64,000 nucleotides of DNA. It comes from Cycas panzhihuaensis. Its lineage: Eukaryota > Plantae > Cycadophyta. Made by a program: the position numbers and the translations under genes. The stretch covers positions 191,959,741 through 192,023,740 of the forward strand of contig CM041465.1 in the NCBI GenBank assembly GCA_023213395.1, given 5' to 3'. This document shows, piece by piece, positions 1 to 64,000 of the stretch (position 1 is the stretch's first letter; each line of letters starts with the position of its first letter). The notes below the pieces were generated by a model, which had not been told where the DNA came from, made no database searches, and saw nothing but the letters and a program-made list of their open reading frames with translations.

Positions 1-1127
1 CTTTGAAGATTTGGTAAGACAAAGGGAAATTGATTAAGGAATGGCCTAAATCTAGTTCTTCAAGACAATAGTTTGTTGAGCCTAAGACTGAGTTGAAGGA
101 GTAGGAAGAAATTAAAGAGGAGTATGAAAATACTTGAGTCACAGTTAGATACGTAGTTTGAGGTTGCTCCCCCTATTAAAAGATTCCCCAAGTGATATTA
201 GCAATAGCTACATAGTTCAAATGGCAGTTACACTAACTCAATGTTAAAAGTTCCTTCCTTAATGGAGATCTTGCAAAGGAGGCTTATATGAAGCAACCAT
301 TTAAATATGCTTCTAAGGGCAAAGAGCATTTAGTATGTCATTTGAAGAAGGAAGCTTTGTATGGCCTTAAATAAGTTTCAAGAGCTTGGTATTCTAAGAT
401 CAATCAGTATTTTCTAGATAAGAGGTTTGAGAGATCATTAACAGATCCAAACCTATATATCAAAGTTGAAGGAAATTTAGTCATCTTTGTAGTATTATAT
501 ATAGATAATCTTGTGATCATAGAGAATGCCACCTCAAAGGTTGAAGACCTAAAGGATGATCTTAAGAGGACATTTGAGATGATAGATCTTGGTTTATTCC
601 ACTACTTTTTAGGAGTGAAAGTGTGGCAAAAGCCTAGGAAAAATTTCATTTCATAAATTGAGTATGCCAGGAAAATTATGAAGAGATTTAAAATGGAGAA
701 TTATAAACCTATATATAATCATATGGAAACAAACTTAAAATTGATATATCTAGATAATGATAAGGAGCAAGTTAATGTCACAATGCTTAAATAATTAGGT
801 GATAGTTTAATCTATTTGACTACTACTAGGCTTAATATTTCCTTTATAGTTGGTATGATATTGAGGTTCATGGCTAAATCAAAGTAGAGCCATTAAAAAG
901 TTGCAAAGAGGATCCAAAAATATTTGTAAGGGACATTGTACTTAATATTGGAGTTTAGCCAAGAAGATAATTTTAGGCTAACAAGATATTCAGATTTTGA
1001 TTAGGCTAAATGTGACAATAGCAGAAGGTCCACTTCAAGTTATTGCTTTTGTATAGGTTTTGTTATTATTACTTGGAGCAACAAGAAATAACATAATGTT
1101 TATTTATTATGTTTTGAGGTAGAATAC

Positions 1128-1958
1128 TGTTGACTTAGGGGGTATCTTAGTACACTTACAAGATACCTCTTACACTTGTCAAGGTTACACAGTGCTATAA
1201 TCTAGTTCAGGATACTATCAACATGGTCATTCACATATATTTCACAAAATTCTACCACAATGGTACATAGCAATACATAAATCAACACATACTCAGTAAT
1301 TCATCATCACAACATAAAGAATACACCATTTTCCATGTAACTCTTCCTTTTATTAAGTAATCAATTTAATTACACAGAGGCTGGAATGCATTCCTAAGCA
1401 TTCTAGTAACATACATTCCTTCTGTTACATATACGTACGCAGATGGTGCTTATCATACAATTCTACTCCAACTGGCTATCATACGTGCTGGCTTTCACAC
1501 CTTTGCGTACCTTTGATAGTCGGCTCTCACCCTAACTTGGTGGTTCATGCGTACCTCCTTAAGTACTCATGTTGGTACCTTTTGGCTAAAGGGTTATGAC
1601 TGCCTGTCATAACCATACCCCTTCAGTCATACGTACCCTTTCATTAATCACTTGTTTAGGCACTTAATTAATTATTCTTTGTATCTATACGTGCATGCGT
1701 ATGTCCGGCGACTCCACGGGCCTTCCTTTGGTCCCTTTGAGTCATGCGTACCGCTTCCACTTGGTTCTGTTCCGTTGTTGGTACGTATGTATCATACGTA
1801 CCCGTTCTAGGTACGCACATGTCATACGTACCCAGAATGTTAATTTCTCTATCGTTTTGCCTCGTGCATACCTTTGTATGGTCCATACCTACACAACTCA
1901 GGTTGCCTGACCTACCTCTAGTCCTCTCACAGCCATAGGATCATTTTATACTCCAACA
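1128..1958 (-). repeat. Gypsy-A 3' LTR
   Basis: TG...CA termini; direct repeat of 10798-11579. Confidence 0.95.
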
Positions 1959-2104
1959 TCTATCATGGGTCAATAGTTATGGGTTTGAGCATCCTTGCTA
2001 AATAAAACTCCAAAAATTTTTAAAATTTTGGGGTATCCCTCCCCCGCTCTATCTCAAGGTGACTCCTACTGCCTTTGTTCTCCCAAAATCTCTTCATTTA
2101 TCTA

Positions 2105-3056
2105 TGTCAGGGTGGTAATAATAACATCCTTCTCTTTTATTTTGTCTTGAAGGGCAGTTATCTTAGCCTTATACCCTTCCTCCATCTCCTGAATTAATTG
2201 AATGATGGGTCCTGCTTTGTCCTGTGGTGTAGGAGGTGTTGAAGGTTCCCCTACCTCCGTTACCTGAGGGAAGTCTTCCCATTCCTCCCAGGAGGCTTCT
2301 ACTTCTTCTTCCTCCTCCTTTAATTCTTCTTCTCCCTTCTTCCTCTTACCTCGTCTATGGATAACCTATTTTGTCTGAAGGGGAATGGGTGTGCTTGGTG
2401 TGTTCTATAACTAGGTAAGTACTTTCTGCATTTGTCTTTGTACTTTTCTCTTTGCTTCTAAGCTGTTCACTATGTCTGGAAATTTTGTTGCCCACAGTTT
2501 GATGATTGGCTCCCGAGGAGAGATAGTAGTCCTAGTCAGCTGCACCTCTGGACACTGATAGAATAAAATGGCCAAAAGCAAGGAGGGATGTTAGAATGGA
2601 TGTGTCCTAATCTCCTTGAGCTGCTGCCTCATATTCTCTGCTAAGAATTCAGACCAATTCAACATTTTGCCATCCCAAATTTTCAACAACACCTACATCA
2701 TGCCTCCCTGAATGTAGGTGTACTTCCGTTTGGACAAAAATATGGAATTGATCACTTTAGCCACCCACTGAAGTCTAACATCCATGATGTCTTTTGGTTC
2801 CTAGTGGAATTTCTCCTTTATTTGGAAGCCTTGTGATGGTATGAACTATGTCTACATCCATTTTGGCCTTCCTGTTATCCTCCTTCAGTGCCATTAGGAT
2901 TTGGTCCATAAGTTTAGAATCATAATACATAGGGTTACAGTAGATGTAGTCTCCCCAACCTGCTTGTTTAACCCTGGCCTGGAATTGAGCTGGTAAGGCT
3001 TGTAGCTCCTGCTTGAGTTTTGGTATGTATGCCTCCTAGCATCCTGATGTCCTCAT
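2105..3056 (-). pseudogene. Gypsy-A additional 3' ORF (aORF; possibly plant-mobile-domain-like), with frameshift and stops
   Basis: Manual translation: KLKQELQALPAQFQARVKQAGWGDYIY...DIVHTITRLPNKGEIP / PKDIMDVRLQWVAKVINSIFLSKRKYTYIQGG...KMLNWSEFLAENMRQQL...PSLLLAILF, then an acidic tail. Homologous to 13870-14722 in Gypsy-B. Confidence 0.75.
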
Positions 3057-3089
3057 GATGGCTGTGGAGTCCCAGAAATAAGACAAGTA

Positions 3090-3730
3090 ACCTAAGCGTA
3101 TAAACCGTAACCCTATGTACGTACCTCTGAGGAATGCTTGTCGTTTTTATGCCTTTGCATACTGCAATGCATATCAGAGTGAATTCTTTGCGTTTCGTGC
3201 TGTACGGATGCATGACAAATTTTTCGGAGTCCGTTCTGCTCTACGTACTGCACGGGAATGCTCGCAGGTATGTAATGATTTATCGTTTTATGGATTTTTG
3301 TCTTATACGTGCCCTCGGTACATATAGTGTTAAGGGTTTCCATTATGCATACTCGATTACATACGTTTTTGGTACGTAGAATATAATTAAGCACTTGAGT
3401 GTATTTTCCATTGTACGTACCCAACTACGTACTTTTTTGGTACGCATAATATAGTTTGTTTAACTTACTTCTCTTTGCACTGTGCATATCTGCCTGTATA
3501 CTTTTTAGGTACGTATAATGTAATTGAGCCACTTAAAATTTATTTATACTGTGCGTACCTGACTGCATACTTTTCATGTACGTATAGTGTAATTTTGAGT
3601 CACTTTTTTAAACTGTATGTACTTCAGTGTATTTCCTTGGTACGTATAGTGTATTTTTTAAATTTTATCACTTTTTCAACTGTATGTGCCTGGTAACATA
3701 CCTTTTTTATACATATACTGTATTTTGCTT
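3090..3730. repeat. Degenerate GTACGTA/TACGTATAGTG-rich repeat spacer between integrase and aORF
   Basis: Many imperfect copies of gtacgta, ggtacgtatagtgta and actgtgcgtacctg. Confidence 0.6.
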
Positions 3731-3954
3731 ATATGCTGTTGAATTTCCCTCTCATTTTCTCAGATTATGATGCTGTTACTTATGTCTGTGATGAGTTATG
3801 GTTGTTTTTTAATTTTTTTCTAATTTTTTTTCCTTTTTTATATCCATACTGAACTAGATCATGGCTTGGTATCAAGGCATTTGGTTGTACCTCAATATCA
3901 TGCAATACGATATGGTACAACCAGCTGATCCAGCTAGTAAGCTGGCTACTCAAT

Positions 3955-5289
3955 ATATGGCTTGAGTGCGCCACCGCTTTGCAGAGTTGGTAGCAGAGGT
4001 CCATCGATCTCTCGAAGCTGCACCGATCCATTCTCAAAGATTCGTTCTGTGATGTATGGTCCCAACCACCGCATCTTGAGTTTACCCAGGTGCGTTTTGA
4101 ATTTGCTATCATATAGCAACACTTAATCACCTTCGTTGAATTAAGGTTTTTGTAGATGGCAGTTGTGCCATGCTTTTTGCTGCTGCTTCTCCACATGTTG
4201 CAACCAGTTTGCCATGTGTCACTTTTCTTCTAATCGTACTAAATCTTCCAATCATCGTTCTAAAGACTGGAGGTCGACCAATCGACATTGCATCGTAACT
4301 CGTAAACTGGGCATCTCAAATTCTGTTGGGAGGATGGCTTATGTGCCATACGCAAGCTGGAATGGAGTCTGTCTAATTGACCTCTTGTATGTCATTCGAA
4401 ATGCCCATAGCATGGATGGTAATTTCTCGACCTAATTAGATCTGTCGATGTCATATATCTTCTACAAGTAATTCTCGATTATCTTATTCAAACTTTCTGC
4501 TTGACCATTGGCTCTCGAGTAGTATGGAGTAGATTTTTGATGGCTAATCATAAATGTTGATGTCAATGTTTCGATAGTTTGATTGAGGAAGTGGGCGCCT
4601 TGGTCACTTATGATCTCTGAGGGGCATCCAAATCGTGTAATCACTACCTCATACAGAAATCTCACTGTACTTTCTGTATCGACTTTCCATAATGTCTGCA
4701 CTTCTACCCACTTTGTCGTGTAGTCGATTGCCACCAGGATGTATTGAGCTTTCGATCTACACGCGGCTAGTTTGATTGGCCCCACGAAGTTGAGCCCCCA
4801 TTTCTTGAATGGTGCCAAAGGTAAAATAGGATGTAAAGATTGGAAATCCTATCGATTAGGTTTCCCCACCCGTTGGCAATAGTTGCACGCTTGAATCCAC
4901 TTTTTGACATCCTCGAACATAGACGGCCACTAGAACCTGGACATCAAAATCTTCTGCCATATGGCCAATTTCCCTATGTGGCTACCCGCTACTCCTTCAT
5001 GCACCTGCGACATGATCTGGTTTATCTTGTGCAGTCAAACACAATGTCGTAACACGTCGTCTGGCCCCAATTTATATAACTCTCCATTGATGAGTTGATA
5101 TGGCTCTAGTTTTCTGATAAAATTTCTTTTCCTCGTACGATCCAATTTTACTAATATTTCTCCAGTCACTAGATATTCTGGTATTCCCTTATACCAGTCC
5201 GTTGGAACTGCTTCCATACTGAACAGAGCTACATCTGGAAAATCATCTGGCACCCCCGTCGCTTTTTCTCCATTTTTAATTCTTGACAA
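3955..5289 (-). pseudogene. Gypsy-A integrase (with RH-INT linker; C-terminal GPY/F motif)
   Basis: ORFs 5035-5289 and 4462-4818: PFKKWGLNFVGP...AIDYTTKWVE...IISDQGAHF...STPYYSRANGQAE. C-terminal KLKMRWLGPY near 4050-4085. Confidence 0.93.
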
Positions 5290-6540
5290 CTAATCGGGGA
5301 TAATATGGGCTTTGTCAGGTTTTACAATGACTTTGAAAGAAAATTCTTGAAATAACATCAACCACCTGCCGATTCGTCCTCACATAATCAGTTTATTCAC
5401 CAAATACATCAATGCTTGGTGATCAATGAAAAACAAGAATGGATTTGATAATAAATAGTGTCGAAACTTTTGCAATGCGTATACCATGCCAAGTGCTTCC
5501 CTCTCTGTCATCGTATAATTCTGCTTAGCTCTTGTGAGTTTTCGACTGGCGAAGTAGATTGGATGATCTGTTTTATTGTCACTAGGTTATGCCAATACGC
5601 ATCTAATAGCGTATTGCGACGCATCCACATGCACGTGAAAAGTCTTCTTCCAATTTGGGAATCACAGTATAGGTGCTGCTACGATGGCTTGTTTCAATGT
5701 TTTGAATGCTTGTTGCTATTCTTCTGTCCATGCCCATTCAATATTCTTTTTCAACAACTCTTCCAGGGGTCCAGATATGTATGCATACCCCCTGATAAAC
5801 TTTCTCTAGTATCCCGTTAATCCCAAAAAACCTTTTAGTTGCTTTCTCGTGAGTGGTGTGGGAAAGTGCAGAATGGTAGATACTTTTACTGGATCTGTCA
5901 GCAATCCTTCCTTGCTGACTATATGCCCTAATAAGTTTCTAAAGGGTACCAGGAAGGTACACTTTTCTAGATTAAGACATAACTTATTTTCTCAGCATGT
6001 TTGCAACATTTCCCTCAGATTCTCCATGTGATCTTTCATCAGTCTATACAACGTCCAGTCGTCTAGGAATATGGCAACTTTTTCTCCAATAAACTTCTGA
6101 AAGATACTAATTACAATTCACTGAAACATAGCTGGTACATTCGTGAGACCGAATGGCATCACTTTGTATAAATATGTTCCCCATTCTATTACAAATGTGG
6201 TTTTTGCTGATCCTCCGGGGTAATCTGCACTTAATTGTACTTGCTGAATCTGTCTGTGAAGGAGTAAATCGCATTTCCTCCCACTGCTTCTAGAATATCC
6301 TCTGTAAAAGGTAACAGGAATGGATCCTTCTTTGTTACTTATTCAACTGTCTATAGTCTACACAGATGCAAATTTTCCCATTTTTCTTGGGAACCACCAC
6401 TACAAGGCTCACCCAGTCACTGTTGTCAATTTCATAAATATAACCCGCTTCCAACATTTTGTCAAGTTCAGCTTTTACTTTTTCTTTATATCTCATATTC
6501 ATCTAGTATGGCCTCTGTTTCACCGGTTTCACATCTTTCA
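5290..6540 (-). pseudogene. Gypsy-A reverse transcriptase and RNase H
   Basis: PVKQRPY, WVSLVVVPKKNGKICICVDY, PFGLTNVPAMF, IFLDDW (~6055-6072), FHVHVDASQY, TEREALG; stops and frameshifts present. Confidence 0.92.
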
Positions 6541-6949
6541 CTAAGTCAATGTGATGCATTCCTATCTCCGAAGGAATGCCTTTCAGGTCCTTATACGACC
6601 ATGCAAATACGTCACAGAATTCCTCAAATAACTGCTGGGCTTTTTCTACTGTCTGAGGATCCCAATAGTTTCCAATTCGAATGAATTTAGGATTAGCCTG
6701 ACTGCCAATATTAATCTCTGTAGTTTTCAACTTTGTTACACCCACATCTTCTGTATTTTCGGTTTTGTATCCTGGAGCGTCTTCTAGCTTTCTTTCTCCA
6801 ACATTGAATTCTATAAATTCTGCAGGATAGTTCATAACTTCTTCTTCTTCACTATGTGTAGATTCTACCTCTTCTTGGTCTGTTAGGTTTTGTTCTAATT
6901 TTATACTCATTACTCTAATATGTTTTAGGATTTTATCTATTTCTTTGTT

Positions 6950-7410
6950 ATCAGAAGTATGCCTAAAGGTTTTTATGAAGGATTTCTTTAAGTTTTCCCA
7001 TGTCACATCTAAATTTTGTTCCTTCCCTAGGAACCAGTCCTTTGCTACTCTCCCCAAGGTATGGTAAAAATAGTTAGGCCAATTATGTTTAGGTATACTT
7101 AAAGATCTCCATTTTTGTTTATATTTCTGTATGTGTTCCCTAGGATTGTGACCTACATAGAATACTAGAATGGTTAGTTGTGTTGGATGATTGAACTGAA
7201 TTCGAAACATTGTTTGTAAATCCTTCCAATTTCTAAGAGTGGCTTGGTGGGATAGGTACTAGTACCAAGCTTTTCCTCATAAGGTTAGTACTAAGTCCTG
7301 CTGCCATTGGGTTTTATCCTAATTCCCATGTTCCATCCAATACTCAACACAATGTGTTAAATGGGTAGTCCCATATAACTGCTCCCCATAGAATGGTTTA
7401 ACATAGTTCC
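6950..7410 (-). pseudogene. Two tandem Gag-capsid-like (Retrotrans_gag-like) modules located between protease and RT
   Basis: Module 1: PFYGEQLYGTTHLTHCVEYW...WQQDLVLTL*GKAWY*Y...NWKDLQTMFRIQF. Module 2: FYVGHNPREHIQKY...NWPNYFYHTLGRVAKDWF...VTWENLKKSFIKTF. Both match the F.G..P..H...L...A..W...W..L...F...F gag pattern. Confidence 0.75.
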
Positions 7411-8139
7411 CAATGTAAATTTGATGGTTTATTTCCTTTGAGATGATGACTCTACTGTCTAGACCAGAATCGCTAGAAGTACTTACAAGCGATCCTCCTT
7501 CCATTTCCTTGGTTTTGGCGCCAATGATTGGAAGAGATCTGTGGCTAGGTGGGTGTACCTCTAAGGAAGAGGAGGATGGAATATTACTTCCTTCCTCAGC
7601 TTGTAATAAGGGGGGGGATAAGGAATCTACCTCAAGACCTACGCCTGAAGTAGATAGGATGTCAGGATTACTATTAACTACAAAAATTATTAGATAAACT
7701 AGGGGTTTGTTAGTCTAGGTTATTATCATCCCTTAAACTATCGTTAGTTAGCATATATTCAAAAGAATCTGAATTATTATCAATGTTTGTAGATACATAT
7801 TTAGACAACAAATTACATCTATAAGAAGAAGAGTTTACTTCATACGCATCCTGTAGCCAGTAATCCAGGAATCTCATACCGTGTTCGTCATCTGAAGAGT
7901 TGTATATCTCCACGAAATATGTTAGTTCTTCTTGCTGGTGATTGGTTGATGTGGTGGGCTCTTCTGCCGTATGATAGAGATGTTCTTCCCCAATAGAAGA
8001 GAATGTTGTGTCGCTCGTAACCGTTGTGTTGGATCCCTCATCTGGAATCATTTCAATCGAGCTTCTTCCCAGTATTGGCAATACTATTTTATTTCCGTTG
8101 TCTGATAATGTGAAGGTTACATTCTTCCAATTCTGAAGG

Positions 8140-8450
8140 CATTGTGTTTTATACAACCATGGCCTCCCCAAGAGTGTTAGATAGGGTGTTGCCCCTTTCT
8201 CCATTTACACAATTGTGAAGTCGATTCGCACCACTATCACTGCCACATCTACCTTGATATTGGCCAATCTCCCCATAGGTCGTACCAATAGTTCGTTAGC
8301 CAATTTTAATGAATAGGTTGCCACTTCCAGCTTCGGGCTTCCCAATTTACGCCATGTTAAAGCTGGTAACACGTTTACTGCTGCGCCTCCATCAACGAAT
8401 ACCCATGGGAATGTTTCTCCCAAGACTGTCATGGTTACCATTGGATCCAT
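8140..8450 (-). pseudogene. Gypsy-A aspartic protease
   Basis: VFVDGGAAVNVLP active-site motif and downstream LLGRPWL. Confidence 0.92.
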
Positions 8451-8469
8451 ATCAAATGATGGTATGATT

Positions 8470-10657
8470 TGCTTCAGACTCTTGGTGATTCTCCGCTATA
8501 ACACTCCTCCTTTGATCCAATCGATAACTTGACATAGAGGAATGGTCAATTGTAGCTGCTTTACCAAATTTTCCATTAGCATCAACATTCTGGGAATATC
8601 CTCTACTGGCAATCCTTTAAAAAGTTCCTCCATTTACACCATTTAAGGTTGCACCTTAGGTTCTTCTGGTAGATTTTCTTTTTCCTTCTGTTTATTTTTT
8701 CATACATATACGTATTTGGTCTCTGGTTTACCCATTGGTAATGCATTCTCTTCCCGGACTAGGCCATCCAATACTTGTTTTGCTTTTCTGTATTGATCCA
8801 TTTTTGTCGGTGGATCTAGATATCCTTCATTCAATTTCTCTTTCTGTTTATTTTGTAGTTTGACATTTTTTGTTTCTGGTATGATTGTCATCAGGTTGGT
8901 CGCTTTAGCCTTTCCTTTGCAATCTTTTGTTTTGTGGTCACTTGGACCACAGTTATTACATATGAATGGCTTGTATTTGTATTCTTGCTTTGTTGGGCAT
9001 TCTGACTTCCAGTGCCCAAACTATAGACAGATGAGGCATCTACCCATTGGTGGTTTTTTCCTCGAGGGCTCTTGTGCGCCCCTCGTTGTATAAACATTCC
9101 AAGGTGAGTTGCCTCCCCTTCCCAAACCTCGTCCTTTGAAGGCCTTTCCCCTGGGATTGTAGAAACAATCCTTGGTTGTATGCGTATCAACATCGCTGAT
9201 ATGACACCATCTATCTTGTTGGTGCAACGCACTATTTTTTAAGTTCAATTCACATTCCTTAGTGGTATGTGAATTCTCTTCACAGATGTGGCACCATTTA
9301 GTTATTCTTCCAACATGATCTTTCTTTTTCGGTGTTTCTTCTTCTTCTCGATTATTTCTAATTTTTAATCTAGCCACCTCTTTTCTTAACGCTTCCAACT
9401 CTGATTCCTCTTCTACTACCCCTATCTGGCAAAAGGGTCGGTTGTACTGATTTTGCTTCAATTCTCTAATGTCATCTTGTAATCTCAGTAGCAAGGAGTC
9501 TTGTCCTCCTGCTTGTGCATCCATTTCTATTTCAAAATCTAACGCTAGATCTTGGGCATTCTTAAACGATTTCAGTGGATGAGCATGCATCATGGCTCTT
9601 AATTTCTCATTCAACCCTCTTACAAAGTAGTTTTTTATATTGTGATCTGTTATTGTCTCATTAATCATGTTGGCTGCAATGATTTTCATTCTGTTAATGT
9701 AGGTTAGGACGGATTCTCCTGGCCTTTGTCTGATTTCTCTTAATGTGATTTCCACTGCTTCATTACTACAAAACTTTTGAAATCTTTCCTCGAATGCTTT
9801 CTTAAGCTTTACCCATGGCTCATTCTTGTTTGTTTCTCTGTACCATGCCAAGGGTACTCCTCTCAGCGTATAGGCGAATCATGCTTTGATTTCATCTTCG
9901 TCTGTGATGTTTTTTACATCAATAAGATTCTGAAAGAGATACACATGCTCTGCTGCATCTGAAGTATCATTAAAAATCAGTTTCCCAAAGTATCTATAAT
10001 TATCCATTTTGGGAGATTGTAACTGTCCCCCACCTGGTGGTGATTTTTCCTTTCTCCCCTCCTTCGAGGATGCACTTGGAGTGCCTACCGCTATATTATC
10101 TTTCTCAAAAAGCATATTCTTGAATGGAGTTTTGATGTGTATGGGTTCCACTACACCTTGAACTTGTATAGTCAATGGTGTCACTGTAATATATGATTGA
10201 TCAGATCCCCTTTGTGTCAAATCTTCGAAAAGATGTCTCGTTAGCTTATTCTTCCAATATGTTGAGGGACCTTCCTCTACCTTCTTTTCACTGTCACTTG
10301 GGTCCTTCGAACTGCCCTCCACTAGTATACTTCCCTCTTTAAGGTTTCTTCATGTTTATCATCTACTTTTGGTTTCCCTTCAATCTCTGGGCTAAACAAA
10401 TCATCTCTAATTGGGACTAGTGTCAATAGCATGTGTTCGCCATTAGTTTCCTCTTTCTGAGGTGTCTAGGCTCCACTTGCCTCAGATCCTTCAACGGACT
10501 GTCCCTTAGTCTCATTGTTTTGTGAACTTAATCTCCTCACCCTTCTGAGTTTTGCTTCCTTTGACCATCTTAATGCCCTTTATCTGTTGGTCTCCTTTTC
10601 CTTGGGTGAAGTATCCTTATGGGGCTCCTCTGATCTTGAAGGCCTCTTAGGTGGCAT
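8470..10657 (-). pseudogene. Gypsy-A gag with four CCHC zinc knuckles
   Basis: ORF 9021-9851 (AWY...W.KLKKAFEERF...IRQRPGESV..Y..R...FVRGL). Knuckles CHICEENSHTTKEC, CHISDVDTHTTKDC, CLICL*FGHWKSEC, CNNCGPSDHKTKDC. Probable start MPPKRP at 10657. Confidence 0.9.
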
Positions 10658-10783
10658 TGGAAGGTCCCCTGGCTGCTGGTGGCTTAGTTACAGCCCGCCA
10701 TCACGATGGCATCCAGGGTCCTCTGCCCTTTATACATTCTTTTCTTTGAAACCCTTAGGCCATGTCCCTCCTCAACGGATGTA

Positions 10784-10796
10784 GGCAACGGAACCA
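10784..10796 (-). other. Primer binding site complementary to the tRNA-Glu 3' end
   Basis: Minus strand TGGTTCCGTTGCC, 1 nt from the 5' LTR. Plant tRNA-Glu ends in GGCAACGGAA-CCA. Confidence 0.8.
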
Positions 10797-10797
10797 A

Positions 10798-11579
10798 TGT
10801 TGACTTATGAGGTGTCTTATTACACTTACAAGATACCTCTTACACTTGTCAAGGTTACACAGTGCTATAGTCTAGTTCAGGATTCACATACATTCCACAT
10901 ATATTTCATAGAATTCTACCACAATGGTATACAGCAGTACAGAAATCAACACATACTCAGCAATTCATCATCACAACACAAAGAATACACCATTTTCCAT
11001 GTAACTATTCCTTTTATTAAGTAATCAGTTTAATTACACAGAGGCTGGAATGCATTCTTGAGCATTCCAATAGCATACATTCCTTATGTTATACATGCGT
11101 ACCAACCGGCTATCATATGTGTTGGCTTCTGCACCTTTGCATAACTTTGATAGTCGGCTCTTACCCTAATCTGGTGGTTCATGCGTACCTCCTTAAGTAC
11201 TCATGTTGATACCTTTTGGCTGAAGGATTATGACTGCCTGTCATAACCGTACCCTTTTAGTCATACGTACCCTTTCATTAATCACTTGTTTAGGTACTTA
11301 ATTAATTATTCTTTATATCCGTACATCTATACATACGTCTGGCAACTCCACAAGACTTCACTAGTCCCTTTAAGTCATGCATACCGCCTGGCTCAGATTC
11401 TGCTGGTTGGTACATATCTCATATGTACCGCCCTGCACGCACCTATCATACATACCGAATCTTTGATTTCTCCATTGTTTTGCCTCGTGCACTGCCTGCA
11501 TCGGCCCCACTGCACAACTCAGGTTGCCTGACCTACCTCTGGTCCTCTCACAGCCATAGGATCATTTTATACTCCAACA
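10798..11579 (-). repeat. Gypsy-A 5' LTR
   Basis: Direct repeat of 1128-1958; adjacent PBS. Confidence 0.95.
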
Positions 11580-11921
11580 AATACAAAGTTGTTATTATAG
11601 CAACTTATGAAGCCATCTAGTTGAGGTACGTGCTTGGTGATTTAGGACTACATTAGGATGAGCCAATTACACTATACTGTAATAATCAAAGTACCTTAAA
11701 AATTACCAAGAATTTAGAATTCCATGCTCATACCAAACACATCGAGATGCACCATCACTTCATTAGGGAGTAGATCCTAAATGGACAAGTCAAACTTTTA
11801 TAGAAATCAACAAAGTAACAAATTGTTGACATTTTCACTAAACCTTTACCTAGAAACAAATTTAATAAATTTAAATTTTTGTATCTACATTAAATCCAAT
11901 GATGTGAACATTAAGGAGAAA

Positions 11922-13327
11922 TGTTAAATTAATGTTCATATATGGACAAACTTAGGTAGGTGAGTCACTAGGAGTTACAAAGTCCTATATGGGATTTAAG
12001 ACATATGTTAGGATGATTATGGATTCTTTTGTCAATTGTTATCGATCTCACTTGTACATACACTTATATAGTATTATATTTTTACATTAGAGTGTATGGC
12101 TTCTTAGTGAATGCCAATTTAATTTGATAATAGACCAATTCTACTAGAAAACTTATGTCTATTATGTTAATTTGGTTCCATTTTTAATGATCTAACTTTT
12201 AGTTTCCAGGCAATATAGTTTTCAAAACCAAGCATTTTTTCAATGGTGGAACCCACTATGCCTCCTCCACTAGCCATTTTAAGCAAAACAAAAAACATCT
12301 AAAAAGTAACTAAAATAACATAACAATAAAATATAAAAGATGTTGGATGCTTCAGTCTACACACAAGTAGTTGTTGTTTGTGAATTTTCTTCCTTGATTT
12401 ACTCTCAGATAGATGAAATAAGTCAAAAAATACTTAATTTTTATTTTTCTTCAAAATTTGTATAAAAATATCACGTGACCACTACTAGATTATAGATCTC
12501 AAAAAAATGATACTCTAGTATATTCACCTGTCCAAAACAAACTTTGAATTGGTCAAAAATGCCCTAACACCCTATAGACTATGTAACTAGGGTTGACCGG
12601 TTGGGGGGCTCCATTGTGAACTCCAAATTTTATTAAATTTAATTTAATATCACTCTAACTTTGGAAACGTAAAAAATATATGTTAACCAAAATCCACATG
12701 GAATATTCTTTTAGAATATTCCCTCCAAAGATGGCAGGTAATGTTTCCTTTTCATAGAAAAACATATTTTTCAATGTCTAAATGGGTGTTACTTTAAGAT
12801 TTTTGTTGCTATTATTAATGATCAATGTTAAAGCCTATTAGATCTAACACCTTGCATGCTCACTCCATACCCAAGAATGCAATGATATTCATGCAAACAA
12901 TTAAAAATTCCTTTGTGAATTCATTAGCATGTGTTGGGTGGTTCTGTGAAGACTATGAGCTTCAATCTTAGATTTTGTAGCTCTTTCATTTAGGGTTTCT
13001 CTGTGTGAAGGATGGCAACATGAAGGACACTTCCTTCAATGTTGGACAGGGTTATTAAGGCATATTACATAGTATTTTCATTAGTTCTATATATTAATAG
13101 ATTATCATTCCTTTCCATTTGATCTCCATGAATGCACTATTTTCTCCTATATATAGGGCATTCCCATTCGTCATTCTCTATAGTCTTGAATGTTGTCTCC
13201 AAATAAAGGTGTTCGAATCTTCATGATGGCCCAAATCCAAGAAAGGGCATAACAAGATGTAGACATTGAGATTTGTAGCCCCCAAATGGGTGTTATTCTA
13301 GTGGTGTTTTAAGCTTAAAGCTCAACA
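11922..13327 (+). repeat. Putative Copia-A 3' LTR (right end uncertain)
   Basis: PPT-like TTAAGGAGAAA (11911-11921) followed by TGTTAA. TATA-like CCTATATATAGG near 13146. Candidate end CTCAACA at 13327. The partner LTR is outside the window. Confidence 0.45.
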
Positions 13328-13869
13328 AATTTCATGGCATTCAATCCACAATAAAAAACTAACATTTAATTGATTAAAATCAATGAAGTTTCATTTCTAT
13401 TTTTTCCTAGTATAAATACATAATTAATAAAACATACTCATCTGCTAACCTATAGCATTAAAATATAATAACAAACCCTAGATCAATACAATAAATAATA
13501 AAAAGTTAATGTTGCACCTAAAAACAAGCTCTCGTACTATGCAAGAAATCAAAACTAACATAGAGAAAACCTAAGTGGGTGGATTAACTTCTTCACCTAA
13601 TAAAAATTGATTTCACAAAATAAAAATAAATTTCATTCCATTAATTCCTCTAATTTTCCTTTATAATGCACAATATATGCTTTTATGCAAACCTATTTGG
13701 AATATTAATCCTAAAAGAATCAACATATGTGAGGCAAAAAGTATAAGCCCTAATGACTCACAAATTCACATATCATTAGAAAGCTAATAATTATTAAAAT
13801 ACAAAAATTAAAGGGGAGGCTAACAACCTAAGGTTATGAGCCACAATAAATATTAAATATCACTCCTTA

Positions 13870-14722
13870 CTTTCTCTCTTAAGTTGCTCCTATAATTTGT
13901 TAATTTACACATCCTTCTTTCATACTTCCTCTATCATTTACTCATTAATCTTCATAATATTTTCCACCTCTAATATTTTGTCCTTTTAAGTATTTTTCTA
14001 TTTTCTGGATTTATTATTGTTGTTGTCTCTGCTCTTTTAGAAGTTCATCTAACCATGCATTTATTTGCTAGATTTTATTTTTTGTGCTTCCCTCTCCTTA
14101 AGAAGTTCCCCCACTCCATTGTCTTAGTGATAGTCATGTTATAAGTATTTCAACAATAGTAGCCCTAATAACAATAATAGATGTTTGAACATTACTTTCA
14201 TCCCTTTTATTTCATATAATCATTTTTGGAGTGATTGTGCCAAGTACTCACTCCAATTAAGTGATATTTTCTCCTTCACCTCTTAGAGAATTGTTAGAAT
14301 TCCTACTAGATAATATATGAATTTCTTTTTTCCTGAGAACTGAGTAACATAAAATTTGGCCAACCATGGTAATTTTGGATCCAAGAGGTCATCAATCTTC
14401 ATGCCTCTAGTGAATGTGCATGGACCTGGTTTACATAATACATGGACAACCAGCTCTCTATCCACCTCAATCCTTTTATTTATAACTGACACCCTTTTAG
14501 AATGAAATAATTTAGTTATTCTCCAAATAAGATCCTTGGATAATTCTAGTATATTCATGTTTTTGGTGATCAAATCCATAAAACCTTTTGTTAATGTGTT
14601 GTCCTAATAGAGTGTTGATAACAACACATGTTATCTTAAACCAACACTAATGATGGTTTCTTTAAATTCATCAGTCATTTGTAAATATCCATTCTCTAAA
14701 TATTAGAGATCAGGTTCCCATA
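13870..14722 (-). pseudogene. Gypsy-B additional 3' ORF, homolog of the Gypsy-A aORF
   Basis: ORF 14283-14579 (DLIWRITKL...KIDDLLDPKLPWLAKFYVTQFSGKKKFIY) continues as ISLNWSEYLAQSL. Aligns with DIVHTITRL...KDIMDVRLQWVAK...FLSKRKYTY...LNWSEFLA. Confidence 0.75.
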
Positions 14723-15899
14723 ATTCTATCTCTAAATTACAAAAATTTCACAATGAAAATTCATGCAAACTACTTACCAATTTACCATAATACCTTTAAA
14801 TGCTTAAAGGAACACTTGTTGGAGTGTTTGCCATCATTGTTATCCTCCAAATTATTCCAATGAACCCTAAACTATTCAAATATATAATGATAGGGTTTCA
14901 CTTAAAAAATTAAAAAAATTTGCCTCAAATCTTACTCAAATTTCATTATGATGCTTCTGATTCTTTTCTCAAATGCTTATCACTCCACAATTTCTTAAAA
15001 CTTTGATAAAATTCAATTGAAAATGAATTTATAGCTTGGAACATTTTAATTTTTTTCACCAAACTATTCCTTGAGCCATTTCTCAATGGAATGCTTTCAT
15101 GTAAAGCACTCAAGCCATTTTATAGGATGTTATTGGGGATGCTTCCTAAAAAGTAACTTGTATTTAAAACTTTTTGTTGGCATTTTAACTTTTTACTTTT
15201 ATGCTATTGTTTAAGGATTTTATAGGTCTTCGTAGAGATTCTTCTTAGTGTTGTTAAGTGGTTAATGTTGAGTTATGCATTTTTCTTTTATATTTTCTAT
15301 TTCTTTTTATTTTTGTATTTCTATTTTTAATGTATCAAAATTTTCTTGATAACATGATAACCTTGATTGTCCTTAATTTCAAGCAATACATTCATGGTAC
15401 AATCGACCAATTCCTCTGGCGATTTTTTATTGACTCTAATGATAGTCGGGTTTTAATTTACTATTATTTACCAATTTTAGCAACTATTGTCCATCTGGTT
15501 CTCTCAATTAAACTAGCCCATTATCAAATAACTATTAGATCACATATAGGCCTAACTAGCATATTTTTTATTTTTCTAGATGAGTCTTGAATTTTCCATC
15601 ATATAATAAAACATTATCACCTTCCTTAAATTGTTGTGATCGTAGGTGGCAGTTGTGCCACACTTTTTGTTAATTTTTTTTTTTTTTAATAACTTGTATC
15701 TAATTAACCATTTATCTTATTTCTTCTAATTTGATTAATTACAATAGCCATTTCTTAAGAGATTCCTCATCTCTTAGGTTGCATACATGGGCTATGAAAA
15801 TGTTTGGTGTCTCAAACTCATAAGAAATAATAACCTCTAATCCATAAACCAAATAAATATAAAAATAAAGTATAAGCAAAGAAGAACTTTGATAATATT

Positions 15900-18524
15900 T
15901 ATTAGAAATAAATACCCAATACAAGTAGAGGATCATAGAAGAACATGAGATATTAAAGATATATATGTGAACAAATAAAAAATAATATGTATAAACATAT
16001 AACACAAGCTACTTATGAGAAATGACCACTTTCAATTACAATATGTCAAGCTAATACATATTTATAGTATATATCGACTTTTGGTTATCTAATCATATTT
16101 CATAAGACGCTTGGTTAACCAATGATTGATTACAGAAAGAAGTGTATGCACCATGACTCCTTAGTGCACATCAACATGGTAATTACATCAATTTAGTATT
16201 TCTATGAATTAACATCACCCCCTTAATATCTAATTCATGTCACATAATTGCTTCAAATATGATGTTAGGTCCATATAAAAGCTAAACATCTACTGAAGCA
16301 CATGGATAACCAGTTGTTGTACCTATCAATCCTCTATAATAGCTTTTCCATACATAGTTCACCAATATTTATCTGTTAAGCAACCTTCACTTGCTCCCAT
16401 TTTGCTTGTTTTTGGTTCTCCTAGTTAAACACATGCCTGTAAGAGAAAAAGTTGAAAACCCTAAGCCCCATCCACTACACCATGGAACAAACTTGCTAAA
16501 ATGGTTATCCAAGTAGAAATATATGATAAAACACCTCTTTTTTTAAGTGCAAGCTCTATTTTAATACCATGTTAAACTAATGTCTAAATTTCACACCATG
16601 AAGATTGCACTAAAAAATCTTCAAACCATATCGCGTAATCACTCGTTGGAAATTCTCATGAGTTAACTTTGTAACGTAATTGATGACACTCAATTCTGAT
16701 GGTATACAAGGGGGGTATCGCAGTTTTCATATACATAGGTATTCTTTTTGGTGAAAAGAAGTGAAAAAATAAATAAAAATTAATGACTTTTATGTTTGGT
16801 CCCTAGTTGTATCAAAACACCCATCTGACCTGATGGGGGGCTTTGCAAACTTCAAAACACTTCATAAATTGATTTAATTTAATTTCATAAAGTTTATAAT
16901 TTTAAAACATAAAAAATAATTTTTTTAGCCATCATTTTTTAACGTAGACATGTGCATGGATGTGGAGCTTTTGATGACCCCCACATATAAATTTTCCACT
17001 AATTTTTTATCCAAATGCCTCAGAGACGTATTTTTGGATGTTAGAAATTGAACAATGTCACATTTTACCAAAAACACACCCAACATTGAGTTTTGTTTGT
17101 TGGGAGGCACCCAATCACTCATGAAGTCACACAAACTTAATAGTAATCTACCCAATATGTAATAGAGCCACCCAACCTATGAATATAATATTAATTCATC
17201 TTTATAGGCTGCCAACTTAGTGATTTATCATCTATAGATATTTTAAAATCCAATCATAAATAAAACATGGGAAAAAGAATGATGTAATTCATCATCAGAA
17301 CTATACAAACCCTTGATTTTTCCTTAACATACTACCATAGCTCTCATAACAACTTGCATACATTGTTTATGTCTCAGATCTCTCATTTTTTCATCACAAA
17401 CCCCATCTATCTTTACTCCAAATTAGAAATAAGGGAGTACACCATAATTTATGAGAGATATATTAAACAAATTAGCCACAGATTATCATCATCAAATAAC
17501 AATCAATAACCCCCAACAAACCTATAAACCTTTGTTGCACACACAACTATCTAATAATTTCTTCATATGAATAGGTTCTTTGACGATTAGAAAGATTTGT
17601 TTCAAAGAACCAACCATGCTAGTATCTTCACATGAGCCAACGAACCATCTATTGCTCCAAACCATGCCACAACACCCTCCTTATCAATCATGATCACTTC
17701 ATCATATGATAGAGGAAACAATGGCCTACCCCCCACATCATTGGCTTTAACAGTGTGATTAGGCTTATATCTAAGGTCCCCCTCTCATACTCACATGTAA
17801 GACTTACATGTGTATTGGCAAAACATGCACATAAATAGTTTAAAACCAAATAAAAACATGTGATAAACCTCTATGAGATTTGAGATAATTGCAACACCCA
17901 TGCTCTGACTAGATTTTTACGTGTAAATGCCAACATACTTTAGGCTCATGACACCAACATGCTCCAAGTGGCCTACAAAATGCTATTTAAAATCATCCAT
18001 AACCTGTATAAAACATCACTAGATAAATAAGTAGACTACCACCTCACTGATCACAAATAGGCATACTTAAAACAAGTTTAGGATAAACCCTTAATAGGTT
18101 GACATACTCATAGTCTTACAACCTAATTGGGGTTAAAACTAGCTTAAATTAGGGCTCCAATACTAAATGTGAAAATAGGATATGAGTAAAAAATGGCTCA
18201 GATACCACTTGTTAGAAACAAATACCCAATACAAGTCCAAGATCATATAAGACTATGAAATATTCAAGACATAAAGGTGAACAAATAAGGAATAATATGT
18301 ATAAACGTATAACATAAGATACTTATGGGAAAGGATTACTTTTAATTGTATTGCATCAAACCAATACATACTTCTAGTATATATCACTACATAGTTGTCC
18401 AATCACAATCTAGGAGCGATTTGATCAACTAATGATGGATTACATAAAGAAGTGTGCACACTATGACCTCCTAGTACACATTAAAAGGGTGATTATATTA
18501 ATATAATATTCTTGTGGATTAATA
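15900..18524 (-). mobile_element. Small non-autonomous LTR element (TRIM/LARD-like) inserted in the Gypsy-B integrase
   Basis: ~315-bp direct repeats at 15900-16214 and 18210-18524. PBS TGGTATCTGAGCC (minus, 18195-18207, tRNA-iMet type). PPT TTAAGGGGGTGA (minus, ~16215-16226). No recognisable coding; TSD not clear. Confidence 0.8.
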
Positions 18525-18534
18525 TTACCTAACA

Positions 18535-21500
18535 ACGTAAAGGTATTTACTCTATAGGTCTCTTGTACATGGTGTAAAATGTCTATAATATAAAGGGTGA
18601 CATTTTTGTCCAATTTGACCTACCAATATCGTAGATTTTGCATAAGCAATTTCCATACTCTTATTAGAACTCTCTGCTTGCTCATTTTCCCTTGGATAAT
18701 ATGGAGTTGATTTATGATGGTTGATCATAAAGGCCGTTAGAAGTTCTTGTATAACTGTACTAAGAGAGTGGGAACCTTGATCACTTACTAATTATAATAG
18801 GTAATTAAATCTCATGATGATTACTTTATCTAGGAATTGAGTTGTGCTCTAAGTATCAACATTTTTTAGTGGTTATGCTTCAACCCATTTTGTAGTGTAA
18901 TTAATAGCAACAAATATATAACATGTTTGGGATCTCCTGGCCATGAGACATTTGGAGCCAACAATGTCTATCCCTAATTTCTCAAAAGGGGTTTCCGGTA
19001 GGATTGGGTTAAGAGGTTGGAAGTCTTAGCAGCAAGGTTTTCCTACATATTAGCAATAGTCACACTTTCTCACCTAATTTTATATATCATTAAATAACAT
19101 GGGCCACCATTGTCTGATATTCAGTATCCTTTGGCATGTTACTTCTCTACTAACATGTCCACCAATAATACCTTGATGTGTTTGCAATATGATTTTCTCA
19201 ATTTTATATGATGTTATATACCTTCATAGCATATCATCAAGGCTAAGATGATATAACTCTCCATGATTTAGTTGGTAAGATTATGCCTTCCTTACCAAAA
19301 AGTCATTTTTTCCCTTTATCTAGCTCTAGTGGCAATTTCCTAGGCAATAAATCCTCATAGATACCCTCATACTATTATGTCATGGCTACTTCAACTTTGA
19401 ATAAGTTGGCATCTACAAAGTCATTGAGAATTCTAGTTGCTTTCTCACTATTGTTAAATCTTGACAACTAATTGGACATAATATGCATTTTGCCTAGTTT
19501 AACAACATTTTTAAATAAAGTGCTTAGAATCACATCAATCATCTACTGACTCTTTCCATTAATAATGGTTTGTTGATAAGATATAATAGGGTTTGATGAT
19601 CTACATAAAATGCAAATGGGTTTAATAATAAATAGTGGCAAATGTTTTATAACACATAGACCATCCTAAAACTTTCTCTTTTTATTATTATATAATTATG
19701 TTTTACCCTTGTTAACTTCCTATTAATGAATGTAATTGGATGATTGATATTTTTCTGACTAGGTTATGTAAAGAAATAACTAATTACAAACTATGAGGCA
19801 TTAACATGTACATGAAACATTTTGTTCCAATTGAGAAATTGTAAGATTGGTGTTGTTGCAAGTACTCTTGAGAGAGCTCTAAATGTAATTTGTTACTCAC
19901 TTTCCTATTCCCATTCTATATCTTTGTTTAGTAACCCTTCTAAGGGTTTGGAGATGTAAGCGTAGCCTTTGATAAATCTTTAGTAATATCTTGCTAACCT
20001 TAGAAATCCTTTTAATTATTTTCTAGTTAGGGGAATAGGAAAGTTCAATATTGTAGATATTTTGGTGGGATTAGTTAGTAATCCCCCTTTATTAGCAATA
20101 TAACCCAAGAGATTTCCAAAAGGCATCAAGAAAGCACATTTCTCTAAATTTAAACATAGTTTATTCTCATGATACATTTGTAATATCTCTCTAACATTTT
20201 CAATATGATTCTTAATCATTCCATATAAAATTCAATTATCCATAGATATAATTACCTTCTCTCCAATCATTTTATGCGAGATATTGAGAATTATTCATTG
20301 GAAGTTGGTTAAGGCATTCGTCAATCTAAAGGGCATGACCCTATAAGTATATGTGCCCCATTTAGTCACAAATGTTGTTTTAGGTTAGTCTTTCAATGTA
20401 ATCATCGCTTGCTTGTATCTATTGAACCCATCTATAAAGGAACATATCTCATTTCCCCCTATAATCTTCAAAACATCTATTGTAAAAAGGATGGAAAAGG
20501 GATCTTTCTTTGTCACTTTATTCAATTGTTAATAATTAATACATATCCTTACTTTTCCATTTTTCATAGGTACAACTACTACTGGCTAACCTAATCACTA
20601 TATTCAACTTTATAAATATGACCTACTTCCAACATCTTATTAATTTCTACTTTGAACTTCTCTTTATACTTTAGCTTCATATGATAAAGTCTTTGCTTTA
20701 TTAGTTTTTCCCTTTTAATTAATTTGATATGGTGTATTCTTATCTTTGGTAGCCCTTAAGATTTTTATATGACCATACAAAAATACTTTTAAACTCCTTA
20801 AAGAGTGCTTGTGTCTACCTTACATTCATCCTAGTAATCTTTGATCGTTATGCTTCTCAAACTATTTTAATCTCCAATATTCAACTTTTTTATTTTGAAG
20901 TTCTAAAATTAAACTTGGTTTTCCTTGTTTATCTAATGACTAGGTGTGTTTTTAATGCTTTGATCTTCATAATTCAATTTTAAATATATTAGGGGGGGAA
21001 TTGTGAGTTTCTTCGTCCTCTTTATTATCTTTATTTACCTCCTCTTTATGACTTATTGGTATAACTAATAGTCTTTACCTAATAACCAATTTTATCCTAT
21101 TTTACTTAATATATAATAAAATAAATGACTCTAATCTTTTCTAAGTATACTTTAGGATTTCAAAAAGGTTTTACACTTCCTAAGATAATTCCATGGGCAG
21201 TCACCTGCTAAGAATATAGGTATGCTTCCTAAAGCTTTGGTATTTAAACAAGGCTAAAAAGCATATTGTAACTCAACCTTAACTAGCTTTAAAATGTATA
21301 TTAGTAGACCACATTCCACCACCAAGCTAGTCCCTAGAGAGTCATTACGAAGTTTACTTCCCAATGACTGTAGTTTTATACTTGGTACTCCATCCAATAT
21401 TCCATGCATTATATGAAGTGGTTTGTTTCATTATCTTCCCTTCAAAGGAATAGAGAATGTCCCTAATGGTAATAAACCTTAAATTTATATCATTGTCAAG

Positions 21501-23402
21501 TGTGTTGATCCTACTATAAAAGGGTGGAGTCCTCCAAGCTAGAGCCTTCTTCTAAATTAACCCTGGTAGAGAATAACAAGGTACTATGGGTGGTTTCCAT
21601 CAAAAAGATGCAAGGGGAGATACGATTACTAGCCTTAGGGAAGGGTAGGAAAGTATCAGGGTTGGAGACCCTAGGGGAAGATGGAGGGGATTAAAGCAAG
21701 ACTAGACTTTTCCCAACACCTAATTTAGGGAATAATAAAGGGCTAAGGTTTGAGATAAAACCATTATTAGTTTCACTATGAGAGTATTAGGATTTGATCT
21801 AGGAATATGACTACTAAATAAATTCTCTTGAATAGTTAAATTTTCAACAAACTCAAAATTTTATTCATTTATAATAGAATTTAATCCGTAACTATCTATT
21901 TTATTTTCCCTTTCTTATCTTTTTACCATTTCTAGGTTTCTGCTTAGAGAATCAATGTCTTCAATACTAACTATGCTATTTAAACTAAGGCTAATAATAT
22001 TATCATTATTTACTACATTCAAATAAGTAATATTGTCATCATTTGTTATATTGGCATAGTCATAGGTCTTGGACAACAAAGTATATCAGAAAGAGAGGTT
22101 GGGAACCTTGTATAACCCTTCAACCATTTCCCTAAAAGGTTCTTGGTCTCTTCTCCATCAAAGTTTAACTCTAGGTCTAGTTCATCTAAGCCATTTAGCT
22201 CATCTTCATATTAATTATTCATAGTCATTATCTTTTCCATCATTATATACACATTTATTTCATTGAGAGATAAGGTTGTACTTTGGCTAGCAATTGTAGT
22301 ACTCAAAGCATCACCTAGAATTGCTTCAATTATATTCTTTTATTTTCTTAGCATAAATGGAGTCACTCCCTTCTCATTCTAAAATAATGTGAATGTTTAA
22401 GTTTTCTAATTTTGTAAGTATTATGTTTCATATAACCATGATTGTCTAAGCAAACATGGGTAATGAATCATCCCTTCTATCATTTTTAATATTGCAAATG
22501 CCATTGGCACTATACGCCTTCTACATTCACCTTGACATCTAACACCTTCCTTAGGGGTTAGATCTAGGTTTCATTGGCTAAATTTAGTGAGTATACCACA
22601 AGTAGCATGCTTAGGCTCCCCAAGCATTTCCATGTTTGCACATGTAATAAATTCATTATTGTACTATCATCAATGATCACATTGTCAAAAGTCTCTCTCA
22701 ATGCCATTATGGTTACTTTCGAATCTTCATTAAATAATGGTAAAACCTCATTTATACTTTAAATGTTTCCTTTGGAATTTTTTACTCGCAACAATCTTAA
22801 TTTGATCCACATTATCACTTGTGTCAGTAGAATTATTAATTATAATTATTTCACCAAATTCTCTATTAATACCAACATTTTAGGTATGTCATCCATTAGT
22901 ATATTCTAACATAATTAGTCATATTATATCATAGGCACTTGTATGGTTAATGCAACTTCTTTGTCTTTTTGTACTCCCCTTCTCTGATATACATTCTCTA
23001 TCTTGGGTTATGGTAATTGTGGTCTATTCACTTTAGATTCCTTCATTGCTTGTTCCAATACCACCTTTTCCATTATAAAGTGATCAATCTCTACTTGCAG
23101 ATCAAGGTAATCTAATTTTTATTCTTTTTGTTAGGTTTGCAAACTGCTTCTTGTTTGACAATTTAATGATTTGGGCATATTTGGTATTACCATTGTAAAA
23201 TTAGTAAGTCTTGTATTAAATGGATAATGCTTTGTTCCCTAATTACATGGTCCATATTTAGGACATGTGCATGTGATTATTGCCATATTTCTCATAAGGA
23301 CAATTTGATCTCCAATGTTCACTCTTGAAACAAAATAAGCACTTGCCCATTGGACCCTTCCTTTTTGATATTTCTATCCTTTTTATAGTTGCTTTAGTAT
23401 TA
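18535..23402 (-). pseudogene. Gypsy-B gag C-terminus, protease, extra Gag-like modules, RT, RNase H, integrase
   Basis: ORF 20016-20219 (LCLNLEKCAFLMPFGNLLGY), YTTKWVEA, VSDQGSHS, STPYYPRENEQAESSN. HFI*CMEYWME...FVMTL*GLAWWW at ~21310-21430. Confidence 0.85.
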
Positions 23403-24861
23403 TAAAAGAGATTAATGTTATAAGATCATTAATGAATAACTAAAGTGACTATAGGAATAGAGTTAGTGAAAGTCACTTAAATAAATTGCATTTCATGTGC
23501 ATTTGAATGTAATTTCGGGTTCATGTCACTTGGAGGGAAAACTCTTAACTCTCAATTATAAATAACAAAATTATATGGAGTGGAATAATTTTATTCTCAC
23601 CTCTAACTTTGCTCTTTATTCTTGCTCTCTTCATTCTTTATTCTTCTTTGCCAATGTGTGAGTGTGAGTGATTTGAGCACTAGACCCATATTACCCCCTC
23701 CTTCATGTGGTATCAAAGCCATGGGAGATCTTCTCACTTCATTCCACTAGCAAGGAATGACTTTTTGCCTCTCTTTCACTTTCCATGTGAAGTATAGAGA
23801 TTACATTTATATTTTAAATTTAAGGGAGATTTTTCATTTGATTTGCATTTCCAAAATATATTTATATCCTCTATTCATATGCAGCTTTTATGAGGATCAA
23901 ATCTACTCCTTAGAAGTAGTCTATCTGGCTTTAAAAATCTTTTGTATGAACTTTTTGAGTCTATAAGGAGAGATTCTAATGAAGTTTTTTCAAAAATCTG
24001 ACAGCCAGAAGGTGAGATGATGTAGTAAAGTTATTGGAGCAAAGTCTGACTACTTGCAGGTTGTAGAACAGTGATACAATAGTCATAGTGCTGACTGATT
24101 AGGCTATCGAAAGCCTCCAAATTATAGAAGTATGGTCGTTCCCTCGAGAAACATAAAAAAAATAAAATAAAAGTTACCAGAATTAACTAAAAATTTGTAG
24201 GGAGGGTCAACCAACCATGTGGAGCATTTTTGTCTTCTGGGTCGATCTCTAATTTGGCCCCAAAAGCCTCCAAATCACAGTAGTATGACTATAGTCCCAA
24301 TTGAGGGTTTTTTGAGAAATTATTTGAATCTTATAACTTTCAGTCAAAATTTCTTAAGGGGTTCAGTAGATTTTCACATCAGAAATCAATTGAATCTAGT
24401 TTCATTAAATTTCATTGAGTATTTTTGAAGATATCAGTGAAAAATTAGTTTTATCCCTAAGAGGTTTCATAGGAGTTTCAGTGAGTTTCGAGTCATTTCG
24501 AATGAGTTTTAAGTAATGCTTCTTTAGCAAAAGTTGAACGTTTGAACTTGATCTATCATTTAGTATGGTGAAGTTTTGAGCCGAAATGTTTCAGCCATTT
24601 CGTATGGTTGTACGACCATACAAGAGTTTTTGTTACCATATTTAGGATTCTTACATCATTACTAACATTTTCTCTTTTGGCTAAAATTTAGTTTTTGTAA
24701 AACATTTTAGAGTTTTTGCCTTTTTTCCCCTTTCTTCATAAAAATTACAAAGAAAAAAAAAGGGTTTTCATATATTTTTCAAAAATTTTTAAGCAAAAAC
24801 TCATTGTAACAGTAAAACACTTAGATCGAAGCAATATCCTATGTTTTTACTTAGCATCTTG

Positions 24862-24915
24862 CATGATTCTTATATTGACATACTCATTCATGATTCTTAT
24901 ATTGACATACTCATT
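24862..24915. repeat. Perfect 27-bp tandem duplication
   Basis: CATGATTCTTATATTGACATACTCATT x2. Confidence 0.9.
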
Positions 24916-27900
24916 TGATTAGCACTCTTTGGGATAAAGGTGGGTACATAAGCACAAAAGCAAGTATAAGAGAAGCACACATTCGTTGTTTCAGTTTTAG
25001 TTCTTCAATAACATGTACTCAATAACATTCATTAAACGTTTCTCTTAAAATGAACACATTTCATACGTTTTTTCTGCTATCTTAGGCTTATTCACAGGAC
25101 AGAATTCGATGTTGTAAAGGAGGTGTGGATTTCAAGGTGGGTACTTAATCGATATACTAGTAGAGTGATAGGTTAGCCATACCTATGGGCTCCAATAAGG
25201 GATCATCTTGATAACCAGTCTAGACAACTAAAATCTTAATGCAAGATAAAATTTAGATGGTCTGATATCCATCATAACCTTGGGTGTGTAGTACCATTTG
25301 ACTCTTTGAAGGAGGTGTATCACCACTTAGAGGTGAACTAGGTGAGGACTGGTAATACCTGGGCTCTATTGTGACTTGGATTACAACACTAAGCATAGGT
25401 GTGCATGTCATGAGTGAAGGCCCTAATTTGTTATACTAGAAGGCTTAGGTGTCATATCAAACACCTCAACTACATTAGGACATAAGATTGAGGTAAGTGG
25501 TTAACACATCATACACTACTCTTTGCCTTAAGTTACATTCTTGCATGATCACTTGTACATAATTCATCACCAGTGATTGATTGTGCTTCTACATCATTCA
25601 TTGTATTGGAAAACCCTGCTACGTCAGGAGTAATTGCCATAAGTGTTAGTGGCCATTCATCATTGCTTGCTTCCTTCTCATCATAAGAATTCATTCACAT
25701 ATCCCTATTGTGCTAGGTGTACTAACCACACATGTTAGTGGCCAACACATTCATCTTCTCTTCTGCTTCTTTCTCATCTTTACCATATCATCATAATTTA
25801 AGTAGAATGTCAACTACATATTAAAAGACAAAGAAAATTGGGACTTATAGTTCACTGAAGTAAAAAATACTGCAAAGTATAAAGGCCTTTGGAAAGACCA
25901 CTTACAACTTGTTTCTCGGCTACCAGGAATGGGCTTGGGCAAGTTGACTCAGGTAAGTACAGGTATGCTTCTATCCCTTGCCTTTATTAGTTCTAGGAAA
26001 GGTAGGTTGAAGCACTTCATCTACATCACACGATGATTGACTCATTGCATGACCACTATACATTTGCTGTGTGACTATATTGCATCACAATACTTTTAGC
26101 CTATGACGATCTGGGGATACATATCCCATGGCACTCCACAACCCTCTTTTATGCCTCCACAATGTCCCCAAGTACCATTCGACTTTTGTAGCCTAATTAC
26201 ATCACCTGTTAATGCATCATGACCCATGACACCTTACCTAGGTTTGGTTGTTGTCCCCAGTCCATTTGTTGTCTTTTGGGTAACCTGTCGCCTCCATTTA
26301 CTTATCCGTTGTGACCTCCTTATGCCCCCCAGCTCCTTCTTACCACCTGGACAGAGTATTGTGTTTTTTGGGGCTCGAGTTTCCCCTCTTTTAGAGATTT
26401 CGAGCTCATCTTCCTTTCCCTTTTTCTATGTGTCTGTCGCACTGCATTAAACTTCACAGTACTGCTTTAAACTTTGCGATACCACTAAGTTTACCACGGG
26501 GCGATTTTCCATATTTATTTTTTTAAATTACCTATGGTTAATTTCACATTATTGTGAAATTGCTACATTGAAACAACTTATTCCTGGCCCAGGTCGAACC
26601 CTAATCGCTCGATTGAGCTAGGGTTGGGTTTAAAAACCCAAAAACCCCCTCATTTCATCTCTCTCTCACTGATTTTTTCCACTACTTCCTCCAAAAATGC
26701 CCTGCAAACAGAACTAAATTTGCTACATCTGCTTCTCAACCAGCTGCCAGCCTCTTGCAACTCCAGACACATGACTGCAGGCCTACAACATGGTTAGCCA
26801 AGAGAAGGTCATGCTCTAAACGCTCCATCAACTTTCAGCTATCTTTCTTGCTCTAGTTTTCTTCCTACTTGTTGCTCCATTTGGGGTTTTCACTTGCAAA
26901 CCCCATAGGGTTTGCTTCTCTATCCAATTTCATAGGTGGGTCTGCCTTAGATCCACTCGTAGTAGGTACCTCTAAGTCCACTCTTTGCTTTACTTTATTT
27001 AGGCAATATAAGTACTACTTGTCAATACTTTTTGCACTAATTTTCCCCCTTCTTTCTACTGCAAACAGGAGGTAAACCCTCCCCTCTTTTGCATGTCTTT
27101 TCCTTCCCTTGACTCCTTCTTGGTTTCTTCAAGGAGGCAGCAAGGGAGAGGCACCTACAAAGAGTGAAAGGAGCTAAAGGTGGGGTCTTGCACCCAATGA
27201 GCCTTCTCCTTAAGTGCAATCGCCTTCTCTCCTCACCTCTCCCTTCTCTGTACCTTCCTTGAGTTCCCAAAGGGCTATTAAAAGATAGATCATCACTGGT
27301 AGTAGCATAGGCAGCCTATTGTTACACCTACAACCAGCCCAGCATATCCTACATGGGCGGGGTTCCACCCCCCATTCTATATTCTCCTGTGTTACTTGGT
27401 TAGAACCTTGTAGAACTTGTAAAAGTTGCATGTTGCAGCTTTTGTAACTTTGACAACATTTACAACATTGTTTGTTGTTTCTTTGCTTGCACTTCTAGAA
27501 ACTTGTTGCATTTGTCTCACCTTTCATCCTGGTACTTAGGGGTAGCGTGGAGCACTTTTGACTTAGAGGGTTAGCCATTCCAAGGCTAGCCGCCCTCCTT
27601 CCCTCTCTTTCCCACTTTTTTCTGCATTGTATACTAAATAACATACAAGGTGCAGAGAGTGATATTGGTGGTGAATATATTTCTTTTAATTAAGATAGTG
27701 TTGGGGTTAATGCTTATCACCCCACTCATACCTTCCAACTAGGAGTGCAAACCTCACTCTCATTAATTTACACATGTGGGTACTCACATGTATAGGTAAG
27801 TATAAGGTAAGGTTGATTTGATTTAAGTTCATTTGAGTTAAGTTAATTTATTATTTTATTGTTATTTGAATTTTAGAGGTTGAAGAGTTTCCCTCCTCCT

Positions 27901-28580
27901 ACAAACTATATATTTTAAGGGGTGTACAACCCTACTGTCTTTAGACACCACCTTCTATTGGACATTTGTAATGCTCTCTCTACAAAAATGGATTGAATAT
28001 AAAATCTCTTATGTTTATGCAATAATGATGTATTGATTAATGATTATTTGTTTATGTTCTACCCTGTTTTCCATTATATTATTTTCCTACATTTAGTATC
28101 AGAGCAAAGGTTGCCAAAGGTTGTTGGGCTATTGCATCTCCATTTGAAGTTTTTTAAGAGTAAGAAGATTTACTAGCATTTTTTAGGCAGATTTACTCAT
28201 AACAAGAAAGATTGGTTATATTCATTTTCTGAAAAGTTTATTAGAAGTTTCTTGTATTTTTTACTAAAGATCTAATTATTCTTGAAGATATACTCGTGAT
28301 ATAACAAACATATTTCAGATTTGTGCAGGTATATAGCTACAAATAGTAAATATCAAGTTTATATCACTCTACAGAGGTTTTATCAATAACTTTTATATAT
28401 TTTTATCAAATATTTGACATTTTTCAAGCATATTTTGTTTAATTATCCAATACTTCTTTTAGATCTATGCAGGAGCACAACTACAAGCAATATTTATTTA
28501 AAGTTTTCTTCAAATCTACCATATATTCTTCATATCTACTTGTTTTAACAAATATTTGACCATTTTTCTGGTTTATTTTA

Positions 28581-28720
28581 TTTATATCTGTAATATTTAT
28601 TTTAGATTTGTAATACTTACTTCATATCTATAATATTAGCTACATATCTGTAATATTAGCTATAGATCTGTAATATTTACTTTAGATCTACAATAGTTAC
28701 TTCAGATCTGCAATATTTAT
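28581..28720 (+). repeat. 20-bp minisatellite x7 (consensus TTCAGATCTGTAATATTTAC)
   Basis: Seven consecutive 20-nt imperfect units read directly from the sequence. Confidence 0.9.
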
Positions 28721-29719
28721 TAAAGTTTTCTTTTAGATTTATAAATTTTATCACATATTTGACCATTTTTTCAAGTTCTTTTTCAGATCTATAAGTTTTT
28801 GGGACATATTCAGCCTAACGAGCCATATATTATAGCAGATCTACCTACTGGAAAAATCAGTTTGAAGCTTCAACTTGTGTCGAAGAAGATCTCATCTTTG
28901 GAAGTCTACTTTCTGCTACAAATCTGCCACAGCTGTTTACCAGGTTCTTCATAGTCTATTCAAATTTAAACATATATTTCTTGATTCTCGGATACATCTA
29001 CTCCAATATACATGCATTTCATTTATTTGATATATTTCTGTCAATATATTTAAAAAAATTTCTGGTTTCATTTGTGGCTCCACTAAATCACCAGTTTTTC
29101 ATGGTTTTCTATATAAATATAAAAAAGTTTTTGAAATATCTCTTTTGTGATATACATATTCTTTTTCAACTAAAAAAAAGGAAAAAAAACTCAACATTTT
29201 TTTTTGTCATCTTTTCTTATTTTGGAATAAACTTATAAGAATAAACTGCATTCATTCCTGCAACTATTAAAGAGACAAACAAAGTTATTTTTATTTGAAA
29301 CAAAACCAGCCAACTCCACAATAGTGGGATTGATACTAGTAAATTGGTACTCTGGTAAGTAAAGCAAGTCTTATTTTCTTGCATTTAAAACAAGTCAAAA
29401 TATTGTATTTTTCTTTGGAATAATCCCTAAAATTTATCTCTGCAACCGTTATCATAAGTATCTCAAAAATTTGAAGGTCCTTTGAAATAATAGAATGCTA
29501 TTAAGTCAATGAAATAACAACTATTATATGGATACCATATCTTTCACATATGATTAAAAATACAATGTTAGACAAACGATCAAAAATACAATATAAACAA
29601 AAAGTATTGTGAAGATCATATTCTATTTGCAACGCTTTCATCATTATTTGAGAAATCATTAAATGTTGAGAATCTCATCTTTGGATATAGTGCTTTATAT
29701 CTGAAAACCATGCACTCAA

Positions 29720-30157
29720 GTTAAAGCTCCAAAAAAGGCTTTGTATACTCATTCATCATTTCAAAACCGTTTCTTAATTTTGTTAACATAATTGATAGCT
29801 TGGTCTAACTCAACTGGCTATTTCTTTGGGAGATGGTCATCCTCAAGTGGAAGTGTAATTTCATAGCCTTTTGGCAGGAAATTACTAAAGTCCAAAATAA
29901 GAGCACGATGGCCCATAAATAAATCTTTCACTTTGGCAATAACACCAGTTGTATATTTAAGACTTAAAATCTTTCATGACTTCAAGAAACTCATCATATT
30001 TCTCTTTGTTATCCTGGAACATCTCTTTGATAGCCTTGAGATAGGCTAAAGCATCATCAGTAGTTAGCCTCTTTGGCTCTCCCGAAGCTTGAAGTGACTC
30101 TCTGCGAAATGGCCTTCTAAATTTAGCTGCTACTAAAAGCTCCTCACTTCTTCTTAA
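29720..30157 (-). pseudogene. SNL: Captured SIN3-like (SNL) fragment: complete PAH1 and start of PAH2, no introns
   Basis: [106 protein letters not shown], typical plant SIN3-like PAH sequence. Confidence 0.93.
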
Positions 30158-30324
30158 TAGTCTCGATGAAACAGTGTACCCAACATAAAGCTCTGTTGAT
30201 GAAATTGGCAATGCATTTGTGATGTGCTTTGTGGGTCGTGATAGGAGTCAACTGTGTGTATATGCCAGTGTCAATGTACATTGGATAATAGTTTTGGGGA
30301 TTTGATCATGTGTCTTGCGGCTTT

Positions 30325-30720
30325 CTCAATGAGGCACATATCGTAGAAATCCTTGTCACCTAGTGTGAACTCTGCCAGAGTAACTGGAGGAACCCCCCCA
30401 GCATTGTTGCATTTCAAGATGTTTCCATAGTCGCTTGTTTCGTAGGACCCCACTCCGGATGCATAAGAATTACACCCCATTCTACCCTAGAAACAACCCG
30501 ACCAGCTCTCTAATGTGGTTACTCTGAGGGATTGTCTGAGGCTTAGAGTGAAACCCCCTCCCTCCAATACTCCTCCTCCACTCCCTATTAGAATAGGCCA
30601 GATGGTGTACCCACATTTGTTTAATAGTGTGAACGCAGTTCCCCTCACCCCACCTCCTAGCGAAAGTATAACGACAACAGCTATGTGGACCTCTAATAAT
30701 ACTCGAAGAAGAGATGCCAT
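30325..30720 (-). pseudogene. Captured thaumatin-like protein (PR-5 family) 5' half, including signal peptide
   Basis: MASLLRVLL...AFTLLNKCGYTIWP...GGGFTL...WSGCF*GRMGC...GSYETSDYG..LKC..AGGVPPVTLAEFTLG..DFYD. One in-frame stop at the conserved W; truncated after DFYD. Confidence 0.93.
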
Positions 30721-30963
30721 TGTTAGTCTCTGATAATGCAACTACAGCACTCCCAATAGATTTATCTAACCAATAATCAATATAACAAAGAGAGAAGCCA
30801 GACCAAAGAGAAAGAAACAAATATCTCTGATAAAGCATTTTCGATCAATTGTAATGCCAGAATTGGCTACAAAAAGACTAACGGTTCAGCAAATCTACTC
30901 ATCATTTGTCTGCGTTGTTAAATGTCCTCTTTGCTACTTGCTCATCCTCAACTTTTCCACCCA

Positions 30964-30979
30964 ATTTTGGCGCCAAAAT
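30964..30979. promoter_or_regulatory. Perfect 16-bp palindrome containing E2F-consensus sites on both strands
   Basis: ATTTTGGCGCCAAAAT; TTTGGCGC matches TTTSSCGC. Lies beside a CpG-rich patch (~30990-31078). Confidence 0.35.
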
Positions 30980-31190
30980 ATGACCTCTTAGGCGACGGAG
31001 ACACTCAGGGCGATGTGTTGCAGAATGCGAAAAGTGGTAGAGTCGCGGCGGACGGCGATAGCGGGGCGACGCGGTGCACTTTCTAAAAAAAATTGAATGT
31101 TTTTTTATTTTTTCATATTTTTTATTTTATAAAGTTTTAAAATTTTATTTGTATTATATAAAGTTTGAATTATGGGGTTTAAAAGGCTTA

Positions 31191-31262
31191 AGCCCCCTTT
31201 GGCATTTAGCCTCCAGCCCCATGACCTCTCCACGTGACCATAACTTATCTTTAAAGGGGCCA
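31191..31262. promoter_or_regulatory. Conserved symmetric internal motif, copy in element E
   Basis: AGCCCCCTTT...GCCCCATG-N7-CACGTGAC...AAAGGGGCCA; homologous to 54591-54666 and 60626-60699. Confidence 0.65.
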
Positions 31263-32386
31263 ACAACTTTTATAAAACTTTTTCTTTTTATTTTTTTAAT
31301 TTTTTCATTTCATATAGGGTAGCTAGAAAATTTTTACCATATCTTTTAACTGGGTCATCAATTTTTGATGAAACCTATCCCATTGCTTCTAGAATTTTTT
31401 TAGGTATGATTTTGACTAGTCATATGACCTATTTGGAGGTAATTTGACCCATTTTCAGATAGTTTAAAGTCAGTTGTTCATTTTTAAAGCCATTTCGAAC
31501 TATTTTCATAAAAACTCTTTTTTATTAGATTATATTTTATCACTGGATGATTATTTTCTACCCAAATCTATTATACAGCAATTTATTATTAGCAAACTTC
31601 ATTGCCATCTATTTATTTTATTTTTTAATATTTATTTTAATAATTATTTTAATCACCAAAAGTAACACTTTAGTGTTTTTTAGCACTTTTTAAATATTTT
31701 ACCATAAAAGTATTTGTTGTCATTTCTAGTATAACTTTTCAGTTTTACATCAAAATTTAGATCCATCAATTTCATTAGGAAGCTGACTCACTCCTTTTCT
31801 AACTGACACTATTTTTTATAAGTTTTAAAGTGTTTTTACTGATTTTCAAATCCATGAAAGTTGAGGTACATAATAGCCTCAAATCTGCCATTATTACACA
31901 TTTTTTATATATTATTTCTCAAAGTTTTCAATTGAAAAGTATATTGAGCAACATTCTAAACTATAATTGATCATTTTACAATATTCTATAAGTCTTTTAT
32001 TAGCCTTTTATAATATTTTAAGCCCCAGGCTCCCGTTAGGCCTAAAAAATATGATTGTATCTTTGGTTCCTTTGATATTGATTTGTAGGAACTCATTTTC
32101 AAAATGGTTAGTTCCATTGAATAGTTCTTTCATTGATCTTCATACTAGTATAATTTCACTTTATTTTGACTTTATTTAGTATAACTTTGAAGCTGTTAAA
32201 CTTGAGCATTTAAGTATATCCTAACAGAAATTAATCATCAAGCAAGTGATAAGCCAATTGCACCTGCAACTTATTTCAAATTTTATCTAAAATTATATCT
32301 TATAAGTTAGTCATATTTGTTGATTTATCGAGTTTTTTGACTTGGTAAAAACATATTCTTTTTTATGTACTAAAGTTCTCGGTAAA

Positions 32387-33110
32387 ATGGTAATCAATCT
32401 TGATCAAGTACAATTTCCTATATTTGATGGCCATAATTTTTCACTATGGCATAAAACTATGTAAAATTATTTTATTACACATGATCTTTAGAACTACTTA
32501 CAAGATAAATATGATGTTAATATTAAGAAAAGTATTAAAAAAGACAATGAAGCCCTAGCTTTAATATTTTGCACTATAAATGATGATGCCTTTTCTAAAG
32601 TTTGTGAACTAACAACTTCTAAATCTGTGTGGGACATTTTAATTTCTACTTATGGGGGAGATACCCTCAATGAATTTAACATTGATGTTGAGCATATGAG
32701 ACAGATACCAGAACATGTGGATTGTCATGAAAAGGTTAAGGAAGATTCAAATCAAATGCATGATCATCTTGTTACACAAGAACTTGATCCTTCATTTGAG
32801 GGGGAGAGATATGATTATACGACAGTTGTTCATAACATAAAGTTTTCAGAAGACAAAGTTCAAGTTCAAAGTTTTCTTAAAGTTCTAGTTAACAAAGTCA
32901 AAGTTGCATCCACACCTCCATATTTGAATCAAACTTCATTTATTTACAACTTTTTTATACCACTCAATGGCAAAGACACACACGTTGCAAAAAGGATGAA
33001 GCAAGTTGATAATGATCAAGCCAAAAGAAAGTTTTTTTTTTTTTTTTTTAAGTACAAATTCCACAAGTTTAAAAAGAAGATATTGTTTGTGATGACCATT
33101 AAGGGGGATA
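32387..33110 (+). pseudogene. Element E gag N-terminus fused to an RNase-H-tail-like end (internal deletion of pol)
   Basis: MVINLDQVQFPIFDGHNFSLW...KKDNEALALIF...TTSKSVWDILISTYGG, similar to Copia-D gag (MPKFDG...KKDNEALTLIF...TTSKEA). Ends KFHKFKK.LFVMTIKGD at the PPT. Confidence 0.8.
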
Positions 33111-36100
33111 ATGTTGGGGTTAATGCTCATCACCCTACTCCCACCTTCCAACCAAGAGTGCACACCGCACTTTCATCAATTTACACATGTGGGTACTCGC
33201 ATGTGTAGGTAAGTATAAGGTAAGGTTGATTTGATTTGAGTTTATTTGAGTTAAGTTAAGTTATTATTTTATTGTTATTTGAATTTTAGGGGTTGAGTAG
33301 TTTCCCTCCTCCCCCAAACTATATATTTTAAAGGGTGTACAATGCTGATGTCTTTAGACACCGCCTACTATTGGACACTTGTAATACTCTCTCTACAAAA
33401 ATGGATTGAATACAAAAGCTCTTGTGTTTATGCAACAATGATGTATTGATCAATGATTATTTGTTTATATTCTGCCATGTTTTCCATCATATTATTTTCC
33501 TACAGATAGTTACTTTCCATATTGCATACTTGTCCCACATATATTTGATTCCCCTTGGGAAAGGGCAAATCTCATTTGGTTGTAGGTTTTCCCATTGCAT
33601 TCTTGAGGAAGAAGGAGATTCCATTCCAGATATATTCCCCTCCTTTCAACGGCTACTTTCTTTTGTTTTTAAAGTTATAAAATAGAGTTGTAATCATCTT
33701 TATATTTCCTTATGTTGCATTTCCTTTGAGTTCCATTTTTATTTTCAGGGAAGGTAAGGAAGCCTCCTTCTTCGCCAGCACTATTTTTGTTGTGCCATCC
33801 ATGGCTAAAGAAGGACAATAATCGTAAACATAAAAATGGTAACGCTACTTTGGCCACCAGATTCCATGTACACCTCTCTTTTTCTAACTTTTCTCTCTTT
33901 ACCCCCCTTTCCCTCATTGGAATGTTGTTTGGTAAAAAAGAAAAGGAAGAAGATTGGTTTAGATCTCTTGTACTTCACTTGCTTGCTTGTTTCTTTGCAA
34001 AGTGCACATAGTAAAAATCTATTCATTTGCGTGCATATACCTCTCCCATCCAGTTGCATTATCACTTAGCAACTTCGCATTCTTTGCACGAGCTTTGTAT
34101 CATGTAGCGATTCCTTTTGATCTTATTTTCTTGAATTTAAAAGACAATGAGAGTGAGGTTGTATGCATAGGTAGACGAGAGAGAGAGTTTTATATTACTT
34201 TGTTGCCTTAAAAAGTAATCTCTTTTAAACATAAGGACATAACATTGCCACATACATCATACCCTCGCCTTATCTTTTTCCCGTGCACTAAATGAAGACA
34301 ACCTTTCTTGTTGAGTCGCCACTACTAGGATCCTCCTTAGGTTTGTCACCTTGAGAGCCTCTCTCCGAAGGTTGTTCACTATGTCTTCCTTGTGTCTCCA
34401 AGCTAGACTTCTCTAGTTCGGGGGCTTTAGGTTAACATTCAGCTTATGAAATTAGCCATCACCCTTGATCCTTCACGTTGCAAGCTGCCTCAGGCTTACA
34501 TGTATGATTCTTTCCCTTTTCTTATTAAGGGGCATCCTTTCCACATCCCTCTTCATGTGAGGAGTCATTCCCTCGCCTCTTTCCTCCCTCCTTCGGCCAT
34601 CCAAGGATGGGAGGGCTCTTTTTAAGGTTACTCGGGAAACCAAGGAGATCCCTCATCCATCCATCACTCCATATCGAGGAAGAGTTACCTCAAAGGAGTT
34701 TGTGTGCCATTTGCAGGTCTCGTTCTAACGCACGAACGCCCTTTGTGGGTGATTTCTTTCACTTGTCATCTTAGGTCCATAGCCATCTAAAACTATTAAT
34801 TGTCTGTCTTGATCTCATTCGAGTTTAGTAACCCCCCTAAGAGGTGTGATTCCATATCTTACACCCCTCATACCAACAACTACTACTATGCCTGCTTCAA
34901 GAGGAACTGCCCTAGCTACTCCTACAAATGCTGCTAGAAAATGACAATAGGAGATTGATGATGAAAAGATTTGCATAGGAAGTTTGTTAGTCATTGATCT
35001 TTCTTTACATAACTTAATTGTTGAAAAGTAATATGATACTACTTAGAAAGTACTCGAAGTCCTTCGAAGAACTTTGAGACTAAGTCAGACCTCAAATTCA
35101 TTCATCTAGTGTTGAAAATGAATAAGCTCAAAATGTAGAAATACTATCAACATCCTTTGACCTATCAATAGGCTATTGACAAAGACTTCAAGACCTAATA
35201 TATTACTTTAGTATTCTTAATCCAATCATGTCTACATGTCCTTAATTACAAAAACTTACTTGGAAGTCTTCAGTTTAGTGGCACATTGAAGACACTCAAC
35301 TTCAAAGCACTTTCCAAGAAGTTCATATAATTTGATAAGATCTTTAATACACAACTTTGTAACCTCTAATCAAATATAGCCTTTGAAATGGAAGAAGAAG
35401 CTTATTGCCCAAAGAATCAAGGTTCCTCTCATGGCAGAGGATATATCCGAGCAAAAGGAATGAGAAAAAATAAAGGAAATCATCTACAAGGTCAACAATA
35501 CCCTTAGTCTTAGCCTCGATAATCTCAAGCTCAAGGGACACCTCAGAAAAATACAAGATAGTTAGGCCAAACCAATATCCCTTATGAGATTCGTAATTGA
35601 ACCATTATCTGTGAAAGGTGTGATAAGAAAGGGCACCTAGCAAAAGATTACAGAATAACCACCCATAAGTTGGCCAAGTTATAGGGCTTACAATGTCAAA
35701 CAAACTTGTGAAGAACCATTTTATGGAGCAGGATTTGCATAAGCACACATCCAAAGGATTAAGGGATCTTCATCATATAATGCAGCTAACCAATCAAAGA
35801 GGTACTTTAAAGCTCATTGTGGATACGCCACTTGTGAATTTAATTCACCAATGCCTCCTCCACTCAAAGTTGCAAATAACGTTGCCTCAAATATTTCAAC
35901 ATGGATCATGGACATTTGAGCCATCCAACATATGACTTGCAACCATAGTCTCTTTTAGACATTTGACTTTAATGTTCAAAGAGTTGTTCATATGGCTGAT
36001 AAATCTCAGGAACCTATCGAAGGAATTCGTAACATTCACCTGAAATTTGCAAGCTTAATAGACTTTATATTACTTGATGTCTTATATATTCCTAATCTGA

Positions 36101-39100
36101 AATAGAACCTACTCTCCCTGTTCACAGTCATCTCCTATGTATTTGACTTGAGTGTAACCATGGATGACTAGACTCTCCATGCCATTCACCCTCCATCAAA
36201 TAAAATGGTCTTGACTAGAAACCTCATTGGTAAACTCTTTTGTCTAAATAGCTCCTCATCTTCTAAAGCCAATTATGTTCAAAGCCTTAGTACCAATGAA
36301 GAATTTACATTCAATGTTACCTTGACACACCTAAAGCTATCCCAAGAAGCTCTTTGGCATGCTTGCATGGGTCATATTCATATTAATTGACTAAGAGATC
36401 TTTATCACACCCTTCCAAGTCTACCAACGTTCTCTTCAAAACTCTTTAAATGTGAGGCCTACCTAATTATCAAATCTCCTATACATTTGGTATACTCTAA
36501 TATATGTAGACCATTGCCTATTCCATCATTAAAGCATAAGTGGTATTACATCACCTCTATTAATGATTTTACCAAAAAAGTGTGGGTAGCTTTTCTAGTT
36601 AAGAAAGATGAAGCATTTAATGTCTTCTAAGCATTCAAGGCCCAAACTGAAAAAGACTTAGGCTAACAAATCAAATGTCTTCTGACTGATAATAGTGGAG
36701 AATCTACTTTGAATGGGTTTGAAAATTATATTTGAGACCATGGGATCAAGCACTAAATAACAGTCGCAAGTACCCCCCAACAACATAGAGTTGCCAAGTG
36801 CATGAACAAGAGCATGATGAATATCGCTAAAATAATGTTGATGTATAAAAACGTACCTACCTACCTATGGGTCGAAGCCATTTAGATAATTGTTTACTTT
36901 ATCAACGTTGTTAGCCCATCTAAATAAGGACCATCACCAAATAAAAAGTGGTCAGGACAAGCCCCCACTATTCATCACTTTAGAATCTTTGGCTCTATAT
37001 GTTATGCCCATTTACTATATGAAGATTGAAATAAACTCTAACTAAGGGCACTTAAAGGTATCTTTGTTGGATACCCTATGGACAAGAAATGGTATAAGGT
37101 CTTCGTACCCTCACAACGAAAGATAATCATCACCAGAGACATTATGTTTATAGAGATAGAGGATCAGTTACTTAAATTGGACTCCAAAACACCTTCGCAC
37201 CACTATAATCATGCCACAAATTAGGATGTTTAGATTCTAAAATTTAGGAGGCATGGGAGATACATATGAATTACTCAAAATATTAGAATTTAACAATAGA
37301 GCCCTGGAGGATATGAGTTGTGACTCCCAACCAATGAGTGCACATCCAACACTATCTTTTAAGAATAATAGAGTTACTAAGGACAAAGCCATTGCAGAAG
37401 AATCATTGTCTCCGCCTTTAGTTGATAAAGGCAAAATAGTGGTAGAAAGACCATCTTTTCCAGATATATCAACATCCTCCATCCTATATATCTAAAATAA
37501 TCCTTTTGGGGATTAAGACAAGAACCAAGAGATTAAGGAAATGAGGATCTCATTCCCAACTCGAGAATCTCATGAAGCCTACCAGTTCAACAAGGACATA
37601 TGACTTAATGAATTGGGTAAAACTGGCACTCAAAGTACCCATAAAGCAAAGATATAGGAACCATTTTGTACTGAGCTTGAACTGATAGAATTGCATCTTA
37701 CTCTCAATGAAGAACCTCTCTCATACCAGGAAGTTGTGAAACACATAGTTTGGAGAAATGTAATGAACAAGGAATACCAATCTCTCATCAAAAATAGTAT
37801 ATGGAAGCTCATTGATCTACCACTTGGCAAAAAGTTAGTTTAAAATAAATGGGCATTCAAAAATAAATATAGTTCAGATGGCATCTTGGATAAACATAAT
37901 GTAAAGTTGGTAACTAAAGGATTCACACAAAGGGAAGGCATCAACTACACTAAAGTCTTTGCATCTACAACAAAGTAGCCTACAATTAAAACTCTTGTGG
38001 CCTTGGCTGCTCAACAGAGTTGGAAAATCCACCAACTTGATGTTAAAATTGTATTTCTCAATGGAGATCTTGAATAAGAAATTTACATGGCTCAACTAGA
38101 AGGATACGAAATTAACATTCAAGAGAATAAGGTTTACAGGCTTAAAAGGTCCTTATATGGCATGAAACAATCCCCTCGTGCTTAGTTTGCTAAGTTGTCT
38201 GAAAGAATGAGGTAACTTAGATACAAGGTTTGTGACTACTAAGATATTAATGTAACACTGTTTATTAAGTACTAAAAGCACAGTCACTTATCACATGATC
38301 TCCATGGACGACATGCTGGTAATGAGGAATAGTAACTAGACAATAAGCTAACTAAAAAAGGACCTTTGCAAAACATTTAAATTTTCTAACCTCAAGTTGA
38401 TAAAATATTACTTAGGAATTGAAGTAACATAAAAGAATGGCAAAATTTTTCTCTTCCAAGAAAAATGCATCAATGATCTTTTAATAAATTTGTAGTTAGA
38501 AAATGTTTGACCAGTGGCTACATCTATGGAACCTAATGCCAAACTCTCAGTTGATGATGATACTAAGGATACAGATGTAACACTCTAAATACATCTTCTA
38601 GGTAGTCTCATTTATAGTACTAACATAAGGCTAGGTATTGTACACTTTATTAGCATTCTTACATGATTCATAACAAATCCTAAGTAGAATCACTGGTAAG
38701 TTATAGTACTAGTGTTGAGATACCTGAAGACGACTAACAAATGTATTATGTTATATGAATCCAATGATGAGTTCAAGCTCTTTTCATACATAGACTCATA
38801 CTTTATAGGGGATAAAGGCATAGGGAGATCCACATCTGGGTGTGCAACATTTCTTAGGATAACACTAATATCATGGAGAACTAGATGGTAGAAGATAATT
38901 TCAGACTCAAGTGTTGAAGCTAAATATATTACTACTACTGAGACCAACAAGGATGTGATATAGCTTAGAAAATTATTAGAAACATTGAATATCACCTAAA
39001 TAAGTCCTACCAGCCTACTTATGAATAATCAATTAGCAATCCACATGGCTAAAAATCTTGTATTTCATGACCGTACCAAATATATAAGTACGAAAGTCCA

Positions 39101-40010
39101 TAGGATTCAAGAACTAATTCATGATGGCATAATTCAACTAAAATACTGCCCCACAGTAAATCAAGTGGCCAATATCCTCATCAAACCACTGTAGAGGGTG
39201 AAGTTTGAACAATTTCGAAGGTAGCTTGACCTTAAAGCCCCCATCTCTAATTGATTGAAGGAGATGACAATAGGACCATCATACTCTATTCCATTCATGA
39301 AAATCCCTTATGGGCGCAAAGGATAAGAGTATGTCTCAACTCTATCCTATTTATGGAAACCCATTTTGGGCATGGAAGGATAAGGGTTATAGTAGTTTTA
39401 GAAAATTATGACCTGTGAAAACCAGAAAAGACATGGGGGATGACTAAATGGTATATGGAGACTCAGCAGATCAAGCTACATATCTTATTTGAATATCTTA
39501 GTTATCGGGCTTCATTTAAAGCCACCTACGCTATTTTGTTTATACAAATGGGAGAATAAATTTGAGAAAGTTTGTGGGTTTTCTTCCCTATGAGGGTTTC
39601 CCACAAAAGTGTTCAAGTAGATATTTCAATCTAATAAGAGACTCAAATAAATACCTCATATAATAGATTAATCTCTTTAGAATTGCCTTCTACCATTAAA
39701 GGGGGAATTGAAGAGATTAATGTCATAAAATTATTAGTGAATAACTAAAGTGACTATAGGAATAGATTTAGTGAAAGTCATTTAAGTAAATTATATTTCA
39801 TATGCATTTGAATGTAATTTAAGGTTCATGTCACTTGGAGGAAAAACTCTTAACCCTCAATTATAAATGATAAAATTATATAAAGTGGGATAATTTTATT
39901 CTCACCTTTAACTTTGCTCTATATTCTTACTCTCTTCATTCTTCATTTTGCTTTACTAATGTGTGAGTATGAGTGATTTGAGCACTAGATCCGTATCACC
40001 CCCTCCTTCA

Positions 40011-41340
40011 TGTTATACATTAGTCAAGACTCACCTCCTCCTCCTTGATCTCTTCCCCAAGTATTCTTCCCTCTTAGGTTATTATAACAATCTTTTGTTG
40101 TATTAGTGTCGTATATGTGGCATGGATTTTCTTTATTTTTTGTATTTTTAGGATTATAAAATCACTCATTTGTAACATGTATATTTGTATCATAAATGGG
40201 CCACTATTTTAAATCTTTTATAATATTAGTTTTTGGATTCAAATGCCATTCCTTTGTGTTGTGGGTCTCTTCTTTACATATGTGGCACCACTTTAGTTCA
40301 ATGCTTGTATTAATTCTTCTACTACTAATAGGTTTATCATCCATAGGCTTCTCCTTCTTAGCTTATAGGTTTGACCTTGAAATTTCTTCCTTTAACTTCT
40401 CTACTTTTGATGGTTCCTCTTTTATTATTACCTTACATGTTTTCTTAGCTTGTAATTCTTTACTTTCATTATGTAATATTTTTAATGTATTATCTTATGT
40501 TCACATTTCTTTTGAATCAAACTTCTTCTCAAATCTAATGGCCAACTCCTTGGTCTTTGCAAATGATTTATCCGTACACTACTATAATGCACTTCTTAAC
40601 CTCAGTTATAACCCATTGATAAAGTAGGTTTTCAATAAAAAATTAGAAAATTTCTCTCCACCTGTCAAATTCATTACAATAATGGACATGCAACTAAAGT
40701 TATCTAACACCAATTCTATCAATTGCCTACTTGTGTAATGACTTCATTACTATGTAACTTTTGTAACCTCTCATGGAATTCATCAATAATTTACTATTGG
40801 GTTTATTTTTCACATCAACTCCTTATAACATACCAATGGTGCTTGTCTTAATATGCACACAAATCTTCCCTTAATATCTTTCTCATCTATGATCCCTCTC
40901 ACTTTAATCACATTCTTGAACAGATATAGATGTTCAACAACATTTGTGGTTCCATTAAATATCAATTAATTCATTGTACTCTCATTGTAATAACTTGAAT
41001 ACGCCATCTTGGGAGGTGTTTTTAATCTTGGTATCCCTCCTTCTACTATATTAACTTTTGGTAGTAACCCTTCCTTTAATGTTATCTCTACCTCCTCCTT
41101 AAACAATGGGTTATTCTTTGGGGCTTTCACTTGGTTTGTTTACACAACTCCTAGTATTTTTATTGTTAAAGGTGTTATTATAAAAAATGAATCGTCTCCT
41201 AATTGTACTGGTATATTGAATAAGTTTCTTATAAAATAATTCTCTCATCCCTTGGGACCACCACCTGTATTTTTTTTGTCACTACTTATGCTCTTTGGGA
41301 TTTCTTCTAGTTCAAAATCTCCACTTCTCATCAGAATACC
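40011..41340 (-). pseudogene. Gypsy-B gag N-terminal part
   Basis: LIFNGTTNVVEHLYLFKNVIKVRGI.DEKDIK; YFINGL; WCHIC knuckle near 40285. Homologous to Gypsy-A gag. Confidence 0.8.
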
Positions 41341-42429
41341 CTCTATGTATGATATGTTGGGTTTTCTAATATTTCAACAAACTTCTCCTTAATCCCTCCT
41401 CTTACTGGTATGACCCTCTTTTGAACCTATACTAATTTATTTTCTTTTACCCAATGTATTGCCCTTTGATAACTTAATTCTAACACTCCACTACTCAAAG
41501 GACTTCTAGGTGATATTAGAAACTCCCCTGGTTGTTTTGGTTTAGTTCAAAACCTATATCTTAATAATAGCCATTATCTTCTAATCCTTGAATATGCACT
41601 CTCATTGCATACCAAGTCCTCAAATTCTTTTCTACTCAAGGGATTTAGTAATGAAACCACTGTTGACTACTACTCGATCCATTGGTGTCTTGAAACTACC
41701 CAATAACATAACTATCTTGTGTCTTATTTCTTAGTATTACTTGCACTTAGATTATTTATAATATATATAACAACTTTGCAACATTCATCATATACATAAT
41801 ATTCCCAATTATCACACAAGCAACCAATCATCAATTACACATAATACACATAGTTTTCCTCATAACTCACTTATTACATTAATCAATACTAAACATATTT
41901 TTTAGATTATTACATCACTTTCAGTGCCTATATCTCACCCTAGAGACTATGACATATGACTCAATTACTTAGCTCTCACCATTAAACCAATAGGAGAAAT
42001 AATATATTTATACTCTTTTGCATAGCTAATAACCTAAAAGACATAAGTTTATAACATAATGTTTAACCTTTCATAGCATAAAATCTTGATTAATGATAGC
42101 AAGACTCCTTTTTGTATGCCCATATGTCTATATGACTATATAATATCTATTCAAAAGATTCAACATAGAGTTATCCCCTATAAAGTATTCATTATTCTAG
42201 AACCTTCTGTTAGTCCCAAAACCATTCTAAAACTATTATGTCATGTGAATAGAACCATTTCCTAAGAGCTCATTTTTTGACCTACAACTATCCTAGACAT
42301 TCTAAAGCCATTCCACAACCATTTCATACTAGATTTTCACTAATTTGCACTGATTTTACATTGAATCTTCTATAAAAAAACATTCCTAGAAATGTCCTTA
42401 ATTGTTCCCAAGTGTCCTAGAGCCAATTT

Positions 42430-43415
42430 CTTTATACACACAGTCCACAAGCATGAATGTAAAGTAATTGAAAATCTTGCAATGTCATTGTGATTTCTCC
42501 TTGCATTAGATAAGTGTTTGCGATCTTAACATCCACAAAAAAAGTGGTACTTAAGTTACTAGATATAGCTATGAAACATTCCATAAATACTTGATCGTTA
42601 CCAGAGGGTGGTAGGATCATTAAAGTCTTGTATAATTTTACCTTGTTTTATCACTTCCCATTCTCCTTAGTCCTTTCTTGGGGAGATGCAAGAAAGCTAG
42701 TTAGAAATCATCTTTTAAGCTTATCATGTTTCGCATTTTTAACATGATTTGTTGCAAAAGCATACATTAAATTTGGCTCCTTTTGCTATTCTCCTTATCG
42801 AACTTAAGGTGGATTACTTGGTGGGAAGAGGCCATAAATAGAACTTCTTTCTTCTTAAAGTTGTATTGCAAACAAGTGACTCTTATTAGGATAATGTTTA
42901 AGAGGGAAAATAGTAATAAACGTATTTATATGAGGTGCTTTCTTAAGTAGAACCCTTTTGATGAAACTCTTTAAGACCAAGAAACCCAACTTATCCATAA
43001 ATTTAGATTATCTAAACTCTATTAAGCTCTTATTTGATTAGAAAGCATGGCAAGTGTTTGAAGTTTTTTCTTTTTAAGCATTGAGGCATAATCATTCTTT
43101 ACAAGAAATTCTTTATCTAAAAATGGATAAAGGTAACCTTATGTTTAAGGAGGACATTATTAGTGAATTTTTCAATCATTACAATAAACTCTTCTAAGCC
43201 TAAGAGTCAATCCATGCCATGGAAGTTTTCCTCTAAGAGTGCCTTCAAGTTATGCTTGTCAAACTTACTACCTTATGAAGAGAAAGATGTGAGGCTTTAT
43301 TAAAGCTTTATGACTTGTCTAATGCTCTACATGTGGTGATTAATGAGAAACTTCCTTATATAGGTCTATTCTCCTATGTGTCCTATGAGGCTATGTGGGA
43401 ATATATGGCAAACCT
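42430..43415 (+). mobile_element. LINE (L1/Tx1-like) ORF2 fragment: endonuclease C-terminus and EN-RT linker
   Basis: GGRIIKVL..FTLFYHFP (SDH.P-like), WITWWEEA, GKCLKFF, EDIISEFFNHYNKLF, LSNAL..VINEKLP.IGL....YEAMW (KSPG.DG..EFY..W-like). Degenerate. Confidence 0.6.
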
Positions 43416-43699
43416 CTGACGTTGCATACAGATTTTATAAATATATAATAATATAAGTACTTGAGAACCATTGATTATAAAAAATTAGAAGTAATAGAAT
43501 ACTATAAATTATCCCAAATTGTCTTGAAAAAAGAAGTATTGAAATGATAATAAATATAGCAATACACAAAGGAAAGGAATAATAACAAATGTGATAATTT
43601 CATAATATAATAAAATAGTATCTAATAATATCATTTATCTCTATTACAAAGCATATATAAGATAATATAATGTCTTCTATAACTAATTCTTTCAAATGA

Positions 43700-46530
43700 C
43701 CCATCCACTCATTGTATATAGGTGCACATCAAAATCATATACTATTTTAAGTTAAGGTTAGCCTTAAAATATATATACAAAATATTTGGCATACAAACAC
43801 TAAGAATAATTAGGAATGCCTCTAGAATAACTCTAATAGTGGGATAATGAGAATGATCAAGGAAAATTATGGGAAACATAATCTAAAATAGTTGAAACTA
43901 TTGTAGTTCTAGGTTTCAACTCTTGAAAAGTAGTCACCAGTGTATTGTAGAATGAGAACAATTAAGAGAGAGTTATTTTTTTCTAGCTCAACAACAATGG
44001 AAAAAAATAATCATATAATCATACGAATATATAAATGTATAGAAGCAACATAGTTAACAACTTGTAATTAGGTTTTATTATAAAAAGGTAAAAGACATTT
44101 ATAATGGTTGTGGCCTTAAGGTGAAAAAAAATTATAAATTAGGTATAAATAGGGCATTCTCACACTCGTTTCAATGCAAAATCTAAGAAAACAAACATAC
44201 CTATAAGTGAAGTATCCCAAAGCATGTAAACTAACTATTGATTAATGAAATATAGAGTTATGTGGAAAACTTGTAATCCATTTATGAGTATTGTTGTATA
44301 AGTGTTTCCTATATGTTGCATCTATATGTATATGACTGTTAATCTATATTAACAAGCCTATAAGGTACATGGTGCTTGACATTATGGAGAGACCAAGATC
44401 AAGGTAATGAGGATATATAACTAGATTATAAATGAGTAATTTTGGGATGATTGGTATGTTGAACTATTAGTTAGCTTTGGTTCCATTGCTAAAATTCCTA
44501 TGTAAGAAGGGCCTTGGTCCATGAAGGGGTGAGATTGCATGCCTAAAAACTAAATAACCTTAGTTGTTAGTGTGATGTTGGCTTCTAACTAAACCATAAT
44601 AACTAGGGGACCTTGCAATGCTACCTTAAAAGCCTTTAAGCAAGGAAATTCTAAAGTATAATTAACAAAGAGTAATACATTAGACTAAGGAAAGTAGAGT
44701 TCAATGAAGTCAGCAGTGCATTGACACCACTAATTATTGATAGTGAAAGAGACATAGTAGTAGTAGAAACAACCCTAAAAATAAAAAAGACCAACATATT
44801 CAACCCTAACAAGATACTGATAGTAGTAAAAAAAAATCTACTTTAGAGGATAGCTTGAAGAGCATGAGTGAAAATGATGAGAAGGTTGAGAAAGATCTTG
44901 TGGAATCCTAGGAGAACTATTTTATATGGAAACTATTTGATATACTGCTAAATCTAAGAGATGATACATTTTTAATCTATAAACCATTAACAATCCAAAT
45001 TGTAAGTATAGAGACAACAATGCAGTTAAAGAAGCTATAACAACCTATTGAGAAGGTATTACTCAATCCATGATTGTTATTATAGCTTAGTAGCATGACA
45101 ATTGTGAATATACCTTATGTCACCCCATCACCAATGATGGTGGCTTTAATAGGTTATCATAATGAGAGTGCCTTCAACCACCTTATCTTTAATGGCACTT
45201 TAGATCTAGTAGAATATTTATGCGTATTTATGAACATGATAGAATTTAGGAGCATTAAGAGTGAAAAGGATATTAATAAAAGGTTTTCTTATACCCTATG
45301 AGGTGTTATGTTGGTATAATATAAGGAGTTACATGCCAGAAATGCATGGGAAACAATTGCCACCAAGTTTCAAGAAAGGTTCTAGAAGTTGAAAAATAAC
45401 AAATCAATGATCCAAGTGGTTGTAACTTAAATTGGAAGCATCCATGAAATAACACTTTATAGAGTTTGAAAGGAAATGGACTTAAGATAACACATTAAAA
45501 ATTATGCATAAGGAAATAAATAACATTGTGCAAAAAATGCTTACAAGGTAATTACAAAGGAAGATACCCTTGAAGGAGAAGTATTAAGAGAAGAAATAAC
45601 ATGACTAAAGTTACAATTAATGGAGAAAATTATAGAAATAGAGGGTAAGCCAACTAGTAGTTGATGAGTGAGGTCCATCATAGAGGATACATGGTATTCC
45701 ATTTGTGTATCATGACCTACAACTTGCAAGAATGTTAGTATAATGCATATCATAACAGAGGAGATAGAAGCCAAATAAGAGAAGAGACAAGATCTCATTA
45801 TCCAATGAAATTATGTTAGATCCACAAAAGAAGAAAAAGTTAGTGAAGAGATGTCTATTCTATTTGGATTTTAGGCATTAGAGATTAGAATGTTCATATG
45901 AGAAAATAGGGGATAATAACACCCATGTTTATGTTAATTACAAGTTATGTAATCATCCAAAGGATAGGTATCCATTGAATGTTATATCAGTGGTATTGGA
46001 TCTACCTAAGTCAGTAAATCTCTATATTAGAAGCACCCTAAATATATAATTAAGGAATGGGATATAGATTATCCAAACCTCAAGATAGAAATAGATTATC
46101 TTACTGAAGCTAAAAGATCCTTGGAAGCAACAACTAACAAAGAAGAAACTAAGTACACTCACTAACATAATCTGAGATATAAAATGTGTATAGTAGGAAT
46201 GAGTTGCCTAAACAAAATGAGGCTATAGAATCTCTAAGGCTAGCCCCTACATTCCCCAAGCCAACACCTATATTAGAATCCTAAATTTTATTTAACAACA
46301 TTTTTAGAGAAAATATTATGTGAATGTTAGGGTTGTTGAAAATTTTAGCAAAACAACTCTAGTTGGTGATCCCATTAATACAAGTGATTTAATGGTTAGA
46401 AATGGGTATACTCCAAGTTAAGGACTTGAAGGGAATAATATAGAGCATCAATAATGTGTTGCCATTATTTGATAAAGACCCTAAAGTCATTGTTAATATA
46501 CTTAAAGAAATATTTCATAATGTAATTATA
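43700..46530 (+). mobile_element. Gypsy-C: 5' LTR (start uncertain), Glu-type PBS and gag of the same family, truncated just before the protease active site
   Basis: PBS TGGTTCCATTGCT (44478-44490). ORF 45095-45301 (LIFNGTLDLVEYL..F.NMI..R.IK.EKDI). FDKDPKVIVNILKEIFHNVII matches Gypsy-A FDMDPMVTMTVLGETFPWVFV. Confidence 0.75.
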
Positions 46531-47491
46531 CAGGGTATCTAGATAATGAATTTGCTTCTAGCCCAAGCTTAGTGAAGGTTGGGGAGCTTGCTACCCCATT
46601 TTAGGGTAACCAGAGAAGGATCTGCTAATTCTAACCTCATAGATTTTAATGCTAAGAAATAGTGTAAGAACAATTTACATATAGAGACCTACAAATGATT
46701 TCATAGGGCTTAAAGCATAATGAACTCCCCTATACCAGCCTTAGGATGCTTCGGGTAACATAGATGGAGAGCTAGAATCATAAAAACAAGTTTATATTCC
46801 ATGTCCCTATGAGATCTGCACTTATAAAGAAATTATAATTTTTCATGGGAAGGGGTTGAGGAAGCATTATTTTGCCTACTTTTATTTTGATACGTTAGCC
46901 TCAAGTCCTAAAAGGACATTGGGTCAAGGCTTGGTTATGTAATCCCCTACAACATGGTGAAGTGTAAAATATTAGAAGGCATGAAAAGTCCTCTATATCA
47001 AATCAAAGAGTATAGGTTTTAGCAATAATATGTAATGTGGTGAAAATCCTCCAAAGTTTCAAAGCGGTGGTATTCTATAATTTCACAAAATCACAAAATC
47101 TTGACTTCATAGTTTTAAAATGTTTAGTCACTAATCATAATGTTGTGGGGTTAACAAAGTAAAGATGAATTAAAGGAAAGTAAAAAAGTTCCAAGTGGTC
47201 ATATTTTGTAGTTTCATAATTTTGATAGATTTGTATCTTTGTGGTCTTTAGATGTTTGATTATCAGTAATGTTATGGGATTAATGAAGAGGAAAATAACT
47301 ACAAACAATGGGCCTAGGTTTTGGAGTTTACGCTTTTATAAATGAAAGAAAGGGTCTAATGGCATGAGAAACTACAAAGTAAAGTACAAAGATGAGCTAA
47401 GGCAAGATTTTAAGCAGTGGGCCTAGGCATCCAACTTTGTAGTTTTACAATAGATGAAAAGGTTAACAAGGATGAGAGGTTGCAAAACTTG

Positions 47492-50400
47492 TGTCAGAGT
47501 GTTAGAATATTAATTTTCACTAATATCAATTTAATGTTTAATTAATATACCAAGGTTATCATTGATCAATATGAAAGGTTCCTACATACATGATTAGATT
47601 GGTTGATATAATGGTGAAATTTAATTAAATGTTGATGAAGTTATATATTATATAAGGGCAATATTTGTTTTAAAGAAATCAAATCACCTAATCCTCCTAG
47701 TAAGGCTAGGATGGATATTTAATTATTCTTCTTAGTATGAGATGTCATAAATATTTGGAGGTGATTTTTCCTATTTATGGGTTTTCCACGTTAAACACCA
47801 TGTACATATGATGTTTATACTATTGACTCTTATGCCCTTATCCTTTTTATTTCTTATGCTCATTATATACTTAATTGATCATGTGATTATGTTTATATTA
47901 GATCTTAATCACATAATTTTACACAAGTCATTATAGAAAATTTAACATGGTACTAGATCAAGAGGTTGAGAGCTAAGATGAAGTACAAAGCATAGGTGAA
48001 GATCTTGGTGAGACATTAAATAGGGCAAGTTAAAGATAATACACATATTATGGCAATTTTTGTCATTTAAGGATGATCCATACATATGTTGATTGAGCTA
48101 GTATTAATCTAGTGAAAGAGCCAATATGAGCCAATACAAGAGCTAGTATTAAAGAAGATTTGGTGGGGCAGAAACTAGTGTGCTAATAAGGAGATGTGAC
48201 CACTTACATAGGCAAGATCATATTACTAAAGTTGAAATAAAAAACAATGGTGAGAATTTGATTATTTTATTTGTCTAGACAATTATTTATGTATGTAGGA
48301 TTATACTCAAGATATGCAAGTTTTATGGAGTTTACAATGATATAGAGAAGGTTGTACGATACTTGAAGATATTGAAATAGGGTTGCACAACTTATTGAAG
48401 TGAGAAAGAGTTGGTACAAGAGACATGTATAGTTGCAAACTTTATGCATCAGATTAGTTCAATCTTGTAGAAGTTGTTGTGAGCATCCCAATAGGGATTC
48501 AATGCCATATCAAGACATTTCCTTGGTATTTTGATGTGATTATTCACCATTAAATATGTTGCATTATAAGATTTGAAAGTTGATAGGTATTTATATGAGA
48601 AAAAAGAATGATAAATCAGATTAAGGTTTGCATTTAAAATTTTATGGCATGATTACAAAAATAAAATGAAGGTAAGTTGGGCACCATAACTTGATACTGA
48701 AGTATGTTGGAGGAATGAAACTCGAGTTTTTGTACTTGAGAAGAGAATATTATAAAATGAGGCTAATTATTTATGCATATTGTGACAGTGATTATGACTA
48801 TTAAGGCACATATTTATTTAGTGATATTAAGTGTATTGTAAAAATTGTTATAAGGGTTTTCATGAAAATTTTAATGTTATTGTAATGGCATATGAAGCCA
48901 ATTTGGCACCAAGAATGAATTTTATAGATCATCAAGAGATTATATCAAGGTTACCATAGGTCAATGGGATGAAGGAGTCTCAAATATAGTTTAGTGGTTT
49001 AAAGAATAGTTGGAAGATATTTCCATGTTGCCTTTAATAAACATATTGATAGCATGGATTTTGGGAGTCAGATACATCAATACAAATACAATTATAACAC
49101 ATAGAATAGTGCAGTGTCCTATGGTGATGATAGTAGGTTTAAACCTATAGAGGCAATGCTCAATGAATCAAAGATCTAGAGGATGTGTAGAAGATTATAG
49201 CCTAGCCAATAAATAAAACATATGCCTATTAAGCTTAATGCTACTTTTTTATCACCACAATTTGAATTAAATTTGAGGCCATTGCATATCATAGTTAAAA
49301 GCAAAACAATTACAGATGAACCATGAATAATTGCTAAATTCTGCCACTTATACTTAAGAAAAATGGAGACAAACGTAGATATGACTGAATAGTGCCATCA
49401 TTTATGGAATTGAAGAATATTTCTACTAAAATTCACCTCACAATAGTTAAAAATCTAAATTGTAGTCACCTAATTAAATGTAGAAAATCAAATCCCAAGA
49501 AATTTATGAACAACTAACTACAAAATTTTTTTTGATGAAATATTTGATTTTACAAAGTTGAACATGAATTTAACTCAATTAATTTTTTTTGTGAAGTTTG
49601 TTTAAGCCCCCCTAACAAAGACAGGTGGTCATATGGAGCTCAACACACAGCTAGTAGCTAAATAACAAGGTGTTTAATTATTTTTTTACCTTGTTGTGGT
49701 CTTTTTTAATGACATGTTGTCACAATTTTAGGCATAAATTTTCTGTACAAAGTCAAATTTTAGTGTTAATAGTTGTTTTATAAAGAAGACTAAGAGACAA
49801 ACATAATAACTAGACATAAGGCATAGTGTAAAGCTCAAATGATAAAGATTTTAATCAGTAAAGTTGAACAAGTTATTTTTGGAATATTTAAAATTACATT
49901 TTTTAAGTAGTTTGAGTTATGGTTTGCCATTTTTTTAAGTTTTTAAATGCTTCTAAGATTATGTTGACACTAATAAATGCTTGAATATTTTTTGGACACT
50001 TGGTTGGTTAAAAAATGATAAAATGAGACATTTAAGGCTTATTTATAATATTTTATGTCTCAAATTCAAAGTGAAGCAAGTGAAAACCTATTTAAGAGAT
50101 AAATATATGCTAGTGTAATAATTGAGATCCCTTAAGTGCATGAACACATTTGATCTCATATTGTAACTACCATTAATCAAGTGAATTTGACACAAATTAA
50201 TGAAATAATAATATAATCACCTACTTTCATTACATAGTTTGATGAAAGACATCACCTATTGATTAAGAATTTGAGAGGTATATTACTGGTTTTGAGAATG
50301 TAGATTGAGGTTTTTTGGATGAAAGTTTGGAGAATGAGCTATTATTTGAGAGCTTGTAATGTTGAGTTTAAGTTCACCCACCTGATATGAGATGTGGAGA

Positions 50401-51613
50401 AGTCTCATATTTTGAAATTGGCAATAATGGTTATGTGTTATCCATAAAACTAGGTTCAACTATTGAGGAATCTAGTTAATATGTGTTTTTTAATTAAAAA
50501 TCTAATCTCCATGTATGACAAGATACATAGAAATATATTAATGCATGTTACCTTGTTATAACTAGTTTGATAAGCCATGTGGTATACCCTATTCTTAGAG
50601 TTAGCTGGTTGGAAAGTTGAAAATTGAGATTGATGAGATTAGTTACTAATAAAGTTATAGGTATATGCAGAATTATTGATAGAGGCATCTTATATATATC
50701 TTGTAGGTAAAAGGAAAGTCACAAGGCAGTCTTATGCAACACATTTGACTAACAATAATATGTTTTTTTCTTTTTTATGAAGCTAATGAACCATGTGATA
50801 GAAACATTTTCTAAATAACTAATTATTACAATTGTTGGTTATCCATGCATTTTGGTGGATGGTTATTGTTTTATATAGACATTAGTGAATTGGTTTGTTG
50901 TTAATTTGATAACTTTTATCTACAACTTATAAGTGGAGATATAAAGTTAATAAGAAAGATTCCATATATCATGATGAGTTGAAAGTCATGAATTATAGTT
51001 GTTTGATGATTGATTGATGGTTTATAGGTGGTTGATATGATGTGATATGGTTATGACATAGCAGGTTTTACTTGTAGGAGATAAGCATAATGAAGACAAT
51101 TTAATAGATTGATTTATATGTGATATAGGTGACATGAGGATACAAACGAGCAGGTGATCCAACATGAAGATACAAAATGAAGATAATTAAAAATCCATAA
51201 ATTAAACATTAAGGGGGAGTGTTAAAGCATTATAATATTTGTTTCCACCAATATTAATGTAATGTTTAATTAATAGGCCAAAGTTATCATCGGTTGATAT
51301 GAAGAGTTTCGACACACATGATTAGATTGGTTAACACAATGATGAAATGTGATTAGATGTTGATAAGGTTACATATTATATAAAGGCAATGTTTATTGTA
51401 AAGAAAATTAGATCACCTTGAGATAGCTTTTCCCATTCATATGTTTTCCACGTTAAACATGGTATACATATGATGTTTACATTATTGACTCTTGTGTCCT
51501 TATCCTTTTTATTTATTATGATCATTATATACTCAATTAATCATGTGGTTACGGTTATATTATATCTTACTTGATTACACACTTCCACATAAGTTATTAT
51601 AAATAATTTAATA
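47492..51613 (+). mobile_element. Element G: highly decayed non-autonomous Copia-type LTR element
   Basis: LTRs at 47492-47947 and 51220-51613. PBS-like TGGTACTAGATC (47948). PPT TTAAGGGGGAG. TSD ACTTG/ACTTT. Faint pol remnants at 50300-51000. Confidence 0.85.
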
Positions 51614-53159
51614 ACTTTATTCAACTAAAATATGAAGAAAGCACAAACACATGATTTCAAGTGGTGGGTCCTCGTTTCCTCCCCTTTGATTTCACATTCC
51701 TTGCTAATATCCAAAAAGCCCATACTTCACACAAATTCAAGGTTACCCATCGAAAGAGATTTAGTGAGAAAATAAAAAATTGAGAGATATACAATTAGCT
51801 AGGCATTTATGACAAAGGGACAAGGAACGAGGCAATTTATAAAAGTAAAGGTCTATATTAAAATTATGTTTTCATATTGTATTTCATAATTATTCAAATA
51901 CAAATTTATAGAGGAGAGGAATTTAGATTTCAAGCTATCTAAAGCAATAGGCATCTAAAAATTAAGAGGTGATCCAATAGCATAACACATCACAAAGATT
52001 TAGAGCTAGGTATAATCATCATTATTACAACCACTAGATTTGTTGTGGTAAGTGGATGAAGAAGATTTAGAGTTATAGTCATAATCATTGTCTTAAAAAA
52101 AAAGATAGCAAAGATAATTTCTTAAATAAGGAGGGGTAAATTCCTTTAAAAATAGGTGGTGAGAATTCTTTGAAGATGATGAGGATAATTTCTTAAAATT
52201 AAAATATAAACATGGAAGAATTCTTTTGAAGTGATGAAGACTCATAATTTTAGAGAAGGAAGGGTTACAATGGGGAATGAGATAAGAGGACTATTATTGT
52301 AATTGAGCTCTTTTTAGAATTCTTTTTTTTTGTATGGGAAAAAGGAAGTAGAACTAATACAAATAGTGATTAAGGAAGCAATGGATAAACTCCTATAAAA
52401 ATACAAAGCAGAAATACTAGTCATAAGAGAATTTTTAGCACTAAACTTAAGGGTTTAGATTTGTAGTTCTTATGATGTACGTATCATCATAAATATTATA
52501 GAAGAATTCTATAAGTTAGTCTTATCTACTTGTATTTTTATTGTAGAGTTTCTTGCATGATAGTGAATATTTTCTTCATTAAGTTTTTATCTAATTAATG
52601 AATGTTACTTTTGTTGGAATAATGCCCATTGGGCCTCATATCCAGCTAGGGTTGATTACCAATATTGGGGTGATAACCTAGATATTAACAAAGATATCAT
52701 AGCAATTCTATGTTAGACCCTAACTACACTTAGCTATACTTTATCAGATATTGACAGTATTTATTCCAACATTTATCTGCACCAATCAATGGTAGATGTT
52801 GAGTGGTGTACCACATCCTACTTACATCCCATCTATTTATTCATGGGATTCAAAGATCTTAGTGTTCATAAACACCACCACTCTATTAGATTGATGGTTA
52901 ACTCTCTCATGTATTCTCTATGTTCCCTCTATATTCTAATTTCATCATTTGGCATAGAGCTTCTTAGTTAAGGAATTTAGAGTTTAGTTCAGGCACACCC
53001 AGGTTGTAGAAGTAATTATTTAGAGCCCGAAAGATAGAGAAGTTGTCAAGAGTCTCATTCAAAGCTATGAAGGAGTGTATCACATGTATCGATATATTTA
53101 ATTTATTAATTAATATTCTCTACTCTTTTCTAATCATTTATTTATATCTATCAGGGTTT

Positions 53160-53940
53160 TATTGAAGGAAGTTCCTTCCATTGCATGTTGTTTACATTTC
53201 ATCTAGCCTGTGAAGATGATCTCACCTTTGTGCAAGCTCTTCAATCTTGTAGTTAATCCTTTATTAGGAATAATACTAGAACTATATCTTCAAGAGTCTA
53301 TTGCACAACCAATAATTGTATTTGGCTCAACAGTCTTCCATCACCATGGCACATTTGGTAATCCCTATTTCATTCTTATCCATGTGTTGTGTATTCTTAC
53401 GGAAGAATCTCCATTGCATGCTACTATTTCTACATATTTTTCTAAGTCATTCAAAGTAATTATAATCATATTAAAGCCAGTCATAGCCTTCCCTTGCATC
53501 CTTATGGCTGATTTATTATCATTTGTGACTATATCTCATTGTTATTGCACCTTGTCTTTGTGTGATCGTTCATGTTTGTCTCTCATATAACAACCCCACC
53601 AAATATTTGTATATGCATTGCTTCTCCTTTCGTTAAAATTATTGTTCACATTCAACATATACTCATCAATACAATAAGAATAATTAGCATTTGCATCTTT
53701 ATCATCTCAATTGACTTCACTGCTCATGACTCTTACCCATCATCTGGTCTTGTGCTTAACACATCTAATTATCACGTCAAGTTGTAGAGGTATTTACAGT
53801 CTACATTTGTACATTGTGAACACTCCATAATTGCCTTGGCCAGTCACTTATCTTGCATTCACTAGCCTTTGGTCATTGTTGAGTTGATCCTCCTTACAGT
53901 CAATTCAAGACCAGATCAATCAAGAGCATCATCATAGAGC
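53160..53940 (-). pseudogene. Possible decayed antisense ORF of unknown function in the Copia-D leader
   Basis: Mostly open minus-strand frame of ~235 codons with ~10 stops (...GQGNYGVFTMYKC...NAYTNIWWGCYMRDKH...EIVACNGDSSVRIHNTWIRMK*GLPNVPW*WKTVEPNTIIGC...). Less AT-rich than its flanks; the antiparallel plus frame is open at 53210-53590. Confidence 0.4.
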
Positions 53941-54590
53941 CACCTTACATTGATTCACTCATATGACATCTACTATTTTTGGCAATCAAGTTTAGTAATG
54001 CCACTTTATCATGTAAATGACATTGTGTATACAAGATTGTTATGACTTTCTTGCATGCCTTTTTTCTATACTTTATAGTTAAAATTTTTCAAATGTTTGG
54101 ACTTTGAAGGAAGAGAGATATTTCATGCAACACTACCGACAAGGTTAATATATTATTGCGCACATATTTATATTGCACCTTTGTTGTTCCTTTATAAATT
54201 TAAATATTTTTTACTATATTTGTGGCAACACACTTTGCTTTGTATAAAGGTTAAAATAAATTTAATATCATTGCATCAACTACACATTCCTTTTCTTTTC
54301 TTTTTTGATGTACATATGTGGCTGTGTATTTACAACTTCATGCTTTTTCTATTGCATCATCCTTATATTACTGACGGAGCTACATACTCAATCCCAACAT
54401 ATAGTTTGGTCCACGCACTAATGCTTGCATAATAATTTTAGATGCAATTGTGGGGAGGTGCTTTTATAGCATAGGCGATCCATAGTCTTCACAAACTAAA
54501 GTTCCCAATTCAAGTTTGAGAAGCAGACATAATCATGGTGAAATTATTTCATTAATACAATTAGAGTTCATACTTAAATTTATTGTCTTG

Positions 54591-54666
54591 TAGCCCCTTT
54601 ATCGAATAGACTACAGGTCACATGCAGTAATCAAGTGACCAAAAGATTATTTTTTAAAAGGGGCCA
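54591..54666. promoter_or_regulatory. Conserved symmetric internal motif, copy in Copia-D
   Basis: TAGCCCCTTT-N15-GGTCACATG-N7-CAAGTGACC-N16-AAAGGGGCCA, an imperfect inverted repeat. Confidence 0.65.
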
Positions 54667-57600
54667 AGTTACTTTTTAAAGTTGCTAATAAAAAATAGGA
54701 GTTGTCTCTGTTTCAGTGACCACAACTTTCACCAACAAAGTCAAAATTTAGTTCTATTAGCATTAGGACAAAGTTCATTTTCACTCGAATAAAATGAATG
54801 GTTATATGACCATATTTCATTTTAATTTGATGTGCTTTTTAATGATTTAAGTTGATGCAAAATTTATTTAAACCTTTAATATTAAAAGGTTAATTTTTTT
54901 TGTAACCATTTTAATGTATATCTTGACCATCTAATATCAAAATTGAGTCTTGTCTAAAGCATTGAAGTCTATTTTCTATCCTTTATTAAGTGGTTAAGGA
55001 TTTAAAATTTTTTGAAGTTATCTTCTATAACTTTGATTATGTTCAAAATTGGAACTAGTTAAGGGTTTTTTGCGTGATATCCCTTATATGAACTAGTCAA
55101 AATTTAGTTTGTAAGCTCTCACTAATATAAAATATTATTTTTCAAGTGGTTGAAGTCTCAATTAAAATATTTGTCTAAGTCTTAGAGGTGGAGTAGAACA
55201 AATCTTATTACTTTTCAGCATCTCTTTTATTTCTTTTTTAGTGCTTTGATTACACTTTGTTTTAAGCACTTTTACATTTTAAAAGGCTAATTTTCAAGGC
55301 AATATTTTTACTATGGCATTAAATATTAGAAATGTAATGATGCCTAAATTTGATGGCATAAATTTTCTTAATTTGAGTATGTGAATGAAGCCAACCTTTA
55401 TTGCCAAAGACATATGGGATCTTGTTGATATCGATTATGGATCGATTGATGAATATGCCATAGATAACAAGAAGAAATGCTCCAAGGAGAATGAAAAGAA
55501 GGATAATGAGGCACTTACACTCATATTTTATGCATTGGAGGACTGTATCTTCTTAACAGTCAATGAAGTTACAACATCAAAAGAGGCTTAGGATGCACTC
55601 AAGATGATATACAAAGGACATCATTAAAATTATAAGCTTTAAGAAGTAGATTTAAAAATATGCAGATGACAACCCATAAAGGAGTTAATGATTTTATTAC
55701 TAAGGTCCAAGGCTTAGTTAACTAGATGAGATCCTTAGGAGAAGTGATTAGTGAACAAAGAGTAGTTGAAAAAATATTAAGGTGTGTAGATGATATTAAG
55801 AGGTTTAAGATGGTGGCCACTAGCATACAAGTTCCTAAGGACCGTAGAACCCTCAAAATAGATCAACTAAGTACTATACTTCTAGGAGTTGAAGAAAAGA
55901 AAGGAGAAAATAAATCCCTTAAGTATACTTTTACCATTAAAGCAAAAATTAGACCCAATTACTAAGAGTGAAGTTCTAGGGTAGAGGTAAATCCCCTAGA
56001 GGTAAAGGCCAATTAAAAAACTTGTTTTAAAGATAAGGTCAAGGCTTTTGAGGTTATTATTAAGGTTAACAAATACAAGGTCAAGGAAACTATCAAGGAC
56101 AAGACCTAAATTAATTTTATCAAGGGCAAAATCAATACCAAGATTAAAGGTACTATTAAGGCCAATGTTAGAGCTAAAACTATGGACTTTAAGGAAGAGG
56201 AAGAGGTTAAGGTCTTAGGGGGAGAAACCAAGGACAAAGAGGTAGGAGTCTAATAGGTAAAGGAACCATTCAATGTTCCTACTACTATAAGAATGGGCAT
56301 TTAGAGGAAAATTATTTTTCTAAAAGGTCAAGTTCACAAAGGGAAACAATTAACATAACTGTGGAGGAAAGATAAAATGATAGATTGTTTCTTTTAAGCT
56401 TTATGGCCAATGAAGAAGAAGATAGGTAGGATATCGATTCAAGATGTTCAACACATATTGACATATAAGGAAGAGTGGTTTAAGCAGTTAGATAACTCTA
56501 AGAAAAGTAAAATTATGTTTGGGAATAACACCACTCAAGTAGTTGTTATAAAAGGAAATGTCTCCATAACAATTGATTTTAGAAAACTAGGAGCATAAAT
56601 GATATTTTACATGTTCCAACCCTTAAGAAGAACTTACTTTCAGTGGGTCAGATGATGGAATGGAAATATAAAGTGATCTTTGATAATAGGAAATATACCA
56701 TCAAGGACAAATTAAGGAACAAGATAATTATAGCCAAAGGTTAAATGACTAGTGATAGGTTATTCAAACTAATCATACCTCCAATAGATTATTATGCCTT
56801 AAAGGTTTCAACAAATGTGGATAAAAAAATATGGCATAAAAGACTTGCCCATGTAAATTATAATAGTTTGGCCTTAATAAAAAGAATGGATATGGTAACT
56901 GGACTTCCTATTATTGAACCTAGTGAGAAATTATATGAATGATACATACTTGGAAAGTAGTAAATGGAAGGATTTCCTAATGAAAGTTATAGTGCCAATG
57001 GGCCCCTTCAATTAATATATATAAACTTATATGGTCTAATGGATGTGCCCTCACTCAGAGGTGCTAAGTACTTCACAACAATTATTGATGACTTCACAAG
57101 GATGACATGGGTCTACTTCATCAAGTTCAAATTAGATGCTCTATAATACTTCATGGACTTCAAAACTTTGATAGAAAGGCAAAGTGGACTTAGAATTCTA
57201 ACCCTAAGATTAGATAATGGGGAAGAATTCATTTCAAATAAATTCAAGGCTTATTGTAGCTATTATGGCATAAGAAAGTAGCTCACTAATCCTTATACCT
57301 CATAGAAAAATGGGGTTGTTGAAAGAAAACATAGAACAATTATTAAATGGCCAAAAGTATGCTTAAAGATAATCATTTAGGAAGTGAATATTGGGCTAAC
57401 GTTATACATGTTGGTATTTATGTGATGAACAAGTGTACCACTAAGGTGGTTAAGTGGGTTACACTAGAAGAAGCTTAGATAAGATATAAGCCAAGCATTA
57501 AACACTTAAAGATTTTTTAATGCATAGCTTATATATATCCTAGATCAAAGGAGAACTAAGTTGGAAGATAAGAGCATCAAATGTATCTTTATAAGATTTA

Positions 57601-58526
57601 ATGACTCTTCTAGATCCTATAAGCTTTATGATCCAAAAGGTATGAAGATAATTATAAGTAAGGATGCTATTTTTAAAGAATATGAGTTTTATCATAAAGA
57701 AGTTGTTAAAAAAGATAAAGGAAAAAATATCATGGTTACAAATATACCTAATATAAATGAAGCAAAACACTCTACTTCAAATTAAAGGGTCCTTAAGTGG
57801 GTACAAAGGTCATATGACCCTTCAAATATTTTGGACACCAACTTTAAGAGAAGGACTATAATATCTCAAAGGGTGAATTTTGCATTGATGACTCAAGTTA
57901 TAGAGTTGAATGAACCTTATAACTTTGAAGAGGCTAACATTCATGATGAATAGAAAGAAGTAATGAAGGATTAATATAATGCCTTAGTAAAAAATAATAC
58001 ATGGGAGTTAGTGGATCTACCATCAAACAAGAATATTGTTAAAACTAAATAGGTCTATAAGACCAAGTATAAGTTAGATGAAACAATTAACAAATATAAG
58101 GCAAGGTTGGTTCTTAAAGGCTATGCTCAAATTAAGACCATAGATTACAATGAGACATTCACACTAATTACAAGGCTAGAAACAGTTTGATTGGTAATGG
58201 CTTTAATTACACAACAAGGTTGGATTATTTACCAAATGGATGTAAAAAGTACTTTCTTAAATGACTATGTGGATGAAAAGATATATGTCTAACAATCAAA
58301 GGTTTTGAAGTGAAAGGTGAAGAAAACAAGGTCTACAAACTTAAAATAGCCTTGTATAGGCTTAAGTAAGCACTTAGATAATGGTAGTATAGAAATAATA
58401 AATATTTTAAGGATAAAAGATTTTAAATGAGTCAATATGATCCCAATTTATACATTAAGATAGAAGGAAGCTTTATACTTATTATAGGCTTATATGTTGA
58501 TGACTAAGTATATACTAGGAATGATG

Positions 58527-61500
58527 TATTGTATGTAATATCCAATTACATAATTATCCCCACCTACACTCTCTTCATATTTATTTGTATTATTATATTT
58601 GAGGTTGTGAGCCATATAGAAATGTGTCCTATCTCTAAGATTGACCAACGAGGTTCTCTCATTGATGATGAGCTCATTCATTCTAATTTGAAGTTTGACC
58701 ACTATTCTATCTCTTGTGTTAACTTGTATATACTTCATCTTTCTTGTGCTTCATTATTGCATCATTCATTCACCATCATATTTCATTTCTTGTATATATA
58801 GTTTATTACTTTTTTAACATGGTATTACAGCCCAAAGCTTGAATCCTTAAGGGAAATATTTTAGAGCCTCTGTACATATTATTCTTTCAATTTTTTAGAG
58901 TCTTATCAAGCTATTTGAGGAACTAGATTTTAATGCTTGATTAAGTAACCTGATCTTGTCCATTTTAAGTATTATTTCAAGATTCTTGAAGTTATTTGCT
59001 ATTGTATTTTATGCACATTTTAAGCAATTATTATCAACAGTTTAAGGGGCTATTATCATTTTTATTTTTTAAGTATATGGGGCTATTTCATCACTAATTT
59101 TTCAAATTATAAAGGGTTGTTTTGATGTTGTTTAAAAGATATTTAGAGCTTGTTTGGAGCTACTAATCAAAGGTTATTTTTGGAGTTGTTTAAAGACTTT
59201 TGAAGCCTATTTTAAAGATTTTAAAACTGATATAGAATGTATTTTGAAGTTATAGATTTATATGCCTTTGTAACTAGATTTCATGTTGTATGTGGGCCCA
59301 TTTTTTGAGCATGCAAGTATGTTGTTTGAAGTCATAGGAAGTATAGTTTGAAGCTATATTTTTGAAGGAAAAATGAGTAAATTTTAACATAAAATATAGG
59401 CATGATTACCCTATAGAAGATGTTTATTTGCTATCAAAAAAATAATTTTTCATAGTAATTTTAGCCTCAAATTTGAGGCCTTTGCAGGTGTCCTGTCATA
59501 AGGATCTGCTGCTAGTTTTTTGAGGCTATGAAAAGCCAATAGAATATTAAAATTTCTTGTATATATTGTTGATAAACAAAAAAAATATGATATATACTAC
59601 CACACAATCTACATCAAAAATTACTTTTTCTAAGTGCTATATAAGCAGTTACAGTTACATACAAGTGCAATACAATTACTCTAGGTTGCAATGTCAGTTG
59701 GATCCCCATTATTGGAGCTTGCATCAAATTCGGTATAGAGAACTTTGATTGATTATGAAAAAACTATTTAATGTCACTATTATGCTAATGTTACTATTGA
59801 AATGCTTATGTCAAAACTTGAGCTTAAACCTATTAAACTTGAGTTGCAGAAGCACAAATTTGTTCTCTTAGAAGTGTGCTAGCTTTATTATTGGAGCATT
59901 GTTGGAGAAGCAGATGATGGGCATATATCCAAATCTAGGTATTCTATCTGCAATCATTATTTTTCTTGTTTCCATGATTCATCCATTTGAATGATAGAGC
60001 TTGTTGCTACCTATTTTACTAAGAAAGATGCATCTTGTTGTTCCATCCATATTTTAATAAAGGAGGCTCCTACTTGGTGTCTGGCAAAACCTTTTATGTA
60101 GGTAGGTGACGTCAAAGTCCAAGAAATCAATAATGAAGCCATCAAGATTAGTCAACAAAGGTGAACAGAGCTTGTAGAGATACTGAGAAAATTTATCTAT
60201 GTCAAACCATAAATCCTTAGGGCAACTCAGTGTGGGTGAGCAATGGGGATGAAATTAGAAATTATCATACCTCCACACCATAACCTTATGAAAATGCCAA
60301 ATTAGATGAAAAATGCCAACACTGGGTTAATGATCCTTGTAAAAGCCATGCACTTATAATCGAGAAAATATTTGACATAAGTGAAATTACTAGAATGAAG
60401 AATCTACGTCTATACCAGCGGCATGTTGCAATGGCAGCCATACATGAAGGAATTTCAATGCAGAGAATGAGAAGAATATTACAGAACCCTAAATCAAATT
60501 TAGGGTATTGTTTGTTTAATATTTTATTTTTTGGTGGATATGATTCTTTATTAAAAGGTATTGATATTTTCTTTTACATTTATAAAAATGAAATTAATTA
60601 GATGGTATAATATTTCAGATCTACCTAGCCCCTTAGTTCATCAGCCCCTAGTCACATGGGGCATTCATATGACCTTCAACTAGCCAATGAAAGGGGCTAA
60701 GCCCCAAATTTTTAATTTTCATAGAGTCCTTGTTGTTGTTTTAGTTATAACTTAATCATATAAAGTCCATTTTTAGTTCCATCAATTGCATTAGATTCAC
60801 AACTAAGAGATATTTCATTTGGCAAGTCACTTGATAGTATTTGGAGCTGATTTGATGTAAAACTTTTAGGCCAAAGTCAAAAGTTTCTTTTAAAATTTTA
60901 ATTTTTCTTCACTTTTAGGCATATACATGTAATTTTTTAAGGTTCCATGTTCTTTATTGTACATTTCATTGCTATAATGTACCCCAAATGGGAGGATAAC
61001 ATGTATAATAGCTCATTTTCAGCTCTAGAAAACTTATTTCACATTAAAATTCATTATTTGAGAGAGTCATTCATATTGGACTTGAACCTCATATATTTTT
61101 TTAGTTATGTATTGACATTTATTGTTAGTTTTTAGCCCATGGAGGCATGATTTTAGCCTATAAAAGTAATTTGAGGCCATAATGTCATTGTAAGGCCTTA
61201 GAGCCATTTAAAGATGCTTATATTGTCCTATTTAAGCAAGAGGTAGGATCCCTTTTTAGCTACTCTTGCATTTTTTCATTAGCTCACTTGTTCAACTATG
61301 CAAGACGATATGTTCCCAGAGTGAAGCTAACTTGGCACTACTTGAACCATATATCCAAAAAAGGTTCTTATTCAACTGATTGTTGTAGTGACTAGTTACC
61401 CATGCATTCCGGTAGATGAACTTTTCTTTATATGGACATCAACAACAAATTATATTATTGCAATAACTTATAATCTAGCATTCATTTGAAGACTCGATAC

Positions 61501-61869
61501 TTATTTTGATGTGATATTTTATCTTATATAATTATCTATTATATGGAGAAAATATTAGGTGTAATATCTAATTACATAATTTTTGCCACATACACTCTCT
61601 CCATATTTATTTGTATTATTATATTTGAGATTGTGAGCCACATAGAGGTGTGTGCTACCTCTAATATTGACCAATGGGGTTTTCCTATTGATGGTGAGCT
61701 CATACTATAAAGTATATATATTATCATTCATTATAATTTAAAGTTTGGTCATTTTTCCATCTCTTGTATTAACTTATATATACTTCATATTCCTTGTGCT
61801 TTATTATTGCATCATTCACTCACCATCATATTTCATTTCTTACATGCATAACATATTATTTTTCTAACA
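58527..61869 (+). mobile_element. Element F: non-autonomous LTR element inside the Copia-D RT
   Basis: LTRs at 58527-58819 and 61553-61869. Perfect TSD TGATG (58522-58526, 61870-61874). PBS TGGTATTACAGCC (58820-58832). PPT-like TGGAGAAAA. The RT frame rejoins on removal. Confidence 0.93.
60626..60699. promoter_or_regulatory. Conserved symmetric internal motif, copy in element F
   Basis: TAGCCCCTT-N16-GTCACATG-N7-CATATGAC-N17-AAGGGGCTA; the outer arms are perfectly inverted. Confidence 0.65.
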
Positions 61870-64000
61870 TGATGAACACTTGTCCCAAAAATTTTAAAAT
61901 GATATGTGTAAGGAATTTGAGATGACAGACTTGGGACTAATGTATTATTTCTGAAGCATAAACGTTTAGCATGATGAAAAGGAGATATTTATCTCCTAAA
62001 GGAAATACATATTAGACTTATTACACAAGTTCAACATGAGTGATTGCAAGTCATTTGCAACTCTAATAGAAGTTAGATTGAAGTTGTCCAAGTTTGAGGA
62101 ATCAAAATCAATTGATCCTACACTCTATAGGTAATTGATTGGGAGTCTAATTTACTTGACTTCAACTTAACCAGATATAATGTATGTAGTAAATGTGGTT
62201 TCTAAATTCGTACATGAGCCTAAGGTAAAACATTAGAAAATAGCCAAAAGAATTCTTAGGTATCTCAAAGGTACAATTGGATATGGATTACATTACAGGT
62301 TATGAGGGGACTACGGATTGGTTGGATATATAAACTCAGACTAGGGAGGTTATATAGATGATAGGAAATCTACCTCTGGTTATACATTTAGTTTGGGTTT
62401 AGCTGCAGTTACATGGAGTTTAAAGAAATAAGCCATAATATCTCTATCTACTACAAAAGTAGAGTATAAAGCAACTATAGTAAAAGCATGTAAAATAGTT
62501 TGACTTAGAAGATTGCTATAGGATTTATAGGAAAAACATGTTAGTCTCACTCATATACTTTACGATAATCAAAACATAATTTAGATGACTCAAAATCCAT
62601 TATTTCATAGTAAGACAAAGCACATTGAAATACATTATCACTTCATTAGAGAATTGATGCAGCAAAGCAAACTTGAATTAGTCTATTATGGCATAAAAGA
62701 ATAGGTGGAAGATATATTCATAAAGGTATTTGGCGATATAAAGTTTATCAATTTTAGAGATAAACTTGGAGTCTCCTTAAATGGGAATTATGGGAGAGAA
62801 ATATTGGAATAATGCCTATTGGGGCTCATATCCATCTAGGGTTGATTACCCACATTAGGGTGATATCCTAGATATTGGTCAAGATATCATGGCAGCTCTA
62901 TGTCTGACCCTAGCTAGACTTTGTCAGATATTAGCAGCACCCATTCTAGCATTTGTCAGCTCTAGTTAATGGTAGATGTTGAATGGTGTACAATATCCTG
63001 CCTATTTATTCATGGGGTCGAAAGATCCTAGTGTTCATCAGCACCATCACTCTATCGAATTGATTGTTAACTCTTTCATGCATTTTCTTTGTTCGCTCTA
63101 TCCCCTGATTCCATCAACTTTAGCACTTTGATGCTTTTATATATGTCTTAATGTCATGTTATTCAGTTGTAAGCATATAAAGTCATGAATATACAATCCT
63201 ATAAACCTTGTAATAATGGTTTGGGCTTATTTAAAAGTATTTTCTTTGACATTTTAATTATTTATTTTTACTCATTTCACATTATTTCTATTATCTTATA
63301 AATTTTTATATTATTGTATCTATAATAAATAGAACTTTAGGCTAAATCATAGTTAGCTATTGTAAATAGTTCTTTATAGATTGAATACATACAAGAGAAC
63401 CATCCTTGAAAATGGATATAAAACCCCTTCATTATTTTAGTAGATTTATATATTAAGCACTTAAATAATGTAGATCAATTCTCATTTCCTATTCCTTAAA
63501 GAGTATAAACTCATAGAGTAATAAATTAATGACTATATTGGGGAGACATTTTAAGTTTCATGACTTGGGTAAATTTTACTATTCCACTTTTTGTACTAGT
63601 GGTTTGAAAATTGATTGAATTCTTAAGTAGTCTATACCCCTAATAAGCTAAGGCACAAGTATATTTTAAGAGTTTTAAATTCATTTCAAGAAATAAATAA
63701 ATGATAATGAAAAACTAATGGATTTTTGAAGTTGAAATGGCCAATCTTAATCAAGGAGGAGGCCTAATGGCTAATTTGCATAAGGAAAGGGATTACACAC
63801 TTTAGATTATTAATGATCTATTAGCTTTAGGAATAATTATAAATGATGTTCCAAACAAGTTATAAGATGTGTATGTTAAGTTTAGGGGAGTTAGAAGGAT
63901 CACAGAAGAACAACATCTTGGAAACTTCTCAACCATATGCAAGATGTTTAATATCACTAATATAGATGTGGTTGTTTGCATGTTTGCTAATACTATAGAA

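What the first reader, a model, noticed from the sequence alone, without database searches (positions are those of the whole stretch)
29720..30720. Intronless thaumatin-like :: unknown :: SIN3-PAH chimera captured antisense inside LTR element E
Seen: a thaumatin-like 5' half (signal peptide to DFYD) is followed by ~170 bp of unidentified sequence. Next come SIN3-like PAH1 and the start of PAH2. All are on the minus strand, inside a TSD-flanked element that has lost pol. Neither fragment contains an intron. Known: plant SNL genes are multi-exon in this region. Inference: serial capture of spliced mRNAs by RT template switching, which is exon shuffling by an LTR element.
Basis: partly seen in the sequence, partly recalled or inferred. 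Interest (0 to 1): 0.8.

Follow-up and report, generated by a model that had tools for sequence, protein, structure and literature searches.

The report
Retrotransposon carrying dead host gene scraps
A crippled plant retrotransposon carries, back to front, a patchwork of broken pieces from at least three host genes, likely copied from spliced messenger RNAs, which makes it a clear example of a gene-capture process already described in plants and not a new working gene.

Summary
Element E (27699-33504; 393-bp LTRs, K2P 0.108, GATAG duplication, gag remnant, no pol) is a non-autonomous Copia-type element on the + strand.

The SNL piece crosses three intron sites found in other plant SNL genes. 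One site has host-lineage support; another lacks its intron in a genomic paralogue. Intron loss in the thaumatin piece is untested.

Every coding piece has stops, thaumatin and SNL are out of frame, and 81 of 100 transitions against putative transcripts show C/G decay. Several junctions recur in diverged DNA contigs, so the patchwork was likely copied. RNA-mediated capture is likely. Plain minus-strand template switching would give sense cargo, so the orientation needs an extra step.

Multi-gene capture by LTR elements, in either orientation, is in print, and capture is reported at about 400,000 fragments per gymnosperm genome. Verdict: real, dead cargo, a new member of a known kind.

The parts
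27694..27698 (.). left target-site duplication (GATAG)
27699..28091 (+). 5' LTR, 393 bp, TG..CA
28092..28105 (+). PBS-like motif (resembles the initiator-Met tRNA site; consensus recalled)
28567..28757 (+). degenerate 20-bp tandem array in the leader
28850..29205 (+). high-copy leader sequence left of the cargo
   Evidence: summed contig depth about 1,400-10,800 in X1 and X4
29248..29470 (.). unnamed repeated piece; part of it is matched by a long X24 contig; right edge approximate
   Evidence: loose ends at 29248 and 29389, DNA depth about 250-1,000
29496..29729 (-). 3'-most cargo piece: the end of a 1044-nt X24 contig (92.7% alike) whose last 11 unmatched letters look like a polypurine tract; either a host 3' UTR or the 3' end of another LTR element
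   Evidence: record 9 and loose end
29730..30171 (-). SIN3-like (SNL) piece: 11 nt of leader, N-terminus, PAH1, start of PAH2; no ATG, 4 stops, 5-nt frameshift at 29953-29956; crosses 3 conserved intron sites (30096/5, about 29956, 29773/2)
30172..30325 (.). unidentified 154 nt; present in other DNA contigs at 83-97%, two of them joined to the SNL 5' end; no X24 contig laid on its middle
30326..30735 (-). thaumatin-like (PR-5) piece: 15 nt leader, signal peptide, first about 100 profile positions; 1 stop, two conserved Cys read Tyr
   Evidence: record 12 (87.6%), 36, 58
   Evidence: (E 3.4e-9, 66% identity), record 13 (90.6%)
30897..30985 (.). unnamed piece; X24 depth 25 in this bin; joined to the CCX piece in X4 DNA contigs
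   Evidence: table 2, records 18 and 19; no protein hit in the one frame searched
30986..31075 (.). CpG-rich patch (62% GC, 13 CpG in 90 bp), the densest in the window; almost no contig laid on it
31075..31500 (+). high-copy leader sequence right of the cargo
   Evidence: summed contig depth up to 19,000
32387..32900 (+). Copia gag remnant (Pfam Retrotran_gag_2 at about 32516-32665), one stop near its start; no pol follows; right edge approximate
33099..33111 (+). polypurine tract
33112..33504 (+). 3' LTR
33505..33509 (.). right target-site duplication (GATAG)

Best explanation
E is a pol-less Copia-type LTR element whose leader holds, on the opposite strand, a dead patchwork of CCX, thaumatin-like, SNL and unnamed pieces that was likely stitched together by a retrotransposon reverse transcriptase switching between co-packaged spliced RNAs and was likely copied afterwards as a unit. 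Shown: the element's anatomy, three named donors on one strand, stops and a frameshift, C/G decay, and repeated junctions in other DNA contigs. Inferred step 1 (about 0.85): the SNL piece came through a spliced RNA. Inferred step 2 (about 0.6): the joiner was an LTR-element reverse transcriptase. Inferred step 3 (about 0.45, the weakest): the patchwork was first built in the sense direction in another LTR element, whose 3' end may survive at 29496-29729, and entered E back to front as a block. A reversed block would not bring sense polyadenylation or splice signals into E's RNA, so it would be tolerated. The cargo makes no protein; its only plausible activity would be antisense RNA or siRNA against the donor genes when E is transcribed (untested).
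For: Intron sites: of 79 loci, 40 have GT-AG introns at both the PAH1 and PAH2 sites and 8 more at the PAH1 site; the window has neither (many loci are redundant). Of 20 loci where exon 1 could be scored, 18 have GT after SRGE-like +2 nt, a third site the window crosses. Host lineage: a 1450-nt X1 DNA contig and a 2276-nt X24 contig show the same paralogue pattern (same end points, 19 differences each), but the DNA match ends 9 letters earlier, which I place at the PAH2 intron site (side 100 against 109). Separate long X24 contigs match each piece and run on unlike at the junctions (records 9, 10, 12, 13). 81 of 100 transitions are window A/T against X24 G/C (p 3e-10), but 72 of 155 and 69 of 151 against X1 and X4 DNA. 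Copies: X4 records 18 and 19 span thaumatin|CCX|unnamed and CCX|unnamed at 89% and 95%; X1 records 5 and 6 join the unknown to SNL; none of X1 depth 105-110 or X4 depth 30-39 at 29953-55 carries the 5 letters of the X24 contig. No Helitron hairpin at 35 of 35 CTRR-T sites, and none of 22 chance TIR pairs has a duplication over 3 bp. Step 3: purine-tract-like contig end, and 5.9 raw-read depth in bin 29562-29650 against 0 over SNL in X22 (about 4 molecules).
Against: The same X1 DNA contig has no intron at the PAH1 site (96 letters between, as in X24), so that site may not count in this lineage. Eight loci on contigs of 6.6-60 kb lack the PAH2 intron, and the two I translated are open across PAH1 too, so intronless SNL genes exist in plants. 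Introns of the thaumatin and CCX donors are untested. No contig ties the cargo to an E-type LTR, and no listed piece spans the stretch. No second LTR pair or purine tract of a nested element survives in the window. SNL differs from its X24 match by 3.9% (CI 2.2-6.4), not more than the 5.0% per LTR (CI 3.6-6.7), so arrival after E inserted is not excluded. Junction microhomology was not measured against donors. X24 is only guessed to be RNA, and organisms A and C may not be the window's species.
Confidence: 0.55

Rival explanations
1. Direct antisense capture in E: during plus-strand synthesis the reverse transcriptase hopped from E's minus-strand DNA onto several mRNAs in a row and back, which would lay all pieces antisense in one pass.
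For: 3 of 3 named pieces share one strand (1 in 4 by chance). The SNL and thaumatin pieces both run to their start codon region, as if the enzyme ran towards template 5' ends before jumping. No trace of a second LTR pair.
Against: Divergence from X24 contigs differs by piece (3.9, 7.3, 9.4, 12.4%; chi-square p 2e-4), which fits staggered captures better than one pass, though paralogy and GC content confound it. A bias to first exons is already reported for captured fragments (PMC13477047). I found no paper describing this route in searches.
Confidence: 0.15
2. A chimeric cDNA made elsewhere (LINE-type priming, or cDNA patched into a double-strand break) was inserted back to front into an E-family copy, which then served only as carrier.
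For: Explains orientation without special LTR chemistry. The 3'-most piece is the end of a transcript-like contig. Capture of spliced cDNA at breaks is reported in mouse (PMC4516963, search listing and start of abstract only).
Against: No A run of 8 or more at the cargo's 3' end (the nearest is about 290 bp further on, in the leader) and no clean target duplication. The look-alike A/T tracts at 29182 and 31085 are low-complexity (score 62 against a shuffle maximum of 59).
Confidence: 0.2
3. DNA-level capture from intron-poor genes or older processed pseudogenes (gap-repair filler, or a Helitron or Pack element whose ends are lost).
For: A genomic paralogue lacks the PAH1 intron; intronless SNL loci exist; many TLP genes are intronless (PMC7564728); the unknown 154 nt has no X24 match and could be non-exonic.
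Against: The PAH2 site is joined in the window but the genomic paralogue's match ends there. No Helitron or TIR ends. All named pieces are exonic.
Confidence: 0.1

Closest known systems
Maize Bs1 (LTR element with pieces of three host genes)
   Same: LTR element carrying pieces of three unrelated host genes (review PMC13317346, passages read).
   Different: Bs1 yields a transcribed and translated chimeric gene according to that review; here the pieces are antisense to the element, have stops and form no fused frame. The primary Bs1 paper was not held.
LTR-mediated retrocopies and multi-gene 'super' retrocopies (Tan et al. 2016, PMC5131818)
   Same: Partial mRNAs inside LTR elements, chimeras of up to four genes plus an Alu, further rounds of copying as non-autonomous elements (passages).
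   Different: Described in animals, with about 6-bp microsimilarity at junctions and mostly sense transcription; here microsimilarity could not be measured and the cargo is antisense.
Gene-fragment capture by maize Sireviruses (Muyle et al., 10.1101/777037)
   Same: Copia-type elements with exon fragments; 15% hold two or more; no orientation bias, so antisense cargo is ordinary (passages).
   Different: Those are full-length curated elements with siRNA and methylation data; E has no pol and no such data were available.
TE capture of coding fragments in gymnosperm genomes (Bao et al. 2026, PMC13477047)
   Same: About 400,000 captured fragments per gymnosperm genome, 13.68% of host TEs with two or more, bias to first and second exons, Copia examples (abstract, section 12 and passages).
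   Different: The main text has 0 occurrences of 'orientation' or 'antisense' and, in what I read, does not resolve intron loss case by case. The host here is only inferred to be a gymnosperm.

Membership tests
Non-autonomous Ty1/Copia LTR retrotransposon | Two direct LTRs with TG..CA ends and a 4-6 bp target duplication | tested here: met
Non-autonomous Ty1/Copia LTR retrotransposon | PBS after the 5' LTR and PPT before the 3' LTR | tested here: met
   tRNA-Met consensus recalled
Non-autonomous Ty1/Copia LTR retrotransposon | Copia-type coding remnant, no complete pol | tested here: met
   Retrotran_gag_2 E 5.4e-7; no pol family in 6 of 6 frames
LTR-mediated retrocopy (template-switch capture) | Host gene sequence between the LTRs | tested here: met
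LTR-mediated retrocopy (template-switch capture) | Precise loss of donor introns | tested here: inconclusive
   Three conserved sites crossed; PAH2 site supported in a host-lineage paralogue, PAH1 site intronless there; donor genes not available
LTR-mediated retrocopy (template-switch capture) | Microsimilarity at switch points | not testable with these tools
   Needs donor and empty-element sequences; a 3-nt overlap at the SNL|3'-piece junction is only inferred
LTR-mediated retrocopy (template-switch capture) | Cargo in the same sense as the element, as minus-strand switching predicts | tested here: not met
   Element on +, 3 of 3 named pieces on -. So E itself is not filed as a plain product of that route.
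LTR-mediated retrocopy (template-switch capture) | Further copies moved as a unit | tested here: inconclusive
   Junctions recur in diverged DNA contigs, but no link to LTRs is shown
Helitron cargo | 3' hairpin followed by CTRR before T | tested here: not met
   0 of 35 sites with a hairpin
Pack-MULE / Pack-CACTA cargo | Terminal inverted repeats with matching target duplication around the cargo | tested here: not met
   22 AT-rich 12-mer pairs, duplication at most 3 bp; longest inverted repeat 31 nt, low complexity
LINE-type processed pseudogene | 3' poly(A) tail and 7-20 bp target duplication | tested here: inconclusive
   None seen at the cargo ends, but both could have decayed
Functional chimeric retrogene (Bs1-like) | Open fused reading frame | tested here: not met
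   Stops in all coding pieces; thaumatin frame closes at 30273; SNL 5' part in another frame

The most novel reading that the evidence does not exclude
One reverse-transcriptase run hopped across four or more cellular mRNAs during plus-strand synthesis and wrote them antisense into a Copia leader. It fossilised a mis-spliced SNL isoform (the 5-nt loss equals use of an AG five bases downstream of the normal acceptor) and created an amplified family whose transcript is antisense to a chromatin co-repressor, a defence gene and a calcium exchanger at once: a mobile multi-gene silencing cassette.
Probability: 0.12. Interest if true: 0.62.

Novelty: new member of a known kind. Interest (0 to 1): 0.3.

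Why it matters
As it stands it is a well-preserved example of a known, very common process, useful as a test case: three named donors, a dated LTR pair and shared frameshifts allow the order of captures to be worked out once the genome is at hand. It would matter more if spliced cargo is laid antisense directly by an LTR reverse transcriptase, which the standard minus-strand model does not predict, or if the family makes small RNAs that affect SNL, thaumatin-like or CCX genes. It is not evidence of a new chimeric protein.

Tried and rejected
No whole genome is held, so copy counts, donor genes and dN/dS could not be done directly.

Run search: no RNA holder listed; not used as evidence on expression. 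Reads were laid only on 28850-31500, so LTR and gag depth are unknown.

A 19-nt LTR motif gave 0 matches in viral contigs. Rfam gave 2 matches, both far below gathering score. Pfam gave nothing credible for the unnamed pieces: 13 stretches scanned, hits at or near cut-off only for PAH and Thaumatin. One minus-strand frame of 30173-31084 gave 0 hits among 1.84 billion representatives; the other five frames were not searched there. The atlas was not searched.

A Pfam scan of the neighbouring small LTR elements returned no result and was not repeated. E's interior has no real look-alike elsewhere in the window.

A tree of 19 rows (1 of 19 chosen homologues skipped, plus the window row) did not place the SNL piece in any supported clade. 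The bacterial promoter scan does not apply to a plant.

Joints that link the left and right flanks (29160 or 29179 to 31106) were considered as cargo-free alleles, but they fall in low-complexity look-alike tracts and were not counted. Contig depth was rejected as a copy number: pieces that decayed more fall under the 80% cut-off.

Earlier-findings look-ups returned nothing.

Full report
1. The element. Two 393-bp direct repeats at 27699-28091 and 33112-33504 begin TG, end CA, differ at 39 of 393 columns (K2P 0.108) and are flanked by GATAG on both sides. A PBS-like motif follows the first and a purine tract precedes the second, both on the + strand. Six-frame Pfam found a Copia gag remnant on + near the 3' end and no pol family. 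E is therefore a non-autonomous Copia-type element with a leader of about 4.3 kb. It lies inside another LTR pair (23406-40013). No genome is held for this window.

2. The cargo. On the - strand, 5' to 3': a CpG-rich patch (30986-31075), an unnamed piece (30897-30985), a cation/calcium exchanger piece (30750-30887; the only hit among 113 candidates was CCX4, E 3.4e-9), the thaumatin-like piece (30326-30735; Pfam E 9.4e-19), 154 unidentified bases, the SNL piece (29730-30171; 450 hits among 637 candidates), and a piece at 29496-29729. In run X24, which is only guessed to be RNA, separate contigs of 979-2786 nt match the thaumatin, CCX, SNL and 29496-29729 pieces at 87.6, 90.6, 96.1 and 92.7%, and each runs on unlike at the junctions. 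So these are pieces of different transcription units.

3. The host. The SNL piece has the DQAINYV form of PAH2, found in 15 of the 117 hits where the motif could be read; these include Ginkgo, Araucaria, a liverwort and algae, while 96 have the EE..F form of the named angiosperms. The best tblastn score was the Ginkgo model, but the tree gave no supported clade. I read the host as a non-flowering land plant, probably a gymnosperm; this is inference.

4. Intron loss, for. Of 79 loci fetched with the Araucaria protein, 40 have GT-AG introns at both the PAH1 site (AQR|I) and the PAH2 site (KIK|T), 7 at the first only, 1 at the first with the second unscored, 5 at neither, 8 lack the second with the first unscored, 4 lack the first with the second unscored, and 14 could not be scored. 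Many loci are the same species. A third site after SRGE has GT in 18 of 20 scorable loci. The window crosses all three without an intron. In the host lineage, X1 DNA record 3 and X24 record 11 show the same paralogue pattern, and the DNA match ends 9 letters before the X24 match (side 100 against 109). Allowing for the one-letter offset seen in record 11, that is 29773, the PAH2 intron site (my arithmetic).

5. Intron loss, against. That same DNA contig has 96 letters across the PAH1 site, exactly as in X24, so it has no intron there. Eight loci on 6.6-60 kb contigs lack the PAH2 intron, and the two I translated are open through PAH1; I take them for moss genes, from recall. The thaumatin donor was not seen, and 10 of 19 barley TLP genes are intronless (PMC7564728, passages). 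Plant CCX genes are often intron-poor (recalled). An RNA route is thus well supported at one site, plausible at a second and doubtful at a third.

6. A suggestive detail. The window lacks 5 letters exactly at the PAH1 site. With the letters of X24 record 10, the loss equals splicing to an AG five bases downstream of the normal acceptor, plus one substitution. Slippage between two short repeats gives the same product, and the paralogue has no intron there, so this is a lead only.

7. The cargo is dead. CCX and thaumatin have one stop each, two conserved thaumatin cysteines read tyrosine, and SNL has no ATG, four stops and a frameshift. The thaumatin frame closes at 30273 and the SNL 5' part is in another frame; CCX and thaumatin share a frame, a 1-in-3 chance. 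Against X24, 81 of 100 transitions are window A/T for contig G/C, while against X1 and X4 DNA the ratio is even (72 of 155, 69 of 151). This is the pattern expected of methylated copies decaying away from a conserved transcript (established chemistry, inference here).

8. The cargo was likely copied. X4 records 18 and 19 span thaumatin|CCX|unnamed and CCX|unnamed at 89.4 and 94.7%. X1 records 5 and 6 join the unknown stretch to the SNL start. At 29953-29955 none of the X1 depth (105-110) or X4 depth (30-39) carries the five letters, and X1 record 2 crosses the site with 218 letters for 222 places. Caveats: differences under 20 reads in 100 were not listed, 3 indel rows and 7774 pieces were not shown, under half of X1 and X4 was read, and contigs are not copies. 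Flank depth is 10 to 1000 times cargo depth, so most users of these flanks probably lack this cargo. No contig links cargo to an LTR.

9. Mechanism. No Helitron end (0 of 35 sites) or TIR with target duplication (22 chance pairs) surrounds the cargo. I favour assembly by LTR-type template switching in another, oppositely oriented element, then entry into E as a reversed block. The grounds are thin: the contig behind 29496-29729 ends in a purine-tract-like run, and that piece has raw-read depth near the flanks' in X22 while SNL has none. Divergence differs among pieces (p 2e-4), which suits staggered capture, but paralogy and GC content confound it. SNL's 3.9% is no larger than the 5.0% per LTR, so that capture is about as old as the insertion or younger.

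10. What is known. Multi-gene LTR capture is described for maize Bs1 (review PMC13317346, passages) and in animals (PMC5131818, passages). Maize Sireviruses show no orientation bias and 15% hold two or more fragments (10.1101/777037, passages). Gymnosperm genomes hold about 400,000 captured fragments each (PMC13477047, abstract, section 12 and passages). PMC4516963 was seen only as a listing with the start of its abstract. I did not see the supplements of any of these; the capture tables of PMC13477047 and the orientation figure of the maize preprint may bear on how common spliced antisense cargo is. Eight literature searches did not show this particular chimera or a plus-strand capture route; the library lacks most subscription journals.

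11. Verdict. The feature is real and richer than reported, probably RNA-derived, amplified and non-coding. It is a new member of a known kind. Interest 0.30. The open point worth a specialist's time is how spliced cargo came to lie antisense.

Noticed in passing
window 30986-31075: Densest CpG patch of the whole window (13 per 90 bp against a mean of 0.64; O/E 1.7) at the 5' end of otherwise CpG-depleted cargo. One X4 contig skips 31013-31100. Could be a late addition or a methylation-protected start site.
   Followed up: partly
window 30964-30979: Perfect 16-bp palindrome that matches the E2F site consensus on both strands (consensus recalled); may be chance.
   Followed up: no
window 29998 (X4 loose ends): Three X4 contigs join the PAH1 sequence to a different sequence here, which suggests other SNL-fragment chimeras in the lineage.
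   Followed up: no
window 30416-30595 (X4 joint): One DNA contig has the thaumatin piece with 178 bases skipped, probably another decayed copy.
   Followed up: no
L002-L004, L007-L009, L012, L043: SNL genes on long contigs with no intron in the PAH1-PAH2 region, unlike the other land-plant loci; moss-like by recall. Possibly a lineage-wide intron loss or retrogene replacement.
   Followed up: partly
window 15854-18529, 47491-51611, 58527-61871, 52614-63116, 23406-40013, 1128-11579: Six more LTR-like repeat pairs (75-90% alike), several enclosing only 2.7-4.1 kb and some nested. Whether they also carry host fragments was not determined.
   Followed up: no
window 29182-29255 and 31085-31150: Similar A-run/core/T-run tracts flank the cargo block and match both as direct and as inverted repeats; weak significance because of low complexity. 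They could mark the insertion or an inversion.
   Followed up: partly
window 29350-29360 (+ strand): A splice-donor-like motif just before the cargo on the element's strand; if used, the cargo would lie in a leader intron.
   Followed up: no
L037, L053, L055-L057, L061-L064: Plant loci with short tandem or divergent PAH-only genes.
   Followed up: no
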